The notes below the pieces were generated by a model. That model worked only from the letters and a program-made list of their open reading frames with translations, was not told the DNA's origin and made no database searches. From contig CP060227.1 of assembly GCA_023898525.1 (NCBI GenBank), positions 823,662-887,661 on the forward strand: a DNA stretch of 64,000 bases, read 5' to 3'. This document shows positions 1 through 64,000 of this stretch, piece after piece. How positions within the stretch are numbered: position 1 is the first letter of the stretch; the number at the start of each line of letters is the position of its first letter. The translations under genes were made by a program, and so were the position numbers. The stretch comes from Candidatus Nomurabacteria bacterium (GTDB lineage: Bacteria; Patescibacteriota; Minisyncoccia; Phycocordibacterales; UBA918).

Positions 1-674
1 TCTTTTTGTGTGTGGGACCGGTAGGTCAAGGTAAGTCAACTACACTGGCTTCCATGATCAATGTGATCAATAAGACGCGTTCAGAACATATTGTGACTAT
101 TGAAGACCCGATTGAGTATGTGTATGCTGAGGAAAAATCTTTGGTTGACCAAAGAGAAGTTGGTATAGACACCGGTAGTTTTCATGAAGCTCTTAATGCC
201 GCTTTTCGTCAGGATGTGGATGTGATTCTGGTGGGTGAAATGCGTAACGCGGATACTATTTCAACGGCCGTAACTGCGGCTGAAACTGGTCACTTGGTCT
301 TTTCTACTTTGCACACGAATGACGCAGCCCAAACTATTAACCGTATCATCGATTCGTTTCCTGGTGATCAGCAGTCTCAGATACGGGTTCAGCTTTCTAG
401 TTCTCTAATTGCTATCTTTTCGCAGCGTCTAATCCCACACATAGCTGGAGGATTAGTTCCAGCATATGAGCTTTTGATCAACAACACCGCTGTCTCTAAC
501 CTGATTCGAGAGAACCGAATTCACGAAATACCATCAGTGATTGAGACCGGTCTTGAGCAAGGGATGATAGACATGAATCGTACCTTAGCTCGGTTAGTAC
601 AAAATGGCGATGTTACAGTTGAGAATGCTTTCACTTATTCGACTAACCCGAAAGGATTGGAACGTTTAATTTAA
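1..674 (+). CDS. pilT: Type IV pilus retraction ATPase PilT-like (PilT/PilU family), C-terminal portion; 5' end lies outside the window
   Basis: Walker A GPVGQGKST. Asp box DPIEY. His box LVFSTLHTND. The ORF is open to position 1. Confidence 0.85.
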   Translation, partial: FLCVGPVGQGKSTTLASMINVINKTRSEHIVTIEDPIEYVYAEEKSLVDQREVGIDTGSFHEALNAAFRQDVDVILVGEMRNADTISTAVTAAETGHLVFSTLHTNDAAQTINRIIDSFPGDQQSQIRVQLSSSLIAIFSQRLIPHIAGGLVPAYELLINNTAVSNLIRENRIHEIPSVIETGLEQGMIDMNRTLARLVQNGDVTVENAFTYSTNPKGLERLI

Positions 675-677
675 TTT

Positions 678-1904
678 TTGATTATGCTTTTTAATTACGT
701 CGCAGTTGATAATACCAATGCCCAACGTGAAGGAACGGTGGAGGCTGTCACCATAGACGCGGCAATTACAGCAATACAAAAACGTGGCTACACTGTAGTC
801 TCTATCGATCCTGTTGAGCAAGATAAGGGTGGTTTAAAGGGGATGTTCAATATTGAATTTAAGTTTTTCAATTCTGTTTCTAATAAAGAAATTGTGATTT
901 TGTCACGTCAGATCGCTACCTTATTCCAGGCTCACGTGTCACCGCTCAGAGTTTTTCGCTTGCTATCAGCGGAAATTGAAAACCCTCAATTAAAAAACGC
1001 CATGAACCAAATCGTCGAAGATCTACAGGGCGGCAACTCTATATCCAAAGCTCTTTCTAGTCACCCGCACATCTTTTCAACTTTTTATGTAAACCTAGTG
1101 CGGTCCGGTGAGGAGTCTGGATCTTTGGAAAAATCATTTGAATACTTGGCTGATTACTTAGATCGTTCCTATGAAATTATATCAAAAGCAAGGAACGCTC
1201 TGGTTTACCCAGCTTTTGTAGTGACTGTGTTTGTGGCAGTGATGAGTCTTATGCTTACGATGGTGATACCAAAAATCGCTGAGATATTAACCAGCTCTGG
1301 ACAAGATCTGCCGATTTATACCAAGATCGTCATAGCTGTTTCAAATTTCATGGTTGATTACATCGGTATAATATTAATACTACTTTCAGTCGGCGGTATT
1401 ATGTTGTGGCGCTTTATTCAGACTGATGTTGGTCGGAGAACTTTTGATGAGTTTTTGATTTCTATCCCATTTTTAGGTGACTTACAGCGCAAGCTTCTGC
1501 TCACACGTATCTGCGATAACTTAGCTACTATGTTGGAGCGTGGTATTTCTATGGTACAGGCGTTGGAAGTGACGGCTGACGTGGTTGATAACATGGTTTA
1601 TCGCGAAATAATTGAAGAAGCTTTATCTGAGGTTAAGAGCGGACGATCTTTTGGTGAGTCAATTTCTGAATACCCTGAGATTCCCGGGGTCTTAACACAG
1701 ATGGTTAAGGTAGGGGAAGAGACCGGTAGTCTTTCTGAAATCTTAACCACCCTGGCTAATTTCTATCGTCGTGAAGTTAATAACGCGGTAGATACCCTGA
1801 TCGGTTTGATTGAACCACTCATGATTGTGATTCTTGGTGTTGGTGTTGGAATACTTTTGGCTTCGGTTTTGATGCCGATTTACGGCCTAACAAACGCTTT
1901 TTAG
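678..1904 (+). CDS. pilC: Type IV pilus assembly platform protein PilC (GspF family)
   Basis: 408 aa with two T2SS-F repeats and 3 TM segments. Lies immediately downstream of pilT. Confidence 0.85.
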   Translation: MIMLFNYVAVDNTNAQREGTVEAVTIDAAITAIQKRGYTVVSIDPVEQDKGGLKGMFNIEFKFFNSVSNKEIVILSRQIATLFQAHVSPLRVFRLLSAEIENPQLKNAMNQIVEDLQGGNSISKALSSHPHIFSTFYVNLVRSGEESGSLEKSFEYLADYLDRSYEIISKARNALVYPAFVVTVFVAVMSLMLTMVIPKIAEILTSSGQDLPIYTKIVIAVSNFMVDYIGIILILLSVGGIMLWRFIQTDVGRRTFDEFLISIPFLGDLQRKLLLTRICDNLATMLERGISMVQALEVTADVVDNMVYREIIEEALSEVKSGRSFGESISEYPEIPGVLTQMVKVGEETGSLSEILTTLANFYRREVNNAVDTLIGLIEPLMIVILGVGVGILLASVLMPIYGLTNAF

Positions 1905-2088
1905 TGAACTTCCTTTCAAAAATTTACTACACTATCCACAAGTAAACTATTATAAGACACATAAGCTAGTATAATGAATAGTAGCCGACAACGTAGGCGT
2001 TTCCTGCTTACATATTATTCAGATACACAGCTGATATCTGGATCATTAAGTACAGGTATTAATATTTAATAATTCATTAACAATAAAT

Positions 2089-2535
2089 ATGAAAAAAACA
2101 ATGTTCAGTCGCGGCTTCACGCTCATCGAACTCTTGGTCGTGATTGCTATTATTGGTATCTTGGCAGCGGTTGTTTTGGCTTCACTTAATGACGCACGAA
2201 ATAGTGGTTCAGACGCTTCAATTAAGCAAAGTTTAGGCAATCTTCGCTCTCAGGCTGAAATAGTCTACAACACAAACAACTTCTCATACGCAAATGTTTG
2301 TTCTGATACCAAGGTGATCCAGCTTCTTGACGCAGCTGTATCAAATGGTCCGGCTACCGGACACTCATCAGCCGCGGTTTCTGCAACTAACGTTGCTTGT
2401 AATAACTCTGCTGGCGCATGGGCAGCAGCAGCTCCATTAAATGTAAGCGGCTATTGGTGTGTGGACAGTAGAGGAGTAGCTACCACAACAGCAGCTGCTA
2501 CTATAACTTCCGGTACTGACTACGTGTGTGACTAA
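2089..2535 (+). CDS. Type IV pilin (prepilin-type N-terminal cleavage/methylation domain), major pilin candidate
   Basis: N-terminus MKKTMFSRGFTLIELLVVIAIIGILAAV has the G/F cleavage site and Glu+5. C-terminal Cys pair (CVDS...CD). A strong terminator follows. Confidence 0.8.
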   Translation: MKKTMFSRGFTLIELLVVIAIIGILAAVVLASLNDARNSGSDASIKQSLGNLRSQAEIVYNTNNFSYANVCSDTKVIQLLDAAVSNGPATGHSSAAVSATNVACNNSAGAWAAAAPLNVSGYWCVDSRGVATTTAAATITSGTDYVCD

Positions 2536-2563
2536 CCAAAGGTACTAATAATTAATAGTTACA

Positions 2564-2590
2564 AAAACCGCCGAAGGCGGTTTTTGTTTT
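2564..2590 (+). terminator. Rho-independent terminator after the pilin gene
   Basis: AAAAACCGCCGAAGGCGGTTTTTGTTTT: GC stem followed by a T-run. Confidence 0.7.
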
Positions 2591-2644
2591 ACGGTTCTGT
2601 CTGGGCAGATTTCGCCAGTTATTTAGATAACAAATGACGGGTGA

Positions 2645-3499
2645 GTGATATACTTTAGACACATGTTAAATTTATTTTCAGACTTGCCAAGTGATGTTGT
2701 TGTGTTCACGTTTATCTTTGGTGTTATCATTGGTAGTTTTTTGAATGTTGTTATCTATCGGCTGAATACTGGTAAATCTCTAAATGGCAGCTCTCATTGT
2801 CTCTCGTGTGGTGCTAAGTTAAGGGCGTATGAACTGATACCGTTACTTTCGTATTTGATACTGAAAGGTCGGTGTAGAAATTGCGGGTCTGTTATTCCAG
2901 TGCGGTATTTTTTGGTTGAGTTCCTAACTGGTATTTTGTTTGTGGGAGTGGTCATGTTTGTATCGGGTGTGTTTGCTCAACTCTTGTTTTGGTTTGTGAT
3001 GGCTGTCTTGGTGGTGGTTGCTGTCTATGATCTGTACCATTTTATAATTCCAGACAAGCTGGTGTTATTGTTGGTGTTTGCATCGTTTGTGTATCAATTT
3101 TATCAGTTGATATTGGGTTTGTCGGCTATTGAATTTGCTTTTAATCTCGGAGCCGCTTTGCTTGGATCTTTTTTCCTTTTTTTGTTGTGGCGGCTATCTG
3201 ATGGCCGTTGGATTGGCTTTGGTGACGTCAAATTAGCGTTTCCTTTGGGTTTGCTGGTTGGTTACGCTTGGGTGTTTTCATTAATAATCTGGTCTTTTTG
3301 GGTTGGGGCACTGGTAGGATTGTCATTATTGGTTTGGCAGAGGATTAAAACCCGTGGACAACCGCACTTACGTTTCTTAGCGCGAGAGCTTACAATTAAA
3401 AGTGCGGTACCATTTGCTCCGTTTTTGATCGTCGGATTTTTAATAGTATTCTTTTTTTCACTAGATGTTATCTCACTGGTAAGTTATGTTCCAAAGTAA
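2645..3499 (+). CDS. pilD: Prepilin peptidase PilD (A24 family), bifunctional leader peptidase and N-methyltransferase
   Basis: N-terminal Cys cluster CLSCGAKL...CRNCGS. GSFLNVVIYRL motif. Multiple TM helices. Confidence 0.85.
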   Translation: MIYFRHMLNLFSDLPSDVVVFTFIFGVIIGSFLNVVIYRLNTGKSLNGSSHCLSCGAKLRAYELIPLLSYLILKGRCRNCGSVIPVRYFLVEFLTGILFVGVVMFVSGVFAQLLFWFVMAVLVVVAVYDLYHFIIPDKLVLLLVFASFVYQFYQLILGLSAIEFAFNLGAALLGSFFLFLLWRLSDGRWIGFGDVKLAFPLGLLVGYAWVFSLIIWSFWVGALVGLSLLVWQRIKTRGQPHLRFLARELTIKSAVPFAPFLIVGFLIVFFFSLDVISLVSYVPK

Positions 3500-4082
3500 G
3501 TATCGGTCATATAAACAAAACCATTTATTGAGTGGTGGTTTTGGTTTAGTTGAGATGATGGTTAGTATTGGAATATTAGTTTTAGTGATGAGTGTAATTC
3601 TGGCGAATCATCAAGCTTTTAATCATGCTGTACTCCTAAAAAGTCAGGCTTATGAAATAGCTTTTAAGGTTAGGGAAGCGCAGCTCTTTGCTGTTAGTGT
3701 GACCGGTGACTCTGGTGATTTTCGTAAAGTGTACGGCGTACACTTTAATGATAGTACCAGTAATGGTGTGTACAAAGTTTTTAGAGACAATAATGCGACC
3801 CAAAATTATTATTATGATTCTGTCAGTGAGGAATTTGGCGAGCAAGGAGTTTTAGACCCTAGGTTTGAGGTTTCGGATATTAGACTGCTTGGCAGTGCTG
3901 TTACACCAAATGATCTATCAATTATATTTACCAGACCAAATTTTGATGCCCGCTTTTTCACTGGACCACTAACAGAACCAGCTAATGTAACTGGGGCAGA
4001 GATCGATGTTCGTCTTCGTGGTTCGACTAGTCCAGTATATACAATTGAAATTACCAAAACCGGTCAGATTTCGGTAAAATAA
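3486..4082 (+). CDS. Pseudopilin / minor pilin with prepilin-type N-terminus
   Basis: GGFGLVEMMVSIGILVLVMSVILA fits the prepilin signature G-F-x-L-x-E plus a hydrophobic helix. Confidence 0.6.
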   Translation: MFQSKYRSYKQNHLLSGGFGLVEMMVSIGILVLVMSVILANHQAFNHAVLLKSQAYEIAFKVREAQLFAVSVTGDSGDFRKVYGVHFNDSTSNGVYKVFRDNNATQNYYYDSVSEEFGEQGVLDPRFEVSDIRLLGSAVTPNDLSIIFTRPNFDARFFTGPLTEPANVTGAEIDVRLRGSTSPVYTIEITKTGQISVK

Positions 4083-4092
4083 GTTATAGATT

Positions 4093-4764
4093 ATGCTTAA
4101 TTCCTATAAGAAACAGTCGGGCTTTACTCTCATTGAGATGATTGTATCTTTAGGGGTGTTTGCTGTGGTTGTGACGACAGCAGTGGGTGCACTTTTAGCA
4201 ATTATTTCAGCCAATAAACAACTCCAGGCTGAACAAAGTATTATGACCAATTTATCTTTTGCGATGGACACCATGACTAGAGAGATAAGGACTGGGTACA
4301 ATTATTACTGCAACGCTTATGAGAATTATTCAGCTGGTGGCCCCAACAATATTTTTACTGACGGCAATGACCATGAGGGTGTGGCCGGGGCTAGTAAACG
4401 TGATTGTCCGCTGGGAAGGCAGCCGAGCACACATGAGCTGCAAGGAGTTTCTTTTTACGAGGGTGGACAGAGTATTACCAGCTCTGTTTCTAACTCACAA
4501 CGCATAGCCTATTTCTTTGATGGTAACACCAAGGAAATAAAACGGCGAGTTGGAAATGGTCCGGCTCAGTCGGTTGTTTCGTCCGGTTTGGAGATTATAA
4601 ACGCAGAATTTTATGTCACCGGTAGTGAACCGCAAAGTGAAAATGGCAATGATGTTAAACAACCGACAGTAACAATTTATCTGGAAGCAAAAGAGAAAAA
4701 TAATCCAACCGGAAAGATTTATTCATTACAAACGACCGTAACACAACGAATTCTTGATCTATGA
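4093..4764 (+). CDS. Minor pilin (prepilin-type N-terminal domain)
   Basis: QSGFTLIEMIVSLGVFAVVV near the N-terminus. Confidence 0.65.
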   Translation: MLNSYKKQSGFTLIEMIVSLGVFAVVVTTAVGALLAIISANKQLQAEQSIMTNLSFAMDTMTREIRTGYNYYCNAYENYSAGGPNNIFTDGNDHEGVAGASKRDCPLGRQPSTHELQGVSFYEGGQSITSSVSNSQRIAYFFDGNTKEIKRRVGNGPAQSVVSSGLEIINAEFYVTGSEPQSENGNDVKQPTVTIYLEAKEKNNPTGKIYSLQTTVTQRILDL

Positions 4765-5345
4765 AATACAATAAGCAACAACAATCCGGTTTTTCTCTTA
4801 TCGAAACTTTAGTGGCAATTTCGATTTTGTTGCTGGTTATTGTGGCGCCTATGACTATTTCGTCTAAGACAGCCAAGAGCTCCACTTTTGCCACTGAGCA
4901 GATACAGGCTTTTTTCTTGGCACAAGAAGGTTTGGAGTTAGCACAAGCAGCTCGCAACGAATTACAGCTCAAGTATTTTGAAGGTAGCCAACTAGACCCT
5001 TGGGGAGAGTTTGTTAATGGGGCAACTTACGCTGAATGTTTTAGTGGTAGCGGCTGTGGTCTGGAGTGGAGTAGTGCGGTAGCTGACAGTCTGGTTGTCA
5101 GTGATTGTGATACTGGTACAAAGTGTCGCATGTACTTGGGTGTGAACGATCGACAACATTTTACTTATAGCAGTAGTGGTACAACAATTCAGCCGTTTAC
5201 CAGAAAAATTAGGATTACTGCCACACCGGGCGCTACCGACAGGGAGGTTTTGGTGACATCAACCGTAACGTGGCGTACGGGCTCGCTTGTGGCTGACCAA
5301 AAGGTTGAGCTTGATACTTATTTATTTAATACTTATGTCAATTAG
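4761..5345 (+). CDS. Minor pilin (prepilin-type N-terminal domain)
   Basis: QSGFSLIETLVAISILLLVIV. The start overlaps the upstream stop by 4 nt (ATGA). Confidence 0.65.
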   Translation: MKYNKQQQSGFSLIETLVAISILLLVIVAPMTISSKTAKSSTFATEQIQAFFLAQEGLELAQAARNELQLKYFEGSQLDPWGEFVNGATYAECFSGSGCGLEWSSAVADSLVVSDCDTGTKCRMYLGVNDRQHFTYSSSGTTIQPFTRKIRITATPGATDREVLVTSTVTWRTGSLVADQKVELDTYLFNTYVN

Positions 5346-5937
5346 TTTAAACACAAAACAGTCTGGTTTTGCTTTATTAATCTCTCTAATTGTGGTGGGA
5401 GTGGTTGTCTCGGTTGGCCTAACCATACTTGATTTGACCATCAAGCAACTATCTTTGTCTACTAACTCAAAGGATTCAGAGATAGCTTTTCATGCTGCCA
5501 ATGCTGGGCTTGAGTGTGCTCAGTATTGGCGTATTAAAGAGGAAGATAATCTTGAGCAGGGTAATGATGTGGTGTTTGAATGTTTTGGTCAAACCTTACC
5601 AGCTACGTCTAAAGTAAATATTCCTTCCGCTGATTTGATAAAAGGAAATGCACATACTTATGATTTTAAGTTTACTTGGGGAGCTGCTTCACTACAGCGC
5701 TGTTCTGAGGTGCGGATGTTGCTTTTGACTTCTGACGATGGTTCAACCGGGGCTGGGGTTGATAATGTCTCAACTTATATACCAGGATATGTATCACCTA
5801 GTGGTAATAATAAGTTTGAGTGTGAACCGGGCGGCCGCTGCACTCTGACTTCGGTACGTGGTTATAATCAGTCGTGTGGTGGTGCATCTTCAGGTGTTTA
5901 CGGTACCCTACAGCGAGAAGTTTTGCTAGAATCATAG
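5335..5937 (+). CDS. Pilin-like protein with an atypical N-terminus lacking Glu+5 (PilX/pseudopilin-like)
   Basis: MSISLNTKQSGFALLISLIVVGVVVSVG. The start is chosen at the internal ATG at 5335 rather than the track start 5287, which would overlap the upstream gene. Confidence 0.5.
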   Translation: MSISLNTKQSGFALLISLIVVGVVVSVGLTILDLTIKQLSLSTNSKDSEIAFHAANAGLECAQYWRIKEEDNLEQGNDVVFECFGQTLPATSKVNIPSADLIKGNAHTYDFKFTWGAASLQRCSEVRMLLLTSDDGSTGAGVDNVSTYIPGYVSPSGNNKFECEPGGRCTLTSVRGYNQSCGGASSGVYGTLQREVLLES

Positions 5938-5941
5938 GGTT

Positions 5942-7960
5942 ATGAAAAATGATTCAGAGAGCCGAAAGCGCCTTAGTGAATTGCGTAAATTGGTTGATTA
6001 TCACCGGCATCTTTACCACTCTAAAGATGCTCCAGAGATTTCTGATCAAGCCTACGACGCTTTACTGCGTGAGTTGGGGGCTTTAGAAGAAAAACTAGAA
6101 GGTAAGAAAAGTCAAATAAGTGAAGCGGTGGGAGGTGATGTCAGTAATGCTTTTGCTAAAGTAAAGCACGAGGTACCGCAGTGGTCGTTTGATAATGTAT
6201 TTGACCTAAAAGAATTGACGGCTTGGGAGGAGCGTCTTTACCGCTATGTTCATAAGCAGGGCATGGAAGTGTCTAAGGTGGATTACGTGGTTGAACATAA
6301 GATTGACGGTTTAAAGCTGGTGATTGAATACAAGGCGGGCGAATTCTTTAGAGCTTTAACGCGTGGTGATGGTGAGGTGGGTGAAGATGTGAGTCATACT
6401 GCTCGTACTATTAAGTCATTACCTAAGCATCTTAAATATCCGGTTGATCTGATCTGTGTTGGTGAAGTGTGGATGGCGGCTGATGAATTTGAAAAATTAA
6501 ACACTGAGCGTCAGAAAATGGGCGACAGTCTTTTTGCTAACCCGAGAAATGCCGCCGCCGGTTCGCTGCGTCAACTTGATCCAGCAGTAGCCAGGTCCAG
6601 GAACTTGTCACTTTTTGTCTATGATGTTGATCGATTTGGGGGGCGGGAAGCGAAGCTTCCCGCCCCCGCGACCCAGTGGGAAGAACTTCAACTCCTTAAA
6701 AAACTAGGCCTACCTACCAACTCCTACCCTAAGTGTTGCCGAACCTTGGCTGAAGTAGAGGAATATTATCAAGAGTGGAAGACAAAGCACGAAGATTTGC
6801 CTTACGGAGTTGACGGGGTGGTAGTAAAGGTTAATTCGGTAGAAGTTCAAACGGTAGCCGGCTACACTGCTAAGTCACCGCGGTTTGGTATTGCTTATAA
6901 ATTTCCAGCCGTTGAAACCACTACAATCGTTGAGGACATCCAATTGCAGGTTGGTCGGACTGGTGTAGTTACTCCGGTGGCTCATCTGCGACCGGTTACG
7001 GTCGATGGTTCGACGGTGACCAGGGCTACACTTCATAACGAAGACCAAATCAAACGGCTGGATGTACGAGTGGGTGATACGGTTATAATTCGCAAAGCTG
7101 GTGACGTGATCCCTGAGGTGGTGATGGTTTTGCCAGAATTGAGACCGGAAAGCAGTCGACCATATAAATTCCCGAGGACAGTAAAAGATTGTGGTGGTGA
7201 CGGTTTGATTGAGCGTATACCAGGTACCGCCGCTTATCGTTGTGTTTCACTTGACTCGGACTTTGTGCATAGGCAACGAATGTATTATTTCGTAGCAAAA
7301 GGGGCTTTTAATATCGATGGGGTTGGTCCGCGAATTATCGACGCTTTACTTGAAAATAATCTAATTAAGGATGCGGCTGACCTCTTTACCCTTACAGTGG
7401 AACAATTTCTATCTTTACCAGGATTCAAAGAAAGGGCAGCCCAAAATGCAGTGACTGCTATTCAAAATGCCAAGCGAGTCTCCTTAGCTCGACTTCTGGT
7501 TGGTTTATCAATCGAACATGTTGGCGAAGAAACAGCCCGGCTTCTGGCCAAGAATTTTCCAAGTATTGAAGCAATCTTAGAGGCTAAATATGAGGATTTG
7601 GTGGTAATTGATGGGGTGGGTGAGGTGATTGCGGATACTTTAGTCTCTTGGCAAGCGGACAAAGAAGAGCAGTCTTTGATCAAAAAGCTGCTGCCGCACT
7701 TAGATATTTATAATGATGAAACAGAGGTTGGAAGTGAGCTTGAAGGAAAGACCTTTGTATTTACTGGTACGCTGACAAAATTTACACGACCGGAGGCGCA
7801 AGATAAAGTTAGAAAATTAGGTGGAAACGTAGCTAGTTCAGTGTCGACAAAAACTGACTATGTAGTAGTTGGTGAGGCGGCTGGTAGCAAAGCCAAGCAA
7901 GCTCGGGATTTGGGGGTGACAGTCTTGTCAGAAGCAGAGTTTTTAGAGCTCGTGGCATGA
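5942..7960 (+). CDS. ligA: NAD-dependent DNA ligase LigA
   Basis: 672 aa. Adenylation motif KIDGLK, OB fold, Zn finger CGG...C, HhH motifs and a C-terminal BRCT domain. Confidence 0.9.
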   Translation: MKNDSESRKRLSELRKLVDYHRHLYHSKDAPEISDQAYDALLRELGALEEKLEGKKSQISEAVGGDVSNAFAKVKHEVPQWSFDNVFDLKELTAWEERLYRYVHKQGMEVSKVDYVVEHKIDGLKLVIEYKAGEFFRALTRGDGEVGEDVSHTARTIKSLPKHLKYPVDLICVGEVWMAADEFEKLNTERQKMGDSLFANPRNAAAGSLRQLDPAVARSRNLSLFVYDVDRFGGREAKLPAPATQWEELQLLKKLGLPTNSYPKCCRTLAEVEEYYQEWKTKHEDLPYGVDGVVVKVNSVEVQTVAGYTAKSPRFGIAYKFPAVETTTIVEDIQLQVGRTGVVTPVAHLRPVTVDGSTVTRATLHNEDQIKRLDVRVGDTVIIRKAGDVIPEVVMVLPELRPESSRPYKFPRTVKDCGGDGLIERIPGTAAYRCVSLDSDFVHRQRMYYFVAKGAFNIDGVGPRIIDALLENNLIKDAADLFTLTVEQFLSLPGFKERAAQNAVTAIQNAKRVSLARLLVGLSIEHVGEETARLLAKNFPSIEAILEAKYEDLVVIDGVGEVIADTLVSWQADKEEQSLIKKLLPHLDIYNDETEVGSELEGKTFVFTGTLTKFTRPEAQDKVRKLGGNVASSVSTKTDYVVVGEAAGSKAKQARDLGVTVLSEAEFLELVA

Positions 7961-7987
7961 TTTTGTTTAAGATGCTATGATGCAACC

Positions 7988-8296
7988 ATGAAGAAAGAAG
8001 ATGTAGAACATTTAAGTCGGTTGGCTAGGGTAAGATTAACAGACTCAGAGCTGGCGGACTTTACTACCGACATATCGGATATTATTGATTATGTCAGTGT
8101 GGTTCAGAGTATGGCGGCTGGAGGTGAAAAAGAGACCGAAACAGAGCCTGAATTAGGTCCACGCTACAATGTTTTTCGTAGTGATGTGGTGACAAATGAG
8201 CCTGATGCTTATACTGAAGATTTGTTGCGGGAGATGCCGTACAAAGAAGGACGCTTCTTAAAGGTCAAGAAGATTTTACAAACTGATACTGAGTAA
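7988..8296 (+). CDS. gatC: Glu/Asp-tRNA amidotransferase subunit C
   Basis: About 100 aa with the typical N-terminal V.HLA.LAR..L...E motif. Lies directly upstream of gatA. Confidence 0.8.
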   Translation: MKKEDVEHLSRLARVRLTDSELADFTTDISDIIDYVSVVQSMAAGGEKETETEPELGPRYNVFRSDVVTNEPDAYTEDLLREMPYKEGRFLKVKKILQTDTE

Positions 8297-8298
8297 TT

Positions 8299-9714
8299 AT
8301 GTTGACGATTGCTGAATTAAGAAAAAAACTGTTGTCCGGTGAAATCACGGCGGTGGAATTGGTGAAAAAAACTTTGCAAGACATCCGCGAGAAAGATGAG
8401 AATATAAATGCTTTTATTGCAGTTTACGATGACGCAATTGAAGAGGCTAAAATGGCCGATGAGAGAATCGCTAAAGAAGGTGATAAAGTGCCACCTCTTT
8501 GTGGTATACCGGTAGCGATTAAAAATAATATTTTAATCAAAGGTAAGAAGGCTACGGCTGCCTCTAAAATGTTGGAAAATTACACCGCCACTTATGATGC
8601 GACTATTATTGCTAAACTAAAAGCGGCTGGCGCCATCTTGATTGGTGCTACTAATATGGATGAGTTTGCTATGGGTAGTTCAACTGAGAGCTCGTATTTT
8701 GGTGTGACCAAAAACCCGCTAGATCCAGAACGTGTACCGGGTGGATCTTCTGGTGGTTCGGCAGCGGCAGTAGCAATGGGTGTGGTGCCGGTAGCGATTG
8801 GTACTGACACCGGTGGATCAGTCAGACAACCAGCTAGTTATTGTGGTTTGGTGGCTTTTAAGCCAACTTACGGTGCAGTGTCTAGAAATGGTTTGATTGC
8901 TATGGGTTCTTCCCTTGATCAAGCTGGCCCGCTAACAAACACTGTGGCTGACGCAGAGGCAGTTCATGAAATTATGGCTGGACTAGATCCCCTAGATATG
9001 ACGACTATCGCCCCTGATACTTATGATGAGGTTGTTATCAAGGATTCTTATACTATCGGTGTACCAAGACACTTTCTGGCTGATGGTGTCGATAAAGATG
9101 TTCTAGAAGTATTTGAGGAACAACTTAAAACTCTAGAGTCAGAGGGACATAAGGTGGTAGATATTGAACTGCCATTGTTTGAACAGGGTTTGGCTGCATA
9201 TTATATAGTTATGCCGGCTGAAGTGTCTTCAAACCTGGCTCGCTATGACGGTATTCGTTATGGTTTGTCAGTAGATGGAGATACATTGCTGGATGTATAT
9301 GAGAAAACGCGAGCCGAGGGCTTTGGGAAGGAAGTGAAGCGGCGCATTTTGCTCGGTACCTACGTGTTGTCGTCCGGTTATTATGATGCATATTACCGAA
9401 AGGCAGAATTAGTGAGGAGCAAAATGCGCCGCGAACTAAACGACGTTTTCACCTCAGTTGATGCGATTGTGTTACCAACTACTCCAACTCCTGCCTTTAA
9501 ATTTGGAGAAAAGTCGAGTCCACTAGCTATGTATCGCGAAGATATATTTACCGTACCCGTAAATTTAGCTGGTGTTCCGGCTATTTCCTTCCCCATGGGT
9601 AAGGTTGAAAGGGAGGGTGTATCGCTTCCGGTTGGGGTACAATATATAGCACCACATGGCGGAGACGCTCGTCTCTTTAATATCGGTAAGCGATTGTACG
9701 ATGAGCGGATCTAG
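8299..9714 (+). CDS. gatA: Glu/Asp-tRNA amidotransferase subunit A (amidase signature family)
   Basis: Amidase signature GGSSGGSAAAVA. 471 aa. Confidence 0.9.
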   Translation: MLTIAELRKKLLSGEITAVELVKKTLQDIREKDENINAFIAVYDDAIEEAKMADERIAKEGDKVPPLCGIPVAIKNNILIKGKKATAASKMLENYTATYDATIIAKLKAAGAILIGATNMDEFAMGSSTESSYFGVTKNPLDPERVPGGSSGGSAAAVAMGVVPVAIGTDTGGSVRQPASYCGLVAFKPTYGAVSRNGLIAMGSSLDQAGPLTNTVADAEAVHEIMAGLDPLDMTTIAPDTYDEVVIKDSYTIGVPRHFLADGVDKDVLEVFEEQLKTLESEGHKVVDIELPLFEQGLAAYYIVMPAEVSSNLARYDGIRYGLSVDGDTLLDVYEKTRAEGFGKEVKRRILLGTYVLSSGYYDAYYRKAELVRSKMRRELNDVFTSVDAIVLPTTPTPAFKFGEKSSPLAMYREDIFTVPVNLAGVPAISFPMGKVEREGVSLPVGVQYIAPHGGDARLFNIGKRLYDERI

Positions 9715-9729
9715 AGTTGGTAAAACTTC

Positions 9730-10350
9730 ATGGATTCAACTTTAAATACTACAACCACAGCTACCACTAACACCGGAGGGGTACCTCTAGAACCAGTTAC
9801 GTTTGATGTTGTATCAGCAGTAGTCGGTCTAATTACTGGCACTTCGTACACCGGAGTGACTGATTTTTTTGGTGGTTTATGGAACGCGTTTGTTATCATA
9901 TCCTACACACTTTCCATCATAATGCTTCTTATTTATGTTTACGCCGCTACTCAGTATCGGCAACTATCTAACTTGCGCTTAGAAATGATGCATAAAAGAG
10001 AGCGATTGTATGATGAGCAGTTTCGTAGCGGTCCAAGAAACAGTCGTTTGGAGGATATTGATAAGCATATAACTTCAGATAACCCAAATGACTGGAAATT
10101 GGCTATTATAGAAGCTGATATAGTCCTGGATGATGAATTAAAGAAAGTTGGGTATACAGGAACATCGCTTGGTGAAAGACTGCGTAGTATCAATACAGCC
10201 CAGTTGAACAGTCTTGACGATGCCTGGCAAGCTCATAAGGTGCGAAACCAAATAGCACACGGTGGAGCAGATTTTGTCCTGACTAAGCACTTGGCCGAAA
10301 ATACCATCAAACAGTACAAGCGAGTTTTTGGGGAGCTGGGTATACGTTAA
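9730..10350 (+). CDS. Hypothetical membrane-anchored protein with a HEPN-like Rx4H motif
   Basis: Thr-rich N-terminus, one TM helix (WNAFVIISYTLSIIMLLIYVY) and a helical C-terminal domain containing KVRNQIAHGG (R-x4-H). Confidence 0.45.
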   Translation: MDSTLNTTTTATTNTGGVPLEPVTFDVVSAVVGLITGTSYTGVTDFFGGLWNAFVIISYTLSIIMLLIYVYAATQYRQLSNLRLEMMHKRERLYDEQFRSGPRNSRLEDIDKHITSDNPNDWKLAIIEADIVLDDELKKVGYTGTSLGERLRSINTAQLNSLDDAWQAHKVRNQIAHGGADFVLTKHLAENTIKQYKRVFGELGIR

Positions 10351-10391
10351 TTCAGGTCCGGCATTTGTGCTAATTAATTTGTATAGAAATA

Positions 10392-10445
10392 GACCTTAAA
10401 GAGGAGCGGCTAGCGACGGGAAAGGTCTACCCTTGGTTGTTTTAC
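10392..10445 (+). repeat. Conserved about 54-nt element, copy 1 (a second copy lies at 29745-29797)
   Basis: gaccttaaagaggagcggctagcgacgggaaaggtctacccttggttgttttac is near-identical to the second locus. It contains a GGAGG-like motif and a 6-7 bp stem. Confidence 0.5.
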
Positions 10446-10567
10446 TTGATTTTAATTAGCATAGGTCCCAGACATGTCATTGCTTTTTAGTAAAAAATGA
10501 TGTATTGTGTTGACTTAAGGCTAATCACGTTAGTCTTTTTAATTTAGAGTACTGGAATAAATACGTA

Positions 10568-10885
10568 GCGGGGTGAGAAAGTGTCAAAACACTTTCGCAA
10601 GACCTTGCCTAGTATTTCTTGAGGCTACGAAAAGAAATACTGACAAGGTGTACAGATCCTGTAAGGATGAGGAGAGGAAACTTTTTCGTTCCAGATAAGG
10701 TAAAAATAAATACATAGCGTGACTAAGAGAGGTATCGAGCGAGAGAATTATATAGCTCTCATAACCTCCCTGGAGAACGCTTTTGTTTGAGGAGAGGTAA
10801 AAATAAATACATAGCGGGGTAGAGGAGAGGTACCTCGGGAGGCTCATAACCTCCAGACCCCGGTTCGATTCCGGGCCCCGCAACA
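10568..10885 (+). ncRNA. tRNA-like / candidate structured RNA locus: three imperfect tandem repeats (R1-R3) ending in a T-arm plus acceptor. tmRNA is an alternative reading, less well supported
   Basis: AATAAATAC(A/G)TAGCG(G/T)G occurs three times (about 10556, 10704, 10802). CTCATAACCTCC occurs twice. The 3' end is CCCCGGTTCGATTCCGGGCCCCGCA. Strong internal hairpins are present. Confidence 0.35.
10815..10882 (+). ncRNA. Degenerate tRNA-like element with a CAU (Met-type) anticodon loop
   Basis: Acceptor GCGGGG/CCCCGC. D-like stem GAGG/CCTC. Anticodon stem GGAGG/CCTCC with loop CTCATAA. T-arm CCCGG-TTCGATT-CCGGG. It is one nt short at positions 8-9 and has a 6-bp acceptor stem. Confidence 0.4.
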
Positions 10886-10936
10886 CTAAGAAAAAACCAA
10901 GAGTATAACTCTTGGTTTTTTCTTAGTGTTGCGGGG
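10876..10936 (+). terminator. Long (about 27-bp stem) hairpin/terminator that overlaps the 3' acceptor strand of the tRNA-like element
   Basis: ccccgcaacactaagaaaaaaccaagagtataactcttggttttttcttagtgttgcgggg is a perfect inverted repeat with an inner T-run. Confidence 0.6.
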
Positions 10937-11040
10937 CGATAAAACTTTTGCTTAGCATTAAAAAATGTGTCCAGGTGAAAAAAATAATTTTAACTTTGCT
11001 ATACTTTAACTCATTATAGACTAAATTAATTGTTGCTATT

Positions 11041-14000
11041 ATGAATTACTCTATTTATAAAAAACCGCAAACAGCTGGATGTGTAAGTAACTCATTTAAT
11101 TTAGCCATTACTAAAAGTGCGAGTTTTGTTCTCGCACTTCTGCTTATATTAGGGTCGTTAGAAAACGTTTCCTTTGCAGCTGTTCTTACTAATGGCGATG
11201 CTGGATATATTACCAACATTCAAACCCGTGATGGAAGTGATCTGTTTAGATCTGATGTACGAGAGGGAAGTGGTGGATTCTTATACGCATATGACATTCC
11301 CGTCCCACCTGGTGTTAACGGCCTCACCCCGCAAATCTCGCTACAGTACAACAGTCAGGGCAGTTCGGACCAAGATATACTTGGCTATGGTTGGAATCTT
11401 TCTATTCCATACATTGAACGGGTGAACAAACACGGCATCAATAAGCTCTTCGACCCCGCCTACGAAACCTTTTACTCCAGTCTTTCTGGTGAGCTTGTAT
11501 TCGATGGGGTAGATTACCTCACAAAAATCAACCAAGGCGACTTCATGAGATATAGCCGATTAAGTAATGGGTGGGTTGTTACTACAAAAGACGGTACCGA
11601 ATATCACTTTGGTTCTGACGTAGTAGCCCAACAGTCAGACCCGACCGATATCACTAACATTTCTCGTTGGTACCTCAGCTCGATTACTGACACTAACGGC
11701 AATATGGTCTCATATTCATACGTTAAAGACACTGGCGCAATTTATCCTAGTACCATCACTTACGGCCCATACACCATCGTGTTCACAACCGAAGCTGCTC
11801 CCACTCACTCGTCCTATAGTCTTGGCTTTAAGGTTGAACGAGATCAGCGTATCAATGCTATTGAAATAAAGGAAAATACCACAATCTTCACTCGACACGA
11901 CCTAACCTACGCTACTGGTATCAATACTCAACGTGACCTTCTGGAGACAATTACTCAAACTGACGTTATCACCAACACTAGCTTACCGGCGGTGATCTTT
12001 GATTACGGCGGCGAAGAAATTCCTCATTGGCAGAGCGACAGTTCGTTTGTATTCCCAGAGCCAATGGGACTTCAAGACAACGGTGTTCGGTTTGGTGACC
12101 TGAATGGTGATGGTCTTACGGATATGATTCGATACGAACGATACTGGAACGACATTCCCTCTGCACGGTGGACAGCTCGTCGTGTACACATCAATAAAGG
12201 CAATGGTAACTGGGATATAGATGTCCCGTGGAGCTGGGATGATATTGAGACACCGTTCTTCTTACACATTAATGATGGTGTATTCAGTAACACCGATAAG
12301 CGTTACGACATGGGCGCGCGCTTAATCGATGTTAACGGAGATGGGCTAGATGACTTCGTCGCTGCTTACAACTGCCTAGACTGGAGTAGTTCAGACTGTT
12401 CAAATGCACCAAACTATATGAAGGAAATTCTAGGTCCAATCCAAATGGATGTCTACCTGAACTCTGGCTCAGGTTTTGTAAAAGACGGCACTAACTGGTT
12501 AAATTTGCAGGCTATGTCTAGTTGGGATTATTCTCCTGCTGATATGACCAATCCAGGCCGAGCATTTGTTGATGTGAATGCTGACGGCTTACCAGACATT
12601 GTTCAATCAGTCGCTACGCTAAACTTCGGCTCGCATCCAAGTGAAAATGTAGCTTCAAATATTTGGATAAACACGGGTAATGATTGGGAACTTTCATCCC
12701 TTACTCTTCCTGCGGCACTTGCCAAATATCCGTGGCACCCTAGTTACCCAAATCTTCGTAAATTCAGTGACTATGGAACTCGATTTGCTGACGTTAACGA
12801 CGATGGGTTAATCGATGTTTTACGAGGATATCGACAGTCATTCAGTGGTAGCGTTAATACGTATACTGACGAAAAAACTGTATACATCAACACTGGTGAT
12901 GGTTGGGAAGAAGACGTGTCTTGGAACTTACCTGTTGAGTTTGTTATTCAAGATCAAACTTCTGGTTATCAGATGTTTGATTTTAACGGTGATAAACTTC
13001 CAGATATTCTTCAATCGCACTACCATAACAATAATGGTTTTAGTTATAATTTATACCTGAACAAAGGTACTACATGGCATCTTGAGAATTACTCAGTGAA
13101 CAGTACTCACTATCCAGTGTATCCTCAGCCACCTTTCCCGCTTACCAGGACAGCCGCTTATACAGGCGGTGGTGGTACGGCTATGATCGATTTTGATGGT
13201 GATAATCTACTTGACGCCTGGAATCTGTATTATCTAGACTTAGATGAAACTCAAAGCTCCGGTGGGAGTGTTTTCCTAAATACTTCAGATATTCCAGACC
13301 TAGTGACCTCAATCATTGATAAAAGCGGTTCCATTACTTCTATCAACTACGACGGCTACCTTGCTACTGTTCAATCAGACTATGTAAAAGTTGGTAACTC
13401 ACCAGTCAATCCGATAGTGGTCACTCATAAAACCATCGATAATAACCACGGTCACACGGTCACTGAAACATATGAGTACAATGATGCTCATCAGTACGTC
13501 GAGGTGAGCGATATTTTTGATCGCAAATTTGCCGGCTTCGGAAAAGTCACCAAAACCACCGATTTAGGAAAAGAAACCACTTACTACCACCAAGGAAACG
13601 GCGTAGCGACTACAACCGAAGAGGGCATAGATGACGAAGCATTAATCGGGCAGGTTTATCGCACAGAAATAACTGATCTTTCTGACAATCTCTATACACT
13701 TTCTCGTCAAAATTTTGCCACCACTTCACTTGGTAACGGCAGTACGTTTGTAAAACTGGAAAGCGGTCTCAAGCTTGATTACGATGGTGATAGCGACAAG
13801 AAAGCTTCGGCCAACAGCTACACCTACGACAACACCAATGGCTCACTCCTTACCAAAACGGAGTGGGGAGAGGTGAGTGGAAATACTGACGGTACTTTCT
13901 CAGATACCGGTACCGACAAGCAAGTGACAACTATTGAGTACGCTACCAATGCGAACGGTATAGTTCTACCATCCAAGCAAACCTTGACCGACAACTCTGA

Positions 14001-17000
14001 CACCAAAGTCCAAGAGTCTCGCTTCTACTACGATAACCAACCGCTTGGCACAGTTACTCTAGGTAACAAGACCAAAGAAGAGAATTGGCTAGGTGGCAGT
14101 AGTTATACAAACAAACAGTGGACATACAACAGCCTAGGGCTGGTAACCGCCGAAACTGATCCAGATGGTAATACCACCAACTATACTTACGATACCTATA
14201 ACTTATATCCAGCTAGTGTCACCAACGCCCTCAATCAAACCACACAGTACGAGTATGACTATTCTTCCGGGCAAGTAGCGACCACCACTGACGCTAATGG
14301 CAATATTTTTGCCACCACTTACGACGGGTTTGGTCGACCGCTTACCGTTACATCACCTGACCCACAGACCGGTACTCCGGTAGTACAGACCGAGTATGTC
14401 TATACCGATACTCCCGGCAGTGTCAGTGTGCAAAAGAAAGATTATCTAAATAGCGGATTAGTTAAAAACTCGTATACTTTCCTAGATGGCTTTGGCCGAA
14501 AGATGCAGGAAAGGCAAGAAGCGGAAGGAATGGATCAATACGTGGTGCGTGATTATGTCTACGGAAGCAATGATCTTTTGGAAAAAGAGTCACTGCCGTA
14601 CTTTGGTACCGGAGCGGCGAGAAGTGCTTCTACCACCAACGCAAACCTCTTAAGCACCTACGCTTACGATCCATTGGCTAGAGTAACAAGCGTAGCAACT
14701 GTGGTTGGTACGACCACTACCGCCTACGACCAATGGAAAGAAACCGTTACCGATACTGCCGGCAATGATAAGGTATTCCAGTATGACGCTTTTGGTCGAT
14801 TGGCAGCCGTGACCGAAAACGAGGGAACCAATTCATACACTACCAACTACACTTGGAATAATCTCGGTAATCTGACCAAGATAACTGACGCCGAAAGTAA
14901 TGTGCGAAATATAAGTTACGACGGACTTGGTCGCCGTACTAGCCTGGAAGATTTGCATGCACCAAGTGATAGTACTTTTGGAACTTGGACTTTTGCTTAT
15001 GACAACGCTGGCAACCTGACCAGCAAGACTAATCCAGAGAGTCAGACTACCAACTACACCTACGACGCTCTTAATCGCCAGTTGACCGAAGACTACACCG
15101 GACAGACTGGTACGGAAATCACTTATACTTATGATACTTGTACGGGTGGCGTGGGGCAACTTTGTACCGCTGCCAATTCTTCCGCTACCACTAACTACAC
15201 CTACACCCCAAACAACCTCTTGGCTTCAGAAGCTAAAACAATAAGTAGCAATACCTACACCACTAGCTATGAGTATGACCGCCAAGGCAACCAAACACTC
15301 ATTACTTATCCAGATAATTCAGAAGTGAAGTACACCTTTAATAAAGGTGGGCAGGTAGACAAAGTGGAACAAAAAGAGGGTGGGGGAACTTTTGCAAACA
15401 TTGTGAGTAATATTGATTATGGACCACATGGTCAGATGGAAAATATCGAATACGGCAATGGCTCTATAACTACTCGTACTTATGATGCGACCGAACTGTA
15501 CCGATTGAAAAATATCCTCACCACTGCCACCAGTACCTATGGCACCGGCGGTCCGGGAGAGGAGCTTATAAGTATTGAAGCCAAACTGGCTTCACTTACC
15601 ACTGAGCTCCCGCTTGCGACTACCAGTGAAGCCTTGGTGGTGGAGACGGTAGAGGAGCCGGTAGAGGAGATGGTCGCAACTTCTTCTGATCTTGCTATCG
15701 AACCGGCTACTTCAGATTCAACTACTGCAACTTCTACTAATATCGAAGCGACAAGTACAAACCAAGAAATAGCCGAAGCCGAACTCACCTCGACTACAAC
15801 CACAACTGATGAGGTGGTGGAGACTAGCGAAATTGCCACCACCACCACGGTCGCTGCTCCAGACGCGACTACCACTGCGTCTTCGTCGTCTGAAACCGCT
15901 ACCGGTACAGCTGACCAAGTGGTGAGTGTGGTAGAAGCTGATGTGGTATTTGATATACCTACCACCACTGCCACCAGTACTTTACCAGCAGTACCAACAG
16001 CTATTGCTTCTACCAGCAGTAACTCCACACCACCAGTTGCGGAAGCGGTGGTAGTTAATCAGGTAGTGGCTAAAAGCAAGCTAAAGCTAAAAATCAACAA
16101 CGCCCACGAAGCCCGAATGTGGCAAAAATACCACCATGAGCGAGTAGCTGGATTAGAAGCAGAGGGAGCTAATCAGGCTGTGCTTGATAAAGCCAAGTAT
16201 GCTCAGGATCAGTTGGAGTCATACTTAATTGAGGATGGTTATCTAAAAGAAAAAGGTGGAAGCGTAAAAGGACACGCTAAAGATTATGTAGAGAGCCAGG
16301 GTAAGAAACTTATAAGCAAAGTGGTGGACTTTATCTTACCGGATACCGTCCAAGCTTACCTATTTGGGTTAGAAGATTTTGAAAATTGTTCAGCTCTTCC
16401 GTGTACCTTTGACAACAATGTATCTTGGGGAGGGGTTACCCCGGCTTTAGATAACACCAGTAAGGTGGCTGGTGCGGATTCACTAAAAGAAACTGTGACT
16501 GGAGAAGGTTCCGGTGGCTTAGAGTTTGTTGATCAAAACACCGGCGAGATTTATGCTCAGTTTAAGGTATTTATTCCGAGTAATATGACTTGGGGACCTT
16601 CCGGTTATCATGGCATTCTTAGATTTGAAGATACGATCAACAACTCAGTTTTCTGGATGAATGTTGAGGATTGGGGCACAGCCAGACTAACCATGATGGG
16701 AGATGTTCTACCGTGGACTGACACCGGAATTGATTTGGTGAAAGGGGCGGTCAACACTATTGAAGTACGCTTTAAGACTGGAGCCACTAACGGCGATGTA
16801 GATATCTGGCTCAACAACACCAACGAAAGTGCACCTGACTACAACGGAAGTGGTACCCTAAACACCGGTACTGATAATGTTGACTATGTAATCGCCGGAG
16901 TTACTTATACTCCCGAAGCGATTAGTACCACCTACTTCGATGATATTGCTATCGACACTACCTTTATTGGTGAGCTAACTTCAGGTGGCCAACCGCCGGT

Positions 17001-18960
17001 GGTGCCATTTGTTGAGAATGTCCAAAACCTTTCCTATACCTACGACACTGTCGGTAATATTACCGAGATAGTAGACAACAGCGGTACCGACTCCGCCGGT
17101 ACCATCACCTACACCTACGACGACCTCTACCGCCTTATCTCAGCTTCCACTACTAATGCTAGTACTACTCCATACCAAGAAACCTATACCTACAACAGTA
17201 TCGGTAACGTCCTCAGCAAGTCTGATGTTGGTACGTATAGTTATGATGGTGGACAGAGTGGAGGAACCAGCTACTACATCTATGACGATAGCATCACTAC
17301 CGGTTGGACAGACTGGTCTTGGTGGACTACCATCAACCCAAGCGCCACCTCTCCTGTCTACTCAGGACTCTATTCATTGGGGTTAGTATACACCCAACCC
17401 TGGGCTGGTATCTCTTATCACAACAACAGTTTCGACAGCTCACCATATGATAATCTAGAGCTGGCGGTTAATGTCGGTACCGACACTACAGCCAATCTCT
17501 ACCTCTATTTCACCAACAGTGCCAGTACACCTTTTACCATCATTAACCTAAAAGACTACGTCACCGGCGGTTTCCAAGCCAACACCTGGCACAGCCTCAC
17601 CATTCCACTTTCAGACTTAGGTTACCAAAACTATCAAGGCGCCACTGAACTAAACATAGAGACCGACCAAGCCGCGACAGTGAATTTTGACAGTATTCGT
17701 TTGACTAGTACCGGCGGAGGAGGAAGCTACGCCAACCCCCACGCTGCCACCACCATCGGCGGCACCACCTACACCTACGACCAAAACGGTAACCTCCTAA
17801 CCGACGGTAATACCACTAACACCTGGAACTACCGCAACGAACTAACTGAGTCCACAAAAGCAGGAATAACGACCAGCTATGGATATGACCACAATGGTGA
17901 TCGAGTGTTCAAGACTACTTCCGAAGGAACGACTTATTATCCTTTCGCTAATTACGAAATTACTGATACTGGTACTACCACAAAGCACATCTACATGGGT
18001 GACCAATTAGTTGCCACGATTGAAGGTTCTGGTGCTGGAGCGTTGACGTATTACAACCATCTTGATCATCTCGGTGGTACCAGTGTGGTAACCGATGGTA
18101 TTGGAGCTATCACCCAAGAATTGGACTACTACCCATTCGGTGATACGAGGATAGATAATGAGTACGGAGACTTTAGACAACATATTCAGCACTCAGGTCA
18201 CCAGAAAGACGATGAAACAGGACTCATCTACCAAGGTGCACGTTACTATAATTCTGGTATCGGACGATATACATCACAAGATCCAGCAAACTTACGAAAT
18301 CCAGCGCAGTTCCTCTATGACCCACAACAGTTAAATACCTATGCGTATGCAAGGAATAATCCACTGAAGTACATTGATCCTACGGGGGAGAAGATTGAGC
18401 TTGTTTCTAGACCAGTAATTTCTTCTTATGATGCACATATGTTCTATCGAGTTACTCCAGATAATCCAGGCCAGATTTCTATTGATGGAATTCCTCAGGG
18501 CACTGAACAGTTTTCGATAGGGGCTTACAACCGAGGTGGTTTCTTAGGTATCGGCAATAAATTGACTCCAGAGTTTAGTTACGAAGGAGGTCCAGTGAAT
18601 ACTGACACCCCATACTTAAACGGGGAAAAGGCGCCTACAGCAAGTGTTGTTATCACACCACCAAACAACATGTCAGATACAGAGTTTATTAACAGTCTTG
18701 GTGCTTCAGCAAATAGTATCGACAAGACAGGTTATTATATGTTTGGTAAAACTGGTAAATTTGGTGTAGCTAATTCAAATAACTTCGTATACGAAGTTGG
18801 TAATAGGAGTGGTGTTGGTAATCAGGTCAGCTCGTTCAATTCAGGTGCATATACTCCAGGACAGAGTCAAGGAATCCCAACTGCAACATTGCTTGATAAT
18901 ATAAGGTCTAGCCTGAACAGTATTAAGGAGAGATTGTCCAAAAAAGATGATAGCGAATAA
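11041..18960 (+). CDS. Giant secreted polymorphic-toxin protein (2639 aa): signal peptide, SpvB/TcB-like N-terminal domain, FG-GAP-like repeats, RHS/YD repeats, S/T-rich linker plus LamG/CBM-like insert, Rhs core, variable C-terminal toxin domain
   Basis: Signal peptide ASFVLALLLILGS. DxNGDGxxD repeats (FGDLNGDGLTDM, IDVNGDGLDDF, VDVNADGLPDIV...). Many YD repeats (YTYDALNRQ, YEYDRQGNQ, YTYDTVGNI). Rhs core GARYYNSGIGRYTSQDP...NTYAYARNNPLKYIDPTGE, followed by about 200 unique residues. Confidence 0.85.
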   Translation: MNYSIYKKPQTAGCVSNSFNLAITKSASFVLALLLILGSLENVSFAAVLTNGDAGYITNIQTRDGSDLFRSDVREGSGGFLYAYDIPVPPGVNGLTPQISLQYNSQGSSDQDILGYGWNLSIPYIERVNKHGINKLFDPAYETFYSSLSGELVFDGVDYLTKINQGDFMRYSRLSNGWVVTTKDGTEYHFGSDVVAQQSDPTDITNISRWYLSSITDTNGNMVSYSYVKDTGAIYPSTITYGPYTIVFTTEAAPTHSSYSLGFKVERDQRINAIEIKENTTIFTRHDLTYATGINTQRDLLETITQTDVITNTSLPAVIFDYGGEEIPHWQSDSSFVFPEPMGLQDNGVRFGDLNGDGLTDMIRYERYWNDIPSARWTARRVHINKGNGNWDIDVPWSWDDIETPFFLHINDGVFSNTDKRYDMGARLIDVNGDGLDDFVAAYNCLDWSSSDCSNAPNYMKEILGPIQMDVYLNSGSGFVKDGTNWLNLQAMSSWDYSPADMTNPGRAFVDVNADGLPDIVQSVATLNFGSHPSENVASNIWINTGNDWELSSLTLPAALAKYPWHPSYPNLRKFSDYGTRFADVNDDGLIDVLRGYRQSFSGSVNTYTDEKTVYINTGDGWEEDVSWNLPVEFVIQDQTSGYQMFDFNGDKLPDILQSHYHNNNGFSYNLYLNKGTTWHLENYSVNSTHYPVYPQPPFPLTRTAAYTGGGGTAMIDFDGDNLLDAWNLYYLDLDETQSSGGSVFLNTSDIPDLVTSIIDKSGSITSINYDGYLATVQSDYVKVGNSPVNPIVVTHKTIDNNHGHTVTETYEYNDAHQYVEVSDIFDRKFAGFGKVTKTTDLGKETTYYHQGNGVATTTEEGIDDEALIGQVYRTEITDLSDNLYTLSRQNFATTSLGNGSTFVKLESGLKLDYDGDSDKKASANSYTYDNTNGSLLTKTEWGEVSGNTDGTFSDTGTDKQVTTIEYATNANGIVLPSKQTLTDNSDTKVQESRFYYDNQPLGTVTLGNKTKEENWLGGSSYTNKQWTYNSLGLVTAETDPDGNTTNYTYDTYNLYPASVTNALNQTTQYEYDYSSGQVATTTDANGNIFATTYDGFGRPLTVTSPDPQTGTPVVQTEYVYTDTPGSVSVQKKDYLNSGLVKNSYTFLDGFGRKMQERQEAEGMDQYVVRDYVYGSNDLLEKESLPYFGTGAARSASTTNANLLSTYAYDPLARVTSVATVVGTTTTAYDQWKETVTDTAGNDKVFQYDAFGRLAAVTENEGTNSYTTNYTWNNLGNLTKITDAESNVRNISYDGLGRRTSLEDLHAPSDSTFGTWTFAYDNAGNLTSKTNPESQTTNYTYDALNRQLTEDYTGQTGTEITYTYDTCTGGVGQLCTAANSSATTNYTYTPNNLLASEAKTISSNTYTTSYEYDRQGNQTLITYPDNSEVKYTFNKGGQVDKVEQKEGGGTFANIVSNIDYGPHGQMENIEYGNGSITTRTYDATELYRLKNILTTATSTYGTGGPGEELISIEAKLASLTTELPLATTSEALVVETVEEPVEEMVATSSDLAIEPATSDSTTATSTNIEATSTNQEIAEAELTSTTTTTDEVVETSEIATTTTVAAPDATTTASSSSETATGTADQVVSVVEADVVFDIPTTTATSTLPAVPTAIASTSSNSTPPVAEAVVVNQVVAKSKLKLKINNAHEARMWQKYHHERVAGLEAEGANQAVLDKAKYAQDQLESYLIEDGYLKEKGGSVKGHAKDYVESQGKKLISKVVDFILPDTVQAYLFGLEDFENCSALPCTFDNNVSWGGVTPALDNTSKVAGADSLKETVTGEGSGGLEFVDQNTGEIYAQFKVFIPSNMTWGPSGYHGILRFEDTINNSVFWMNVEDWGTARLTMMGDVLPWTDTGIDLVKGAVNTIEVRFKTGATNGDVDIWLNNTNESAPDYNGSGTLNTGTDNVDYVIAGVTYTPEAISTTYFDDIAIDTTFIGELTSGGQPPVVPFVENVQNLSYTYDTVGNITEIVDNSGTDSAGTITYTYDDLYRLISASTTNASTTPYQETYTYNSIGNVLSKSDVGTYSYDGGQSGGTSYYIYDDSITTGWTDWSWWTTINPSATSPVYSGLYSLGLVYTQPWAGISYHNNSFDSSPYDNLELAVNVGTDTTANLYLYFTNSASTPFTIINLKDYVTGGFQANTWHSLTIPLSDLGYQNYQGATELNIETDQAATVNFDSIRLTSTGGGGSYANPHAATTIGGTTYTYDQNGNLLTDGNTTNTWNYRNELTESTKAGITTSYGYDHNGDRVFKTTSEGTTYYPFANYEITDTGTTTKHIYMGDQLVATIEGSGAGALTYYNHLDHLGGTSVVTDGIGAITQELDYYPFGDTRIDNEYGDFRQHIQHSGHQKDDETGLIYQGARYYNSGIGRYTSQDPANLRNPAQFLYDPQQLNTYAYARNNPLKYIDPTGEKIELVSRPVISSYDAHMFYRVTPDNPGQISIDGIPQGTEQFSIGAYNRGGFLGIGNKLTPEFSYEGGPVNTDTPYLNGEKAPTASVVITPPNNMSDTEFINSLGASANSIDKTGYYMFGKTGKFGVANSNNFVYEVGNRSGVGNQVSSFNSGAYTPGQSQGIPTATLLDNIRSSLNSIKERLSKKDDSE

Positions 18961-18964
18961 ATAA

Positions 18965-19243
18965 ATGATTATTATGAAAAAACAATTTATATCAGCATAC
19001 CTAGGGTTATCTACAGGAATATTCCCCTTAGTGTGTTACAGAGTTTATGAGAATTATGGGATCAGAGGTGGTCTAAATGAAGTATTAGAGGGACTTTTGC
19101 TCTATTTACTTTTGTTCATTCCAATTTCTATCGTTCTAGTTTTAGCTGCAAAAGTGTTAGAAAAAATGAGTGTAAAATTGAATAATAAAATATTATTCCT
19201 AGTATCGTTGGCAATTGCTGTAATTTTCCTCTACTTGCTGTAG
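18965..19243 (+). CDS. Small 2-TM membrane protein; candidate immunity protein for the Rhs C-terminal toxin
   Basis: 92 aa, hydrophobic, starting 5 nt after the giant gene stop, as in a toxin-immunity arrangement. Confidence 0.4.
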   Translation: MIIMKKQFISAYLGLSTGIFPLVCYRVYENYGIRGGLNEVLEGLLLYLLLFIPISIVLVLAAKVLEKMSVKLNNKILFLVSLAIAVIFLYLL

Positions 19244-19440
19244 GTGACTAATCCATCTTAGCTATTACGGAAAAATGTAATTCTGACCCTTGGTCTGCAT
19301 TCGGTATAGTTCCGCCAAGAACAACAGACTTATTGCCTTTGGTGACTTCAATACAATTATCTAAAAGTAATCTTCTCTTGGTATCAAAAGTGTTTGCTTT
19401 ATTAAGCCTTAGTCTTAAGGTCGTGCAGTATTGAGGAAAT

Positions 19441-20200
19441 GGGGTCAGCCACCATTTATGATAAAATAAATGAATGCCAAGAATAAAAAGAGTAGATGTT
19501 GGTGGTGAAGTATATCACGTACTAAATCGTGCTAATGCTCGAGTGCAGATATTTGATAACAAAAAAGATTATCAGCAATTTGAAGAAATACTTGAAGAGG
19601 CTATTGAAAAATACGAAGTACCATTACTGGCATATTGTGTTATGCCAAATCACTGGCATATGGTACTGCAACCAAAACAAGATGGTGATATGCAGAAATT
19701 TATTGGGTGGCTTTCTAATACGCATACTCGTAGGTGGCATGTTACAAAAGATACAATAGGTCAAGGTCATCTATATCAGGGTCGATACAAATCATTTATT
19801 TGCGAACAAGACCATCACCTACTTACAGTTCTTAGATACGTTGAACGAAACGCTAAAAAAGCAAATTTAGTCAAAAAGGCTGAAGACTGGCAATGGTCAA
19901 GTGTATGGAGAAGAGAAAATGGTACTTTAGAACAAAAGAAAATATTAAGTAACTGGCCTATATCTATACCAAGAGACTATTTAAATCTTCTTAATAAACC
20001 TATGAATGAGTCTGAAGAAGAGGCTTTAGAAAAATCAGAAGAAAGAAGTATACCTTTTGGAGAAGAGGAGTGGGTTAATAGAAAAGTTAAAAAGTATGAG
20101 ATTGAACAAGTGTTACGGGGAGTAGGTAGACCTAAAAATGGTGGCTGACCCCATTTCTGACCCCATTTCCCCATTTCCACCATTTCCATTTCCGGAAAGG
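19441..20200 (+). mobile_element. REPtron-like unit: rayT gene flanked by inverted REP-like repeats, plus a CCATTTC tandem array
   Basis: GGGGTCAGCCACC at 19441-19453 and its exact reverse complement GGTGGCTGACCCC at 20140-20152. Then CCCCATTTC-type units repeat 5 times (20149-20200). Confidence 0.6.
19474..20148 (+). CDS. rayT: REP-associated tyrosine transposase RayT (Y1 HUH transposase, IS200-like fold) with a C-terminal extension
   Basis: YHVLNRAN. HUH motif PNHWHMV. GHLYQGRYKS. RYVERNAKKANLV...WQWSS. Confidence 0.8.
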   Translation: MPRIKRVDVGGEVYHVLNRANARVQIFDNKKDYQQFEEILEEAIEKYEVPLLAYCVMPNHWHMVLQPKQDGDMQKFIGWLSNTHTRRWHVTKDTIGQGHLYQGRYKSFICEQDHHLLTVLRYVERNAKKANLVKKAEDWQWSSVWRRENGTLEQKKILSNWPISIPRDYLNLLNKPMNESEEEALEKSEERSIPFGEEEWVNRKVKKYEIEQVLRGVGRPKNGG

Positions 20201-20276
20201 TGACATTATTCTGCATACATTAAAACACAGGAAAAACTTGCTAATATAACCATAAAATTGGTATATTCTTTTAACT

Positions 20277-20957
20277 ATGCAATGTATTATTTTGGCGGCT
20301 GGCAAGGGATCAAGACTTAGGCCGATAACAGACACTATCCCTAAACCGTTAGTGAAAGTTGACGGAAAAACCCTGATGGATCACGTAGTAGGGGCGTTAC
20401 CTAGTTCAATAAAGGAATTGATTATTGTTGTAGGTTATAAAGGTGACATGATAAGGGAATACTGTGGGGACAGCTTTTACGGACGACCGGTTACTTATTT
20501 GGAACAAAAGGAAATAAATGGTCCGGCCAAGGCGTTATGGCTCGCCAAAGATTTGATTAAAGGACGATTTCTTTTTATGTTTGCTGATGATATTCATGGT
20601 CGTGACGACATGGCGAGGGCGGTTTCTTATAGTCGCTCTATCTTGGCAACCACCAGTGACACTCCGGAACGCTTTGGTGTAATTGTTCGTAACCCTGATG
20701 GTACGATTGCTGATATGGTAGAAAAACCTTCATCCCCATCCTCCAATTTAGTTGCTACCGGACCAATGGTGTTGGATCAGCATATCTTTGATTTTGCTCC
20801 CGAGGCACCAATTAATGGTGAATATTTCATGCCTGAAATAATTATGCGCTATAAGGAGAAATATCCAATGGCGGTTGTGGAAGAGAACTTTTGGTTGGCG
20901 ATTGGTTACCCTGAAGACTTGGAAAAAGCTGAAAAGAAGATACAATCACTATCTTAA
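20277..20957 (+). CDS. Sugar-phosphate nucleotidyltransferase (NTP_transferase family)
   Basis: N-terminal MQCIILAAGKGSRLRPITDTIPKPL is the G-x-G-x-R pyrophosphorylase motif. Confidence 0.7.
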   Translation: MQCIILAAGKGSRLRPITDTIPKPLVKVDGKTLMDHVVGALPSSIKELIIVVGYKGDMIREYCGDSFYGRPVTYLEQKEINGPAKALWLAKDLIKGRFLFMFADDIHGRDDMARAVSYSRSILATTSDTPERFGVIVRNPDGTIADMVEKPSSPSSNLVATGPMVLDQHIFDFAPEAPINGEYFMPEIIMRYKEKYPMAVVEENFWLAIGYPEDLEKAEKKIQSLS

Positions 20958-20967
20958 ATAATTTATT

Positions 20968-21651
20968 ATGCAATGTGTTATCCTGGCGGCGGGAAAAGGA
21001 ACCCGCATGCGGCCTTTAACTGAACAAACTCCAAAACCGTTAATAGAAGTCTGTGGCAAACCTTTATTGCAGCATATCGTCGAAGCTTTGCCTGATGAAG
21101 TCGATGAAATAATCTTAGTGGTTAATTATCTTGAGGAGCAAATAAGGCGACATTGCGGTCTGCATTACTGCGGTAAATTGGTTCAGTATGTGCACCAAGA
21201 GAACGCGGTTGGGGGGACTGGTGAGGCTTTGCTGGCTGCGGCGCCACTTATCGAAGGAAGGTTTATGTTTATGTATGCTGATGACATTCATGGGTCGTAT
21301 GCTCTCAAAGCAGCTGTAACTTATCCTTATGCAATGCTTTCGGTGCAGCACGATGAACCACAGCATTTTGGTGTTTTGGATCTAAACTCGGACGGCACTC
21401 TCAAGGCTATTCATGAAAAGCCAGCAGAACCTACATCTAATCTTATAAACATCGGCGGGATGGTTTTGGACAAAAAGATATTTAAATATGATGTGGCACG
21501 GTCAGCGAATGGCGAATTGTATGTGACCGATATGGTAACGGCTTTTGCTCAGGATTATCCTGTTATGGTAGTGGAGCAATCTTTGTGGTTGCCGCTTGGG
21601 AAGCCGGAGGATATTTTGGCGGCGGAAAAAATGCTAGGGTGCAACCGGTAA
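20968..21651 (+). CDS. Sugar-phosphate nucleotidyltransferase, tandem paralog of the upstream gene
   Basis: MQCVILAAGKGTRMRPLTEQTPKPL. Alignable to the upstream gene along its whole length. Confidence 0.7.
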   Translation: MQCVILAAGKGTRMRPLTEQTPKPLIEVCGKPLLQHIVEALPDEVDEIILVVNYLEEQIRRHCGLHYCGKLVQYVHQENAVGGTGEALLAAAPLIEGRFMFMYADDIHGSYALKAAVTYPYAMLSVQHDEPQHFGVLDLNSDGTLKAIHEKPAEPTSNLINIGGMVLDKKIFKYDVARSANGELYVTDMVTAFAQDYPVMVVEQSLWLPLGKPEDILAAEKMLGCNR

Positions 21652-21705
21652 GAGAGGTGCAAGAAATTGAAAAAAATAGAATTTTATAGTAATGTGTTGA
21701 GCACT

Positions 21706-21779
21706 GTCGATGTAGCTCAGTCGGTTAGAGCGTAGCACTCATAAAGCTAAGGTCGGAGGTTCGATCCCTCCCATCGACA
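21706..21779 (+). tRNA. tRNA-Met (anticodon CAT), elongator type; could be tRNA-Ile2(LAU)
   Basis: Cloverleaf: acceptor GTCGATG/CATCGAC, D-arm GCTC-AGTCGGTTA-GAGC, anticodon loop CTCATAA, T-arm GGAGG-TTCGATC-CCTCC. G1-C72 is paired, so it is not an initiator. Confidence 0.85.
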
Positions 21780-22091
21780 CAATGTAGCGAAGCGGAATTG
21801 CGGAGAGGGGAAGCGCAAGGTTTGCGTCTAGCAAACCGAGCAGGGATCGAACGACGGGATGATGTCAGTATACGAGCGAATGAGGCGATAAAACAATGTT
21901 TAAACATAGTTTTATCGCGGCACCATGTATTTTTGTGAGTGAAACTAAACAAAATACACCGGTAACCGTCAGGATGACTTCTTCTATCTTTTCGAAGCGG
22001 GATGCTTTGAAAATTTACAAAATCATGTATAATGCTAGGCACAAACTTTATTTACCGAGGAAAAAGAAGGTTTTTGATAAGTTTGTTGACT

Positions 22092-22421
22092 GCGGTGGTA
22101 GCTCAACTGGTTAGAGCACCCGCCTGTAGACGTGCAGCTTTTTGTGCGAAAGCCAAATTGAAACTCTCCGGGATATCGGTGAAGGCTAAGTCTTCTTGAA
22201 GATATGCGAATACCGAGGGAACCCTATACACAAAAAAACATAGTATAGGGGCTCCGTAGAGACTAGATACCGGGGTACCTAAACCCAGCACTGCTTTTAA
22301 CTCTAAATATATTTAAAGTTAAAAGCAGTGCTGGACATGGTAAAGATATAGTCCACGCCTTTGTGAAAACATTGGAAGAAGTGCACGCGGGAGGTTGCGG
22401 GTTCGAGTCCCGTCTACCGCG
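22092..22421 (+). tRNA. tRNA-Asp (anticodon GTC) interrupted by a 256-nt group I intron in the anticodon loop (between positions 35 and 36)
   Basis: 5' exon GCGGTGGTAGCTCAACTGGTTAGAGCACCCGCCTGT. 3' exon CACGCGGGAGGTTGCGGGTTCGAGTCCCGTCTACCGCG. The T-arm and G73 are Asp-like (E. coli tRNA-Asp has the identical T-arm GCGGGTTCGAGTCCCGT). The spliced anticodon loop is CTGTCAC. Confidence 0.75.
22128..22383 (+). ncRNA. Group I self-splicing intron (256 nt) within tRNA-Asp
   Basis: The exon ends in U, paired to an intron G (P1: exon CTGT / intron GCAG). The intron ends in G. S element AAGATATAGTCC at 22343-22354. R/P7 GACTAGATACCGGGG at 22261-22275. GGACATGG P6-like. AAATTG P4-like. P10 CGTG:CACG. 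Confidence 0.75.
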
Positions 22422-22435
22422 CAGTTAGGTAAAAA

Positions 22436-22470
22436 CAAAAAACCACCAATGCTTGGTGGGTTTTTGTTTT
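22436..22470 (+). terminator. Rho-independent terminator after tRNA-Asp
   Basis: AAAAAACCACCAATGCTTGGTGGGTTTTTGTTTTT. Confidence 0.7.
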
Positions 22471-22721
22471 TAGGAAGCAAACTGCTTTGCTTTCGTACCT
22501 AACTGCTAGAAGGAGACATGCTGCTTTGCAACAGTTGGGTCCGGGTCAACAGTGTATTTATTTATTTTGGTACTTTAGACTCTGTTGAGATTTTAGAGAA
22601 TTTTAGTAACGGTAGTTGGTTAAGGAAGGATATATCTAAGTTGCCACAAGCCATCTCAAAGGATTGAACTCTAGACCTTTGCATTACAATTGAGTAAATC
22701 AGTGTCGTAAAAGATTATTAT

Positions 22722-22794
22722 GAGCCGACTCCGAGATTCGAACTCGGGACCTACGGTTTACGATACCGTTGCTCTACCTACTGAGCTAAGTCGG
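22722..22794 (-). tRNA. tRNA-Thr (anticodon CGT)
   Basis: Minus-strand cloverleaf: GCCGACT-TA-GCTC-AGTAGGTA-GAGC-A-ACGGT-ATCGTAA-ACCGT-AGGTC-CCGAG-TTCGAAT-CTCGG-AGTCGGC-T. Confidence 0.85.
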
Positions 22795-22868
22795 CGACGA
22801 ATATAATGTTAGTATAGTCGGACTTTGATTTCAATTGATTTTTTGATAGGATAGGCAAACTGAATATT

Positions 22869-22941
22869 GCCAATGTAGCTCAGTTGGTAGAGCGCGTCCA
22901 TGGTAAGGACGAGGTCTCCGGTTCAATCCCGGACATTGGCT
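22869..22941 (+). tRNA. tRNA-Thr (anticodon GGT)
   Basis: GCCAATG-TA-GCTC-AGTTGGTA-GAGC-G-CGTCC-ATGGTAA-GGACG-AGGTC-TCCGG-TTCAATC-CCGGA-CATTGGC-T. Confidence 0.85.
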
Positions 22942-22946
22942 CAAAA

Positions 22947-22975
22947 TAAAAAGCACCCGTTTAGGGTGCTTTTTA
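22947..22975 (+). terminator. Rho-independent terminator after tRNA-Thr(GGT)
   Basis: AAAAAGCACCCGTTTAGGGTGCTTTTTATT. Confidence 0.7.
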
Positions 22976-23038
22976 TTGGTATGCAGCTACTTGCTATTTA
23001 TGGATAAATGTAGCATTATGTTGATTGTGAGTTAATAC

Positions 23039-23377
23039 ATGGAGGGTACTGAAATGAACTGGTTGACTCTTATTGGAATATTTGTGTTGGTAATTGGAAT
23101 AGGAATTATCTGGACACAAATTGCGCTGTCTTTGAAGACAAGAAAAGAAAAAGAGGTGATGATGTGTGAAACTGAGGTTCGAAAGTTGTTAGAGGACCTT
23201 AAAAATACCGAACTCACCTTTAAGAGTGAAATAGATAGTATAATTACAGAGTATGATAAATATACTACCGATCAATTTGAAAAAGGTTTGCCAGATAGGC
23301 TTGCCTATATTAAGAAAATAAAACAGAAGCTTGAAGATATCAAGGACTCATCAGGTCAGGTTATGGGAGCTGCATGA
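23039..23377 (+). CDS. Hypothetical small membrane protein (one N-terminal TM helix plus a charged helical tail)
   Basis: 112-aa ORF followed by the hairpin TCCCCACACATTGTTTGCGGGGATTCTTTTTTT. Confidence 0.45.
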   Translation: MEGTEMNWLTLIGIFVLVIGIGIIWTQIALSLKTRKEKEVMMCETEVRKLLEDLKNTELTFKSEIDSIITEYDKYTTDQFEKGLPDRLAYIKKIKQKLEDIKDSSGQVMGAA

Positions 23378-23572
23378 AAATCCCTTGTTCACCAAATCAT
23401 TTAAATCCCCACACATTGTTTGCGGGGATTCTTTTTTTACCCACATGTACGTGCAGGTAAGGTCGGTTTGGTGTACTCAAATTTGACAATTCAAGCAAAA
23501 TGTCTGATACTCTGCGATGGGTTAGTTGAATACTGGGGTGCAACGATGTCATTGAGTTTGAGAGGCTAGAAA

Positions 23573-23767
23573 ATGGAAGAAATTCAGAAACTTATGACGT
23601 ATTTGGTGTTCATAGTAATTGCCGCTTTTTCGGCTTTAATTTTGCTGGGTTACATCAACGAAGTATTAGCATACGTCACTTTTTATTTATTTATGCTGAT
23701 TTTACTTATTGTATCGGCTAAGATTTTGCGTTTGATTTGGGTAAACAAAAAAGAATGTTTGCCATAA
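23573..23767 (+). CDS. Hypothetical 64-aa two-TM protein
   Basis: Short hydrophobic ORF with a terminator-like hairpin downstream (AGCGTCTC...GGGGACGCTTTTTT). Confidence 0.35.
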   Translation: MEEIQKLMTYLVFIVIAAFSALILLGYINEVLAYVTFYLFMLILLIVSAKILRLIWVNKKECLP

Positions 23768-23901
23768 TAAAATACAAGAGCGTCTCTGTTTTTTATAGGG
23801 GACGCTTTTTTAAATAACAGTTGACAGATTACTTTAAATGGAATACTTTTCTGAATGGAACGTTTGTTTCTGAGTAAATTTTTATTTCAAAGGAGCAAAA
23901 A

Positions 23902-24432
23902 ATGAAAGTATTTGATATACCAAGTATATGGGCAAGTGATTCATTTGTTTTTGTTTTTATCGTCGTGGTGTTTGTTATTCCTCTGGGAGCTGTAATTTTC
24001 CTACGAATCGTCAAAGAAGACTTTTTTCTAGAAAAACTTGCTGTCGATAGAAAGGAGATTGAAGAGGATATAAAAAAAGCACAAGATTGGGTAATAGAAC
24101 ATGGAGTTAATTTTCTAAAGGGATACCTGAATACTTTAAATGAAAAACTCAGTGGGACTGAGGGGATCGAAAACCCAAACCTATATGAGTTTGTTGTAGC
24201 GATATTAGTGCTAAAAAAAATTCGTGAAGAGCTTGATATTATTATTGATATTCAGACTAAGCTTTATAGAATAGAAGGACTTATAAAAAGCCAAGAAGAA
24301 GTTGGGTGTCTAGGTGATGGTAATATTGCTCTTGAATACAATAAGATTATCACCGGAAATTCTAATAAGCGAGGTGATTTGGCTAAAGAGTATAAAAATA
24401 TATCACGCTTATACGACACTATATCTTATTGA
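23902..24432 (+). CDS. Hypothetical protein with an N-terminal TM helix and coiled-coil region
   Basis: 176-aa ORF with GGAG-like RBS (AAAGGAGCAAAAAATG) and a downstream terminator GCCCATAAAAG...CTTTTTATGGGCTTTTTCTTG. Confidence 0.5.
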   Translation: MKVFDIPSIWASDSFVFVFIVVVFVIPLGAVIFLRIVKEDFFLEKLAVDRKEIEEDIKKAQDWVIEHGVNFLKGYLNTLNEKLSGTEGIENPNLYEFVVAILVLKKIREELDIIIDIQTKLYRIEGLIKSQEEVGCLGDGNIALEYNKIITGNSNKRGDLAKEYKNISRLYDTISY

Positions 24433-24682
24433 AAAAGTTACACAGAAGGATTGCCGTTTAATAAAGCTGAGCCCATAAAAGATACTTAAAAATCCTTTTT
24501 ATGGGCTTTTTCTTGTTGATAACTCAAAGGTATTTTTATTCCTATTTTAAATTTTTGTGATATTATGCGATTGGGTTGTAAAACCAAACTTAATTGGTCA
24601 ACAATGACAGGTGTCCAAGGGGAGGGTTGACTTTTTATCTAATTAATTGTAGACTTAAAAAGAACCTTTGAAGGAGGATGTC

Positions 24683-24955
24683 ATGAAAATTGTCTTACAA
24701 AAAGCAATTGATAAAATTGTACAAATTTACAATGTTTGGTCTGATTTTACTGATAATTTTATCAAAAACAGACCTCGCAAATTTTTAATCATTGTGTTTG
24801 GCACAATCTTTGCTGTTTCTGTTATGTTTCAAGGTGGTCTAGTTTCGGTTGGTGACTTAGTACAAACTGCGGTGGCTGCCGGTATATTGTCCTTGATATT
24901 ATTTGTAATCATTGCTGGGCAGATAAGTCGCGATGTCGAGAGGAGTCGTGAGTGA
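24683..24955 (+). CDS. Hypothetical two-TM small protein
   Basis: SD AAGGAGGA sits 5 nt upstream of the ATG at 24683. The track start at 24668 is a TTG inside the SD. Confidence 0.45.
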   Translation: MKIVLQKAIDKIVQIYNVWSDFTDNFIKNRPRKFLIIVFGTIFAVSVMFQGGLVSVGDLVQTAVAAGILSLILFVIIAGQISRDVERSRE

Positions 24956-24967
24956 TCACCCTTCTCG

Positions 24968-25016
24968 AAAAAAATCCCTGTAACCTAATCTTTACGATCA
25001 AGGACAGGGATTTTTT
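24968..25016 (+). terminator. Rho-independent terminator
   Basis: AAAAAAATCCCTGTAACCTAATCTTTACGATCAAGGACAGGGATTTTTT. Confidence 0.7.
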
Positions 25017-25089
25017 AATTCCCGATTTTTTAATATTCTAAATTCTAATTAATGGGCGATGGGTCACATTTTTGCTATACTCGTAAACA

Positions 25090-25962
25090 ATGAAAGATCC
25101 ACAAGTACGAATTGCTGATATAGAAGCCAAGATGCTCGAACCGACTTTTTGGAACGACTCAAAAGCCGCGCAGGCCATGATTAAGGAACTGCAAGAGCTT
25201 AAGGATGCGGTGGAAGGCAAGGGTAAATACGACCGAAGTAACGCTGTTATGACCATAGTGGCTGGCGCGGGCGGAGATGATGCGGAAGACTTCGCGCGGA
25301 TGTTGGTCGAGATGTACCGCGGGTATTGTACGAGTAAAGGATGGGAGATGGTGGTCTTAGATAGTAACACCAATGATCACAATGGCTACCGTAATATCAC
25401 CATCGAAATACAAGGCAAAGAAGCTTACGGTACTTTGCGACACGAGTCTGGCGTGCATCGTCTGGTGCGTATCTCACCTTTTAATAGTAACGGTAAAAGA
25501 CAAACTTCTTTTGTTTTGGTTGAAGTCTCACCACGGATTGATGATGTCAGTGCGGTGGAGCTTAAGGATGATGAGTTGGAGGTGAGTTTTGCCCGCGCCG
25601 GAGGCGCGGGCGGTCAAAACGTAAACAAGCGGGAAACTGCAGTTCGCATTGTGCATAAGCCGACCAATATCTCCGTTCATGTCTCTTCTGAGCGGTCACA
25701 ACAGCAAAACCGTGAGCGTGGCCTGGCGCTACTGGCTGGTAAACTTTATGCGTTTTACGAAGCGCAGCGTGAGCGAGAGCTTCAAGGATTGTCGGTTGAG
25801 AAAACTCTCAAGATAGAGTGGGGTAGCCAGATCCGGTCTTATGTTTTACACCCGTATCAGTTGGTAAAAGACCATCGGACCGGCGTAGAGGTGCGTGATG
25901 TTGAAAAGGTTTTGTCGGGTGACATCAGTTCGTTTATAAGCGCTTCTCAGGGTAAAAATTAA
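25090..25962 (+). CDS. prfB: Peptide chain release factor 2 (short N-terminal domain, no programmed frameshift)
   Basis: SPF motif ([15 protein letters not shown]). GGQ motif ([12 protein letters not shown]). 290 aa in a single frame. Confidence 0.85.
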
Positions 25963-25980
25963 TATGGTATACTATCAGCT

Positions 25981-26664
25981 ATGATTTACTTTGATAACGT
26001 TTTTAAGCTCTATGATGACGGACGTTCGACTGCTCTTCAAGAAATAACCTTTCAAGTTGCACCCAAGGAATTCGTTTCCATAGTAGGTCATTCAGGCGCG
26101 GGTAAAACCACGCTTCTCAAGATGATTATTGCTGAAGATCGTCCGAGTCAAGGTCAGGTTTTTTTTGAGTCCTTGGATATTCATAAAATTCCTCGCACCA
26201 AGCTCCCACACTATCGCCGCAAGATTGGCACAGTCTTCCAAGACTTTAAGCTCCTACCCAATAAGACCGCCTATGAGAACATTGCTTTTGCTATGGAGGC
26301 CAACGGGCGAACTGATGAAGAAATTGCGGAAAATGTACCGCAAGCATTGTCTCTCGTTGATCTTGATGACAAAGCTTTTAACTTCCCAAGCGAACTTTCC
26401 GGCGGCGAGAAGCAAAGAGTAGCTATCGCTCGAGCGATTGTTAATCAACCGGACATCATCGTAGCTGATGAGCCGACCGGTAACCTTGACCCAATAGCTA
26501 CTTATGAGGTGGTACAGATCCTTCGCAAGATTAACGACCTTGGAACCACTGTCATTATGACTACTCACAATAAGGGTGTTATTGATGAGTTGGGACGACG
26601 AGTCATCACAATGGACGAAGGTCGGATTGTTCGTGATGACGCTAATGGTAAATACGTATTATAA
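25981..26664 (+). CDS. ftsE: Cell division ATP-binding protein FtsE
   Basis: Walker A GHSGAGKTT. ABC signature LSGGEKQRVAIARA. Walker B IIVADEPTGNLD. Followed by ftsX. Confidence 0.9.
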   Translation: MIYFDNVFKLYDDGRSTALQEITFQVAPKEFVSIVGHSGAGKTTLLKMIIAEDRPSQGQVFFESLDIHKIPRTKLPHYRRKIGTVFQDFKLLPNKTAYENIAFAMEANGRTDEEIAENVPQALSLVDLDDKAFNFPSELSGGEKQRVAIARAIVNQPDIIVADEPTGNLDPIATYEVVQILRKINDLGTTVIMTTHNKGVIDELGRRVITMDEGRIVRDDANGKYVL

Positions 26665-26671
26665 TTAATTT

Positions 26672-27595
26672 ATGTTAACAGCTCTTCGCAGAATTACACG
26701 GGCAGGATTTGTAGGTTTTTGGCGCAGTGCCTATGTGTCTTTAGCCTCGATTTTTGTTATAACCATCACTTTGTTTGTGATTGGTTCAACTATGTTTATT
26801 AGTCAACTTTTAGATACTTCACTTAAAACAATCCAAGAAAAAGTTGATATTAATGTATATTTTGACGTAGCTGCTCCACAAGAAGAGGTTGATGCCATAA
26901 AGGCCGCCGTTGAAGCTTTGCCGGAAGTCTCCAGTGTTACCTACACTTCCCGTGAGGAAGCGTTGGCAAAATACCGCGAAAAGAACAAAAATAATGAGAT
27001 TGCCCTGCAGGCACTGGCCGAACTAGACGAAAACCCACTAGAAGCAGATATTGCTATTCAAGCCAAGGAGACTTCACAGTACGAGAGTATCTCTCGCTTT
27101 ATTGAAGAAAAACGAGCGGCTGAGTCGGTCCAGGCTCCGGTTATCAGTAAAGTTACATACAACGACAACAAAGATTCTATAGATACTTTGACTACTATTA
27201 TTGATGCGGTAGAACGAGTTAGCTTTGCGATCATGGTGGTTTTGATTATTGCCGCTGTATTAATTACCTTTAACACAATTCGTCTGGCTATCTACACCGC
27301 GCGCGAGGAAATTTCTATTATGCGTTTAGTGGGAGCCTCCAACATGTTTATTCGTGGACCTTTCATGGTTCAGGGCTTTATGTATGGTTTGGTTGGTGGA
27401 GTCTTCGCTTTACTTATCTTGTATCCGATTACTGCTTGGCTTGGCCCGCGGACCGAAGAATTCTTTGACGGTTTCAATTTGTTAACTTATTTCATTAATA
27501 ATTTCAGTGATATTTTCTTAACCTTGGTCGGTATTGGTATCGTACTTGGTTTATTCTCCAGTATTTTAGCAGTGGCTCGTTACCTAAGAGTTTAG
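26672..27595 (+). CDS. ftsX: Cell division permease FtsX
   Basis: 307 aa with an N-terminal TM helix, a periplasmic domain and three C-terminal TM helices. Immediately downstream of ftsE. Confidence 0.8.
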   Translation: MLTALRRITRAGFVGFWRSAYVSLASIFVITITLFVIGSTMFISQLLDTSLKTIQEKVDINVYFDVAAPQEEVDAIKAAVEALPEVSSVTYTSREEALAKYREKNKNNEIALQALAELDENPLEADIAIQAKETSQYESISRFIEEKRAAESVQAPVISKVTYNDNKDSIDTLTTIIDAVERVSFAIMVVLIIAAVLITFNTIRLAIYTAREEISIMRLVGASNMFIRGPFMVQGFMYGLVGGVFALLILYPITAWLGPRTEEFFDGFNLLTYFINNFSDIFLTLVGIGIVLGLFSSILAVARYLRV

Positions 27596-27604
27596 TTAAT
27601 CGTT

Positions 27605-29272
27605 ATGTCTAAGACTAGAACCAGTAAAAAGCGCAAAGCGTCTAATGCTAAATATATTTTCGTAGTCGGTGGGGTAATGAGTGGGGTAGGTAAAGGTGTT
27701 ACTTCCTCTTCTATTGCCAATCTTTTGCAGGCGCGCGGTTTGACGGTAACTGCGATGAAAATCGACCCTTATATAAACGTCGATGCTGGTACTATGAATC
27801 CTACCGAACACGGCGAGGTGTTTGTCCTCAAGGATGGTTTGGAGACTGACCAAGACATGGGTAATTACGAGCGCTTTTTAAACCAAGATTTACCGTCTAT
27901 CAACTACATGACTACTGGAAGTGTGTATCTGTCTGTAATTGAAAAGGAGCGAAACCTTGGCTATGAGGGAAGGAACGTGCAGGTGGTGCCCGATATTCCG
28001 CTTGAGGTTATTTCAAGGATTAAAAAAGCTAGAGAGAAAGCTGGAGCCGATGTGGTGATAATAGAAGTGGGTGGCACAATCGGTGAGTACGAAAACATTC
28101 TTTTCTTGGAAGCGATTCGTATGATGCGAAGTGAGCAACCGGATGATGTGGCGGTGGTAATGGTGAGTTATTTGCCGGTACCGGGTAGTATTGGTGAGAT
28201 GAAGACCAAGCCGACCCAGCACGCGGCCAGAACCTTAGGTAGTGCTGGGGTGTTTGCTGATATGATTATTGCTCGGAGCCCGGTCGATATAGACGAGAAG
28301 CGGAAAGTAAAGATAGCGACTTTCTGTGGAGTGAAAAAAGAGAATGTTATCTCTGCTCCTGATGTAAATAGTATTTACGATATCCCACTCAACTTCGAAG
28401 CTGATCATTTTTCAGAAAAATTATGCCGAATTCTAAAGTTACCACTCAAGAAATCAGCTGACCTTTCGGCTTGGAAACGTTTTGTAGCTAAGTCTAAAAA
28501 GGGTACCGATAAGGTCAAAATAGCAGTGATCGGTAAGTACTTCCAGTCAGGAGACTTTGTCTTATCTGACGTTTATTTGTCGGTCCTTGAGGCGATAAAA
28601 TATTCAGCCTATGCTCAAGGTCTTATTCCTGAGATTACCTATCTATCGGCCGGGGACTTTGAAGATAAAAATAAGCTAAAACAACTTAAGAATTTTTCAG
28701 GAATTTTGGTCCCGGGCGGTTTTGGCTCGACCGGAATCGATGGTAAGTTAAAAGTGATTGAGTATGTACGTAAGAATAGGATACCGTACTTCGGTATTTG
28801 TTATGGTATGCAGTTGGCGGTCCTTGAGTATGCTAAAAATGTTCTAAGATTAGAAGATGCCAGTACGGCAGAGATCAACCCTAAGGCCAAACACTTGGTG
28901 GTAGATATTATGTCTGAACAGCGAGAAAATATTGCTACTGGTAATATGGGTGGTACTATGCGTCTGGGTGAGTATGAAGCGGTCATCAAGAAAGGTACTC
29001 ATGCTTATAAAGCCTACAAGAGCTCAAGCGTAATAGAGCGCCATCGTCACCGCTACGAGATTAACGAGGAGCATATTGCTAAGCTCGAAGACAAGGGAAT
29101 AATTTTCTCTGGCACTTCACCGGACTGTAGATTGATGGAGATTATGGAACTGCCAGCTAGTGCGCATCCTTTCTTTATGGGGGTACAGTTTCACCCTGAG
29201 TTGATCGCCCGACCACTGAGACCACACCCACTTTTCACGGCTTTTGTTAAAGCGGCTTACGAGGCTAAGTAG
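27605..29272 (+). CDS. pyrG: CTP synthase PyrG
   Basis: N-terminal YIFVVGGVMSGVGKG. Glutamine amidotransferase triad region GICYGMQ...HRHRYE. Confidence 0.9.
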   Translation: MSKTRTSKKRKASNAKYIFVVGGVMSGVGKGVTSSSIANLLQARGLTVTAMKIDPYINVDAGTMNPTEHGEVFVLKDGLETDQDMGNYERFLNQDLPSINYMTTGSVYLSVIEKERNLGYEGRNVQVVPDIPLEVISRIKKAREKAGADVVIIEVGGTIGEYENILFLEAIRMMRSEQPDDVAVVMVSYLPVPGSIGEMKTKPTQHAARTLGSAGVFADMIIARSPVDIDEKRKVKIATFCGVKKENVISAPDVNSIYDIPLNFEADHFSEKLCRILKLPLKKSADLSAWKRFVAKSKKGTDKVKIAVIGKYFQSGDFVLSDVYLSVLEAIKYSAYAQGLIPEITYLSAGDFEDKNKLKQLKNFSGILVPGGFGSTGIDGKLKVIEYVRKNRIPYFGICYGMQLAVLEYAKNVLRLEDASTAEINPKAKHLVVDIMSEQRENIATGNMGGTMRLGEYEAVIKKGTHAYKAYKSSSVIERHRHRYEINEEHIAKLEDKGIIFSGTSPDCRLMEIMELPASAHPFFMGVQFHPELIARPLRPHPLFTAFVKAAYEAK

Positions 29273-29281
29273 TTATTAATT

Positions 29282-29707
29282 ATGGCAAGTTGGGCGGTCT
29301 ATGCACTATTGGCGGCTTTCTTTGCTTCACTAGTAGCAATTTTTGGTAAGCTGGGCGTAAAGGATGTTGATAGTAACTTAGCGGTGGCAATTCGGACTGT
29401 CATTATTTTGTTTTTTGCTTGGGGGATTGTCTTGTTGCAGGGTAATGCGGGAGATATGTTCAAGATTTCCAAATACTCCATGACTTTTATTGTGCTCTCC
29501 GCTTTGGCGACTGGTGCTTCATGGATGTTCTACTATAAGGCCTTGCAACTCGGCGAGGTATCTAAGGTGGCACCGATTGATAAGTTTAGTATTGCGCTGA
29601 CTATTCTTATGGCATTTATCATACTGGGTGAGAAGCCAACTTTTGGTACGGTACTCGGTGGGCTTTTGGTAACAGCCGGGGTGTTTGTCACAATTTATGT
29701 GAAGTAG
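29282..29707 (+). CDS. EamA-like small membrane transporter (DMT superfamily, 4 TM)
   Basis: 141 aa with four hydrophobic helices and an EamA-like pattern. Confidence 0.55.
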   Translation: MASWAVYALLAAFFASLVAIFGKLGVKDVDSNLAVAIRTVIILFFAWGIVLLQGNAGDMFKISKYSMTFIVLSALATGASWMFYYKALQLGEVSKVAPIDKFSIALTILMAFIILGEKPTFGTVLGGLLVTAGVFVTIYVK

Positions 29708-29744
29708 ACATAAAATCAATCAAAACAAAAAATAACAGAGGTGC

Positions 29745-29797
29745 GACCTTAAGGAGGAGCTTGTGACGGAAAAGGTTGTTCCTTGGTTATTGTTTTA
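29745..29797 (+). repeat. Conserved about 54-nt element, copy 2 (copy 1 lies at 10392-10445)
   Basis: gaccttaaggaggagcttgtgacggaaaaggttgttccttggttattgtttta. Confidence 0.5.
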
Positions 29798-29869
29798 TAC
29801 CTAATAAGTTGGTGATGAATTAAGATGATTTCTTTACTTCAAATTTGTCTTTAAATATGGTAGATTTAT

Positions 29870-29894
29870 GACGCGCGGCCAAAGGCCGCGCGTC
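29870..29894 (+). other. GC-rich stem-loop without a U-tract
   Basis: GACGCGCGGCCAAAGGCCGCGCGTC. Confidence 0.5.
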
Positions 29895-29909
29895 TACTAA
29901 AACAAAAAT

Positions 29910-29931
29910 TGCCGGATCGTCTAATGGTAAG
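29910..29931 (+). other. Partial duplicate of the 5' 22 nt of tRNA-Gln
   Basis: TGCCGGATCGTCTAATGGTAAG versus the tRNA 5' end TGCCAGATCGTCTAATGGTAGG. Confidence 0.5.
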
Positions 29932-29997
29932 CAGAGCTTTCTTTCATCATTCGCTCGGACACAGAAGAGGTATTTTGTACAAATTTATATTCACCGC

Positions 29998-30068
29998 TGC
30001 CAGATCGTCTAATGGTAGGACTCCAGGTTTTGGTCCTGGCTATCTAGGTTCGAGTCCTAGTCTGGCAG
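29998..30068 (+). tRNA. tRNA-Gln (anticodon TTG)
   Basis: TGCCAGA-TC-GTCT-AATGGTA-GGAC-T-CCAGG-TTTTGGT-CCTGG-CTAT-CTAGG-TTCGAGT-CCTAG-TCTGGCA-G. U1-A72 and G73 are Gln-type. Confidence 0.8.
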
Positions 30069-30125
30069 CGGTGGATGGAAATACAAAATACCTCTTTTGT
30101 GTCTCTCGCTCATTCGAAAGTAGGT

Positions 30126-30304
30126 AAAACAATCTGGGAGATTGTTTTACGGGTTTTGCACCACAAGGGTATTTCTATTTTAATAGTCGTTTCACTCATT
30201 TAAAATAAGTCCACCACAAGGGTATTTCTATTTTCATGGTCGCTATCGCTTTCTGAAAATTAGGTCGTCCATGGTATTTAGGCTGAGACAGTCTGGGAGA
30301 CTGT
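30126..30304 (+). repeat. Structured repeat region downstream of tRNA-Gln: two 31-nt direct repeats plus twin CTGGGAG-loop hairpins
   Basis: DR CACCACAAGGGTATTTCTATTTT(A/C)AT(A/G)GTCG at 30159-30189 and 30212-30242. Hairpins AAAACAATCTGGGAGATTGTTTT (30126-30148) and ACAGTCTGGGAGACTGT (30288-30304), with an A-T to G-C change that keeps the stem paired. Confidence 0.5.
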
Positions 30305-30418
30305 TGAAGAAGGTTGTCTAGTATTTTATGACAAAAAAAGGAAATAAAATACTGACAAACCAGTCTGTACTGATGCTGTAAGGATCGGGTCTTATTCAGA
30401 CAGTCAATTAGTGATAGT

Positions 30419-30928
30419 ATGAGATACTTTATGAGAAAAATTTTTGAAAAACTTAAAAATGCATACAACTCATTAGCTTCAAAATTGAAAAATAAGGGTG
30501 AAGATTCAAATTTCAGAGGTTCAGATCATCTGTTTAATTCAGGTGATATTTTTACAGCCAAAAATGATGAGCTAATGGATGCTTTAAGAGAGTTAGGGAT
30601 AGGGCATGTTCCCAATGATATAGTCAGGCATCGACAAATAATTCGAGCGCTTACTATTGATAGCATTATCAATAGAAGGCATGTGGAGGCTCTCGAAAAG
30701 AAAAATACACAGCTGGCAGCCTTCAATATCATTCTTTCTATCGCGGTAATCCTTTTAACTGCTTGGGGACTTTTTATTTCACCACAAGCAAAGGTAGCCC
30801 AAAATGAAGTTGATAATTTTCAGCGTCAAGCACAGTCTTTTTGTGAAAATAATCCAAGAGGTTATTGGTCAATGTTGGGAGGGGGAGAAAAGGGTTGTGT
30901 TGAGATACTAGAAATGCTTGCTGAATAG
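30419..30928 (+). CDS. Hypothetical protein with a C-terminal TM helix
   Basis: 169-aa ORF. Confidence 0.45.
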   Translation: MRYFMRKIFEKLKNAYNSLASKLKNKGEDSNFRGSDHLFNSGDIFTAKNDELMDALRELGIGHVPNDIVRHRQIIRALTIDSIINRRHVEALEKKNTQLAAFNIILSIAVILLTAWGLFISPQAKVAQNEVDNFQRQAQSFCENNPRGYWSMLGGGEKGCVEILEMLAE

Positions 30929-31036
30929 CTCGCGATAGTGACCAAGTCCTAGTTTTTGTTTAATACTAGGGGTAAAATATATTGGTGATCGACGGGACTA
31001 GTCTAAGTTTAGAGAACAATTAATATTTCTGTAAAA

Positions 31037-31663
31037 GTGGCAATAATGCATGTTATGGTAAATAGTATAGAAATTAAAGACGTGAAATATTTTCTGGCTA
31101 ATTTAATGGTAGTATTTATTGTGTTTATGGTACCTATAGCCTTTGCGTATGGGCTAAAAAAACAGGTGGATATATACGGGTTTTCTCCGATTGAAGAATC
31201 TGGTGATGTGTTAATAAAACATATTAAGGAACACTTTTGGGTATTTTCAATACTTAACATTGCTGAGGATTTTCCTTATTATAAAATTACGCCAAATGTA
31301 GACAGTGTTAGTCATGCTGTTGAGTATCTATCCTTAGACGGGGAAATTGTAGCGTATATCACATTTGATTCATTGAGTTGTTTGGTAAATGACACATATT
31401 CTGCAGAGGAGCTTTTTGGAATTGGTGATGATGTTGATTGGACAGATTGTGAATACGTAAAAAATTTTGGTTTCGCTCAAATAACCACTGATGAATATAA
31501 ACCAAAGATAAATATCACCATAGGAGGTTTAGGGTTTATAATCATATTATTCGCTTTTTTTGTTACTTGGAATAGTTTAATACTGCTTGCTGTCGGTTCT
31601 TTAAAAGCGGTAAAGTCAATAGTTAATCGTGTGTTTGATTGGATTTTAACTACGAAATATTAA
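31037..31663 (+). CDS. Hypothetical membrane protein
   Basis: 208 aa with an N-terminal TM helix and C-terminal TM helices. Confidence 0.45.
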   Translation: MAIMHVMVNSIEIKDVKYFLANLMVVFIVFMVPIAFAYGLKKQVDIYGFSPIEESGDVLIKHIKEHFWVFSILNIAEDFPYYKITPNVDSVSHAVEYLSLDGEIVAYITFDSLSCLVNDTYSAEELFGIGDDVDWTDCEYVKNFGFAQITTDEYKPKINITIGGLGFIIILFAFFVTWNSLILLAVGSLKAVKSIVNRVFDWILTTKY

Positions 31664-31877
31664 CCATGAGATGTACCTTTTGTAGCAATACAATAGAAGT
31701 TGAGTTGTATACAGGTGATGTTGCTCATAAAAAATGTCAAACTAAAAATATGGTCACAGATAAATAGGGATAACTGGGGTCAGTATCCATTTCCAACCAA
31801 CATCCTCCCAATTAACACAACCACCCATGCACCACCACATGAAACTACAACCAGACATGTTTAGATTCCATCTTTAC

Positions 31878-32420
31878 CCCGCATGCTTGTCATCGGGGGA
31901 AACATTGTCATACTAAACAGTAATGAAAGGTAAACCACAACATATCAAAAAACCACACAACAAAACTCTGTTCATCTATCATCTGGTATGCCCAGTAAAA
32001 TACAGAAGAGATGTATTTACACCACCAATATCAAAAACATTTAAAAACTTATGTTTGGAATTTGGTCCAGCTTACGAGATATACTTTCTTGAAATAGGAA
32101 TAGACGAAGATCATGTACACTTTTTAATACAAACAATTCCAAACATACGTTTCTCTGATACGGTAAAGAAAATAAAAAGCATCACCTCCAATCATCTCTT
32201 TAAAATCCACCCTGAACTAAAAATAAAACTCTGGGGAGGAAAGTTCTGGACTGAAGGTTATTATGCAAATACAGTGGGTAATGCCAGTATGGATATTATT
32301 ACCAATTACGTTAAAAACCAAGGTTATCCCGAATACCAACAGCTACACTCCGCACCAGTTCAGACTTCACTGTTTACTACCTAGTCCAACGCCGATACCC
32401 CGTATGCTTGTCATCGGGGT
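31878..32420 (+). mobile_element. IS200/IS605-family insertion sequence (543 bp) with subterminal hairpins, inserted 3' of TTAC
   Basis: Left hairpin CCCCGCATGCTTGTCATCGGGG (31877-31898). Right hairpin CCCCGTATGCTTGTCATCGGGG (32398-32419). It carries a Y1 tnpA gene. The flanking sequence is ...CTTTAC|. Confidence 0.7.
31923..32384 (+). CDS. IS200/IS605 family transposase TnpA (Y1 HUH)
   Basis: HUH motif DHVHFLIQ. Catalytic Tyr region GYYANTVG. 153 aa. Confidence 0.85.
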   Translation: MKGKPQHIKKPHNKTLFIYHLVCPVKYRRDVFTPPISKTFKNLCLEFGPAYEIYFLEIGIDEDHVHFLIQTIPNIRFSDTVKKIKSITSNHLFKIHPELKIKLWGGKFWTEGYYANTVGNASMDIITNYVKNQGYPEYQQLHSAPVQTSLFTT

Positions 32421-32885
32421 AGTTCATTAGTTTGTTCTGGAACCGAGAAAATTGAAATTCGTTTGCTTGATGAAAAGCGTCAGCAAATTTCCGTGGGTGA
32501 CACTATCACTTTTACAAACGCAGATGAAAAGTCGGACACTGTTTTGGTAAGGGTGGTTGATTTGGTTAGATTCGATACCTTCAAAGATTTGTGTGAAGCT
32601 CATGACCCGATTCTCTATGGGTCTAAAAATACAGAAGAATACCATTTGATGTACAAATACTATTCTGAAGCAGAAGAACAAAAGTATGGTGTACTGGCAA
32701 TACATTTGCAAATAATTTAATACGTGCCGCTAATAATTGTAATTTTGTTATACTAAAACCATGAACAAAGCCGAGAATTCTGGGGTAAGCACGCTCTGGT
32801 ATGGGGGAATCAAGAGATTATCTTTGGTACTGAGACTAGTAACTGTCCGTGGCAATGATTGCTGTAAATATTTCTTTGAGGTTAT

Positions 32886-32910
32886 AAAAAAACGGGCGCG
32901 GCCCGTTTTT
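32886..32910. terminator. Bidirectional rho-independent terminator between convergent genes
   Basis: AAAAAAACGGGCGCGGCCCGTTTTT. Confidence 0.7.
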
Positions 32911-32914
32911 CTAG

Positions 32915-33484
32915 TTACATAATATTAACATTAACTATACACGAATTGTAGTCAGTAATATCATGTGGTGATGATTTGGCTAATCCTTCGCCTGTTAATG
33001 GAAAAACCCATAAATTTTTGGTGCCGATCTTGTCAGCAATACTTATTAAATAAGCAATAGCCGGAATAGTGTCATTTACTGACCAGAAAGAACTGTCTTC
33101 ACCTATCCTGTCAACGTGTTCTAAAAATTCGTTTAACGATAGAGCGATCGGTCTATGTCTTCTCTTAAGAGCCTGTTCCTTCTTTGCGTAATTGTGTATC
33201 CAAGAAGATAATTCACTTTTAACTAATCTAAGATGTCTACTGGTTGATTTTTTGAAAATACCTTCAACTATTTTTACTCTTACATAAGTTTCTAAGCCAG
33301 ATAGTTTAGGATCAGAAAACATCTTTTCATACCACATAGCTTTATCAGACTGAGGGCTATGATAAATGCCGTGAGTATCAGTGAAATTATAAAATATAGT
33401 TTTTACTTCCAATCGAGGCACTCCCTCTTCACCTGGACACATGAACTCTGGACCCAGCAAAACCAAGTCAATAGTCGCTGTCAT
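32915..33484 (-). CDS. Hypothetical protein (189 aa)
   Basis: ORF only; no recognisable motif. Confidence 0.45.
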   Translation of the reverse strand: MTATIDLVLLGPEFMCPGEEGVPRLEVKTIFYNFTDTHGIYHSPQSDKAMWYEKMFSDPKLSGLETYVRVKIVEGIFKKSTSRHLRLVKSELSSWIHNYAKKEQALKRRHRPIALSLNEFLEHVDRIGEDSSFWSVNDTIPAIAYLISIADKIGTKNLWVFPLTGEGLAKSSPHDITDYNSCIVNVNIM

Positions 33485-33536
33485 GTTTTTTCTCCTGTAA
33501 AAAAGTCTGCCCGTAGTCTATGCTTGTGGTGTCGTT

Positions 33537-34073
33537 TTGTCAAAAAGTGATAGATATTATATGCTAATAAAAATAATAACCTTTATGAACGAAATTGATT
33601 GGAATCAAAAATTGAAAGAAGCGCTTGATCGAACTGAGTTTATGGCGATCTCAACTATTTTTGAGGGTGAGACGTGGACGAATCCGGTGGCCTTTGCTTA
33701 CGATGAGAAGATAAATCTATATTTCATTTCAAAGATGGCTAGCCGCCATAGTGAAAATATCCTCAAGAATCCAAAGGTGTCAGTGGCGGTCTACAAGACC
33801 GAACGTTTTGTATCCGGTGATGTCTTGGGGTTACAAATAAAAGGCGAGGCTAAACATCTAACAGATAAGGAAGAAATCAAAGCCGCTGCCGCTTACTATT
33901 TTGAACGAGGTCATGGTAATGATGAGTTTAGAAATAAAACAGCCGAAAGAGCTGGAGCTGAAGCTCCGTGGCAATTTTTTAAAGTAACGCCGATTGAAGT
34001 CTGGTGTTTTGATTCGAGAGAGTTTGGTAGTGAGAGAAAACTGACTCCGCTCGATATTATTGAATTGGGCTAA
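33537..34073 (+). CDS. Pyridoxamine 5'-phosphate oxidase-like FMN-binding split-barrel protein (general stress protein 26-like)
   Basis: Pattern MAISTI...GETWTNPVAFAYDEK.NLYFIS...S.H..NI..NPKVSV. Confidence 0.6.
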   Translation: MSKSDRYYMLIKIITFMNEIDWNQKLKEALDRTEFMAISTIFEGETWTNPVAFAYDEKINLYFISKMASRHSENILKNPKVSVAVYKTERFVSGDVLGLQIKGEAKHLTDKEEIKAAAAYYFERGHGNDEFRNKTAERAGAEAPWQFFKVTPIEVWCFDSREFGSERKLTPLDIIELG

Positions 34074-34114
34074 ATGGTGTTTTTATAGGGTTATTAAAAA
34101 GCAACACCTACTTT

Positions 34115-34612
34115 TTAGTTTGTCTTAGTTTTAGATCTCCTTTTAACATACTTATATTCGCGCCAGGTGAGCCAGACGACAAATATATCAAAGACGGTGA
34201 GTAGGATAAGAAAAACTGAGTGGGTGTGAGTGTAGCGATAAATTTGGTAAAAGATAAAAGTGGTAAAGACGATCATGGCAGAAGGGAAAGCCCACAGCTG
34301 TTCGCGAAGCAAACCAACGGCCAAGAGGAGTTTTGTGACCCCGTGGCTAAGGAGATAGATTGCCGCAAAAAGTTGAAAATCAGCAGCCAGGGAAGGGGTA
34401 TGGTTTAGAATAAAGTTGGCTAAAATATCACTAGGGTCTTCAATTAATTCTGATTGTATCAATTGCTTGATCAGGTCGGAGGTTGCTCCGTGGAATAAAA
34501 AAAGTATACCACCGATAATTTCCAGTATACCGTTTAGAGCTTTCAAAAAAACACTCCAGATGAATATCAGGTGAATGCGCTTTTCTTTCTCGACAGGATT
34601 TAGGTTAGACAT
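34115..34612 (-). CDS. Hypothetical 4-TM membrane protein (DUF2127-like)
   Basis: 165 aa, hydrophobic. Confidence 0.45.
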   Translation of the reverse strand: MSNLNPVEKEKRIHLIFIWSVFLKALNGILEIIGGILFLFHGATSDLIKQLIQSELIEDPSDILANFILNHTPSLAADFQLFAAIYLLSHGVTKLLLAVGLLREQLWAFPSAMIVFTTFIFYQIYRYTHTHSVFLILLTVFDIFVVWLTWREYKYVKRRSKTKTN

Positions 34613-34684
34613 GTGGTAAGTATACGATATGTCTTACGTTATGAACAATTGTTCGGTAAGTGATTTTTTGAGACAATTATAATT

Positions 34685-34987
34685 ATGTCGAAAGGGGTAT
34701 ACGAACTAAAATCAAAGATACTGGTTTATCCAGGTATGTCGGGGTGGCGGTTTTTGGTTTTACCAAAAAAAGAAAGTGTAGAAATAAAAGAAAAGTTTGG
34801 AAAGCAAGCGAGGGGATGGGGTTCGCTGCCGGTATCAGTCACGGTAGGGAAAACGACCTGGGAAACCTCTATTTTTCCAGATCGTAAGTCAGGGACTTAT
34901 ATTTTGCCGCTTAAGGCAAAGATCAGAAAAGCGGAGGAGATATATGATGATGATACAGTGCGGTATGTGATGGAAATTAGTATTTAA
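34685..34987 (+). CDS. DUF1905 domain protein
   Basis: Pattern ILVYPGMSGWRFLVLP...GWGSLPVSVTVGKTTWETSIFP. Confidence 0.55.
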   Translation: MSKGVYELKSKILVYPGMSGWRFLVLPKKESVEIKEKFGKQARGWGSLPVSVTVGKTTWETSIFPDRKSGTYILPLKAKIRKAEEIYDDDTVRYVMEISI

Positions 34988-35110
34988 CTAAAATATAAAA
35001 CTTGTAATCTTAATAAAGTAAAAAAGATATTTAGATAGAGGAAATAAGACTCCACAAAAAAACAGCAAGCGGCTTTTTCTTTATTTTAACAAAGCATCAG
35101 TACTATAAAC

Positions 35111-35596
35111 TTGATATACTTTATCTATATGAAAACCCGACCAAAATTTATACCAAAACCAGGACAGGTAGATTTCACTAATATTAGGTGGGCGCCGGTT
35201 GTTAATTGTGTAGTTGAATATGAGGGTAGTTTTTTGCTGGTAAAAAGAAGTCAGGAGTTGAGACTTTATCCAAATTTTTGGAACGGCATTTCAGGATTTT
35301 TGGATGACGATCAGTGTCTGGAAGAAAAGGTAAGGAATGAAATAAAAGAAGAATTGGGACTGGATGAAAATGATGTTTTAGAAATAAGATTGGGTCAGAT
35401 TTTTGATCAAGATGAGCCAAAATATAAAAAGACTTGGATAGTACATCCGGTTCATGTGAAGGTTAAGACAGATAAAATAACTTTGGATTGGGAGGCGGCA
35501 AACTACAAATGGCTTGAGTTTAGTGAAATTAAAGATCTAGATTTATTACCGGGATTTGATTTGGTACTGAAGTCGCTTTTTCCTGAGTCGTACTAA
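35111..35596 (+). CDS. NUDIX hydrolase
   Basis: Nudix box GISGFLDDDQCLEEKVRNEIKEELGL. Confidence 0.7.
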   Translation: MIYFIYMKTRPKFIPKPGQVDFTNIRWAPVVNCVVEYEGSFLLVKRSQELRLYPNFWNGISGFLDDDQCLEEKVRNEIKEELGLDENDVLEIRLGQIFDQDEPKYKKTWIVHPVHVKVKTDKITLDWEAANYKWLEFSEIKDLDLLPGFDLVLKSLFPESY

Positions 35597-35696
35597 GATT
35601 ATAGATGGCTTGTGGCTGTGTGCAGGTTGACATATTGTTACTAGTATGTTATTAGTTAGTGACACCGACGTGGTGTATTTTAAAGGAGGAAGTAGG

Positions 35697-36101
35697 ATGT
35701 CTGCATTACGAGAAGCACTACAGCAAAAAGGTTTTTCGGCCAGTGACGCACAACTTCGTGAAATAGAGGAAGCTAAGGCGGTTGAAATTATGAAAGAGCA
35801 AGATGCTCAGCTTAAGGCCGGCAGATTTGAGGTTCAGAAAAAAGAAATTCTGGACAACTTAAATTCAACAAGTTCTATTAAAAAATTCCGTTCCTTAAGC
35901 CGTAAGTTATTGCTCATGAGTCCAGATTTGGTAGGAGACGTGGTTAAAATTGCTCACCAGAGAGGGGTCAAGAGACAGCCTAAGCAAGGCGGTACAGCTC
36001 TAATCGCACAATTGCTCGAGATACGAGAATTATTGCAAAAAAGGGATCTCACTGAAGCTGAGAAGACACGTATTGTTGATCGTACTCTCACAAAGAATTA
36101 A
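35697..36101 (+). CDS. Hypothetical protein
   Basis: Start set at the ATG after SD AAAGGAGGAAG. The track start 35646 lies upstream. Confidence 0.4.
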   Translation: MSALREALQQKGFSASDAQLREIEEAKAVEIMKEQDAQLKAGRFEVQKKEILDNLNSTSSIKKFRSLSRKLLLMSPDLVGDVVKIAHQRGVKRQPKQGGTALIAQLLEIRELLQKRDLTEAEKTRIVDRTLTKN

Positions 36102-36155
36102 TTGGAGGCTTACTGTGAATTACATAGGAGTAGCTCTCAAAATACCAATATGACC

Positions 36156-36190
36156 AAACGCCAACCGACAAAGTTGGCGTTTTTTATTTT
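36156..36190 (+). terminator. Rho-independent terminator
   Basis: AAACGCCAACCGACAAAGTTGGCGTTTTTTATTTT. Confidence 0.7.
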
Positions 36191-36282
36191 TATAAAACAA
36201 AATCGAGATATAGCAATCTTTTATTGCTACGGGAGTGGGGTATCATAGAGGCATTAACGTCCAGTTTTAAAGTAAATACCGT

Positions 36283-36726
36283 ATGTCAAAAAAGAAAAAA
36301 CACAAAAAGAATAAGAACCTGTACTCACAGCCTGTTCAGGTTACCAACGAATCAGTTCAAGCTACTGCGTCTGATAATAATAGTGCCGAGCAAAAACTCC
36401 TAACGGCTGATGAGGGGTTTGATAAATTAGAGAACAAGCCGGTGGATTTGCTTGGTGGTAGCGGTTCTGTGGCAGAAGAAAATAAGACTGAATCAAGTAC
36501 CGAGAACGAAACATCTACCATTGAGATGGAATTTAAGACTGAGGCAATAGCTAGTACTAATGAGGATAAAACCTCTGAACCAAAATCAGATTTGGTAGAG
36601 GTAATCAGTTCACCGACAGAATCAAAAATGGCAGATAATGAAACTGAGGATCAGACTACTAGTAACTTTGTGCCTTTTTGGATTGGTATTATTGTCGGCG
36701 CGATATTAATGTACCTATTTTTGTAG
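36283..36726 (+). CDS. Acidic low-complexity protein with a C-terminal TM anchor
   Basis: Lys-rich N-terminus, E/T/S-rich body, C-terminal FWIGIIVGAILMYLFL. Confidence 0.45.
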   Translation: MSKKKKHKKNKNLYSQPVQVTNESVQATASDNNSAEQKLLTADEGFDKLENKPVDLLGGSGSVAEENKTESSTENETSTIEMEFKTEAIASTNEDKTSEPKSDLVEVISSPTESKMADNETEDQTTSNFVPFWIGIIVGAILMYLFL

Positions 36727-36761
36727 AATCACAGTGTTAGAGTGGTGTTTTTCTGCTATAC

Positions 36762-36793
36762 AAAAACCGGAAGCTTTAGCTTCCGGTTTTTGT
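36762..36793. terminator. Bidirectional terminator between convergent genes
   Basis: AAAAACCGGAAGCTTTAGCTTCCGGTTTTT. Confidence 0.7.
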
Positions 36794-36801
36794 TTGTAAG
36801 T

Positions 36802-37200
36802 CTATCCAGACTTACTCTTTTTGAAACAATCAAGACATTTTAAGTTGCTGGTATCACGCGGATTGAAGGGGAGTGACGTGATAATAGCTCCGCAGCCGGC
36901 ACATTCCCATTCACCTGAAAACCTAGGACGTTCACTGCTGGCTGGTACCATATCCGGAGCAAAGTCCTCGTGTGGAGGCGGTTCGGTAGCTACTTCTGCG
37001 TAATCTGGTATATCGTCATGCGGAGGCGGTTCTGAGATGTTGGGTGTTTCTGATATTTCTGGTGCTCGCTGGTCTTTGTCTTTACTTTTTTGTTTGGCGT
37101 AACAGGTGCGACAAGTCAGGCCTGATTCGCTTCTTGGTACAAACGGTAGTTCGGTTATTGGTCCACCGCAAGTACTACATTTCCAATTTCCTTGATGCAT
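36802..37200 (-). CDS. Tandem zinc-ribbon protein
   Basis: Two copies of CxxCGxxIT.LPF.PR...C..C (CSTCGGPITELPFVPR...CRTCYAK and CAGCGAIITSLPFNPR...CLDCFKK). Confidence 0.5.
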   Translation of the reverse strand: MHQGNWKCSTCGGPITELPFVPRSESGLTCRTCYAKQKSKDKDQRAPEISETPNISEPPPHDDIPDYAEVATEPPPHEDFAPDMVPASSERPRFSGEWECAGCGAIITSLPFNPRDTSNLKCLDCFKKSKSG

Positions 37201-37317
37201 ATTAATATAAATTATATAAAAATTATTAGTCGAGTATAACAAAATAGTTAAGACTCTGAAATGCAGATAAGAGGGTAATTTGTTATACTCGATTGATTAA
37301 AATAATTTTTAAGATAT

Positions 37318-39138
37318 ATGACCAAAGCGGAAATCTTTTTGAATAAAGTAAATGACAGGTTGTTCAAGTTGCATCGTAATTATGAACGGTTGTTTTGGGT
37401 GTCGTATATGGGTGATCATTCGGTTGATGAAAAGAAAAATAAAGCTTTAAATGAACTCGATGCTTTTCGCGGTAGTGAAAAACTTTTGGCTGAAGCGAAG
37501 CTTTTGCAAACTGAGATAAAAGATAAAAAACTTAAAGCCAGATTACAACATTGGGTAGACTACTTATCGCAACAACAACTAAGCAGCGAAGCTAAAGCTA
37601 TAAAAGAAAAAGTTACTAAACTCGAAAGTCTAATAACCAAGAAACGTGCCGAGCGAGTGACTGGGTATATTGACCCAAAGACTAAAACATTTGTACCAGC
37701 TTCGGAGTTAAAGATGCGAATGATGATGCGGACCGACCAGGAAGAGAAGGTTAGAAAAGCTTGTTTTGCTGCGCTTGAGAAATTGCCGTTTGATTGTTTG
37801 GATGAATATGTTGAGATTGTAAAGTTGCGAAATGAGTTTGCTAGGACTCTCGGCTATAGTGACTTTTATGACTACAAGCTAAAAGCAGAAGATAAGATGA
37901 CCAAGACAGAACTCTTTTTATTGTTTGATGATATTGCTGATAAGACCAAATCAGTCTTTGCTGACATACGAGACATGGAGAAGGAAATTAAAGGTTTGCG
38001 TAAACCGTGGAATTTTTCATACTTAATGGCCGGAGACTTTACCAAAGAAGAAGATCCTTATTTTCAGTTTGATGAGTCGCTTTTGCGGTGGGGGAGGTCT
38101 TTTGCAGCTTTGGGAATAGATTTTAAGGGAGGAAAACTACAGTTAGATTTGCTTGATCGAGAAGGGAAATGGAATAATGGATTTTGCCATTGGCCGGATT
38201 TGGTCCACTTTAAAGACGGAAAGAGAATATCTGGTTCGGCAAACTTTACTTGTAACGTAGTACCAGGGCAGGTTGGCTCAGGAGTGGCAGGATATAACAC
38301 TCTGTTCCATGAAGGTGGTCATGCGGCACATTTACTAAACAGTGAACAACAGGATGTTTGTTTTAACCACGAGTATGCGCCAATGACAGCAGCTTGGGCG
38401 GAAACCCATAGTATGTTTATTGATAGATTATTTTCTAGTATAGAGTGGCGACAGCGGTATGCCAAAGATGTCAATGATAATGACTACCCGTTTGAATTAT
38501 TTGTAAGAAAAGTCAAAAAGCTTGGTGTTTTAAAACCTACTAAGATTCTCTCGATAATATTTGTCGGTAATTTTGAGCGAGAAGTTTATGAATTAAAAAA
38601 TCCATCCACTAAAAAAATAATAGAGATTGCCAAGAAAAATTATCGTAAGTATTACGACCATTCTGAGGACTCACTATGGGCTTTAAATATTCCTCATATT
38701 TACGCCTGGGATAGTGCTTGTGCTTACCATGGCTATGGTTTAGCGGAAATTGCTCTTAGTCAATGGCGAGAGTATTTCTATAAAAAATATGGCTACATAG
38801 TAGATAATCCCGAGGTTGGGAAAGAGATGAAAAAAGTTTGGCAACTTGGTTCAAGCAAGTCATTTACTGAATGTGTGAAATTGGCTACCGGTAAAAAACT
38901 CTCCAGCCAAGCTTTTATCAAGGCTGTTACTATGTCTCCTGAAAGAGAAATAGCCGAAGCGAAAAAACGACTAAGAAGAATGGAGTCAGTAAAACCGTAC
39001 ACGAAGCCGGTTGATCTAAAAGCGGAAATAAAAATGGTCCACGGTAAAAAAGTAATCGCCACCAATAAAGTGAGCTTTGAAGCCATGGCTAAAAAATATG
39101 GTGAGTGGGTGAAGGGAATGGCTAAGTCGGAAGGGTGA
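37318..39138 (+). CDS. Zinc metallopeptidase, M3-like oligoendopeptidase family (HExxH)
   Basis: FHEGGHAAH zinc-binding motif. 606 aa, alpha-helical. Confidence 0.6.
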   Translation: MTKAEIFLNKVNDRLFKLHRNYERLFWVSYMGDHSVDEKKNKALNELDAFRGSEKLLAEAKLLQTEIKDKKLKARLQHWVDYLSQQQLSSEAKAIKEKVTKLESLITKKRAERVTGYIDPKTKTFVPASELKMRMMMRTDQEEKVRKACFAALEKLPFDCLDEYVEIVKLRNEFARTLGYSDFYDYKLKAEDKMTKTELFLLFDDIADKTKSVFADIRDMEKEIKGLRKPWNFSYLMAGDFTKEEDPYFQFDESLLRWGRSFAALGIDFKGGKLQLDLLDREGKWNNGFCHWPDLVHFKDGKRISGSANFTCNVVPGQVGSGVAGYNTLFHEGGHAAHLLNSEQQDVCFNHEYAPMTAAWAETHSMFIDRLFSSIEWRQRYAKDVNDNDYPFELFVRKVKKLGVLKPTKILSIIFVGNFEREVYELKNPSTKKIIEIAKKNYRKYYDHSEDSLWALNIPHIYAWDSACAYHGYGLAEIALSQWREYFYKKYGYIVDNPEVGKEMKKVWQLGSSKSFTECVKLATGKKLSSQAFIKAVTMSPEREIAEAKKRLRRMESVKPYTKPVDLKAEIKMVHGKKVIATNKVSFEAMAKKYGEWVKGMAKSEG

Positions 39139-39159
39139 AAGTCATAAAAAAGTAAAGCA

Positions 39160-39186
39160 AAAAATCCCTGTGAGAGGGATTTTTTG
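39160..39186 (+). terminator. Rho-independent terminator
   Basis: AAAAATCCCTGTGAGAGGGATTTTTT. Confidence 0.7.
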
Positions 39187-39225
39187 CTTTACTGTCATTC
39201 TTAGCTATGTTAGTCTAGTTTGACA

Positions 39226-40935
39226 ATGCAGAAAAAATATCTTGCTACTATAAATCTTTCCAAATTAGGCTTTCGCTATTTTCGGATAATGCTCGAGTCT
39301 AAGGCTTTTTCGCGTAAGTTTATTCAAGCGATGGTTGATCATCCAAATACTGGTTACATATTTGAAGGAAAAGGTTGGTCAGGAAAAAAGAAGGTCTTGG
39401 GACTTGGTATATGGGCGACGAGTAATAGTGAAATTGTTGATATTTCAAACCATATTAGAGCCATGATTCCAAAATCGTATAAAATTGCTTATCAATCAGA
39501 ATTGACTAGGTTGGAATTTTTCACGGAAATTGAAGGTAAAAAAAGACAATTGGTACTTTTGGATGAACTGGACTATAAATTAAAGCTATCTCCTCATGAG
39601 CTCGATTATTTAAAACTCATTAGTATAGACCCAGCCTTGGAAGTTGATGTAATGGCTAGGCTTTTAAATGTGATACCGGAAAAGGTGACTGAGATAGAGA
39701 GTAAACTTAAACGTGAAAATGTTTATTATGGCTTGACCGAGAATAGGCAGTTACCTAAAGGCTATACAAAATTTTTTGTTGATACTACTTCACTTTCGAT
39801 TGTGGAAGTGGATGAATATGCTGCGCTTTTAAAAAATGATAACAAGTGTGTGTACCTAGCACGCGGTAATGGAAAGTATAATTTTGAATTTGAGTATATA
39901 GTGACTGATAAAAAACAATTCAAGAAAAAATACGGAACTCTTCTGGAAATAAGTAAAAGTGTTCTTTTTCATAACAATATATATTCCAATTTGTTCCCAC
40001 AGTCTAAATTTGTTAATACCAAGATTGTTCAGGAAGAATTCATTAAGTTAGCTAAGCAAAATAGTGAATATTTTGACCTTAGAAACTCAGAGTTATGGTA
40101 CGTAAGTCATGATGGTGCACAATCGTATCTAGATATATATTCTGAGAGAGATTATGAGTCTGTAATGAAAACTGGTGAAGTAAGTCTATTTTCTGATTTG
40201 GCCAAGAATTTAATTAAGGATAATAAAAAGTTTAATATCATCGATCTTGGTAGCGGTGATGGTGTTAAAGGAAAGACTTTTATCGAGACTTTGGGTGAGG
40301 AAAAAGTAAAGTCATATTTTCCGGTTGATATACAGGAGTTGGAATTGTCACGAACAATGAAATCACATGAAGATGCTAAATACTCTATCCACCCAACGGT
40401 TTTGCGGTTTGAGAATCTGGCTTCTAGATTTCCGGTTGGGGCTAAAACTGATGAGATAAATATTTACGCTATATTTGGTGGTACCTATGGTAATTTTAAA
40501 CGAGAAGATATAAATAGATATTTAAGTTCAATTATAAGAACAGATAAAGATAAATTAATTGTGGCAATTCCAATCAGAGGTAATTTATCTGAAAAAGATA
40601 TATTAGCTACCTATCTAAACAAGACCACTGAACATGTTGCTTTTTCAGTTTTGAGACAAATTGGTTTTGATAAAAAAGATTTTGCTAAAAATATTGTTAA
40701 CCAAGGTTATATACTGCAACAGAGATTTGAAGACGATTCTGTTGTCTTGTACTTTACTCTAGCTAAAGATGTTCGAATACTTGGTTTTACTATAGAAGCC
40801 GGAACTCGGTTTGATATTGTTACATCGTGGAAACCAACTTTGGCTGATTTTAAATCAGCTTTAGAAAAATCTTTTTCAGTTGATAAAATAGTTTCTAATA
40901 AAACATTTGCTTTAGCTGTCTGCTCGAAGAAATAA
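39226..40935 (+). CDS. Two-domain protein: an unknown N-terminal domain fused to a C-terminal EgtD-like (Methyltransf_33) SAM-dependent methyltransferase
   Basis: IIDLGSGDGVKGKTF is SAM motif I, as in histidine N-alpha-methyltransferase-like enzymes. Confidence 0.5.
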   Translation: MQKKYLATINLSKLGFRYFRIMLESKAFSRKFIQAMVDHPNTGYIFEGKGWSGKKKVLGLGIWATSNSEIVDISNHIRAMIPKSYKIAYQSELTRLEFFTEIEGKKRQLVLLDELDYKLKLSPHELDYLKLISIDPALEVDVMARLLNVIPEKVTEIESKLKRENVYYGLTENRQLPKGYTKFFVDTTSLSIVEVDEYAALLKNDNKCVYLARGNGKYNFEFEYIVTDKKQFKKKYGTLLEISKSVLFHNNIYSNLFPQSKFVNTKIVQEEFIKLAKQNSEYFDLRNSELWYVSHDGAQSYLDIYSERDYESVMKTGEVSLFSDLAKNLIKDNKKFNIIDLGSGDGVKGKTFIETLGEEKVKSYFPVDIQELELSRTMKSHEDAKYSIHPTVLRFENLASRFPVGAKTDEINIYAIFGGTYGNFKREDINRYLSSIIRTDKDKLIVAIPIRGNLSEKDILATYLNKTTEHVAFSVLRQIGFDKKDFAKNIVNQGYILQQRFEDDSVVLYFTLAKDVRILGFTIEAGTRFDIVTSWKPTLADFKSALEKSFSVDKIVSNKTFALAVCSKK

Positions 40936-40953
40936 ATTATTGTTTGCAAATTT

Positions 40954-40984
40954 AAAAGCCTCTTAATTTTATTAAGAGGCTTTT
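40954..40984. terminator. Bidirectional terminator
   Basis: AAAAGCCTCTTAATTTTATTAAGAGGCTTTT. Confidence 0.7.
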
Positions 40985-41459
40985 AAGAAAAAGGGAGGAA
41001 CTCAATTCGGTCAAAATCAGCAGCGCGGTTTTTGTAAAAAACATGTGCGTTAAATTTTTCACCCTTGGCCATTTTTTCAAACCATTCACGGTCTGATTCG
41101 AGCATTTTGCCTAGAGGCAAATTGTCTATTTCGTACCAGTCTGGGATCATGTCAGCGGTTTCTACTGGGATACCGATAAAATGTTCGGTGCGGAATATGT
41201 GTACTTCAAAGTCGGGTGTATTAGCGTCAAAAAAAGTTATTACGCCTAACTTTTCAATTTTATCGACTTGTAGTTCTATATTTACTTCTTCCCAAACTTC
41301 TCTCAATAGACATTCTTCGATCGATTCGTCAGGTTCTACTTTGCCACCTGGTCCGTTTAGAGTATCGGTACCGATTTCACCTTTCTTCTTGTAACCAAGA
41401 AGAATCTTATTTCTTTTTACTATCAGAGCTAGGGTAACGATTTTCATAATATTCTCCAT
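40983..41459 (-). CDS. NUDIX hydrolase (MutT-like)
   Basis: Nudix box GGKVEPDESIEECLLREVWEEVNI. Confidence 0.7.
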   Translation of the reverse strand: MENIMKIVTLALIVKRNKILLGYKKKGEIGTDTLNGPGGKVEPDESIEECLLREVWEEVNIELQVDKIEKLGVITFFDANTPDFEVHIFRTEHFIGIPVETADMIPDWYEIDNLPLGKMLESDREWFEKMAKGEKFNAHVFYKNRAADFDRIEFLPFS

Positions 41460-41533
41460 TAACTTGCCTCATTTGAGCATATAACTTTTTAAGATAATTG
41501 CAATGAGCTTTGTGTGGTAAGATGTTTTGGATT

Positions 41534-42082
41534 ATGAAAAAAACAACTACGATTATTAACCTTGAACTGAAACATTATTGTGCTGATTTTTCAAAAATTA
41601 GGAAAGTTTTGTTGGAGTTGGGTGCGGTAAAAGATAGAGTAGTTAAACAAAAAGATTACTATTTTGTGTTACCGGAAGAAAAGAGTAAAAATAGAGCTCG
41701 CTTAAAGTTACGGGTCGAAGGAGGGGTTATGTATTTGGTGTACTATGAGCGACCAGACTTTATTTTTGGAAAAGATACAACTTCAGATGGAGGATATTTG
41801 GTGGTTGAAAAAGAAATGTTGAATTTTCTTAAACGTTCTCTTGGAGTGATAGCGGTGATAGAGAAAAAACGAGAAGTTTGGAAAAAGAAGAATACAGTGT
41901 TCCACTTGGATGAGGTAAAAGATGTGGGTGGCATATTTGAAATTGAGTTACAAAAAAGAGGAAAGATTAATGAAAAAGACCGTAAAGAATTTTCAATTTA
42001 CCAAAACAAAGTCCTGCCTTACCTTGGTCCTGTGGTTAACGGTTCTAATATTGATTTAGTTAAGAAAACTCAAAATAAATAA
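41534..42082 (+). CDS. CYTH domain protein (class IV adenylyl cyclase / triphosphatase fold)
   Basis: N-terminal ExExK (INLELK) plus downstream charged beta-strand pattern. Confidence 0.55.
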   Translation: MKKTTTIINLELKHYCADFSKIRKVLLELGAVKDRVVKQKDYYFVLPEEKSKNRARLKLRVEGGVMYLVYYERPDFIFGKDTTSDGGYLVVEKEMLNFLKRSLGVIAVIEKKREVWKKKNTVFHLDEVKDVGGIFEIELQKRGKINEKDRKEFSIYQNKVLPYLGPVVNGSNIDLVKKTQNK

Positions 42083-42099
42083 TTTGTTATAATTTACGT

Positions 42100-42483
42100 A
42101 TGAAAACTATTTTAGTTGATGCTATATATTGTTTTGTTTCTGATGAGGGAGAAGTGTTCAAAGAAATGTACGACCTCTTGGAGACTTATCCAAACCCAAA
42201 GATTCTTTTAACCGGAGCTGACGATGAACAGTTTAAAAAATGGAATCTGGCCAATATGCCGTATGAAGTTTTTACCCTGAAGCATCAGCCGGAAAAAACT
42301 GACCCAGAATATTATCGTACGTTACTGAACAAATTTGGACTCACACCTTCAGAGGTAATTTATTTTGAGCATAATCCCGAAGCGGTAAAGAGTGCTGAAT
42401 CGGTCGGTATTACTTCACGTGTTTATGACGATAATACAAAAGATCTGGTAGCCTTGAAAGAGTTTTTGGATTATAGCTTATAA
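42100..42483 (+). CDS. Hypothetical protein, possibly HAD-like
   Basis: 127 aa with weak HAD C-terminal resemblance. Confidence 0.35.
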   Translation: MKTILVDAIYCFVSDEGEVFKEMYDLLETYPNPKILLTGADDEQFKKWNLANMPYEVFTLKHQPEKTDPEYYRTLLNKFGLTPSEVIYFEHNPEAVKSAESVGITSRVYDDNTKDLVALKEFLDYSL

Positions 42484-42530
42484 TGTGGCGTAAGTGCAGA
42501 AGGGGAGGTAAATAAATTTAAATAAGATAA

Positions 42531-44372
42531 ATGAAAATAATAAAATTACTGTTTGACAGAGAACATTGGGTGGAGATCGCAGCGATAGTGGTGGTAGGTT
42601 TGGCTAGTTTACTTTTTTCTCTGGAGATCATATCAATACCAATTTTGGTAGCGGCTATTTTGCTCGGTGCTTACCCAATTGCTAAGGAAGCTCTTCTAGA
42701 CCTGTTTACTAAGAAAAAAATTGGCACCGAGTTATTTATTACGGTAGCGGTGGCGGTCGCTCTCTTGGGTGGGGAGTATCTGGCTGGGGCTGTGGTCTTG
42801 ATGATTATTTTGATCGCTGAATACATTGCTAGTGTTTCGGGAGAAAGAGCTAGGGCGTCAATCCGTGACTTAATTGGTACAGTACCAAAAACCGCTATTA
42901 TTAAATGTGGTGACAAACAACTGACAGTTGACTTAGCTTCGATAAAAATTGACGACATAGTTTTGGTAAGGGCTGGCGATAAGATACCGGTTGATGGGGT
43001 GGTGGTGGCTGGTAACGGGTTTGCTAATCAAGCACCGATTACCGGTGAGAGTTTACCGCAGGGTAAGATGGTTGGTAGCGATGTTTATGCTGGTACCATA
43101 TTGGAGTCTGGCGCTCTTGATATCAGAGTCACTAAGCTAACGGAAGACACGGTTTTCTCGAGAATCATTGCTCTGGTTGAGGAGGCGGAAAGTCGGGAGC
43201 CGTTGATTCAGAAGTTTACTGATCGGGTAGCGACTTGGTTGATTCCAATCGCCTTTGTATTTGTGGCGGTGGTCTATTATTACACTCAAGATATAAAGTT
43301 GATTATCGCGCTGTTGATCTTTACTTCTCCGGCTGAGCTTGGACTAGCTACACCTTTGGTGACTATATCGGCGGTGGCCAGAGCGGCGCGCGAGGGTATA
43401 TTAGTAAAAGGTGGCTTGTATCTTGAAGCTTTGGCTCGGGCTGACACTTTCGTATTTGATAAAACTGGTACTTTGACACTGGGGGACTTGAAGGTAGATA
43501 AGATTCGGGTGTTTGACCGAAATTTTGATGAAAGGGAGGTATTGTCTATTGCTGCAGCGGCCGATAGTCGGTCTGGTCATCCTTTGGCCAAGACTATTGT
43601 TGAGTACGCTAAGGAGATAAATGTTTCGCATATTGCACCGACTGAGTTCGCGGTTTTGGATGGTCGAGGCGTAAAAGCAACTGTTGGCGGTAAACAGGTT
43701 TTGGTTGGAAATGTGACTTTAATGCATGAGAATTCTGTAGATCTGCCGAGTGACGTTAAAATTACTGATGACACGACTGTCTACGTGGCAATGGAGGGTA
43801 AATTGGTCGGGGCTATTTTAATTAGTAGTATTGTCAGGCCGGGAGCAAGAGCGGCTATCCAATCATTAAAAGCTGGCGGGGTGAAAAAAGTGATGATGCT
43901 AACCGGAGACAATGAGGAAGCGGCTAAGAAGATAGCCTCTCAACTAGCGATTGATGAGGTAAGAGCTGATTTATTACCGGAAGATAAAATTAAGATCGTA
44001 GACCAATTGCAGTCCGAAGGTCGGCTGGTAGCGATGGTGGGTGACGGTGTCAATGACGCACCGGCGCTAGCGGCTGCTAGTGTGGGGGTGGCTATGGGTT
44101 CAGTCGGGACCGGGTCAGCGATGGAGGCCGCCGATATAGTCTTAGTAAATGATGATCTGGAGAAACTGGCTCACGCTCGAGCAATCAGTAGCCGGGCTTA
44201 TAAAACAATTCGAGAAAACATTTTTGTTGGAGTTGGAGTGGTGCATGTGGTGGGAATTATTCTGGTTTTAACTCATGTGATCGGTCCGATTCAGGCGGCA
44301 ATTATTCACTTGGTGCCTGATACTTTAGTGTTTTTGAATTCTATTAAGTTACTGAAAGTTAAAATTTACTAA
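42531..44372 (+). CDS. P1B-type heavy-metal P-type ATPase with variant TM6 motif SPA (no N-terminal metal-binding domain)
   Basis: DKTGTLT, GDGVNDAPAL and TGES motifs. TM6 reads FTSPAELGLATP instead of CPC. Confidence 0.75.
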   Translation: MKIIKLLFDREHWVEIAAIVVVGLASLLFSLEIISIPILVAAILLGAYPIAKEALLDLFTKKKIGTELFITVAVAVALLGGEYLAGAVVLMIILIAEYIASVSGERARASIRDLIGTVPKTAIIKCGDKQLTVDLASIKIDDIVLVRAGDKIPVDGVVVAGNGFANQAPITGESLPQGKMVGSDVYAGTILESGALDIRVTKLTEDTVFSRIIALVEEAESREPLIQKFTDRVATWLIPIAFVFVAVVYYYTQDIKLIIALLIFTSPAELGLATPLVTISAVARAAREGILVKGGLYLEALARADTFVFDKTGTLTLGDLKVDKIRVFDRNFDEREVLSIAAAADSRSGHPLAKTIVEYAKEINVSHIAPTEFAVLDGRGVKATVGGKQVLVGNVTLMHENSVDLPSDVKITDDTTVYVAMEGKLVGAILISSIVRPGARAAIQSLKAGGVKKVMMLTGDNEEAAKKIASQLAIDEVRADLLPEDKIKIVDQLQSEGRLVAMVGDGVNDAPALAAASVGVAMGSVGTGSAMEAADIVLVNDDLEKLAHARAISSRAYKTIRENIFVGVGVVHVVGIILVLTHVIGPIQAAIIHLVPDTLVFLNSIKLLKVKIY

Positions 44373-44441
44373 ACCAGATTTATTTTTGAAAGAAATCTAG
44401 TTTCAAAATTAGCTTTATTTAATTTGTGCTATACTCGGTGT

Positions 44442-44876
44442 ATGTTAAAAGAATTTGTAGTTAGATGTCGAGCCGTAATACTGCACGAAGGTAAGTTGTT
44501 GGTGGTGAGGCATGTTCATGATACATCGTACGTATGTTTGCCTGGTGGACACTTGGAGTTTGGAGAGGATGTTATATCCTGTCTGAAGCGAGAAATTGTC
44601 GAAGAATTGGGGATTGAGCCTGAGGTTGGACAATTGCTTTATGTAAATACTTTTACGGTTGGTGATATTAAACAACCGGTAGAATTTTTCTTTGCGGTTA
44701 AAAACTCAGCTGATTATCTGAAGATTGGTGAAAACGAAAGAACTCATGCTCATGAGTTAGAAGATTTTGAGTGGATTGCGCCGACTGATGGGGTTAGACT
44801 GTTGCCGGAAAAATTTGCTGAGGATTTTCGGGCTGGTCGCATAGACTTAGACAAGACTAAATTTTTGATGGGTTAA
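44442..44876 (+). CDS. NUDIX hydrolase
   Basis: Nudix box GGHLEFGEDVISCLKREIVEELGI. Confidence 0.7.
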   Translation: MLKEFVVRCRAVILHEGKLLVVRHVHDTSYVCLPGGHLEFGEDVISCLKREIVEELGIEPEVGQLLYVNTFTVGDIKQPVEFFFAVKNSADYLKIGENERTHAHELEDFEWIAPTDGVRLLPEKFAEDFRAGRIDLDKTKFLMG

Positions 44877-44881
44877 GATCT

Positions 44882-45256
44882 ATGAATGAAGGACAGAAAA
44901 TTAGATGGTACGCTTTTGACTTTGATGGTGTGATTGCCGAATATGAAGGTTTTAAAGGGAAGAATCATTTCGGTAAACCAAACAAAGTAATAGTTGAAAC
45001 TATAAGAAGGTTAAAAGAAATGGGTCACAAGATCATTGTCTATTCTACACGAGGAGAAGAATTTCTTAAGAAATACTGTAGTGATAATAATATACCAGCA
45101 GATTATTTTAATAAAAACCCTGAGTTAGAAGGAGATAATCCAGGCAAACCCATAGCTTACGTTTATGTTGATGACAGAGCTGTTTGTTATAAAGGACAGG
45201 AAAGTGAACGGTTGCTAGAAGAAATTTTAAGTTTTAAAGCTTATTGGGAAAAATAA
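44882..45256 (+). CDS. HAD-superfamily phosphatase-like small protein
   Basis: Motif I FDFDGVI. 124 aa. Confidence 0.5.
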   Translation: MNEGQKIRWYAFDFDGVIAEYEGFKGKNHFGKPNKVIVETIRRLKEMGHKIIVYSTRGEEFLKKYCSDNNIPADYFNKNPELEGDNPGKPIAYVYVDDRAVCYKGQESERLLEEILSFKAYWEK

Positions 45257-45284
45257 AACTTGACAACTCTGGTATGATTAAAGC

Positions 45285-47294
45285 ATGGAGCACGTACATC
45301 ATAGCGGGCATGGACATGGTTCTGGAACGGGTCATGGTTCTGCCGAGATTTTTTTGAAACGATTTTGGGTCGTAACTTTTTTGTTGATTCCACTGGTGTT
45401 CGCTAACCAGATGGTAATGCAGGCAGTAGGGCTTCAGGCTCATACTCTAAGTAAGTGGTTTGGTTTTTTTATTGCGACGGTGATATTTGGCTTTGCCTTA
45501 GTTTTTTTTGAACACGCTTGGCACGAGATAAAGGCTAAGCAGTACGGCATGATGACGTTGGTGTCGCTGGCGGTGGGAGCTGGGTATTTATTTTCGGTAG
45601 TGGCGACTTTTGTGTCAACACTTGAGGCTGATTTTTATTTAGAAATATCAACGCTTATTTGGGTGCTGATGTTTGGTCACTACCTGGAAGCCAGGTCGGG
45701 AGCGGCGGCGGGTAATGCTTTGTCAGAAGTAGCGAAGCTTCTGCCTAAAAAGGCGCATCGTTTGATTGGTGATAGAGAGGAGGAGATTGAGATAAGTGAG
45801 CTCAAGGTTGATGATTTGGTCCTGGTAAAACCGGGTGAAAAAATTCCAGCTGACGGTGTGGTTTCGTTGGGTGTAGCAAATGTTAACGAAGCTCTAATTA
45901 GTGGTGAGTCAAAGCCGTTGTCAAAAAAGGCTGGAGACGAAGTGGTGGCTGGGTCTATTTGTCTTGATGGTTCTTTAACTATCCGTCTAACTAGGGTCGG
46001 TGAACATTCAACTATCGGTCAGATTAAAAATTTGATCGCTAAGGCAGAAATGACTAAGCCTAAGTCACAACGGCTGGCCGACAAAGCGGCGGCAATTTTG
46101 ACCGCGGTGGCGGCTATTACTGCACTTTTGACTGTTTTGGTGTGGTCGCTAATTTTAGGTGAGACTTTTGTTTTCTCAATTACACTCGCTATTACAGTTT
46201 TGGTGATTGCGTGTCCACATGCGCTTGGGTTGGCGATACCAACAGTCACTACCATAACCACCTCAATTGCAATTAAAAGCGGCTTTTTTATCAAAAATCT
46301 AGCCAAGCTAGAAGTACTGAAAAAGGTCAACTATGTTGTGTTTGATAAGACGGGTACTCTAACGACTGGAGAATTTGGTGTAAATGAAGTGGTGGCGGTT
46401 GGTGACGAAGTTGAAGCTAATGTATTAGCAGTAGCGGCATCGTTAGAACAACATTCATCGCATATTATCGGTCAGTCAATAGTAGCAGATGCAAAAAATA
46501 AGAACTTGCAGCTTCATCAAATTTTGAATTTCAAAAATATCGCCGGTAAGGGTGTACAAGCTGAGATAGATGAGGAGATATACGTGGTCGGTAACGTGGC
46601 TATGATGGAATCTTTTGGCGTCGAAATTGAAACTGTGAAAGAAAAATATATAGAATTATCGAGCAAAGGTAAGACGGTGGTGTTTGTGGCTAAACAAAAA
46701 AAGATAATCGGTCTTATCGTCTTGTCTGACGCTATTAAAAAAGAAGCTTTTCTGGCGGTTGAACGTTTACACGGTTTGGGTGTGAAGGTGGCTATGTTGA
46801 CTGGCGATAATCAAGCGGTAGCCAAAGCCGTAGCTGAAGAGTTAAAAATTGATACGTACTTCGCCGAAGTTTTGCCGGAAGATAAATACCAGCATATTAA
46901 GTCTCTGCAAGAAAGAGGTGGAGTAGTGGTGATGGTGGGTGATGGTGTAAACGACGCTCCGGCTTTGACTCAGTCTGATGTCGGAGTGGCAATCGGCGCT
47001 GGGACAGATGTGGCGGTGGAGGCTGGAGATGTGGTGTTGACCCGCAACAATCCGGAGGATGTGGCTCGACTCATAATCTTGGCCAAAAAAGTTTATGTAA
47101 AAATGGTACAGAATTTAGTGTGGGCACTTGGTTACAATATCATTGCTATTCCAGCGGCGGCTGGTGTGTTCGCTAGTCAATTTTTCTTTGGCGGTTTTCT
47201 TTTAAGACCGGAAATCGGTGCTTTAATAATGAGTCTCTCGACAGTAATAGTTGTAGCTAATGCTCTATTGTTGAAGCGAGTCAATCTTAAGTAG
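45285..47294 (+). CDS. CopB-type (P1B-3) copper-transporting P-type ATPase with a His-rich N-terminus
   Basis: N-terminus MEHVHHSGHGHGSGTGHGS. CPH motif in TM6 (IACPHALGLAIP). DKTGTLT. GDGVNDAPAL. Confidence 0.8.
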   Translation: MEHVHHSGHGHGSGTGHGSAEIFLKRFWVVTFLLIPLVFANQMVMQAVGLQAHTLSKWFGFFIATVIFGFALVFFEHAWHEIKAKQYGMMTLVSLAVGAGYLFSVVATFVSTLEADFYLEISTLIWVLMFGHYLEARSGAAAGNALSEVAKLLPKKAHRLIGDREEEIEISELKVDDLVLVKPGEKIPADGVVSLGVANVNEALISGESKPLSKKAGDEVVAGSICLDGSLTIRLTRVGEHSTIGQIKNLIAKAEMTKPKSQRLADKAAAILTAVAAITALLTVLVWSLILGETFVFSITLAITVLVIACPHALGLAIPTVTTITTSIAIKSGFFIKNLAKLEVLKKVNYVVFDKTGTLTTGEFGVNEVVAVGDEVEANVLAVAASLEQHSSHIIGQSIVADAKNKNLQLHQILNFKNIAGKGVQAEIDEEIYVVGNVAMMESFGVEIETVKEKYIELSSKGKTVVFVAKQKKIIGLIVLSDAIKKEAFLAVERLHGLGVKVAMLTGDNQAVAKAVAEELKIDTYFAEVLPEDKYQHIKSLQERGGVVVMVGDGVNDAPALTQSDVGVAIGAGTDVAVEAGDVVLTRNNPEDVARLIILAKKVYVKMVQNLVWALGYNIIAIPAAAGVFASQFFFGGFLLRPEIGALIMSLSTVIVVANALLLKRVNLK

Positions 47295-47330
47295 TGGCAC
47301 CAAGAGCAGAGGGTTGGTATAATTGCATTA

Positions 47331-47732
47331 ATGACAACTAAAATCGTGGAAGTGGTAAGGAAAATAGCTTCTGCTTTTATTTTTGTGGCTTTTGCTAGTG
47401 TTCTGTTTTTTAGTCTGTTTCATTTACACAATATTGGTGTTACTGGTATGTCTGATTGTCCGTTTATGTCTCATCAAGAGACAGTTTGTCCGATGAGCTT
47501 GATTGATCATATTGAGGCTTGGAAGACTATGTATATAGCGGTCATGCCCACTATTGTTTTTGTGTTGATGGTTTTACTACTAGTTTCAATTGCTCCAAAC
47601 TTATTATTTAGCTTTCCAATATTACGGGCATCTTTTATAAAACAACGACTGAGAGAGCTGACCTATACTTTTTATTCGCGATATTTACAAGAATTTTTTT
47701 CAGATGGTGTTTTAAATCCCAAGTCATTTTAA
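47331..47732 (+). CDS. Small membrane protein with a CxxC/CP-containing Cys/Met cluster (CPFMSHQETVCPM); candidate copper-handling accessory protein
   Basis: 133 aa, 2-3 TM. The Cys/Met cluster sits between the TM helices. Located between copB-like and the multicopper oxidase. Confidence 0.4.
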   Translation: MTTKIVEVVRKIASAFIFVAFASVLFFSLFHLHNIGVTGMSDCPFMSHQETVCPMSLIDHIEAWKTMYIAVMPTIVFVLMVLLLVSIAPNLLFSFPILRASFIKQRLRELTYTFYSRYLQEFFSDGVLNPKSF

Positions 47733-47775
47733 GTATTTCTGAGTAAATTATTATTAGGCTTAATTAAGATTTAAG

Positions 47776-49425
47776 ATGAAATACGCATTAATTTTTATCG
47801 GTATAGCAATATTAGTGTTGGCTGCTGTGATTGGGTACGGTACATACAACGAATCAGACGATGTTTATCCGCACGGCACGATGATGGGTGGTAATTATGA
47901 TTACAATCGTGAGGGCGGTGATTTGACCAAGCTTTTAGACGACACTGTACCTTTGGTTAAACCAACTGAAGTAGTTGAACTCAAAGATGGTGATACTTTT
48001 GATCTGACAGCTTCAATTGTGAAACGGGAGGTGGGAAATCGAATGATAAAAAGGTTAGCTTACAACGGTCAGATACCTGGTCCAATTATAAAAGTTGAGA
48101 AGGGGGCAAAGGTAACTGTAAATTTTAAGAATGAAATTGATATGGAAACAGCACTTCATTCACACGGTTTACGGGGAGACTACCGGTTTGACGGGGCCAC
48201 TCCTTTGAGTCAAAAGCCAATTCCGGTTGGTGAAACTTTTACCTATGAACTTGAGTTTCCTGACGCTGGTATCTATTGGTATCATCCGCATGTGCGTGAA
48301 GATTATCAGCAAGAGCTGGGACTTTACGGCAACATGGTGGTGACGGAGCTGGGGTACTGGAACGAGGTTGGACAAGAAGAATATTTAATTCTAGATGATT
48401 TTCTAAAGGGAGGAGAATTTAGTTCAGAAAGTGTAACTCATACCATGATGGGCCGGTTTGGTAACACTTTATTGATTAATGACCGTTCTGACTATTCTTT
48501 AGAGGTAGAAAAAGGTAAGGTTACAAGATTGTATTTGACAAACGTTGCTAACACACGAACTTTCGACGTTACCTTACTGGGGGCTGAGGTAAAGTTGGTG
48601 GGAGGCGATAATGGTCGAATTGAACACGAAAAAATGGTTGACGATGTGATTATTGCTCCAGCTGAGCGCTATGTGTTGGAAGTCTTGTATTCAAAAGCTG
48701 GAACTTACCAAATTGTTCATCAAGGTAAAAAGATCGGTACAGTAATAGTTAGGGACGGAGGAGATGGTGAAATCGTACCGTTTGAGAAACTTCGTTCGAA
48801 TGATGATTATCTAACTATTCGTCAGAGTATGTCTGATTGGTTAAGTAAAGATCCTGATAAGAAATTGAGATTAGATATAGAAGTGGCTGGTGATATGGTC
48901 GGTATGATGACTGCTTCTGATGATGAACATGGTGATGATGCAATGCGTGAACATTGTCGAATGATGCCGGATATGCCGGGCTGTGAATCATATTTGGAAG
49001 ATGATGATCATAGCGGTGGTCATAATGACGGAATTGAGTGGGAAGATAACATGCTCATGATGAATAGCATGAGTACTGATAAAAATACTAAGTGGGTAAT
49101 TGAAGATCAGGAGACGGGTAAGAAAAATAGTGATATCAGTTGGAATTTTGAAGCTGGACAGATGGTTAAAGTTTCTATTTACAACGATGAAAAAGGTTTA
49201 CATCCGATGCAGCACCCAATTCACTTTCACGGACAGAGATTTGTAGTTTTGGCGGTTGATGGTAAAGCTAATGATAACTTACAGTGGAAAGATACGGTTT
49301 TGATCCCAAAAGGACAGACAGTGGACATTTTGGTTGATATGAGCAATAAAGGAGAGTGGCTGGCACACTGCCACATTGCTGAGCATATGCATGCTGGGAT
49401 GATGTTTGATTTAATTGTTGAATAA
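47776..49425 (+). CDS. Multicopper oxidase (CueO/laccase-like) with a Met/His-rich insert
   Basis: Copper ligands HSHGL, WYHPH, HPIHFHG and HCHIAEHMHAGMM. N-terminal signal/TM. Confidence 0.85.
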   Translation: MKYALIFIGIAILVLAAVIGYGTYNESDDVYPHGTMMGGNYDYNREGGDLTKLLDDTVPLVKPTEVVELKDGDTFDLTASIVKREVGNRMIKRLAYNGQIPGPIIKVEKGAKVTVNFKNEIDMETALHSHGLRGDYRFDGATPLSQKPIPVGETFTYELEFPDAGIYWYHPHVREDYQQELGLYGNMVVTELGYWNEVGQEEYLILDDFLKGGEFSSESVTHTMMGRFGNTLLINDRSDYSLEVEKGKVTRLYLTNVANTRTFDVTLLGAEVKLVGGDNGRIEHEKMVDDVIIAPAERYVLEVLYSKAGTYQIVHQGKKIGTVIVRDGGDGEIVPFEKLRSNDDYLTIRQSMSDWLSKDPDKKLRLDIEVAGDMVGMMTASDDEHGDDAMREHCRMMPDMPGCESYLEDDDHSGGHNDGIEWEDNMLMMNSMSTDKNTKWVIEDQETGKKNSDISWNFEAGQMVKVSIYNDEKGLHPMQHPIHFHGQRFVVLAVDGKANDNLQWKDTVLIPKGQTVDILVDMSNKGEWLAHCHIAEHMHAGMMFDLIVE

Positions 49426-49557
49426 AAAACTAATAAATCAGTCAAACAATAAAACCATCAGTTTAAACTGATGGTTTTATTGTTTGAGCGGCAAGAGATC
49501 CTTACTCGTGCTATAATGTGAAATGTCATTAAACAGTTTAGAAATTTTAGAATATTT

Positions 49558-50403
49558 ATGTCAAAGACTATAAAAATATCCTATGTGGCGTTAGTTGTAT
49601 CAATAGTTGGCCTTTTGGCCACTACTGTGTACGCTAATCATGCTTGGGGTAAATATCATTGGAATTTATCAACTCAGGATACTATTGATAATCCTTTAAA
49701 ATTGGGGAATAACCTAACCTCAGTCGATTGGGATTCAAGCCTTAATTTAGCAGCGGTTGATTGGAATCAGTCAGTGATCAAAAATCAGATTGTAGCGGGA
49801 GCCGGTCAAACTAATTGTGATCCGGTGCTGGGTCAAGTGGAGGTGTGTAATGGTGAATACGGAAACAACGGCTGGTTAGGCATCGCTCAGATCTGGACCT
49901 ATCGTGGTAAAGAAGCGCACATTGCTCAGGCGGTAACTATGATGAATGATACCTACTTCAATTTACCACAGTACAACACTAGCGCTTGGAAAAATATGGT
50001 TATGTGTCAAGAAGTCGGTCACACTTTCGGACTAGCTCATCAAGATGAAGATTTTTATAATCTAAACCTAGGTTCTTGTATGGACTACACTAGTGATCCA
50101 ACTGGTATACTTGGTACTAACGGTACCTTAAACAACGAAAGACCAAACCAACATGACTATGATGAATTACAATTAATCTACGCTCACCTAAACGACACAA
50201 CGAGTGGTGGTAGTAAGCCAGGTAAAGGGTCCGGTGGCAAGAAGAGATTGGGTTCGACTACTGTAAACCCAGCTGAATGGGGACAGGCAATTGCGCAAGA
50301 TGCTCAAGGCAAGAATTCAGTTTATGTTAGAAATTTGGATAATGGAATGCAGTTGATTACTCATGTACTTTGGGTTCCAGGAGAAGAGCAGGATCATCAT
50401 TAA
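49558..50403 (+). CDS. Secreted metzincin-like protein with variant motif QEVGHTFGLAH (QExxHxxGxxH)
   Basis: Signal/TM MSKTIKISYVALVVSIVGLLATTVYA. Zinc-binding-like motif with the first His replaced by Gln. Confidence 0.4.
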   Translation: MSKTIKISYVALVVSIVGLLATTVYANHAWGKYHWNLSTQDTIDNPLKLGNNLTSVDWDSSLNLAAVDWNQSVIKNQIVAGAGQTNCDPVLGQVEVCNGEYGNNGWLGIAQIWTYRGKEAHIAQAVTMMNDTYFNLPQYNTSAWKNMVMCQEVGHTFGLAHQDEDFYNLNLGSCMDYTSDPTGILGTNGTLNNERPNQHDYDELQLIYAHLNDTTSGGSKPGKGSGGKKRLGSTTVNPAEWGQAIAQDAQGKNSVYVRNLDNGMQLITHVLWVPGEEQDHH

Positions 50404-50424
50404 TTTATAAAACTCTAAGTTGAG

Positions 50425-50468
50425 TAGACCAAAAGCCGCGCCATTTTATGGCGCGGCTTTTGGTCTAC
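50425..50468 (+). terminator. Rho-independent terminator (about 18-bp stem)
   Basis: GTAGACCAAAAGCCGCGCCATTTTATGGCGCGGCTTTTGGTCTAC. Confidence 0.7.
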
Positions 50469-50478
50469 CGTTTACTAT

Positions 50479-50508
50479 TTGACATTAGTACGTCCGTACT
50501 AATATAAT
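50479..50508 (+). promoter_or_regulatory. Sigma70-like promoter (TTGACA-18-TATAAT) with an embedded candidate LexA operator TAGTAC-N4-GTACTA
   Basis: -35 TTGACA at 50479-50484. Palindrome TAGTACGTCCGTACTA at 50486-50501. -10 TATAAT at 50503-50508. Lies directly upstream of lexA. Confidence 0.5.
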
Positions 50509-50515
50509 AATAGTA

Positions 50516-51094
50516 ATGAAAGATTACAAAACTAAACTCTCAAGTTTTTATAATCAACATCAGCGGATGCCAACTTATAGTGAGCTCATGAGTTTGTTGG
50601 GTTATAAAAGTAAAGGGGCGGTGCGCTACTTGGTGGACAAGTTGGTCACTGGTGACTTACTGGCTAAGGATAAAATTACTGGTCGACTAGTACCGGGTAA
50701 GAAGTTTTTAGCTGATGAAAAAGTACCTCTCTTGGGCTTGGTCGAGGCTGGGTTTCCGTCTCCAGCTGAAGAAGAGGTGCAAGACACAATTAGCTTTGAT
50801 GAATATTTGCTTCCTAACAAAGAGTCTACTTATATCCTAAAGGTGAAAGGTGACTCCATGATTGAGGCCGGTATTCGTGATGGGGATATGGTGGTGGTAG
50901 AAAGGAGGGGTGGTTATAAACCCGGGCAGATTGTGGTTGCTTCAGTTGATGGTGAGTATACTCTTAAGTATTTACGTAAGAAGGATAATCTTCTTTATCT
51001 AGAACCAGCCAACAAAAACTATAAGCCAATTTATGCCAAGGAAACCTTAACTGTCGATGCGGTGGTAACAGCGGTGGTTCGTAAATATTTATGA
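50516..51094 (+). CDS. lexA: LexA repressor (S24 peptidase)
   Basis: N-terminal wHTH. Catalytic VKGDSM (Ser) and RDGD..VV...K (Lys). Confidence 0.85.
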   Translation: MKDYKTKLSSFYNQHQRMPTYSELMSLLGYKSKGAVRYLVDKLVTGDLLAKDKITGRLVPGKKFLADEKVPLLGLVEAGFPSPAEEEVQDTISFDEYLLPNKESTYILKVKGDSMIEAGIRDGDMVVVERRGGYKPGQIVVASVDGEYTLKYLRKKDNLLYLEPANKNYKPIYAKETLTVDAVVTAVVRKYL

Positions 51095-52395
51095 CCTGGG
51101 GAACTTCAATTTTGTGGCCAAAAGCCATCCTTCATATTGACGGAGATTCATTTTTTGCGGCTTGTGAAGTGGCCAAAAAACCTCACTTAAAGGGAAAGCC
51201 GGTTGTTACCGGCCAAGAGAGAGGAATTGTCTCAGCCGCTACTTATGAAGCAAAGGCTCTTGGGGTTAAGCGGGGGATGAGCTTATCTGAAGTTAGGAGA
51301 CTTTACCCGGAAGTGATTTTTTTACCGTCTGATTTTGAAACCTACCATCTATTTTCTCGGCGAATGTATGAGATTGTCAGGCGTTATACACCAGCAGTAG
51401 AAGAATATAGTATCGACGAGTGTTTTGCTGACTTGGGTGGAATGCAGCGGGTAAACAAAATGTCGTATGAGAAGATGGCAGAGCGAATCAAGTATGAACT
51501 TGAGCTGGAGTTAGGAATAACTTTTTCGGTTGGCTTGGCTCCGACTAAGGTTTTGGCCAAGATTGGTTCAAAGTGGCAGAAGCCATCTGGTTTAACTCTG
51601 ATTCCGATGATTGAAGCTAATAATTTTTTGATTAAAACACCAATTGAGAGTGTTTGGGGGATTGGTGGTAGTACAGCAGCTTTTCTTTCAAAATACCAAA
51701 TAAGAACGGCCCAAGATTTTGTTAACCTTAGTCAAGGTTGGGTGGAACAAAATTTAGCTAAGCCGATTGTAGAGGTCTGGCGGGAGTTGCGGGGGCAGGC
51801 AGTTTACAAAGTCGATGCTGCCGGTAGGCAAAGTTACCAGTCGCTCAGTAAGACAAAAACTTTTACACCACCGTCGACGGATTTTGATTACGTATTTTCC
51901 CAGTTGTCTAGAAATATCGAAAATGCTTGCCTTAAGGCTAGGTCTTGGAACTTGGTTACCGAAACAATTTTCTTTTTTCTTAAGACTCAGGATTTTAAAT
52001 ATCACGGTTGTGAGATAAAATTACCTTATCCGACAGCGGTTCCGCAAGAGATTATCTCGGCAATAAAGCCTTATTACCAAAAAATTTTTAGGGATAACGT
52101 GCGATATCGAGCCACTGGTGTAACTTTAATGAAGTTGCAAAGTGGTTTAGAAACTCAATTAGACTTATTCGGAGCTGTTACAAAATCTGAGGGTTTAACG
52201 AAAATATTTTCCAGTGTCGATGAAATATCAGCTCGTTATGGTAGACATACGGTTTTCTTAGGTTCTAGTTTGTTAGCTAAAAACGAGAGAAAATGGGGGA
52301 GTGAAGCAAAAGAACCGGCTAAGAATAATGATCTATTTAAAGGGGGGATGCCTAAACGACGATTAAATATACCGATGCTCGGTGAGATTGGCTAA
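51091..52395 (+). CDS. dinB: Y-family DNA polymerase IV (DinB-like)
   Basis: ILHIDGDSFFAACE motif. SIDECF motif. Its start overlaps the lexA stop. Confidence 0.85.
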   Translation: MTWGTSILWPKAILHIDGDSFFAACEVAKKPHLKGKPVVTGQERGIVSAATYEAKALGVKRGMSLSEVRRLYPEVIFLPSDFETYHLFSRRMYEIVRRYTPAVEEYSIDECFADLGGMQRVNKMSYEKMAERIKYELELELGITFSVGLAPTKVLAKIGSKWQKPSGLTLIPMIEANNFLIKTPIESVWGIGGSTAAFLSKYQIRTAQDFVNLSQGWVEQNLAKPIVEVWRELRGQAVYKVDAAGRQSYQSLSKTKTFTPPSTDFDYVFSQLSRNIENACLKARSWNLVTETIFFFLKTQDFKYHGCEIKLPYPTAVPQEIISAIKPYYQKIFRDNVRYRATGVTLMKLQSGLETQLDLFGAVTKSEGLTKIFSSVDEISARYGRHTVFLGSSLLAKNERKWGSEAKEPAKNNDLFKGGMPKRRLNIPMLGEIG

Positions 52396-52496
52396 GTTTT
52401 TGGGTAAGAGGTTGCAATTTTAAACGTCAGGAATAATATGTTAAGTACAATAGTTCTTTGTGTTGAATGGCGAATTAGTAGTTAGACAAACTTATT

Positions 52497-53903
52497 ATGA
52501 ATATGAAAATTTTAAAAAATACAATCAACATAGCTCTAATTGTTGCTCTGGTTATACCGGTAGCTATGTTTGTGACTGTTCCTAAAGCCGAGGCGGCTTG
52601 TAGTTACCAAGGGTTTATCAGTTCACATGGTAAATGTGCTAAATCTTTTAAGTCTGAACATTATTATGAACATGACGATGAAGACGAAGATGAGGGTGGT
52701 GACGATGGTTATCGGTACCGCAACTTTTACGGTGATGATTACTATAATTCACAAATCTCACGGTTGTTGGCTTTAATAGCGCAATTACAGGCTTTGTTAG
52801 ATGTGCGTAATGGTACATCATATGGCGATAACGCTGAGATTGATGTTACTACCCAGTCTGCTATATCAATCAATGACGACAGTGCTACTTTGCGGGGAAT
52901 TATTGATTTTAATAATTCTGAGACTGCTAGGGTTTGGTTTGAGTACGGTACTAGTCTAAATAACCTAAACCGAGAAACCTCTAAAATAAATCTCGACGAC
53001 ACTGACCCAAGTACTTTTAGTAAGACTGTGACTGACCTTGATGACAATACTCGATATTACTTCAGAGCGGTCGGGGAGGATGAAAATGGCGACGAAGATC
53101 GTGGTGTTCGCTTAAGTTTCATCACTGATAGAAGTGGTGCTTCAGGTAATAGTGATGAGCCTGTAGCCACAACCGAAGAGGCTGAAAATGTTGACGAAGA
53201 TAGTGCTGAATTAAACGGTTCAGTTGATATGAACGACTTTGATAATGGCCGAGTCTTCTTTGTTTATGGCGAGGATGAGGGTATGGTTGAAGATGTTGAG
53301 GATGATTACGATAAGTACGTAGAGGTTGAGGAGTCTGGTGATAATTTACAAAAAGTGTTGGTAGATTCTGATCTGGATACAGATGATGATTATGCTCGGG
53401 TGGTTAACAGCCTAAATACAGATACTGAGCATTACTTTGCGATGTGTGTCGAGTATGAAAACGAAGATGGTGATGATGTATTGACCTGTGGTTCGGTTGA
53501 GAATTTTACAACTGACGATACTTCGGCTAATTATGAATATCCGACTGCTAATACAAGTGATGCTGACCTAGTAACATCGACTTCTGCTGAACTAAACGGT
53601 TCAGTTGATATGAACGACTTTGATAACGGTCGAGTTTTCTTTGTGTACGGCACTAATGAAAGTGAGATTTCAGATATTGCTGATGATTATGATACTTACA
53701 CAGGAATTGTAGAAGATGAAAATCTTTTTAAGGTTAGTGTAGATGCTGATCTTGATGGAGTAGATTCATACACTGAAAAAGTTGAAGAACTTGAAGCTGA
53801 TACTGAGTACTTTACCAGTATTTGTGTCCAGTTTGAGAATGAAGATAATGATGACACTCTAGTTTGTGGTGATGTTGAGAGGTTCAAGACTGACGCTAGC
53901 TAG
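52497..53903 (+). CDS. Secreted acidic protein with three tandem about 110-aa repeats of unknown function
   Basis: Signal peptide. Repeated AELNGSVDMNDFDNGRVFFVYG...DTEYF..ICV.FENEDxDD blocks. Confidence 0.5.
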   Translation: MNMKILKNTINIALIVALVIPVAMFVTVPKAEAACSYQGFISSHGKCAKSFKSEHYYEHDDEDEDEGGDDGYRYRNFYGDDYYNSQISRLLALIAQLQALLDVRNGTSYGDNAEIDVTTQSAISINDDSATLRGIIDFNNSETARVWFEYGTSLNNLNRETSKINLDDTDPSTFSKTVTDLDDNTRYYFRAVGEDENGDEDRGVRLSFITDRSGASGNSDEPVATTEEAENVDEDSAELNGSVDMNDFDNGRVFFVYGEDEGMVEDVEDDYDKYVEVEESGDNLQKVLVDSDLDTDDDYARVVNSLNTDTEHYFAMCVEYENEDGDDVLTCGSVENFTTDDTSANYEYPTANTSDADLVTSTSAELNGSVDMNDFDNGRVFFVYGTNESEISDIADDYDTYTGIVEDENLFKVSVDADLDGVDSYTEKVEELEADTEYFTSICVQFENEDNDDTLVCGDVERFKTDAS

Positions 53904-53924
53904 TTGGTGGTTAAGTTGATAAAT

Positions 53925-53949
53925 AAAAAACACCCGTTGGGTGTTTTTT
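53925..53949 (+). terminator. Rho-independent terminator
   Basis: AAAAAACACCCGTTGGGTGTTTTTT. Confidence 0.7.
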
Positions 53950-54017
53950 ATTTATGTCTACTATAACGGTGACATCTACCGTAATTAGTCAAAGAACTGT
54001 TATACAATATTCTTAAT

Positions 54018-55712
54018 ATGTTACGTTACTTATTTTTATTTTTGGTTATCTTTTTTGCTAACACAAATTTAGTGCAAGCTGAATCAATTAAAAATTTTGC
54101 CGCTGAGTATGTAGTACAAAAAGATGGGACAGTGGAGGTAGTTGAAACTATCGCTTATGATTTTGAGTCGTCCAGTCGGCATGGAATTTATAGGGACTTG
54201 GACAAAAAACACGCCCAACCACCGACTGAGTGGTATAAGACACGCTGGGTTGAAATTGATATTCTATCTGTTTTAAGGGACGGTTTAAATGAACCATATG
54301 TCGTTAGTGACTCCAACACCATGTTAAACATAAAGATTGGTGATCCCGATAGGACCATTACCGGTTTGCATACCTACAAAATCACATATCGGCTAATTGG
54401 AGCACTCTCTTACGGTGGTGACGGGGCCGAATTTTATTGGAACGTTACTGGTAACAACTGGTCGGTACCGATTAGTCAGGCGACAGCTTTGGTTCAAGGC
54501 GAGTCCTTGGGAATTTTGACTGACCAAAGTGCCTGTTATCAAGGACTATTAGGTAGTTCAAGCAGTTGTGATGTTAACGAGCGTAGAATAGATGGATCGG
54601 TCTTTTTTAAAGCTAGTTCATTAGGAGTCGGTTACGGCTTGACGGTGGCGACCGAGCTTGATCCGACCACTGTAGCTTTTTTGACCACGGAAAAGACATC
54701 ATATTTCCCGCTCGTTCTTCTCCTGGTTACATTGTGGCTGATTTTCTTTAGCTATAAGGTTTATCGGTTTAGGACACAAGCCAAGACTAAGTTGCCGGTT
54801 ATTGCCCAATATGAACCGTACGAAAATTACCTACCAATGTACACTGGCGTTTTATATGACGGCCGGTTGGATCCTAGAGATATCACTGCTGGAATCTTAT
54901 ATTTAGCAGAACAGGGTTTTATTAAGATCCGTAAAACAGAAAAGAAGGTCATGTTACTGTTTACTGTCGATGATTATGAAATAGTCCTAATGCGGCCGCT
55001 TTCGGAGATACCAACTAAGTTCTTGAGAGAATTATCCGGACTCTTGTTTGCTGAACATGATGCACCGCCGGCATCTGTGATGTTGTCTGGTTTGGCCAAG
55101 AACCGGACTGAAAATTATAAACTAGTCCAGAGTCTCAACTCCAGTTTAAAGAAAGATGTAATCAAGGCTGGATTTAAAATAAAAAGTTGGCCGTCATTTG
55201 GTTGGCTGCTCATAATTGCTCCGATTGTTATTTTTGCTGTTTTTATTTGGCTTGGCATGGTTGAGGAGGGAATTTTCTTGGCTTTTTATGCTCTTATTCC
55301 AACGATCATTTTGATTGTCCTCTTGCTTAGTGCTCGTTTGACCAGAAAGGGTTATGAGGTTGAGAATTATCTGGATGGCTTTCGTTTGTTTTTGTCAGTT
55401 ACCAATAAGGAGCGTTTTGATTTTCATAATGCCCCAGAAAAAAGCCCTGAATTATTTATGAAATATTTACCGTACGCGGTGGCCCTCGGAGTTGAAAAGA
55501 AGTGGTCTAAGGTTTTTGAGGGAATTACCATTCCTCAGCCGGATTGGTATGAAGGTGATCATATTGGCACTTTTTCTGCTACTGAACTCACGAGTGACAT
55601 CGCTGCTTTTTCCAGTGCTTTTACTGCCAACACCAGTTCTGGTACCTCAGGTTCATCGGGGGGTGGTTTTTCAGGTGGCGGAGGTGGTGGCGGCGGAGGT
55701 GGTAGTTGGTAG
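54018..55712 (+). CDS. DUF2207 family membrane protein with a Gly-rich C-terminus
   Basis: Signal peptide, N-terminal beta-rich domain, TM helices and C-terminal GGGFSGGGGGGGGGGSW. Confidence 0.65.
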   Translation: MLRYLFLFLVIFFANTNLVQAESIKNFAAEYVVQKDGTVEVVETIAYDFESSSRHGIYRDLDKKHAQPPTEWYKTRWVEIDILSVLRDGLNEPYVVSDSNTMLNIKIGDPDRTITGLHTYKITYRLIGALSYGGDGAEFYWNVTGNNWSVPISQATALVQGESLGILTDQSACYQGLLGSSSSCDVNERRIDGSVFFKASSLGVGYGLTVATELDPTTVAFLTTEKTSYFPLVLLLVTLWLIFFSYKVYRFRTQAKTKLPVIAQYEPYENYLPMYTGVLYDGRLDPRDITAGILYLAEQGFIKIRKTEKKVMLLFTVDDYEIVLMRPLSEIPTKFLRELSGLLFAEHDAPPASVMLSGLAKNRTENYKLVQSLNSSLKKDVIKAGFKIKSWPSFGWLLIIAPIVIFAVFIWLGMVEEGIFLAFYALIPTIILIVLLLSARLTRKGYEVENYLDGFRLFLSVTNKERFDFHNAPEKSPELFMKYLPYAVALGVEKKWSKVFEGITIPQPDWYEGDHIGTFSATELTSDIAAFSSAFTANTSSGTSGSSGGGFSGGGGGGGGGGSW

Positions 55713-55761
55713 TTAAAATCTGTATTCAATAATCGCCTAGCTCACAAATTATGCTTGATAG

Positions 55762-56442
55762 ATGGCCGGCTTCCAGTATTTGTTATATGATGCAAGTCAT
55801 ATGCAAGGTCAAGGTATCAAATTAATCTGTCTAGATTTAGATAGTACTCTAATTCCAGATAATAGTTGGTTTAAACTAAACTTGGCTTTTGGTATTACAG
55901 CTAAGGAGGATGAGGAAATGTTCAAAGCCTATATTTCTGGACAGTTGGAATATAGTGCTTGGTTAGACAAACTGGCGGCTTTGTATAAAGAAAGAGGTTT
56001 AGCTAACGCAGATTTGGCTAAAAAAGTGTTGTTAGATTATGAGCTGAAACCGGAAATTAAGGAAGTAATGGGCTATTTACGTGACCGAAGCTATAAGCTG
56101 GTAATTATATCTGGGTCTTTTTTGATGTTAACCAGGGCAGTGGCGGGTGAACTCGGTATTGATAGGTATGAAGCTAATACTGAATTACAGTTTTCTGAGA
56201 ACGGTGATTTTATTGATATTAAGTCAGGGGGTGAGGAAAAATTTGCTAAGGTCAGGTATTTAGAAGCGGTATGTTCCGAATTAGGCATTACTTTAACAGA
56301 GTGTGCATGTATTGGTGACGGCCGCAATGATGCTGAGATATTTAAAAAAACCGGACACGGTATAGTTTTTGAGGGTCATGATTTTGAAGGTCAAGTTTGG
56401 AAAACAATAAAGAATTGGTCAGATCTTAAAAGTATATTTTAG
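55762..56442 (+). CDS. HAD-IB family hydrolase (phosphoserine phosphatase-like)
   Basis: Motif I LDLDSTL. Motif IV GDGRND. Confidence 0.6.
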   Translation: MAGFQYLLYDASHMQGQGIKLICLDLDSTLIPDNSWFKLNLAFGITAKEDEEMFKAYISGQLEYSAWLDKLAALYKERGLANADLAKKVLLDYELKPEIKEVMGYLRDRSYKLVIISGSFLMLTRAVAGELGIDRYEANTELQFSENGDFIDIKSGGEEKFAKVRYLEAVCSELGITLTECACIGDGRNDAEIFKKTGHGIVFEGHDFEGQVWKTIKNWSDLKSIF

Positions 56443-56450
56443 TCAGTGAA

Positions 56451-56510
56451 ATACAAACCATAAGCGGTACCGGGCAAAGCCCGGCGCCGCTTATGGTTTG
56501 TATTTTTTTC
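56451..56510. terminator. Bidirectional terminator (long stem)
   Basis: ACAAACCATAAGCGGTACCGGGCAAAGCCCGGCGCCGCTTATGGTTTGTATTTTTTTC. Confidence 0.7.
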
Positions 56511-56517
56511 AACTTAT

Positions 56518-56886
56518 TTACACCAATTCCAGTCTGACTTTCTTTACGATATCTTCAAGGCTACTTTGGGTTTTTATAATGTAGTCCGTGATATCGCTTG
56601 TGTGAGCCGAGGCGACATTTGTGACATCGTCCATAGCAGTTAATACTATAACTTTAGCGTTGCGACCCCAAGGGTCTCGACGAAGTCTTTTTAGAGTTTC
56701 GTGGCCGTCCATTACCGGCATGATTATATCAAGAAGAATCAGGTCGGGTTTTTTTTCAATTGCCATTTTTAAACCAGCTTCACCGTTATTAGCCACGTTG
56801 ACTTGAAAACCGGCTTCACTTACAGCATCAGCCATCGCTTCACGAACGTCAGCTTCATCCTCTATAATCAGTACTGTTTTTTGCAT
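56518..56886 (-). CDS. Single-domain response regulator (CheY-like receiver)
   Basis: Pattern VLIIEDE...DLILLDIIMPVMDG...K. Start set at the MQKTVLII ATG. Confidence 0.8.
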   Translation of the reverse strand: MQKTVLIIEDEADVREAMADAVSEAGFQVNVANNGEAGLKMAIEKKPDLILLDIIMPVMDGHETLKRLRRDPWGRNAKVIVLTAMDDVTNVASAHTSDITDYIIKTQSSLEDIVKKVRLELV

Positions 56887-56979
56887 ATATTTAATCTTAG
56901 CATATCTAGAGAAACAGCATACGCAATATGTGTGCAACTTAAGTGTTCAAGACAGGGTTAGTTGTTATTATTAAGATAA

Positions 56980-58227
56980 ATGAAGCTGGCTGATATTTTT
57001 GAACTCATACTAATAGTCTTGATACCTTTGGTCCTACCGATTGTCTGGTGGTTTATTTTGCCTGGAGAATCGTCGGGAGCTGTATTCATGACTGTATTTG
57101 TAGTACAAATTATTTTGACTTTTTCACTCTATCTACTTACGCGCAGAAACATACGTGTAACCTCAGCTGAGATAGCTGTCTATAAGAGTGACGCTAATGA
57201 ACAATTTAATTCTATCTATGAGCGCAGTCCTATACCGTATGTCACCATCAATCAGACTGGTGAAATTATCATGTTTAATCCAGCTGCCGTAAATTTCTTT
57301 GAGAGCTCGACCGACTCAATTGTTGGACTCAATTTTTTTGACTTATTACTTGATGAACAGCCGGATAACTTATCGGTAGTAAAAGGCAAGGTTGATTCTG
57401 GTGTTACGGTAAATGATGAGGAATTGCAAATCCATACCACGGCCGGCAATATAAAATGGGCTTCATTATCCGTGTATCCATATGAAGTTAAGGATCAGAG
57501 ACTGGTTTCAATCCAAGATATTACCGAGCAGAAAATTGTTGATGCGGCCAAATCAGAGTTTGTGGCTTTAGCCACTCACCAACTTCGGACTCCAATCTCT
57601 GCTATTCGTTTTAACGTTGAATTATTGCAGAATAAGATGAAAGGAACTCTAACTGAAGATCAGACAAAGTACATAAATAAAATAGACCGTAATATTGTCC
57701 GGATGATCGCCTTGATCAACGATTTTCTTAGTGTGTCGAAACTTGAAATGGGAACCTTTGCTACGAGTTTACAGCCAATTGATATGACTCAATTTCTAGA
57801 TTCCATCGTGGATGAATATATTGAAAAGATTACTGATAAGAACATAAAGATGAGTCGTCATGACATACCGGCCAGTTTGTCTTATAACTCTGATTTAAGA
57901 CTATTGCATATTATAGTTAGTAACTTGATGTCAAACTCGGTTAAGTACACAAGAGCTAGTGGTGAGATAACTCTAAGTTATGAATTGCATGACAACAAGA
58001 CCATAGTGATAGTGGTGACTGATAATGGTATTGGTATACCAAGTAACGAAATCGATAATTTGTTTAGCAAATTCTATCGGGCCAGCAACGCGCAAGCTCA
58101 AAATACCGAGGGTACAGGGTTGGGCCTCTATATTGTGAAGTTGTCGGTTGAGAAACTGGGTGGAAAGATAGAGGTGGCGTCTGATACTGAAGTAGGGACT
58201 ACCTTCACTGTTACCTTACCTTATTAG
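56980..58227 (+). CDS. Sensor histidine kinase with N-terminal TM helices and a PAS-like domain
   Basis: H-box ATHQLRTPISAI. N-box and G-boxes (DNGIGIP, GTGLGL). Confidence 0.85.
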   Translation: MKLADIFELILIVLIPLVLPIVWWFILPGESSGAVFMTVFVVQIILTFSLYLLTRRNIRVTSAEIAVYKSDANEQFNSIYERSPIPYVTINQTGEIIMFNPAAVNFFESSTDSIVGLNFFDLLLDEQPDNLSVVKGKVDSGVTVNDEELQIHTTAGNIKWASLSVYPYEVKDQRLVSIQDITEQKIVDAAKSEFVALATHQLRTPISAIRFNVELLQNKMKGTLTEDQTKYINKIDRNIVRMIALINDFLSVSKLEMGTFATSLQPIDMTQFLDSIVDEYIEKITDKNIKMSRHDIPASLSYNSDLRLLHIIVSNLMSNSVKYTRASGEITLSYELHDNKTIVIVVTDNGIGIPSNEIDNLFSKFYRASNAQAQNTEGTGLGLYIVKLSVEKLGGKIEVASDTEVGTTFTVTLPY

Positions 58228-58275
58228 TGAAGATACTGTATGGTTAAGTTATAAAAACATGCTAGGATAGGTGGC

Positions 58276-59034
58276 ATGAAAATTGAGTATGAGTATATAT
58301 ATGGTAAACACGCTGTCTTTGAGGCATTAGACAGGCGTCCGGATATTGTTGGGCAGGTTTTTTTAGATGAGAATTTTTCTGACCAGAAAATAATTAACCA
58401 GATTGAAAAATTAGAGCTGACGCCTAAACTGTTAAACCTTAAAAACCCACCACGTGGGATATCAGCCAAGGCTAGTCACCAAGGGGTGGTGGTGGGTATC
58501 GTGCCTGATCGCTTATTGGTATCATATAAAAAATTTGTTTCTGAGCTTGAAGTTTCTTCGGACACAGCTTTGCTGATTTTGGGTGAAGTTCAAGATCCTC
58601 ATAACGTGGGGGCAGTTATTAGATCAGCGGCTGCCTTCGGTTTGGCTGGGGTTTTAATTCCTCCACATAATCAGGCTCCAGTTACTGGTACAGTTATAAA
58701 GGTCTCGGCTGGTATGGCTTTTCGAATTCCACTGGTTACAATCAGTAATGTGAACAGTGTGTCTCGTGATCTACAAAAGCGCGGTTTTTGGGTCTATGGA
58801 CTTGACGGTGAGGGAACGGTAACAACTACTACCGAAACTTACGAAAAACCAACTGCTTTTATTTTGGGTAACGAAGGATCCGGACTCCGACAAAAGACCA
58901 AGGAATTATGTGATGACATAGTTTCTGTACCAATTCACGGGCGTTGTGAATCACTAAATGCTGCAGCGGCAACTGCTGTAGTGCTGGCCTCGTGGAGTGC
59001 CAAACACCCTAGCGCACTGATTGAAAAAATATGA
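58276..59034 (+). CDS. TrmH/SpoU family RNA 2'-O-methyltransferase (RlmB-like)
   Basis: SpoU motifs NVGAVIRSAAAFG, GNEGSGL, ESLNAAAATAVVL. Confidence 0.8.
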   Translation: MKIEYEYIYGKHAVFEALDRRPDIVGQVFLDENFSDQKIINQIEKLELTPKLLNLKNPPRGISAKASHQGVVVGIVPDRLLVSYKKFVSELEVSSDTALLILGEVQDPHNVGAVIRSAAAFGLAGVLIPPHNQAPVTGTVIKVSAGMAFRIPLVTISNVNSVSRDLQKRGFWVYGLDGEGTVTTTTETYEKPTAFILGNEGSGLRQKTKELCDDIVSVPIHGRCESLNAAAATAVVLASWSAKHPSALIEKI

Positions 59035-59110
59035 TAGTATATCGACAACGTTAAGTCGCATCTTGGTGGTAAGCGTTGGTTAATTTATTTTTTTAGCTGT
59101 TATTATTTTT

Positions 59111-59932
59111 ATGGAAGAAGATAAAAAAAGAGTAGAAGAAGAGGTGTCGACTGGTGAAACCAGAGTTGATGAGACTCCGGTTGCTGGTTCAGAAGATAAG
59201 GCTGATTCTAGTTCGGTAACTAAAGCCAGCTCTAAGGGTAAGGGTATTTTGATATCCACGATTATTGCGGTAATTGTATTGGCTATTGGCTTAGTTTTTA
59301 TGTTGGAGCGTGACGGTCGGATAAACACTGGTTTATTTACTGGTGTAATTTCTTACCTAGATGCTAGAGAACCGGTCGCTAAAGTTAATGGTGCAGTTAT
59401 TCCTAAAAGTGATTTAGATAGTGGGGTACAACAGTTGGTGGAGATGGCTAAGTTGCAGGGAATAGAAGCAGACGAGGCAGCTATAGCTGAATTTCGTTCT
59501 CAAGCAATTGAAACCTTGGTTAACGGAGAACTTTTGCGTCAGGAGGCGGTAGAAAAAGGAATGACAGCTAGTGTTGAAGATATTGATGCAAGGTATAGTG
59601 AGATTGAAGATGGGGTTGGGGGTGCTGAAACTCTTGGCGTTAAAATGGCAGAATTCGGAATTACGGAAGAAAGTTTAAGACGCGATATTGAAAATGAGAT
59701 TTTAATTCAGGCGTTGTTCGATACTGTTGTTAATAAAGATGAAATAGAGGTAACCGAAGATGAAATAACTGATTTCTACAATCAGTCAGGTGGTCTAGAA
59801 GCTGGCTTACCTGAGATTGATGAGGTTAAAGATCAGATAGTTGATCAGCTTAAGTTCAATAAGGAGCAAGAAGTGATCGGTACTTATATTGACGATTTGC
59901 GTGAAGGGGCTGAAATTGAGATTTTGATTTAA
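59111..59932 (+). CDS. Membrane-anchored SurA-N/PpiD-like chaperone domain protein
   Basis: Acidic N-terminus, one TM helix, then a SurA-N-like helical domain (VNGAVIPKSDLDS...LL.QEA...G). Confidence 0.45.
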   Translation: MEEDKKRVEEEVSTGETRVDETPVAGSEDKADSSSVTKASSKGKGILISTIIAVIVLAIGLVFMLERDGRINTGLFTGVISYLDAREPVAKVNGAVIPKSDLDSGVQQLVEMAKLQGIEADEAAIAEFRSQAIETLVNGELLRQEAVEKGMTASVEDIDARYSEIEDGVGGAETLGVKMAEFGITEESLRRDIENEILIQALFDTVVNKDEIEVTEDEITDFYNQSGGLEAGLPEIDEVKDQIVDQLKFNKEQEVIGTYIDDLREGAEIEILI

Positions 59933-59948
59933 CAGTCTTTCATTCAAG

Positions 59949-59977
59949 GAAAAAACCGAGGATGCTCTCGGTTTTTT
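59949..59977 (+). terminator. Rho-independent terminator
   Basis: AAAAACCGAGGATGCTCTCGGTTTTTTT. Confidence 0.7.
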
Positions 59978-60041
59978 TGTAGCCTAGCTGGGTGGGAAAA
60001 TCGGGTGTTTTAACACCCGATTTTCCCACCCAGCTAGGCTA
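59978..60041. repeat. 64-nt perfect palindrome (30-bp stem, 4-nt loop) immediately upstream of mgtE
   Basis: GTAGCCTAGCTGGGTGGGAAAATCGGGTGTT-TTAA-CACCCGATTTTCCCACCCAGCTAGGCTAC. Confidence 0.8.
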
Positions 60042-60058
60042 CCTGTTATACTTAACTA

Positions 60059-61312
60059 ATGACAAAAGATTTGGAAAAGATGGTTAGAAAAATTTCTAGA
60101 GATCCAGCTGAGCGCGTGGCCCTTTTGAGGTCGCTTTCTTTAGGAGAGCAGAGTGCTGTGTTTCAGGAACTGTCACCACACGTGCAACAGACCTTACTAA
60201 GTCAATTACGGATAACTGAAATAGTCGATATCATCGATCATTTGGATCCACGTCAAGCAGAAAATATTTTGCCGAGAGTTAAGAATGACAAACAGCGGTT
60301 GAAAATAATAAAGAAAATCAAAACTGAAGCTAGAGAAAAAATAGAATTCTTTTTACGCTTTCATCCAAAGGCGACAATGTCGCTCATTAGTTTTAACTAT
60401 GTCCTACTACCGAGCAAGGCCAGAATCAATGAAGCGGCAGACGCGATTGAGGAACATTATCACGATACCGGTAAATTCCCAGAAGTCTTGATACACGATA
60501 ATGGACAGTTGGTTGGTGAAGTTCCGATGTCTACCTTGGTGAGGTATCGCAACGGTTCAACTCTGAAAAAATATATCACACCAGTACAGACCATCACTTA
60601 TCAGGCTGAGGTGGCCCAGGTTATTGATATTTTGACCGAATCAAAGCGTAAAAAGGTAGTTGTTCTTGATAATGATCAGAGTGTATTGGGGGTTATTTAT
60701 GCTGATGAAGCATTGGAATTATTTGGAAAGTTGCCAGCTGAGTCCCTTTATAATGTTAGTGGTGTTGATGAAAATGAGCGGCCTTTTGATACGGTGTGGC
60801 GCAAGTTTAAAAATCGTTATAAATGGTTGATTTTAAACTTGGCCACCGCTTTTTTGGCTGGTTCTATGATTTCTTTGTTTCAGGATACTTTAGCCACTTT
60901 GGTCATTTTGGCTATTTATATTCCGATTGTGGCCGGTATGGGAGGTAATGCAGCTAGTCAAACTTTTGCGGTGATGTTGCGTGGGATAACTCTTGGGACT
61001 ATATCTTTAAGAAATGGTATGCCGGCTATTTGGCGAGAGGTGGGTGCGGGATTTTTAAACGGTATTCTGATTGGTTCGATAGTGGCGGTGATTTCGGTGG
61101 TTTGGAATAACGACCCTCTTTTAGGGGTGGTGGTTGGGCTTAGTATGGTTGGGGCACATCTCATCGCTGGTTTCTTTGGAGCCTTTGTGCCACTATTACT
61201 AAAACATTTAGGTAAAGATCCGGCTGCCACTTCTACTATTTTTATTTCCACGGCTACCGACGTCTTTGGATTGTTTATTCTCTTGGGACTAGGAACAATG
61301 ATCTTGTTGTAG
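60059..61312 (+). CDS. mgtE: Magnesium transporter MgtE
   Basis: N-terminal MgtE_N, tandem CBS domains and a C-terminal 5-TM domain carrying the typical Asp. Confidence 0.85.
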   Translation: MTKDLEKMVRKISRDPAERVALLRSLSLGEQSAVFQELSPHVQQTLLSQLRITEIVDIIDHLDPRQAENILPRVKNDKQRLKIIKKIKTEAREKIEFFLRFHPKATMSLISFNYVLLPSKARINEAADAIEEHYHDTGKFPEVLIHDNGQLVGEVPMSTLVRYRNGSTLKKYITPVQTITYQAEVAQVIDILTESKRKKVVVLDNDQSVLGVIYADEALELFGKLPAESLYNVSGVDENERPFDTVWRKFKNRYKWLILNLATAFLAGSMISLFQDTLATLVILAIYIPIVAGMGGNAASQTFAVMLRGITLGTISLRNGMPAIWREVGAGFLNGILIGSIVAVISVVWNNDPLLGVVVGLSMVGAHLIAGFFGAFVPLLLKHLGKDPAATSTIFISTATDVFGLFILLGLGTMILL

Positions 61313-61357
61313 TTTCTTACATTGATTTTATCTAAGTTCTAGATTATATTTTTTGAC

Positions 61358-62155
61358 ATGTTGTCTCAGGCCCTAATCTTTTCATTAGTCATAATGTCGA
61401 TCTCTTTGGTTGGTGTGGTTTTTGTTCAAAAAACTACTCGTGACTTCTTAGAGAACAGATTATCATTCCTCGTTTCTTTTTCGGCTGGCGTTTTTTTGAT
61501 CACGGCTGGGGCAATTGGTCTTGAAGTGTTCTCAGTGGCAACCTCTCCCTGGTTAGGGGCCGGCTTAATAATACTTGGTTATCTTTTGGCGTCTGGCATT
61601 CATTTTGTTTTACCGGAAACTCACCATCACCATGATAAGGATTGTCACAAAAAACACCACGGGGCTAAGCGTTTAATTATTGGAGACTCTCTCCATAATG
61701 CGGCTGATGGAGTAGTGCTGATAACTGCTTTTGGAGCATCGGCCACCCTTGGTTTTGCAGTAGCTGTCTCTATCATCATTCATGAAGCGTTACAGGAGAT
61801 CTCTGAATTTTTTGTTTTAAAGCAGGCTGGTTTTTCAACTATGAAGGCTCTATTCATAAACTTTCTATCTTCCAGTACAATCCTTGTTGGTGTACTAATT
61901 GGTTATTACGCTTTGGCTTCAGAGACTGTTGAAATGGTCCTTTTGGCTGTGAGTGTTGGATTCTTTTTGCATGTGGTTATCCATGATTTGTTGCCGAAGC
62001 GGTCTCATCATGAGACGTCAAGTCAATTTTTTAAACATATGCTTTGGGTATTGTTGGGGGTAATTCTAATGTTTTCTGTTTCAACTTTCTTAAGCGAATC
62101 ACATAACCACTCCGAAAGTAATTTGACAGAGTCTAGTCTAGATAATGAATATTAA
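61358..62155 (+). CDS. ZIP-family metal (Zn/Fe) transporter (ZupT-like)
   Basis: His-rich loop HHHHDKDCHKKHHG. HNAADG and HEALQE motifs. 8 TM. Confidence 0.75.
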   Translation: MLSQALIFSLVIMSISLVGVVFVQKTTRDFLENRLSFLVSFSAGVFLITAGAIGLEVFSVATSPWLGAGLIILGYLLASGIHFVLPETHHHHDKDCHKKHHGAKRLIIGDSLHNAADGVVLITAFGASATLGFAVAVSIIIHEALQEISEFFVLKQAGFSTMKALFINFLSSSTILVGVLIGYYALASETVEMVLLAVSVGFFLHVVIHDLLPKRSHHETSSQFFKHMLWVLLGVILMFSVSTFLSESHNHSESNLTESSLDNEY

Positions 62156-62182
62156 GATAACTTTTGTTATAATTTCCAAACA

Positions 62183-62767
62183 ATGTCTAACACTAAGTAT
62201 TGGCCAACTTATTTTCTATTAGCTGTTTTAGTGGTTATGGGTGCAGTTTTCCTCTATCTAACTAATGAACATAATAAGCGCATGGAAACAATTGCGATTG
62301 GCGAAACCAATCGCCAGTTGGCTGAATCAAATCTAAATATACAAGATGGTGGTGTTACAGACACTAAAAATACCAAATCAGATGATTGGCATACAATTTA
62401 TCCAGTGACAAAACCGTTGCGAATCGGAAACGTAGAGGTGGAGGCTTCGGTGGCTAAAACTTGGGCTGATCGTATTAAGGGATTGTCAGACACTCCCTAT
62501 TTGCCTGATAATGTGGTCAAATTGTTTGTCTTTGATGCTGAGGCTGAGCATGGTATTTGGATGAAAGATATGAATTACGCAATCGATATTATCTGGGTAG
62601 ACGAAAATAATAAGATTGTAGATATAAAAAAGAACGCCACCCCAGAAAGTTACCCAGAATCATTTACTCCATCTGTTCCAGCTCTATATGTAATAGAAAC
62701 AGTTTCTGGTTTTGTTGATCAGCATCAGATTAGTATTGGTGACGAAGTGGCTAACGTTAAAAAGTAG
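62183..62767 (+). CDS. DUF192 domain protein (COG1430)
   Basis: N-terminal TM/signal. Central aromatic DUF192 motifs (W.D.I) in the stretch ...GLSDTPYLPDNVVKLFVFD...GIWMKDMNYAIDIIWVDEN.KI. Confidence 0.65.
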   Translation: MSNTKYWPTYFLLAVLVVMGAVFLYLTNEHNKRMETIAIGETNRQLAESNLNIQDGGVTDTKNTKSDDWHTIYPVTKPLRIGNVEVEASVAKTWADRIKGLSDTPYLPDNVVKLFVFDAEAEHGIWMKDMNYAIDIIWVDENNKIVDIKKNATPESYPESFTPSVPALYVIETVSGFVDQHQISIGDEVANVKK

Positions 62768-62784
62768 GCGATTGCTTGAATCAC

Positions 62785-63804
62785 CACCCTAATTGCACAG
62801 ACCATCACTTCCAAAATATCTGATGTGGAGACTTGAAATTATGTCTCTTTCTAGGACGATGATTTATACGACGAACCGCTTCAGAAAGTTCTTGTGGAGT
62901 AATGGTGTTGAAATCCAAGTCTTTCGGAAAATATTGTCGAAGTAGCCCGTTAGTATTTTCATTGGTACCACGCTCCCAAGAGTGGTATGGATAAGCAAAG
63001 TACACAGTCATACTCGTTTGTTTCTCAAACCGTTCCCAGTCACTGAACTCGGTACCGTTATCAAAGGTAGCGGTCTTTCGTTTGTTTTTGGGTATACGCC
63101 TGAATTTTTCCACCGCCAGTTTAGTGAGTAAAGTAGCATTTAATTTTGGCAGAAGATACGCAATTAGATACCCGCTTCTGCGATCAACGAAGGTGACAAT
63201 ACGTACTCGTTTGTCTCTTCCCAGCATAGTATCTCCCTCCCAATCTCCCAAACGGGAGCGACGTTCAATAATGGGCGGTCGTTCATCAATACGACGTTTC
63301 TTGGCTCTTTCACGAACTTTTTCACGTATTTTGGTGCCTCGTTTGCGCCGATACTTGCCTTTCTGAGAACGAAGAAATTGTTTAAGGTGTGGAGCTCGTT
63401 CGTTAATGTATCGGTAGATAGTGCTCGCAGAGATGTCATCACGTACTCCGACTATCTGTTCCGGTGAGTAGTGTTGTTTTAATAATCGTTTCACTTCTCG
63501 TAATAATACTCCTTTGAGTATTCTAGTACCTTCCATAGCAATGATACGTGCCTGTTTTTTCTTTCTGCGAACCTCGCGAGCATCGTATCTATCCCGACCA
63601 CCATACGCTTTAATATGTCTATTAACCGCACTTGGATCTTTGTTGATAATGTGCGCAATCTCCACTCCTGAGTATCCCGCTTTGAGCATACGTGAAATAA
63701 CCGGCCAGTCTTCCGGTCCTATTTGTTTGTGTGACATACAAAAGCAGTATGTATGTCATCTTGACCTGTGCAATTAGGGTGCAAAGGATTGTGCAATTAG
63801 GGTG
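62785..63804 (-). mobile_element. IS30-family insertion sequence (about 1 kb) with terminal inverted repeats; the right-end IR is duplicated
   Basis: IRL CACCCTAATTGCACAG at 62785-62800. Inverted copies CTGTGCAATTAGGGTG at 63766-63781 and TTGTGCAATTAGGGTG at 63789-63804. Confidence 0.7.
62805..63737 (-). CDS. IS30 family transposase (DDE)
   Basis: N-terminal HTH. DDE region LGDWEGDTM...TFDNGTEF...WERGTNENTNGLLRQYFPK. Confidence 0.85.
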   Translation of the reverse strand: MSHKQIGPEDWPVISRMLKAGYSGVEIAHIINKDPSAVNRHIKAYGGRDRYDAREVRRKKKQARIIAMEGTRILKGVLLREVKRLLKQHYSPEQIVGVRDDISASTIYRYINERAPHLKQFLRSQKGKYRRKRGTKIREKVRERAKKRRIDERPPIIERRSRLGDWEGDTMLGRDKRVRIVTFVDRRSGYLIAYLLPKLNATLLTKLAVEKFRRIPKNKRKTATFDNGTEFSDWERFEKQTSMTVYFAYPYHSWERGTNENTNGLLRQYFPKDLDFNTITPQELSEAVRRINHRPRKRHNFKSPHQIFWK

Positions 63805-63847
63805 AGAATTCAGGTTGAGCGACTGGAAATTTTATAAAAATGTGGTA

Positions 63848-64000
63848 TATTTATTTTGCATGGTGATCGCCCAGCACCATTTTTTGTTGTCATTTTAAAT
63901 ACACTGCGGTTTACGAAGTTACTTAAGTTTACTCAGCTTGTGTAAATGAATGATTACCAAAAATGGTGCTGGGAGGAAAGTCCGAACACACTCGAGCACC
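63848..64000 (+). ncRNA. rnpB: RNase P RNA (rnpB), 5' portion with an extended P3; continues beyond the window
   Basis: P4 region GGAGGAAAGTCCGAACACACTCGAGCAC (compare Bacillus GAGGAAAGUCCAUGCUCGCAC). It is preceded by a P3-like long hairpin CCCAGCACCATTTTT...AAAAATGGTGCTGGG and a P2-like GGTGATCG. Confidence 0.5.

Follow-up and report, generated by a model that had tools for sequence, protein, structure and literature searches.

Little is known about how CPR episymbionts attack, hold on to or feed from partner cells, and a giant RHS gene in a Candidatus Nomurabacteria genome brings one part of the problem into view: if a cocoon toxin has neither a TcA component nor a T6SS, how does its cargo leave the RHS shell and enter the target? 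We analysed this gene within a stretch of 64 kb (hereafter the window). The gene occupies positions 11041..18960 on the forward strand, and its translation is one intact open reading frame (ORF) of 2639 aa with an ATG start in the ORF list and zero internal stops. An identical protein is deposited at NCBI as 'MAG: VCBS repeat-containing protein [Candidatus Nomurabacteria bacterium]', on a contig of 1,087,875 bp, and the gene takes up about 0.7% of these ~1.09 Mb. The first-pass annotation had described a giant fused TcB/TcC-like RHS protein, and the intact ORF and the domain searches agree with that description. As judged from its domains, the protein is a 'TcdB/TcaC'-type polymorphic toxin, with the equivalents of the Tc B and C components fused in one polypeptide. 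This type of architecture was already described in 2012; what is new is the toxin/immunity cassette described below. A tblastn search of the window with the core, tip and RHS-block sequences brought up no additional RHS fragments and no orphan modules, and promoter and terminator scans at the gene start and at the toxin/immunity junction gave nothing informative.

The protein begins with a predicted Sec-type signal peptide (residues 1-46; 11041..11178, forward strand), located by a hydropathy scan, with its cleavage site inferred. The scan finds a single strongly hydrophobic stretch in the whole protein, at residues ~18-50, and the predicted signal combines a long n-region (K7, K8, K25) with the h-region FVLALLLILGSL and the cleavage site VSFA|AV. 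Equivalent N-termini are present in homologues P0002, P0004 and P0010, and 96 of 120 homologues pass a simple signal test, a hydropathy heuristic that does not separate a cleaved signal from an uncleaved signal-anchor; most of the others have visibly truncated starts. By this heuristic the basic residues, the lone hydrophobic segment and the cleavage site fit a Sec/SPase I signal, as had been claimed at first reading.

The shell starts with an SpvB/TcaC N-terminal domain at residues 47-330 (11179..12030, forward strand), which matches Pfam SpvB (PF03534) at E=2e-10 on the whole protein and at 2.3e-16 on the segment of residues 1-330. It is followed by an FG-GAP (integrin-alpha-like) beta-propeller at residues 331-760 (12031..13320, forward strand), the counterpart of the TcB propeller, whose repeats carry the pattern D-x-N-G-D-G-x-x-D and match FG-GAP_3 (PF13517, E=3.1e-12, 5 stretches) as well as FG-GAP. 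Residues 47-1100 used as a single sequence against the PDB did not reach TcB, and a family profile was needed. Profile A4, which combines residues 61-1107 with seven homologues, was run against PDB sequences and matched TcdB2-TccC3 (4o9x, E=6e-22), TcdB1, YenB and SpvB structures (range 6e-22 to 2e-9), with E~1e-21 for 4o9x, 6l7i_F and 4igl_A and E=1.8e-9 for the SpvB N-domain structure 6p0x; integrin alpha-V propellers were also matched (E~1e-6). Positions 217-731 of this profile align with TcdB2 residues 321-790 and YenB residues 338-802. The Pfam matches and the profile matches to TcB and SpvB structures thus support the SpvB/TcaC-like N-terminus and FG-GAP repeats proposed earlier.

A TcB-mid-like region and the first RHS/YD repeat block come next, at residues 761-1510 (13321..15570, forward strand), with matches to RHS_repeat and YD_repeat_2x. 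Over the whole protein Pfam RHS_repeat (PF05593) matches nine stretches (E=6e-28), and NCBIfam YD_repeat_2x (TIGR01643) matches at E=2e-23; PF12256 TcdB_toxin_midN and PF25023 TEN_YD-shell are present in many homologues, and in a PDB search residues 1217-1427 match solved Rhs shells. Further RHS repeats at residues 1986-2075 (16996..17265, forward strand), which lie between two inserts, are homologous to the middle of TcC shells: positions 280-377 of profile A3 match YenC2 (4igl_B residues 296-422, E=7.6e-10), and the profile also matches TccC2 and RHS2 (range for YenC2/TccC2 7.6e-10 to 2e-7). The last RHS repeats and the Rhs core occupy residues 2241-2450 (17761..18390, forward strand). The Rhs_assc_core model TIGR03696 matches residues 2363-2449 with E=1e-19 and a score of 70.8 against a cut-off of 32.5, and the solved Rhs cores matched include 8h8a, 7q97, Tse5 and bacterial teneurin-like proteins (E=2e-19 to 1e-15). 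With YD_repeat_2x, RHS_repeat and TIGR03696 all matching, the YD shell and Rhs core of the first-pass annotation stand. The core ends in NNPLKYIDPTG-E, a PxxxxDxxG motif (P2441-LKYI-D2446-PT-G2449), with SQD2414P upstream. PxxxxDxxG is a conserved autoproteolysis motif of the aspartyl-protease type (PMC7861908), and autoproteolysis of the Rhs core after E2450 is predicted from it.

The RHS shell is interrupted by ~730 aa of non-RHS sequence (residues 1511-1985 and 2076-2240), which the first reading had missed and which only about 10 of 120 relatives share. The inserted sequence is made up of a linker rich in T and S, a segment of helices and a pair of ConA-like/CBM jellyrolls. The linker (residues 1511-1680; 15571..16080, forward strand) is a low-complexity T/S/A/E/V-rich sequence, recognised by composition, with 70-82% T/S/A/E/V/P per 50-residue window and a GC content of 0.51; it is probably disordered and perhaps glycosylated. 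It has no sequence match in homologues, and stretches of similar composition occupy its place in P0002, P0004, P0010 and P0015. We considered whether the linker might be the joint of the TcB/TcC fusion; the RHS repeats that follow insert 1, however, correspond to a central stretch of TcC (residues ~300-420) and not to its beginning, and the idea was dropped. Insert 1 (residues 1681-1985; 16081..16995, forward strand) comprises three helices (~1688-1765), an invariant Cys-x4-Cys pair (C1783/C1788) and a ConA-like beta-jellyroll (~1823-1956), and insert 2 (residues 2076-2240; 17266..17760, forward strand) is a CBM-like beta-jellyroll, that is, of a carbohydrate-binding-module fold. The AF2 model of residues 1681-2240, built from 9 sequences, has a pLDDT of 56 overall, and we used only its two better-modelled sandwiches; as modelled, the two inserted domains have lectin-like ConA/CBM jellyroll folds. 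Such lectin-like inserts may define target specificity.

What cargo does this shell carry? The C-terminal toxin domain, or tip, comprises residues 2451-2639 (18391..18957, forward strand; 189 aa, 20.2 kDa, pI 5.2). The earlier statement that it has no recognisable family was borne out at the level of sequence. No Pfam match better than E=0.046 was found for the last 190 residues; Pfam and NCBIfam searches with the tip and all 37 family members gave nothing but one member against DUF3750 (E=0.054); and a tip-family profile had zero matches among PDB sequences at E<=10. A word-indexed search (4 matches with the tip, 13 with the family profile) added no annotated or distant relatives. The family counts 40 cluster representatives among 1.84 billion proteins, and in members whose sequence extends upstream the domain is C-terminal and directly follows the Rhs-core motif. 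Its conserved residues are H2466, D2522, Y2565 and N2578-S2579-N2580: the His is kept in all 36 sequences that cover the column, and the N-S-N is invariant except for a Cys in place of Ser in 2 of 37 (Ser in 35).

The structural model of the tip is compact (pLDDT 91.7). In it S2579 opens the helix at 130-140, the nucleophile site of the permuted NlpC/P60 fold, and domain residues 168-189 form an extra C-terminal helix. Foldseek of the model against the PDB returned nothing significant (best E=0.46; Aichivirus 2A E~1), which counts against a fold assignment, and an hhalign comparison of the tip profile with an approximate human PLAAT3 sequence placed NSNNF opposite NCEHF at E=0.13, a hint only. 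The modelled fold is probably permuted NlpC/P60-like, and the likeliest activity for the tip is that of an acyl hydrolase or transferase of the permuted NlpC/P60 type, with His2466 and Ser2579 as its pair. Its chemistry is uncertain because a Ser nucleophile is not the norm in this superfamily. Unlike the permuted NlpC/P60 group (TseH, Tox-Act1, YiiX/YaeF, LRAT/PLAAT, PPPDE/DeSI, CLN5), 35 of 37 tips have Ser for the catalytic Cys, and the tip has no HMM-level similarity to the group, no significant Foldseek match and an additional helix at its end. The catalytic His and Cys pair is absent as such; should the tip family belong to the superfamily, it would do so as a Ser variant.

Comparison with relatives shows that the tip varies independently of the shell. 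Over the 210 residues that precede the cleavage motif, identity to ten backbone relatives is 41-55%, and none of the ten tips matches the Nomurabacteria tip (best E=0.18). Such backbones with unrelated tips mark a polymorphic toxin, and the hypervariable C-terminus anticipated in the first-pass annotation was found, next to a conserved pre-tip region. In the other direction, the Nomurabacteria-type tip also occurs on the insert-less backbones P0018 and P0033. Homologue tips identified by Pfam include Tox-REase-7/9, Ntox21/44, RNase, NlpC/P60 and VanY.

Four nucleotides past the toxin stop codon starts a 92-aa ORF (18965..19243, forward strand) with three hydrophobic, candidate transmembrane (TM) segments. 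Its homologues lie directly downstream of homologous tips in loci L001 (58% identity, E=1e-37) and L002 (33%, E=5e-7), and L003 carries another three-TM ORF, of 99 aa. The core end, the tip and the small ORF form one nucleotide block that is 72% identical to an orphan module in L001, and GC content drops from 0.45 in the core to 0.40 in the tip and 0.31 in the small ORF. In the closest backbone relative, a Pfam Imm26 gene and an orphan Tox-REase-7 module follow. Based on this co-inheritance the three-TM ORF is likely the cognate immunity gene. Neither it nor the tip has any match among the named Tox/Ntox/Imm Pfam families; the two make a compact, unannotated toxin/immunity pair that is amenable to testing. 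The cassette is adjoined by an IS200-like Y1 transposase gene (19474..20148, forward strand; Pfam Y1_Tnp E=3.4e-21), and in L001 a 52%-identical transposase homologue lies beside the orphan copy of the same cassette; the transposase is possibly involved in cassette mobility.

The toxin had also been called self-contained. Within the window and 66 related loci this is what we found: the window contains no TcA-sized gene and no other ORF above 700 aa, and no TcA-like ORF was found within +-10 kb of the 66 loci, most of them from Patescibacteria, nor in L003-L006. The other large ORFs near these loci encode RNA polymerase subunits, FtsK, a LamG protein and one unknown protein of 1129 aa. Relatives of the toxin occur in many Patescibacteria lineages, among them Saccharibacteria, Paceibacteria, Nomurabacteria and Kaiserbacteria, and the fused B-C cocoon is therefore probably a common CPR surface weapon.

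We propose that the producer, a cell lacking an outer membrane, exports the toxin via Sec to its surface, where the toxin would fold as a closed cocoon; the Rhs core would cut after E2450 and the tip would be kept unfolded inside. The jellyroll/CBM-like domains on their T/S-rich linker would bind glycans on the surface of a neighbouring cell and so stand in for TcA, which binds the receptor in Tc toxins. Probably released via the propeller end, the tip would then act on lipids of the target's cytoplasmic membrane from its outer side, while the producer and its kin would be shielded by the three-TM protein encoded at 18965-19243. The role would be antagonism between bacteria, directed at competing CPR cells or at the host bacterium, and the adjacent, co-varying immunity-type gene favours such a role. 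Taken as a whole, this account of a TcdB/TcaC-type, Sec-exported cocoon with glycan-binding inserts, a lipid-attacking tip and an immunity ORF, used in interbacterial antagonism, is in our view likely to be right. Many sister proteins have nuclease tips that need to cross a membrane, and the family must therefore have a translocation step, which lies outside the proposed account. A broader suggestion, which we consider quite unlikely to hold, is that CPR/Patescibacteria have turned the TcB-TcC cocoon into a stand-alone, TcA-independent surface weapon with jellyroll targeting, whose cargo in the Nomurabacteria genome would be a new Ser/His variant of the permuted NlpC/P60 acyl-hydrolases directed against partner lipids. 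CPR bacteria generally lack lipid synthesis, so a lipid-releasing tip of this kind with a membrane immunity protein could, if the suggestion is true, both kill and make host lipids available.

Three rival readings were considered. With the architecture as described, the tip could hydrolyse cell wall or peptides instead of acting on lipids, as an amidase or endopeptidase in the manner of canonical NlpC/P60 effectors; we think this unlikely. In favour of the lipid-directed reading, the permuted NlpC/P60 toxins Tox-Act1 and TseH target phospholipids, and their immunity protein is associated with the membrane (PMC12994826). The protein could also be mainly an adhesin with a teneurin-like YD shell, which uses its inserts and propeller to attach the episymbiont to its host and has an incidental or inactive tip. 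The display of two lectin-like domains together with a mucin-like linker would suit an adhesin, bacterial teneurin-like proteins have been proposed to act in cell-cell interaction (PMC13018210), and Ser for the usual catalytic Cys is in some families a mark of a pseudo-enzyme. However, the polar residues of the tip (H, D, Y and N-S-N) are invariant or nearly so in a compactly modelled domain, the tip and small ORF are passed as one cassette from backbone to backbone, as toxin/immunity pairs typically are, and the propeller is of FG-GAP and not NHL type, with teneurin-like PDB matches only in the Rhs core. A mainly adhesive role is very improbable.

The profile homology to TcdB2/TcdB1/YenB and YenC2/TccC2 would equally be expected of the BC component of a three-part Tc (ABC) toxin, which docks on a TcA pentamer encoded elsewhere and injects its tip into eukaryotic cells. 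Natural tcB-tcC fusions are known in genomes with Tc loci (PMC7861908), and the inspected region is 64 kb of the ~1.09-Mb contig, leaving room for such a gene. Against this stand the absence of a TcA-like ORF from the window and the surroundings of the 66 loci, and an immunity-type gene that points to bacterial targets. The toxin family also has Sec signals, whereas the Yersinia entomophaga Tc toxin reportedly leaves the cell by T10SS-dependent lysis (PMC10847048); the producer belongs to the CPR and has a genome of ~1 Mb; and the 189-aa tip falls below the 201-400 aa of 97.9% of TcC HVRs (PMC7861908), a marginal miss. Membership in an ABC toxin is highly improbable on these grounds.

How does this toxin compare with known systems? 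The 'TcdB/TcaC' polymorphic-toxin class combines a signal peptide, SpvB, an integrin-like propeller and RHS (Zhang, Aravind et al. 2012; PMC3482391), and all of these are found here, the signal peptide as predicted by the heuristic, together with a C-terminal toxin that differs among relatives and a candidate immunity gene next to it. The differences are that Patescibacteria/CPR were not among the phyla given in 2012 (PMC3482391), that the Nomurabacteria tip and immunity protein fall outside named families, and that the shell has acquired its ~730 aa of inserts. With T6SS Rhs effectors (RhsA, Rhs1, Tse5, Tse15) and the Gram-positive WapA the toxin shares the RHS shell, the TIGR03696 core, a C-terminal toxin (its cleavage here predicted), an immunity-type gene downstream of it, orphan modules and a fall in GC content at the tip, but it lacks a PAAR, VgrG-binding or prePAAR N-terminus and has instead a TcB-type SpvB and propeller cap and predicted Sec export. 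Bacterial teneurin-like proteins resemble the toxin proposed here in that they are Sec-exported surface YD-shell toxins with polymorphic ~15-kDa tips, operon immunity proteins and no known delivery machine (PMC13018210). Their Rhs core region is homologous to that of the Nomurabacteria toxin (9pt5, 9ifo; E~1e-16), but they are defined by an FN-plug, an NHL propeller and a YD shell, in contrast to the SpvB and FG-GAP cap seen here; the 9pt5/9ifo matches are confined to residues 2230-2449, and no NHL or FN-plug Pfam match was found.

The TcB-TcC cocoon of Tc toxins (TcdB2-TccC3, 4o9x; YenB/YenC2, 4igl) has the same SpvB domain, FG-GAP propeller, RHS cocoon, PxxxxDxxG motif and hypervariable cargo. 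Unlike Tc toxins, the Nomurabacteria protein is a single polypeptide with a predicted Sec signal, a candidate immunity gene, lectin-like inserts and no nearby TcA, and its tip is acidic (pI 5.2) where Tc cargo is typically basic. Its shell without the inserts measures ~1760 aa, shorter than the roughly 2150 aa of the TcdB2 and TccC3 shell.

The toxin gene (window 11041..18960, + strand) is a single reading frame of 2639 codons with an ATG start and no internal stop in its translation; an identical protein has already been deposited from a 1,087,875-bp contig, and the source belongs to the Patescibacteria/Parcubacteria group. Residues 1-46 hold the sole strongly hydrophobic stretch of the protein, preceded by basic residues and followed by VSFA|AV. 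We predict a Sec-type signal here from the hydrophobicity pattern, a term that covers cleaved signals and signal-anchors alike; 96 of 120 homologues pass a heuristic based on hydrophobicity and basic residues, and those failing it mostly have visibly truncated gene starts. The signal is followed by an SpvB domain (residues 47-330; Pfam, E=2e-16 on the segment), an FG-GAP propeller (331-760; FG-GAP_3, five stretches, 3e-12), a TcB-mid-like region with the first RHS block (761-1510; RHS_repeat, nine stretches, 6e-28 overall) and an Rhs-associated core (2363-2449; TIGR03696, 1e-19, far over its cut-off). The first-pass annotation had read this same succession from the ORF, and the ORF listing and the Pfam and NCBIfam matches agree with it. 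The core ends in NNPLKYIDPTG-E, in agreement with the PxxxxDxxG motif required for TcC self-cleavage (PMC7861908). Predicted cleavage after E2450 would release a C-terminal tip of 189 residues (20 kDa, pI 5.2).

As a single sequence, the toxin gave no match reaching TcB structures. A profile built from residues 61-1107 and seven diverse homologues matches TcdB2-TccC3 (4o9x, E=6e-22), as well as TcdB1, YenB, the SpvB N-domain (2e-9) and integrin propellers, and a profile of residues 1681-2240 matches YenC2, TccC2 and RHS2 at their residues ~300-420 (E=7.6e-10 to 2e-7). Because the profiles match both TcB and TcC structures, one polypeptide holds both halves of the Tc cocoon, which bears out the TcB/TcC-like fusion proposed at first pass; natural tcB-tcC fusions have been noted earlier (PMC7861908). 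We liken its manner of working to that of the Tc B-C cocoon, a prediction made from sequence.

The toxin has every feature of the "TcdB/TcaC" trafficking class listed by Zhang et al. 2012 (PMC3482391), and its gene is a new member of this established class rather than a new type of system. Teneurin-like proteins were considered and rejected: their similarity to the toxin is restricted to the core, and their propeller is of another type. The toxin also differs from the Tc complex in lacking a TcA partner in the loci searched. Scanning one genome per GTDB species with an N-terminal profile yielded 66 related loci, nearly all with the gene as one ORF of roughly 1700-3100 aa. Within ±10 kb of these loci, the few further ORFs of 900 aa or more encode the beta and beta' subunits of RNA polymerase, FtsK, a LamG protein and one unknown protein; none is TcA-like. 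About 50 of the 66 loci are from Patescibacteria (Saccharibacteria, Paceibacterota, Parcubacteria, Nomurabacteria, Kaiserbacteria, Uhrbacteria, Ryanbacteria, Peribacteria and Doudnabacteria), a share that is biased because the search pattern was drawn from the toxin's own subfamily; the remainder belong to Acidobacteriota, Bacteroidota and Proteobacteria. A full-text search of a limited set of literature found no description of these toxins in CPR bacteria. The new elements are all secondary: an unannotated toxin/immunity cassette, whose toxin is probably a Ser-variant permuted NlpC/P60 enzyme, lectin-like inserts in the shell, and the fact that the class appears to be abundant among CPR bacteria.

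The tip was compared with those of ten backbone relatives, nine of which carry the unusual inserts. In the 210 residues that precede the cleavage motif, these proteins are 41-55% identical to the toxin, and none of their tips resembles its tip (best E=0.18). The same tip family occurs on two shorter backbones without inserts (P0018 and P0033), and Pfam lists for other relatives include Tox-REase-7/9, Ntox21/44, RNase, NlpC/P60, VanY and other tips. To judge from these sequences, a conserved backbone with unrelated tips is the classic polymorphic-toxin pattern. The C-terminal hypervariability on which the first-pass annotation had staked its reading is thus present; together with the domain searches and the profile matches, it upholds both the observation and its interpretation.

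Four nt past the toxin stop codon starts a 92-aa ORF (18965-19243) with three hydrophobic segments. At two metagenomic loci a homologous tip is followed by a homologous small ORF, 58% identical to the 92-aa ORF at L001 (E=1e-37) and 33% at L002 (E=5e-7); a third locus, L003, has a further three-TM ORF of 99 aa. The core end, tip and 92-aa ORF form one nucleotide block that is 72% identical to L001, where the copy follows another RHS gene as an orphan module. GC content drops along this stretch: 0.45 in the core, 0.40 in the tip, 0.31 in the 92-aa ORF. From this linkage we infer a cognate immunity gene at 18965-19243.

L001 (1-4412) is a classic Rhs array, running from the end of the main RHS gene through a 93-aa ORF, small ORFs and a Y1 transposase to the orphan module, which consists of a 289-aa core-end and tip (tip 80% identical to the window's) with an 89-aa three-TM ORF. 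In the main gene, 70 nt of the core end also match the window core end (74%), consistent with tip replacement via recombination at the conserved core. At L006 (17771-24380), the closest backbone relative, P0003 from a Paceibacterota MAG, is followed by a Pfam Imm26-family gene, an orphan module of TEN_YD shell and Tox-REase-7, and some ten small ORFs without annotation; the array probably holds toxin/immunity cassettes in reserve. An IS200-like Y1 transposase (19474-20148) adjoins the window cassette on its downstream side, and a 52%-identical one (L001 2381-3052) adjoins the orphan copy on its upstream side; this transposase type may be linked to cassette movement, or the proximity may be coincidence.

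Searched exhaustively with HMMER, 1.84 billion cluster representatives yielded only 40 relatives of the tip; in members with sequence upstream, it forms the C-terminal end directly after the Rhs-core motif. No Pfam family covers these proteins, in line with the first reading, and the PDB holds no sequence relative of them. The AlphaFold model of the tip, from a 37-sequence alignment, is confident (pLDDT 91.7, pTM 0.84). Structures listed for this model, with their scores, are the T6SS effector TseH (6.8), YiiX (6.7), CLN5 (6.6), 3kw0 (6.4), PPPDE/DeSI (6.3), PLAAT4 (6.0) and Aichivirus 2A (5.5); a Foldseek search with the model gave no significant match, nor was an hhalign comparison of the tip with PLAAT3 significant. 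H2466, in the second strand, is His in all 36 family sequences covering the column, an N-S-N-N-F motif is conserved at the start of a helix, and at the position of S2579 two of the 37 members have Cys instead. This residue layout is that of permuted NlpC/P60 enzymes, with Ser at the nucleophile position, and we lean towards a permuted NlpC/P60 fold. A 2026 study reports that the permuted NlpC/P60 toxins Tox-Act1 and TseH are phospholipid-directed, and describes Tox-Act1 as acting from the periplasmic side, with an immunity protein that is membrane-associated (PMC12994826). By analogy, the three-TM partner of the window tip would fit such an arrangement; that the tip targets a lipid we suggest only tentatively.

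Residues 1511-1985 and 2076-2240 are non-RHS, which the first-pass annotation had missed. A linker (1511-1680; 70-82% T/S/A/E/V/P) is not alignable among relatives, which have stretches of like composition at the same place. It leads into insert 1 (1681-1985), which combines a beta-sandwich with three predicted helices and an invariant Cys-x4-Cys; the second beta-sandwich is insert 2 (2076-2240). The AF2 model of the inserts is poor overall (pLDDT 56), yet reaches 70-89 across both sandwiches, and insert 2 is independently backed by a sequence-profile match to a family-8 CBM (E=7.7e-7). We propose that the inserts are putative glycan-binding targeting domains on the outside of the shell. Among the top 120 homologues only ~10 have them; others have LamG, Ig-like or glycine-rich domains in their place, and since homologues differ in this way the shell seems tolerant of swapped surface modules. 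P0005, P0007 and P0008 have one more inserted domain (~190 aa), located after the inter-insert RHS block and before insert 2; the window toxin lacks this third domain.

The toxin gene's neighbourhood is housekeeping (ligA, gatC, gatA, tRNAs, CTP synthase, P-type ATPases, pilC); ORFs 9730-10350 (206 aa) and 52497-53903 (468 aa) gave no Pfam hit under the thresholds applied. Two tRNA-Met(CAT) genes (10813-10884 and 21706-21780) flank an ~11-kb block. Besides the toxin gene and its immunity ORF, this block contains the IS200-like gene and a tandem pair of NTP_transferase paralogues (20277-20957, 20968-21651). On the upstream side of the toxin gene, within 10550-10940, lie three copies of AATAAATAC(A/G)TAGCGGGGT (10556, 10705, 10802), which corresponds to the tRNA-Met start and its upstream flank; the intact tRNA is found only at the last copy. 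The region also holds a 41-nt direct repeat (10679 and 10776) and a perfect 30-bp inverted repeat (10875-10904 / 10908-10937) that takes in the tRNA-Met 3' end. These repeats could have been left by integration or recombination that recurred at the tRNA, or be tRNA copies that have decayed. Further along, two P-type ATPases (42531-44372, 45285-47294) and a nearby multicopper oxidase of three domains (47776-49425) resemble a cluster for metal (copper) homeostasis. A multicopper oxidase also lies a few kb from the RHS gene at the locus of the homologue P0002, which is probably coincidence.

Follow-up and report, generated by a model that had tools for sequence, protein, structure and literature searches.

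Cocoon toxins and the host gene

RHS and Tc cocoons are usually viewed as passive containers that are aimed by TcA, by the T6SS or by teneurin extracellular domains, and in Tc toxins the receptor is bound by TcA domains, not by the cocoon. A decorated shell has been solved for salivary gland surface protein 1 of Aedes aegypti (SGS1; cryo-EM structure 8FJP), a TcB/TcC-like Rhs/YD cocoon (PMC9935623). Its outer face carries a beta-sandwich 'CBM' and a 'lectin-CRD', which are formed from segments inserted into the YD repeats about 80 residues apart; both were missed by sequence annotation and have been proposed to be receptor/glycan-binding domains (PMC9935623). The YD shell of teneurin-like proteins is also decorated with extra domains (PMC13018210). 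The 'TcdB/TcaC-type' polymorphic toxins combine a signal peptide, SpvB, an integrin-like propeller and RHS repeats with a C-terminal toxin that varies (PMC3482391); the words 'inserted', 'FG-GAP' and 'carbohydrate-binding' had no match in a text search of that source. In the portion of the literature that was covered, which is incomplete, neither Patescibacteria RHS toxins nor insertions in the RHS shells of bacteria were found to be described, and the SGS1 paper and a CASP15 overview were the sole candidates for accounts of glycan-binding domains of RHS cocoons.

The stretch of DNA analysed here (the window) comprises 64 kb of a 1.09-Mb contig of Candidatus Nomurabacteria bacterium. One ORF in it encodes a protein of 2639 aa, and the translation was 100% identical to the NCBI entry 'VCBS repeat-containing protein [Candidatus Nomurabacteria bacterium]' (P0009), which is derived from a metagenome-assembled genome (MAG). 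Pfam SpvB matched aa 84-153 with 40.7 bits (cut-off, 22), and 6P0X, an SpvB structure, was matched by the family profile, as were TcdB1 and YenB in their N-terminal halves. FG-GAP_3 scored 26.3 bits at aa 584-657, slightly below its cut-off of 26.9. D(V/L)NGDGL motifs recur in this propeller region, and profile positions 343-826 and 467-660 corresponded to residues about 335-800 of TcdB1/YenB and to integrin alpha propellers, respectively. The motifs and the family profile thus place an FG-GAP/integrin-like propeller after the SpvB region. Pfam RHS_repeat gave 97.1 bits over 9 stretches; the family profile matched the TcdB2-TccC3 fusion with an E-value of 6e-68 and also matched TcdB1/YenB and TccC2/YenC2 separately. 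In phmmer searches, aa 2239-2450 matched the C-terminal cores of 8H8A (E 2e-19), 7Q97 and Tse5 (E 2e-19 to 3e-16 for the three), teneurin-like proteins were also matched, and all core matches to solved Rhs proteins stopped at aa 2449-2453. The Rhs core has a DPxG-type end (...YIDPTGE) and is followed by a variable tail of 189 aa, for which no match was obtained in Pfam or the PDB and which shows 27-37% identity to the C-termini of the homologs P0041, P0026, P0047, P0096 and P0068. Judged from its sequence, the 2639-aa protein is a fused TcB-TcC-like cocoon and is predicted to be secreted. The usual gene order of toxin and immunity genes suggests that the small ORF downstream may encode an immunity protein. 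The features are listed in Table 1.

The Nomurabacteria protein falls into the same class as the TcdB/TcaC-type toxins and shares the SpvB-like N-terminus, the FG-GAP propeller, the YD shell, the Rhs core and the encapsulated C-terminal toxin with the BC cocoons of Tc toxins (TcdB2-TccC3 and YenB-YenC2). In contrast to these cocoons, it is a single polypeptide with a candidate signal peptide, and no TcA-sized gene was found within the 64-kb window, which was the scope of this look-up; the largest other ORF there encodes 672 aa (ligA).

Table 1. Features of the cocoon gene and its downstream neighbour (nucleotide positions are those of the window)
Feature	Residues	Position	Strand	Basis
Whole gene: SpvB, FG-GAP propeller, RHS-YD shell, Rhs core, C-terminal toxin	2639 aa	11041..18960	+	Single ORF
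Candidate signal peptide / membrane anchor; hydrophobic core SFVLALLLILGSL, then VSFA/A	aa 1-47	11041..11181	+	Translation inspected by eye
SpvB-like N-terminal region and FG-GAP (integrin-like) beta-propeller, approximate borders	about aa 84-760	11290..13320	+	Pfam, motifs, family profile
YD-repeat shell, first part, up to insertion site 1	about aa 780-1497	13378..15531	+	YD motifs
Insert 1, part a: acidic T/A/S/E/V low-complexity tether, 178 aa	aa 1498-1675	15532..16065	+	Composition, entropy, charge
Insert 1, part b: three-helix unit	aa 1688-1707, 1712-1731, 1746-1765	16102..16335	+	AlphaFold model
Insert 1, part c: concanavalin-A-like beta-jelly roll, Cip1 / PL20-lyase-like	aa 1775-1972	16363..16956	+	
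Short connector back to shell	aa 1973-1993	16957..17019	+	pLDDT <65 past model residue 300; anchor B from aa 1994
YD segment separating the inserts, 79 aa	aa 1994-2072	17020..17256	+	Anchor B
Insert 2: predicted CBM8/CBM30/CBM11-like beta-sandwich, 162 aa	aa 2073-2234	17257..17742	+	Profile, Foldseek
Last YD repeats and Rhs-associated core, end ...NNPLKYIDPTGE	aa 2235-2450	17743..18390	+	phmmer
C-terminal variable (putative toxin) domain	189 aa	18391..18957	+	Tail varies between homologs
ORF with about three hydrophobic segments, 4 nt past the toxin stop codon	92 aa	18965..19243	+	Translation, position

Interruption of the YD shell

The YD repeats stop at aa 1497 (...TRTYDATELYRLKNILTTA) and restart at aa 1994 (VQNLSYTYDTVGNIT...). 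The gap at this site (site 1), measured between BLAST anchors on either side, was 496 aa (aa 1498-1993; nt 15532-17019) in the Nomurabacteria protein compared with 3-7 aa in about 40 homologs, which span 1884-2050 aa. Anchor A (aa 1380-1497) was kept in 120 of 120 homologs, and anchor B, which was also kept in all of them, aligned with YenC2 '...LQDLRYEYDPVGNV...' near residue 330. The difference in gap length indicates that site 1 is a true insertion, and the 496-aa segment is a genuine domain cassette, seated within the TcC-like half in a permissive loop between repeats. In the alignment, the loop of site 1 corresponded to about YenC2 residues 319-328 and site 2, where the flanking YD segments are 5-18 aa apart in most homologs, to about YenC2 residue 395. 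The shell is thus broken by 496 and 162 aa near YenC2 residues 320 and 395, whereas YenC2 has short loops only. An interruption of about 500 aa had been proposed in the first-pass annotation of this DNA and was confirmed; independently folded domains were predicted in this region, not a continued beta-spiral.

The candidate that site 1 is the former TcB/TcC junction was rejected, since TccC2 residues 207-639 aligned with profile positions 1386-1758 and site 1 lies at 1486-1490. It is roughly 300 profile positions past the junction and corresponds to about residue 320 of YenC2 and TccC. This distance also speaks against a non-biological origin of the interruption, namely a chimeric assembly, two fused genes, or two chains cleaved in the linker like the TcB/TcC split. 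The MAG origin of the protein and the length of its N-terminal 1497 aa, which is about that of TcB, are consistent with such an origin, and low-complexity linkers are frequent protease sites. However, the frame is uninterrupted, and the identical order of shell, tether, helices, jelly roll, YD, CBM, YD and core was found in at least nine full-length proteins from independent contigs with 44-49% shell identity; besides, cleavage in the linker would leave the architecture unchanged. An origin of this kind is therefore highly improbable.

The inserts of SGS1 lie mid-shell, shortly past the second propeller, whereas those of the Nomurabacteria protein are found in its last quarter, with about 450 and 215 aa left to the end of the core. 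Neither phmmer nor family-profile searches detected any similarity to SGS1, and the only match was a weak one in Foldseek, obtained from a poor model. A common location of the inserts in the two proteins was rejected, as no sequence alignment was obtained and the relative positions differ; the insertions are therefore probably independent. SGS1 further differs in being a eukaryotic (mosquito) protein without a long acidic tether or a helix unit and in its C-terminal cargo (TM helices). The extra domains of teneurins (an NHL propeller and an FN-plug) are also at positions other than those of the inserts described here.

Modules of the two inserts

The tether of insert 1 consists of T (22%), A (14%), S (12%), E (12%) and V (11%), has a net charge of -27 and contains 2 aromatic residues; the longest run of lowest-entropy windows in the whole protein lies inside it. 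In homologs that carry this cassette, the tether measures 112-178 aa, is T/E-rich (A/P/E-rich in one of them), has a net charge of -18 to -33 and shows little sequence conservation. The T/S/A/E linker that had been placed at 15540-16080 is therefore borne out as a compositionally biased, acidic and poorly conserved segment, and it is probably disordered. A DNA tandem repeat was rejected as a description of the tether; the sole repeat was a 12-nt unit in 2.8 copies.

The resemblance of the 112-178-aa acidic T/E-rich tethers to wall-spanning or glycosylated stalks suggests an alternative in which the modules anchor or display the cocoon on the envelope of the producer, like the cell-wall-binding regions of wall-associated RHS proteins, without recognition of a target cell. 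The protein has a candidate N-terminal signal peptide and otherwise no obvious anchor. We regard this alternative as unlikely, and the tether, being an internal loop with both ends in the shell, cannot be a simple stalk.

A three-helix unit, absent from the first-pass annotation, was found between the linker and the beta domain. The helices were at model residues 12-31, 36-55 and 70-89, with pLDDT values of about 91-97 in helices one and two and about 61-77 in helix three. Among the 120 listed RHS homologs, the unit occurs only with the jelly roll; there are also a few short stand-alone fragments whose match covers just the helical region.

An AlphaFold model of aa 1677-2000 (57 sequences) had a pLDDT of 89.5 and a pTM of 0.85 and showed a two-sheet beta-jelly-roll fold that is superposable on the concanavalin-A-like family. 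The 57-sequence profile matched Cip1 over the full domain with an E-value of 1e-10; a narrow 11-sequence profile found no PDB relative, and Cip1 was reached with the broadened profile alone. Pfam searches of the insert segments (aa 1501-1760, 1761-2020 and 2021-2253) gave no LamG, CBM or DUF1080 match at E-values up to 10, nor did PF13385, PF02210 or PF06439 match the protein at this limit. In distant relatives, Polysacc_lyase (PF14099) and Cip1-like (PF21340) scored 18.7-20.9 bits against cut-offs of 27-29.9, and in one of them PF06439 (3keto-disac_hyd, formerly DUF1080) scored 18.5 bits against 26.8. Since its own profile reaches Cip1 and the Pfam thresholds are missed, the jelly roll is homologous to Cip1 without Pfam membership. 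The first-pass annotation had described a Trp/Asn/Thr-rich domain at about 16500-17000 resembling concanavalin or carbohydrate-binding modules. A concanavalin-A-like beta domain is indeed present there, but its nearest structures are polysaccharide lyases and Cip1, and the suggested LamG or DUF1080 identity found no match in these profile searches.

In the HMM alignment, Cip1 Glu7 and Asp206, the 'grip' residues of its Ca site (PMC3764139), corresponded to E1781 (the conserved E of '..EDFE..') and D1967 (the first D of 'YFDDI'), the latter being kept in at least 90% of the 57 sequences. From these two ligands, to which the comparison of the Ca site extends, the jelly roll probably binds calcium. 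Together with the Cip1 core domain (3ZYP), PL20 glucuronan lyase (2ZZJ) and TtX122A (8Q28), it belongs to the Cip1-like/polysaccharide-lyase-like branch. Its identity to these is 13-21%. It differs from them in having the N-terminal three-helix unit and a conserved Cys-x4-Cys pair (C1783 and C1788), and in residing in an RHS shell or in phage-like contigs instead of being joined to carbohydrate-active enzymes.

Because the structural neighbours nearest to the jelly roll are enzymes (PL20, PL14 and PL7 lyases and GH131), it could be an enzyme rather than a lectin. As an active polysaccharide lyase or other glycan-degrading enzyme, it would clear a capsule, a teichuronic-acid-like or another acidic envelope polymer so that the cocoon, or a phage in the case of the stand-alone form, gets to the cell surface. 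The sub-threshold lyase-like Pfam matches in distant relatives, the conserved basic residues on the strands, R1882 (ARLTM), R1910 and K1912 (EVRFK), and the location of the stand-alone form near lysis genes of phage-like contigs, where depolymerases are common, are in line with this. On the other hand, Cip1 His98 and Arg100 in the putative cleft align, in our reading of the profile alignment, with non-conserved hydrophobic positions, and in other family members the same slot holds clearly non-catalytic modules (Laminin_G_3, CBM_4_9, PKD and Ig). Cip1 itself has no established activity or ligand, and no convincing lyase activity was found in it (PMC3764139). We therefore consider a catalytic role conceivable, if rather unlikely.

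For insert 2, a 16-sequence profile matched 7T7Y (DdCBM8) with an E-value of 4.2e-11 at about 17% identity, profile positions 4-147 corresponding to chain residues 5-150, and weakly matched CBM30 (1WMX and 2C24) and endoglucanase H (7VT4). The model of aa 1676-2242 (AlphaFold, 9 sequences) was of low confidence, with a mean pLDDT of 53.8 and values of 80-92 only in the C-terminal half of insert 2; with it, 7T7Y headed the Foldseek ranking (TM 0.66 on the target), ahead of CBM30 and CBM11 (1V0A). The CBM-like region suspected at 17280-17700 thus holds up by profile, with the Foldseek ranking of the low-confidence model in line with it, and the weaker matches to CBM30, CBM11, CBM6 and CBM15 point to the general beta-sandwich CBM group. 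The aromatic triad W2092, W2094 and W2121 aligned with W21, W23 and Y49 of the 7T7Y chain, which, from their identical spacing (offset 551), would be W572, W574 and Y600 of DdCBM8. The ligand-binding residues of DdCBM8 are W572, W574, Y600 and Q686, and binding is abolished by W572A and by Y600A (PMC9079177). Q686 aligned near L/N/E in the insert 2 profile, with no clear conservation. The match to DdCBM8 extends over the full length and keeps the W-x-W and aromatic residues of the platform by which DdCBM8 binds polysaccharide; DdCBM8 is appended to a GH9 endoglucanase, whereas insert 2 is lodged in a toxin shell.

Exchange of cassettes and proposed function

At least 915 relatives of the protein were detected, and 120 family members were analysed by hmmalign to a profile of insertion-free members. 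Homologs were collected by a full-length search and an exhaustive profile search, since a word-indexed search with aa 1681-2240 gave 8 matches and missed full-length relatives with 60% identity. Of the 120 members, 80 had an insert of at least 60 aa at profile position 1488, with lengths from 60 to 1546 aa (median, 542 aa). Minor insert sites were at positions 1537, 1617 and 1671, and elsewhere only singletons occurred. YD-repeat shells had been assumed to be normally continuous; this is false for the RHS family examined here, two thirds of which carry an insert at the same position, and SGS1 is a solved precedent (PMC9935623).

By curated Pfam thresholds, the slot of site 1 contains Laminin_G_3 in P0034 (88.8 bits) and P0017 (61.3 bits), CBM_4_9 plus Ig_Rha78A_N in P0106, and PKD in P0064, and site 2 of P0047 contains Gly_rich_2 together with a bacterial surface Ig-like domain. 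P0011, whose shell is the most closely related, shows 62% identity in the N-terminal shell and 84% in the segment between the inserts; it carries a different cassette at site 1 and has no insert at site 2, which indicates that the cassettes are shuffled. In proteins with the same cassette, the identity was 44-48% in the shell compared with 49-66% in the jelly roll.

The helix unit and the Cip1-like jelly roll make up an unannotated domain family of 153 clusters at 50% identity, which also occurs in stand-alone form. The stand-alone proteins P0131 and P0132 have signal peptides, and their genes lie immediately upstream of a holin gene or one gene off; that of P0131 is also near an M23 peptidase gene. 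One relative is encoded on an IMG/VR viral contig. The large proteins adjoining the stand-alone module gave no PHROGs matches, and the contigs are called phage-like on the basis of the holin, the M23 peptidase, weak tail-fibre matches and the one IMG/VR entry. Since two thirds of the relatives have an insert in this loop and the module is also present in phage-like contigs, the loop looks like a swappable targeting slot. If these contigs were from Patescibacteria phages, the module would bind a Patescibacteria surface glycan, as display of the cocoon on the producer would demand; however, closely related shells differ so readily in their cassettes that a diversifying recognition of targets is the better fit than a constant self-anchor.

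On balance, it appears fairly probable that the cassette in the TcC-like shell loop provides glycan targeting from the outer face, together with the second insert, by two predicted beta-sandwich modules and that the slot is refilled by recombination. The signal peptide would export the cocoon protein, and the two modules outside the cocoon would attach the toxin-loaded shell to an envelope polysaccharide on the cell under attack. By recombination the slot may then receive other modules for adhesion or glycan binding, of which some are common to phage-like contigs, and the specificity would change. We infer that the modules point outward, because inserts of about 55 kDa and 17 kDa are too big to share the lumen with the toxin and SGS1 provides a precedent; that they bind glycans, what their target is and that TcA is dispensable are likewise inferences.

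A more far-reaching proposal can be made only tentatively, and we hold it to be doubtful as a whole. In this RHS family, whose members are mostly from Patescibacteria, the loop at profile position 1488 would be a dedicated, recombination-prone 'receptor-binding slot' in which helix/jelly-roll, Gly-rich, LamG, CBM and Ig modules are traded with tail proteins of phages infecting the same cells. A Sec-exported cocoon would thereby locate its target's envelope glycan, and perhaps open it enzymatically, with no need for a TcA-like translocator, and the helix unit plus jelly roll would be an undescribed phage/toxin receptor-binding or depolymerase family.

In this family the container itself bears exchangeable modules of the glycan-recognition type at one fixed loop, which is occupied in two thirds of the 120 members analysed, and these proteins are counterparts in bacteria of mosquito SGS1 with its decorated shell. 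Should target specificity be set by the modules, the slot would be a readable 'address label' that predicts the cells attacked, toxin targeting would be linked to phage receptor-binding modules, and the loop would be a permissive place at which new binding domains could be engineered into RHS cocoons.

The single-chain shell and its two insertions

The RHS protein has an identical counterpart at NCBI (P0009), which comes from a metagenome-assembled genome of Candidatus Nomurabacteria (Patescibacteria) and is annotated solely as 'VCBS repeat-containing protein'. Pfam searches detected RHS repeats (97 bits) and the SpvB N-terminal domain (40.7 bits), and the FG-GAP repeats scored just under the threshold. 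Residues 2239-2450 align with the Rhs cores in solved structures of RHS toxins and terminate in ...YIDPTGE, which is followed by a variable tail of 189 aa. In addition, a profile built from insertion-free relatives matched the TcdB2-TccC3 fusion at E 6e-68, and the same profile matched TcdB1/YenB and TccC2/YenC2 separately. Based on these matches, the protein is predicted to be a single-chain TcB-TcC-like cocoon exported by Sec; it has the features that define the RHS/TcB-TcC cocoon class and belongs to the 'TcdB/TcaC-type' polymorphic toxin class (PMC3482391).

The toxin domain (aa 2451-2639) is without a Pfam or PDB relative and represents an uncharacterised toxin family. Tails 27-37% identical to it terminate five homologous proteins (P0041, P0026, P0047, P0096, and P0068). 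P0005, a metagenomic protein of 731 aa, consists of a Y-family DNA polymerase N-terminus (PF00817) followed by YD repeats, core, and toxin tail of the same type; it arose either by recombination or as a chimera of gene calling or assembly.

The YD motifs of the RHS protein end at aa 1497 and restart at aa 1994. A BLAST comparison of three conserved anchors (aa 1380-1497, 1994-2072, and 2235-2420) with 120 homologs was performed. Anchors 1 and 2 are 496 aa apart in the RHS protein, whereas they are separated by 3-7 aa in approximately 40 homologs of 1884-2050 aa; the distance between anchors 2 and 3 is 162 aa, compared with 5-18 aa in most homologs. Because the spacing is far shorter in insertion-free homologs, both interruptions (insert 1, aa 1498-1993; insert 2, aa 2073-2234) are true insertions, and the protein minus both is approximately 1980 aa, the basal length of the family. 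The gene is one ORF, and it is extremely improbable that the interruption is an artefact or that the protein is split into two chains. The interruption of the shell repeats claimed in the first-pass annotation is thus borne out by the anchor spacing, and its coordinates for a linker and two domains were correct to about 50-150 nt.

The tether that opens insert 1 is composed mainly of T (22%), A (14%), S (12%), E (12%), and V (11%), with a net charge of −27 and only two aromatic residues. No DNA tandem repeat was found in the stretch encoding it. Nine full-length homologs share this cassette (the module set filling this site); their tethers are 112-178 aa long with net charges of −18 to −33, and are T/E-rich in eight cases and A/P/E-rich in one; their sequence is scarcely conserved except for a short initial 'STYGTGGPG(D/E)EL'. 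The biased composition and poor conservation are the signature expected of a disordered linker. The GC content of the linker-coding region is 0.515, compared with 0.40-0.49 in other segments of the gene, and this compositional bias most likely explains the antisense ORF inside it, which would be spurious.

Folds of the inserted modules

A first AlphaFold run on aa 1676-2242 using 9 sequences was poor (mean pLDDT 53.8). An exhaustive HMMER search then gave 153 cluster representatives related to the insert 1 domain, and AlphaFold with 57 of these yielded a pLDDT of 89.5 and a pTM of 0.85. The model has three helices within aa 1688-1765, and a two-sheet beta-sandwich comes after them at aa 1775-1972. 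A broadened jelly-roll profile matched Cip1 over the full domain at E 1e-10, and the conserved E1781 and D1967 pair in the profile alignment with Glu7 and Asp206 of Cip1, which are calcium ligands (PMC3764139). The Pfam matches of distant jelly-roll relatives, namely to the Cip1-like family, Polysacc_lyase, and 3keto-disac_hyd (formerly DUF1080), were all sub-threshold. The jelly roll is homologous to Cip1 and PL20-like proteins, although it scores below the Pfam thresholds. Enzymes are among its nearest neighbours; that the jelly roll is itself an active lyase or depolymerase is conceivable, and we regard it as somewhat unlikely.

A 16-sequence profile of insert 2 matched 7T7Y, a crystal structure of a Dictyostelium family-8 carbohydrate-binding module, end to end at E 4.2e-11, and CBM30 less strongly. 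Foldseek with the rough insert 2 model from the first run also placed 7T7Y at the top, followed by CBM30, CBM11, CBM6, and CBM15. W2092, W2094, and W2121 align with W21, W23, and Y49 of the 7T7Y chain, which by their spacing would be W572, W574, and Y600. These three residues form a planar aromatic platform, and W572A and Y600A abolish polysaccharide binding (PMC9079177). The equivalent of Q686 shows no clear conservation in the alignment. Insert 2 appears to be CBM8-like with the aromatic triad intact. The two-sheet model and the matches to Cip1 and CBM8 indicate that the earlier description 'concanavalin/CBM-like' was right at the fold level, but not as Pfam LamG or DUF1080 membership, since Pfam gave no match within either insert.

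An insertion hot spot, exchanged cassettes, and phage-like contigs

The family numbers at least 915 members. A profile was built from 20 of them that lack insertions, and 120 full-length relatives were aligned to it. Counting only inserts of at least 60 aa, 80 proteins have one at profile position 1488, the slot of insert 1, with a median length of 542 aa and a maximum of 1546 aa. Minor sites were found at 1537 (7 proteins, including insert 2 of the RHS protein), 1617 (7), and 1671 (11), and all other insert positions in the 120 relatives were singletons. At curated Pfam thresholds, the slot of other members contains Laminin_G_3 (P0034 and P0017), CBM_4_9 plus Ig_Rha78A_N (P0106), PKD (P0064), or Ig_Rha78A_N (P0011 and P0022), and at the downstream site P0047 has Gly_rich_2 together with a bacterial surface Ig-like domain. 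In YenC2, site 1 maps to the loop '...IKTERPNGHAAGAKVLQDLRYEYD...' around residue 320 and site 2 to around residue 395. Since both lie deep inside the TcC-like half, the idea that site 1 is the old TcB/TcC junction was rejected.

The arrangement of the CBM8-like module varies in P0013, P0015, and P0016 (site 2); P0054 and P0043; and P0021 and P0023. Some of these relatives have an extra domain of about 190 aa adjoining the module, and others have the module in two tandem copies; in P0021 and P0023 it lies one or two YD repeats farther downstream. In P0064, a CBM_4_9 domain precedes the main slot. Therefore, toward its C-terminal end the shell has several permissive loops.

Cassettes are exchanged between shells. 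The cassette borders 'STYGTGGPG' and 'QDLxYTYDxVGNIT' are conserved. The closest shell relative among the 120 analysed, P0011, shares 62% identity with the RHS protein across the N-terminal shell (1450 aa), 84% in the inter-insert segment, and 58% in the core; its cassette (655 aa) is a different one, and it has no second insert. The nine proteins with the same cassette as the RHS protein are only 44-48% identical to it in the shell versus 49-66% in the jelly roll.

Stand-alone helix plus jelly-roll proteins of 340-370 aa with predicted signal peptides were also found (P0131, P0132, and P0148-151). Their genes are located just upstream of a holin gene (Phage_holin_4_1, phrog_199) or one gene off (the holin gene is next downstream in contig L003, and one 392-aa gene intervenes in L001), and are preceded by genes for proteins of 1100-1400 aa. 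An M23 peptidase gene is nearby in one contig and a protein with weak tail-fibre matches in another; furthermore, the IMG/VR viral contig UViG_3300009702_000036 encodes one relative. From this context, RHS toxins and phage-like elements appear to have the module in common. Predicted phage virion proteins often contain concanavalin-like domains of similar overall shape. L003 also encodes a Gly_rich_2 protein; other RHS relatives carry domains of this family at the downstream insertion site.

Features of the toxin locus and of the contigs (L001, L003, L006) encoding stand-alone modules
Feature	Position	Strand	Remarks
RHS protein gene	window 11041-18960	+	2639 aa
Tether	window 15532-16065		first 178 aa of insert 1
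163-aa antisense ORF	window 15537-16028	-	wholly inside linker-coding region
Toxin domain	window 18391-18957	+	aa 2451-2639
92-aa ORF	window 18965-19243	+	begins 4 nt past RHS stop codon; about three hydrophobic segments
IS200-like Y1 transposase gene	window 19474-20148	+	PF01797, E 3e-21; directly downstream of toxin/putative immunity pair
Sugar-nucleotidyltransferase gene	window 20277-20957	+	NTP_transferase, E 5e-34
Sugar-nucleotidyltransferase gene, paralogous and adjacent	window 20968-21651	+	NTP_transferase, E 2e-30
Stand-alone helix plus jelly-roll gene	L001 10001-11071		predicted signal peptide
Stand-alone helix plus jelly-roll gene	L003 10001-11029		predicted signal peptide
Stand-alone helix plus jelly-roll gene	L006 7872-8936		predicted signal peptide

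Gene neighbourhood and proposed working of the decorated shell

The genes around the toxin gene are housekeeping genes (ligA, gatC, and gatA), and no TcA-sized gene was found in the 64-kb window of the 1.09-Mb contig. The 92-aa ORF is a candidate immunity protein; if it is membrane-embedded, an action of the toxin on the membrane would be hinted at. The IS200-like transposase could mobilise or rearrange the toxin locus. The sugar-nucleotidyltransferase pair just past the locus may have a role in envelope glycan synthesis.

The YD sequence of mosquito SGS1 carries two inserted domains, a CBM and a lectin-CRD, at sites some 80 residues from each other, and the two are neighbours on the outside of the shell (PMC9935623). 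Like SGS1, the RHS protein has two sugar-recognition-type domains inserted into its YD sequence, and it is not categorically new, because SGS1, teneurins, and the TcB propeller already provide examples of decorated YD shells. In the literature searched, we found no report of a single dominant slot filled in two thirds of the analysed members of a large bacterial family, no evidence of cassette exchange, and no unannotated module common to an RHS family and phage-like contigs.

The two beta-sandwich modules would project outward from the outer face of the cocoon, because the combined inserts (approximately 72 kDa) are too large to share the lumen with the toxin, and because SGS1, the one solved analogue, has its inserted domains outside. 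The modules might tether the protein to the producer's own surface, which we consider unlikely. We propose that they bind envelope polysaccharide, thereby choosing the cell to which the toxin-loaded shell attaches, and that a swap of the cassette would re-address the toxin.

Follow-up and report, generated by a model that had tools for sequence, protein, structure and literature searches.

The 64-kb window (the whole stretch of DNA analysed) contains one unit, in which a gene for a Y1 (HUH) protein lies inside two perfect inverted 22-nt copies of a repeat core, and one degenerate copy of this core. The core can be written as the search pattern AATGGGGTCAGCCAC. The features are located as follows.

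19436–20157, core-to-core unit of ~720 bp: the gene for a TIR-associated tyrosine transposase (TIRYT) inside the two perfect inverted 22-nt copies
19436–19457, + strand: 5′ terminal inverted repeat (TIR) core, GAAATGGGGTCAGCCACCATTT, one arm of the 22-nt inverted pair (100% complementary)
19459–19467, + strand: extended −10-like element, TGATAAAAT (TGnTAnnnT), read directly, of predicted function
19474–20148, + strand: TIRYT gene, Y1 (HUH), 224 aa (Pfam Y1_Tnp, 3.4e-21)
20136–20157, − strand: 3′ TIR core, reverse-complementary to the 5′ copy, overlapping the K-N-G-G codons and the TGA
20158–20193, − strand: outer stutter array, in which the 5′ part of the core is repeated directly as nested, 3′-truncated copies
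31772–31792, + strand: degenerate solo core, AACTGGGGTCAGTATCCATTT, intergenic, 17/21 bases

The preliminary description of this DNA had reported perfect 13-bp inverted copies around the gene. The 13-mer GGGGTCAGCCACC is indeed present at 19441–19453 (+) and 20140–20152 (−), and the true repeat is longer, with 22 nt that are 100% complementary. The overlap of the downstream copy with the stop codon was also seen: the TGA (20146–20148) falls within the 3′ arm, and the 3′ core contains the stop codon in 23 of 28 clade members. The TIR includes a GGGGWSAS-type motif, GGGGTCAG at 19441–19448, which matches the published TIRYT consensus. Exact and mismatch searches of the 64-kb window recovered only the two flanking copies as full cores. 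The region 19200–20400 gave no match in Rfam, and the 13-mer gave none in the full-text literature. A product of chance or of assembly would be favoured for the repeat and the array only by the small size of the motifs. This reading is refuted by the perfect 22-nt inverted pair, by the recovery of the window locus in two independent Logan assemblies, and by the same architecture in dozens of independent assemblies, and we give it virtually no probability.

The predicted protein has an intact HUH/Tyr catalytic set. Specifically, the HUH motif PNHWHMV, recognised earlier and confirmed here, occupies residues 58–64 with H60 and H62 in NHWH, the catalytic Y122 is found with N126 in YVERNA, and W141-S142-S143 follows. 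Among 48 homologues, H60, H62, and N126 are invariant and Y122 is nearly invariant (at least 90% of the sequences). A127 is nearly invariant in the CPR clade, and relatives at 41–57% identity have YVERNP or YVERNA. A profile search aligned Y122 with the catalytic Tyr region of ISDra2 TnpA. The C-terminal tail of 80 aa has the form PFGxxxW...GRPKNGG, the inspected homologues end in ...GRPK(K)NGG or in close variants such as KNSG, KKGG, and KNGD, and the tail had no match to Pfam Bac_DnaA_C, HTH_23, or HTH_28. Alignment to reference sequences from Additional file 5 of PMC3733652 shows full-length homology to published TIRYTs, with 47% identity over 221 aa to rba2408 (Rhodopirellula baltica RB2408; E 4e-81) and 43% identity to gbm2474 (E 6e-68). 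The identity to E. coli RayT is 21% over 140 aa (core only). Relatives on plasmids are at most 36% identical, mostly over the catalytic core (residues 1–143 to 1–178).

The AF2 model of the 224-aa protein (pLDDT 90.6) was used for a fold search, in which the best PDB match was E. coli TnpA_REP (4er8_A; E 5.8e-8, 169 aligned columns, TM 0.75 normalised to the target). A single-sequence search of the PDB gave marginal matches only, and a profile search placed ISDra2 first (2e-4, versus 0.08 for 4er8), whereas the fold search ranked RayT first. The gene had been described as RayT-type. This holds insofar as the protein is a RayT-like Y1/HUH enzyme with 4er8 as its closest structure and the RayT equivalog NF047646 as its best NCBIfam match. 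The score against NF047646, however, was 69.8 bits and below the cutoff of 80, and the motif is YVERNA rather than Y---NP. The eight relatives tested likewise scored 62–76 bits, all below the cutoff.

An ordinary IS200/IS605 insertion sequence would have the Y1_Tnp domain, would suit ISDra2 TnpA as the best PDB match by profile, and would agree with the multiple copies in a relative. The protein scored only 24 bits against the IS200 equivalog NF033573 (cutoff 55), while the genuine IS200 TnpA of the window (31923–32384), serving as a positive control, reached 120.8 bits. Furthermore, its motif YVERNA is of the type Y---N and not Y---Q, and it carries the 80-aa C-terminal tail, which IS200 TnpA (subclass 1.1, core only) is reported to lack in passages of Quentin, Siguier, Chandler and Fichant (2018; PMC6006769). 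The ends of the unit are inverted, whereas the IS200 element at 31877–32419 has same-orientation hairpins (31877–31899 and 32398–32419). The failed model score and the end architecture refute this reading, including the canonical IS200 TnpA with LE/RE that had been considered as an alternative, and we regard it as extremely improbable.

As single-stranded DNA, the 5′ core forms a hairpin with a TCAG loop, whose stem of 8 bp has one bulged A; each of the two arms is such a bulged hairpin. The hairpin is modest (−4.9 kcal/mol, z −2.45) and is followed by a T-rich tail. Its foot is GRAAATGG (G/A, G/A/T, and A/T at positions −3 to −1, then AATGG) and lacks GT[AG]G. DNA folding gave no fold for the TIRs of some relatives. 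Because the hairpin is modest and these TIRs are unfolded, it is possible that the core is recognised as duplex DNA and not as a hairpin.

At least 120 stretches, which come from 99 assemblies, contain the exact 18-mer core, and among the matches listed nearly all are from Patescibacteria. Approximately 17 occurrences are expected by chance (our own arithmetic). The exact 18-mer was not found in viral contigs, and the hits in Elusimicrobia, Omnitrophota, and Bacteroidetes may be binning errors of metagenome-assembled genomes. The apparent invariance of the core is overstated in this set, because the loci were chosen by exact match to the 18-mer. In the eight loci that were ascertained by protein instead (65–79% identity), the core is kept with at most 1–2 changes, and protein-ascertained relatives at 41–57% identity have their own clade-specific inverted repeats of 20–30 nt around the gene. 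The genes of the clade (n = 28) share only 65% nucleotide identity and 43% at third codon positions; an end of 18–22 nt stays identical while the synonymous sites of the gene are saturated. Comparison of these loci shows very strong constraint on the sequence of the core across the Patescibacteria.

The pattern TGnTAnnnT occurs within 40 nt upstream of the ATG in 24 of the 28 distinct clade members, and its last T lies exactly 6 nt before the ATG in 23. A scan for consensus promoters, in which a −35 match is required, did not pick up the TGnTAAAAT element of the window, and no terminator was found. Because the −10-like element ends 6 nt before the ATG, the mRNA is predicted to be leaderless or nearly so, with a promoter that abuts the TIR. 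Since this putative promoter abuts the 5′ core, the enzyme bound there could repress its own gene.

The distribution of the core was examined among the matches listed, which contain 168 core copies. A full gene is flanked by 37 of these, 15 were counted as inverted doublets without a gene, and 84 are solo copies that lack any gene remnant. ORFs of at least 100 aa contain only 18% of the solo cores, versus 80% of random positions. In individual assemblies, at least 9, 6, and 4 cores were seen. By our own count, the core lies within 150 nt of a true contig end at approximately 20 of 120 loci among the matches listed. The earlier proposal of a REP-like family dispersed in this genome was supported to the extent that the cores are mostly extragenic and dispersed in other Patescibacteria; the window has only the two flanking copies and one degenerate copy. 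The cores lack GT[AG]G and so are not REPs. The third occurrence that had been placed beside the IS200 element does exist, at 31772–31792 and 85 nt upstream of this element, but it is degenerate and differs from the 21-mer at 4 positions. When the window was block-shuffled, a mean of 0.17 matches at up to 5 mismatches was obtained, and the site is therefore probably a degenerate core copy and not a chance match.

One related 525-kb metagenomic contig (Ga0611991_0065) carries, at different sites, three gene units that are identical or differ at a single nucleotide. Their identity begins at ATAAATGGGGTCAG and ends at CCCCATTTC, and no consistent target-site duplication was found at these three copies. 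The same contig has a fourth copy split by an rve-type IS and further gene fragments, and an internally deleted mini-unit was observed at L114. The family comprises near-identical multi-copy core-to-core units, mini-units, inverted doublets, and many solo extragenic cores. Multi-copy units bounded by repeats are IS-like and are not the behaviour of a single-copy RayT; the clearest multi-copy case is this one metagenomic contig. There was no synteny between homologue loci, and the unit is absent at the corresponding position in relatives whose NTP-transferase neighbours are 84–85% identical. A precise empty site or target sequence was not definable via this neighbour, because the whole 9.4-kb segment from tRNA-Met to the NTP-transferase operon differs. 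A junction of the left flank of one copy with the right flank of another (L128) could represent an excised circle or a duplication junction. It was set aside, because a 1.4-kb short-read contig over a 720-bp repeat may be chimeric.

These data bear on whether the inverted repeats serve only to regulate this gene in cis, as a promoter operator and as a terminator placed at its stop codon. The 5′ copy abuts the conserved −10-like element and the 3′ copy is at the stop codon, as such a role would have it. The terminator scan, however, finds none at the locus, the duplicated units end exactly at the repeats, and the solo cores and doublets described above have no gene. Regulation may coexist with recombination, yet it cannot explain the dispersal, and as the sole role of the repeats it is very unlikely.

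In a canonical domesticated RayT/REP system (REPtron), one vertically inherited copy of the gene would sustain a population of REP hairpins of use to the host, such as ones that terminate transcription or stabilise mRNA. In agreement with such a system, E. coli TnpA_REP and the RayT model are the best structure and NCBIfam matches, the cores are invariant and mostly extragenic, the hairpin is followed by a T-rich tail, and the window has one gene copy. The protein is highly conserved across many lineages (65–80% identity) with a fixed length of 224 aa, which would also fit a domesticated gene. On the other hand, the scores of the protein and of all eight relatives are below the RayT cutoff, the hairpin foot is devoid of GT[AG]G, and YVERNA departs from Y---NP, the class 2 signature. 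Near-identical multiple copies are bounded by the repeats, synteny is lacking with the unit missing at an orthologous site in relatives, gene fragments and an IS-disrupted copy exist, and the copy numbers per assembly are low. We consider a domesticated RayT/REP system unlikely. On these sequence features, the unit is a TIRtron and not a REPtron, because the protein has full-length homology to RB2408, the RayT model failed, and GT[AG]G is missing.

The tandem array reported after the gene was verified by TRF, which found CTGACCCCATTT ×2.1 at 20145–20169 and CCCCATTT ×3.2 at 20161–20187, and by direct reading, which extends it to ~20193. On the − strand, the array reads GAAATG, GAAATGGTG, GAAATGGGG, AAATGGGGTCAG, and then the full core. 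Truncated outer units were found at 42 of 157 cores elsewhere, and lineage-specific flank bases are part of each unit. The frequency of AATGG per 60 nt falls from 0.83 on the outer to 0.23 on the inner side of the cores, and stutter occurs outside both ends of full units (14/28 and 15/28). At one orthologous site, samples differ in the number of stutter units (L127 versus L125/L126). Simple slippage of a single particular sequence was dropped as an explanation, because stutter recurs in distant relatives at TIRs of unrelated sequence; slippage as a general property of hairpins is possible. The stutter arrays were also observed to mislead gene callers (P0119).

TIRYTs were named by Di Nocera, De Gregorio and Rocco (2013; PMC3733652) and were folded into TnpA_Y1 subclass 2.1, which corresponds to TIRYTs and to Bertels group 1, by Quentin et al. 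(2018). Passages of the 2013 paper describe genes bracketed by TIRs and not by GTAG REPs, the GGGGWSAS motif, and a C-terminal PFG...RGRP tail, all of which are shared by the unit here. They also describe overlap of the TIR with the 3′ end of the gene, marked “3'ov” for some flanking repeats in the legends to Figures 8 and 9, and TIR copies that occur singly, as dimers, or as clusters in some host genomes. As far as these passages show, Patescibacteria are outside the host sampling of 2013. The CPR clade has YVERNA where relatives have YVERNP. The passages do not contain the near-invariance of a core of 18–22 nt across ~100 species, the near-identical multi-copy units bounded at TIRs, the outer stutter arrays, or the −10 element fixed 6 nt from the ATG.

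For subclass 2.1, passages of the 2018 paper give NHVH or NH[YF]H, W[EQ] or FQ, YIELNP or Y[IV]HLNP, an SS tail, a median length of 238 aa, and no REP (PMC6006769). Compared by the motifs of its Table 1, the proteins described here, with NHWH, YQ, YVERN[AP], W-S-S, and 224 aa, are close and not identical. Common to both are a length of ~224–238 aa, an aromatic HuH variant, an aromatic-Q motif that replaces WQ (FQ in the subclass, YQ here), a Y[IV]E.NP-like motif, SS, and the lack of a canonical REP. Repeats with secondary structure were not found near 2.1 genes in that work; the CPR core, by contrast, forms a bulged hairpin.

The unit resembles RayT/REP systems in the inverted palindromic repeats around the gene, in the bulged imperfect hairpin as in group-Ec REPs, in extragenic and dispersed repeats with inverted doublets resembling REPINs, and in its best structural match, E. 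coli YafM (PDB 4ER8). It differs from them in the lack of a GT[AG]G guide, the low repeat copy number, the extra 80-aa tail, and a gene that can be multi-copy and non-syntenic instead of single-copy. With IS200/IS605 elements (IS608 and ISDra2) it shares the Y1 HUH chemistry, hairpin ends, and no evident target-site duplication (three copies), while its ends are inverted, the Y motif and the family model fail, and there is no tnpB. TIRtrons are a known and little-studied class, to which the Patescibacteria clade is newly added. A full-text search for “TIRYT” returned only the 2013 and 2018 works, whose passages have neither a TIRYT activity assay nor Patescibacteria, and RayT combined with Patescibacteria gave only irrelevant matches. 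One preprint mentions an archaeal K07491 near rbcL.

By analogy with E. coli TnpA_REP and with IS608 and ISDra2 TnpA, the enzyme would recognise the core, probably in the form of a bulged hairpin that arises where replication exposes single-stranded DNA. Tyr122 and the HUH-bound metal would nick a few bases 5′ of the hairpin foot and form a 5′-phosphotyrosine link. The predicted cut strand carries AAATGGGGTCAGCCACCATTT, and the cut would lie 2–5 nt 5′ of AAATGG. Because the cores are inverted, recognition would switch from the top strand at the left end to the bottom strand at the right. Rejoining of strands would mobilise or copy not only the complete unit but also its deletion derivatives and the solo cores. 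The stutter may represent scars of abortive events consisting of a nick, short strand-displacement synthesis, and religation, and the A/T feet of the repeat may be in contact with the AT-hook-like GRP tail that is conserved at the C-terminus. We consider it probable that the locus is a TIRtron, a TIRYT gene with inverted 22-nt ends, with this mechanism as its putative mode of action.

The inverted ends do not fit the one-strand peel-and-paste of IS200/IS605. It is conceivable, and we propose it only tentatively, that the TIRtrons here are autonomous insertion sequences of an uncatalogued type, driven by Y1/HUH chemistry and having inverted hairpin ends. In such a symmetric version, each end would be nicked 2–5 nt outside the hairpin foot, with the two nicks on opposite strands, and the flanking 3′-OH ends would prime strand displacement (copy-out). 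The same reaction would have produced the solo cores and inverted doublets as non-autonomous derivatives, and the stutter would mark the nick site, because abortive rounds would leave nested truncated units. If true, this would offer a natural-history handle on how REP/TIR sequences disseminate; the spread of REP-type repeats is still listed as open in the RayT literature. The clade provides a clean data set, with a 720-bp unit, near-identical copies, mini-derivatives, solo ends, and variable stutter, which yields testable predictions on where and on which strand a RayT-like enzyme cuts. The invariant 18-mer is, in addition, a near-specific marker for Patescibacteria contigs.

The transposase gene is bracketed by two 22-nt inverted repeats that are 100% complementary to each other, so that the inverted pair in the preliminary description exists and only its length, given there as 13 bp, was understated. 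The repeats are referred to here as terminal inverted repeats (TIRs) and their conserved sequence as the core. The principal features are as follows.

Features of the unit and its upstream neighborhood
10813–10884: tRNA-Met
11041–18960: RHS-type ORF of 2639 aa, after tRNA-Met
19436–19457 (+): 5′ TIR core, GAAATGGGGTCAGCCACCATTT, 22 nt
19459–19467: TGnTAnnnT element, TGATAAAAT
19474–20148 (+): transposase ORF, 224 aa, with PNHWHMV as residues 58–64
20136–20157 (−): 3′ TIR core, exact reverse complement of GAAATGGGGTCAGCCACCATTT
20158–20193 (−): "stutter" array of nested, 3′-truncated core starts (GAAATG, GAAATGGTG, GAAATGGGG, AAATGGGGTCAG, then the full core)

The TGA stop and the four codons before it (K-N-G-G) lie within the 3′ arm, and TRF resolved the sequence downstream of the gene into CTGACCCCATTT (2.1 copies) and CCCCATTT (3.2 copies).

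Pfam identified the protein as Y1_Tnp (3.4e-21), and no Pfam domain was detected in residues 143–224. The top NCBIfam match was the RayT equivalog NF047646 at 69.8 bits, which is under the cutoff of 80. The IS200 equivalog gave 24 bits (cutoff 55) and 120.8 bits for a positive control, the TnpA at 31923–32384; an IS200/IS605 identity was rejected, in accordance with the initial reading that the protein is not an IS200 TnpA. His60 and His62 (NHWH), Asn126, and Ser143 are invariant in 48 homologues, and Tyr122 (YVERNA) and Ser142 are nearly so. The best structural match of the AlphaFold model (pLDDT 90.6) was E. coli TnpA_REP with a bound REP hairpin (4er8_A; E = 5.8e-8, TM 0.75 relative to the target), and the ISDra2 and IS608 TnpA structures ranked below it.

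In the parts of Di Nocera et al., 2013 (PMC3733652) drawn on here, TIR-associated tyrosine transposases (TIRYTs) are defined as RayT-like genes with flanking terminal inverted repeats, many of which have a GGGGWSAS motif in common. Among the reference sequences in Additional file 5 of that study, R. baltica rba2408 and G. bemidjiensis gbm2474 are 47% (221 aa, E = 4e-81) and 43% (221 aa, E = 6e-68) identical to the window protein, respectively; the corresponding value for E. coli RayT is 21% (140 aa, E = 1e-5). The C-terminal tail PFGxxxW ... RGRPK is common to the window protein and the published TIRYTs, and the window TIR includes GGGGTCAG, which is consistent with GGGGWSAS. Because of this homology, the common tail, and the repeat type, the unit is classified by homology and architecture as a TIRtron (a TIRYT gene with its two TIRs), and the class is here extended to Patescibacteria. 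Di Nocera et al., 2013 include no Patescibacteria gene in their TIRYT alignment, and the phylum is not mentioned in the portion of Quentin et al., 2018 (PMC6006769) considered, where TIRYTs constitute TnpA_Y1 subclass 2.1; the motifs of the window protein are near, not identical, to those of the subclass. The preliminary reading as a RayT-type, REP-like system was partly borne out. Judged from sequence, the TIRtron resembles RayT/REP in using Y1 chemistry, in having inverted palindromic ends, and in the extragenic dispersal of its copies. Membership of that family was rejected, as the unit departs from it in model score, GTAG foot, Y---NP motif, and single-copy status. The new details are a phylum-wide invariant end sequence, evidence for multiplication of core-to-core units, gene-less derivatives, and stutter arrays.

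The C-terminus (...GVGRPKNGG; gene end 20095–20148) is AT-hook-like (RGRP), with RGRPRK in relatives and published TIRYTs, and the final codons of this motif lie within the 3′ TIR itself. A-tract and T-tract feet are present in all TIRs of the family.

The window protein has 6779 detectable relatives, and 514 clusters at 50% match it with E of 1e-30 or better. The best 120 of the 6779 are nearly all 223–225 aa long, 65–100% identical, and distributed over many Patescibacteria lineages. In 80 metagenome loci ascertained by protein, every member at 65% identity or more carries AATGGGGTCAGCCAC(C/T)ATT, and the genes of relatives at 41–57% identity are also bracketed by clade-specific inverted repeats (20–30 nt; e.g., GAAAAGGGGACTGTCCCCTTTTC, AAAAGGTGCCTGGCACCTTTT, and AAAAGGTGCCAGCCACCAAATCTGGG). 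Eight relatives from this set scored 62–76 bits on NF047646, and 15 inspected ones have NHWH and YVERN[AP]. TIR folding varies across the family from perfect palindromes (−9 to −10 kcal/mol) to a few without any fold, and the core of the Patescibacteria clade forms a hairpin with a bulge (−4.9 kcal/mol, z −2.45). This variability agrees with the published description of TIRs as only partly self-complementary. At locus L125, on contig Ga0611991_0065, a second paralogue (4850–5560; 212 aa, 43% identical) carries a separate TIR, AAACAGGGTCAGACCCAT, with outer stutter units of that sequence, indicating that two cognate enzyme/TIR pairs coexist in one genome.

An exact-match scan for the 18-mer AATGGGGTCAGCCACCAT in one genome per species returned at least 120 stretches from at least 99 assemblies, nearly all Patescibacteria; about 17 are expected by chance (2 × 596e9 / 4^18), and a few GC-rich matches look like chance. 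The Patescibacteria lineages among the matches listed are Kaiser-, Lipton-, Staskawicz-, Andersen-, Azam-, Harrison-, Kerfeld-, Uhr-, Taylor-, Yonath-, Wolfe-, Gribaldo-, Nomura-, and Saccharibacteria, and Minisyncoccia. Conservation ends no further than approximately 3 nt beyond the 18-mer on each side. Among 28 distinct clade genes, identity is 67% for the protein, 65% for the DNA, and 43% for third codon positions, in contrast to the invariant core. The exact-match ascertainment overstates this invariance, but loci ascertained by protein also have this core, altered at no more than one or two positions.

Some core-bearing bins among the matches listed carry the label Elusimicrobia, Omnitrophota, or Bacteroidetes. 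The cores of L021, L047, L064, and L089 (JAKLQJ01, 'Elusimicrobia bin N2.88') and of L087 and L088 (Omnitrophota bins) are real and accompanied by stutter, and one Elusimicrobia bin has at least nine cores on three contigs. Either cross-phylum transfer or mis-binning of Patescibacteria contigs would account for these.

Classification of 168 core copies among the matches listed
Flanking a full-length gene: 37 of 168
In a gene-less inverted doublet: 15 of 168
Beside a recognisable gene-end remnant: about 26 of 168
Solo core, no remnant: 84 of 168
Unclassifiable, too near the locus end: 6 of 168

One gene-less doublet (L114, 1711–1801) retains the promoter and the first six and last nine codons (MPRINS and GVGRPRNGG, then stop). 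Since the promoter and both gene ends are retained, this mini-unit is an internal-deletion derivative of MITE- or REPIN-like type. Two other doublets (L050, 1256–1320; L027, 5307–5370) have spacers of approximately 25 nt. In a separate tally of 98 cores among the matches listed, each over 150 nt away from the nearest Y1 gene match, only 18% were within ORFs of at least 100 aa versus 80% of random positions.

Loci of close homologues have no neighbor genes in common. The 525-kb contig Ga0611991_0065 carries three TIRtron copies, identical or distinguished by a single nucleotide, whose identity extends from ATAAATGGGGTCAG to CCCCATTTC within unrelated flanks, together with partial end duplications. 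A fourth copy on this contig (L125, 7206–8925) is interrupted by an IS that matches Pfam HTH_38 and, weakly, rve (integrase core), with residues 1–100 at 7242–7541 and residues 86–224 at 8496–8915; five tandem 5′ cores lie upstream of it (7012–7206). In about 20 of 120 listed loci, no more than 150 nt separate a core from a true contig end, as expected because repeats break assemblies. Two near-identical TIRtrons in direct orientation (L125, 10001–18203; also L126, 6349–14551) surround a ~6.8-kb cluster of acetyltransferase, RNHCP, radical SAM/SPASM, MR_MLE, M20 peptidase, ATP-grasp, and Asp/Glu racemase genes, an arrangement that resembles a composite transposon. The short contig L128 links the sequence left of the distal copy with that right of the proximal copy; a circle or a duplication junction could explain this, as could a chimeric assembly.

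At the window position, the unit is missing in relatives whose NTP-transferase is 84–85% identical. The syntenic locus L217 has the order ligase, GatC, GatA, a 207-aa gene, tRNA-Met, and two NTP-transferases. Relative to it, tRNA-Met is inverted in the window, which also has ~9.4 kb extra (the RHS-type ORF, a 92-aa ORF, and the TIRtron). This comparison places the TIRtron at the edge of a lineage-specific island; no exact empty site was definable from the relatives compared. Two or three partial copies of the tRNA-Met 5′ part and upstream sequence precede the tRNA (~10570–10810), and the region 10560–18960 looks like a tRNA-associated genomic island. Directly downstream of the TIRtron are two tandem paralogous sugar-nucleotidyltransferase genes (20277–21651; 226 and 227 aa), kept in relatives with a promoter-like AAAACTTGCTA...TATA region ~45 nt past the stutter array.

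No further full core was found in the 64-kb window besides the two flanking TIRs. The segment 31772–31792 matches the core at 17 of 21 bases and is most likely a decayed solo core, since shuffles gave only 0.17 such matches even at five mismatches. It lies 85 nt upstream of a complete IS200/IS605-type element (31877–32419; TnpA 120.8 bits on NF033573) bounded by same-orientation hairpins CCCCGCATGCTTGTCATCGGGGG (31877–31899) and CCCCGTATGCTTGTCATCGGGG (32398–32419).

The TGnTAnnnT element is found between the 5′ core and ATG in 24 of the 28 clade members and in 23 ends exactly 6 nt before ATG. This spacing implies a leaderless mRNA from a predicted promoter that would contact the TIR, which makes autoregulation by the bound enzyme plausible.

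At least one outer truncated unit accompanies 42 of 157 cores among the matches listed, and full units have stutter at both outer sides (14/28 and 15/28). The frequency of AATGG per 60 nt is 0.83 outside the core versus 0.23 inside. Each unit begins with three bases particular to its lineage and continues with AATGG, and truncation points cluster at core nt 5–7 (AATGG, with or without one or two further G) or 10–11 (through the loop, GGTCAG). Stutter was also observed at unrelated TIRs of distant relatives (L175, L176, L184, and the L125 paralogue), and L127 and L125/L126, which represent a single orthologous site in different samples, have unit counts that differ by one. No description of such arrays was found in the portions of the TIRYT and RayT literature considered. 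Hairpin-induced slippage and selection for half-site arrays are possible origins. We favor an abortive cycle, in which the enzyme would nick at the position marked by the unit start, short strand-displacement synthesis would follow, and the strand would be religated. In one homologue (P0119, 252 aa), the called N-terminus MDKWGQDKWGQDKWGQPPF... corresponds to three translated stutter units (GACAAATGGGGTCAG) plus the 5′ core, indicating that gene callers sometimes include part of the array in the ORF.
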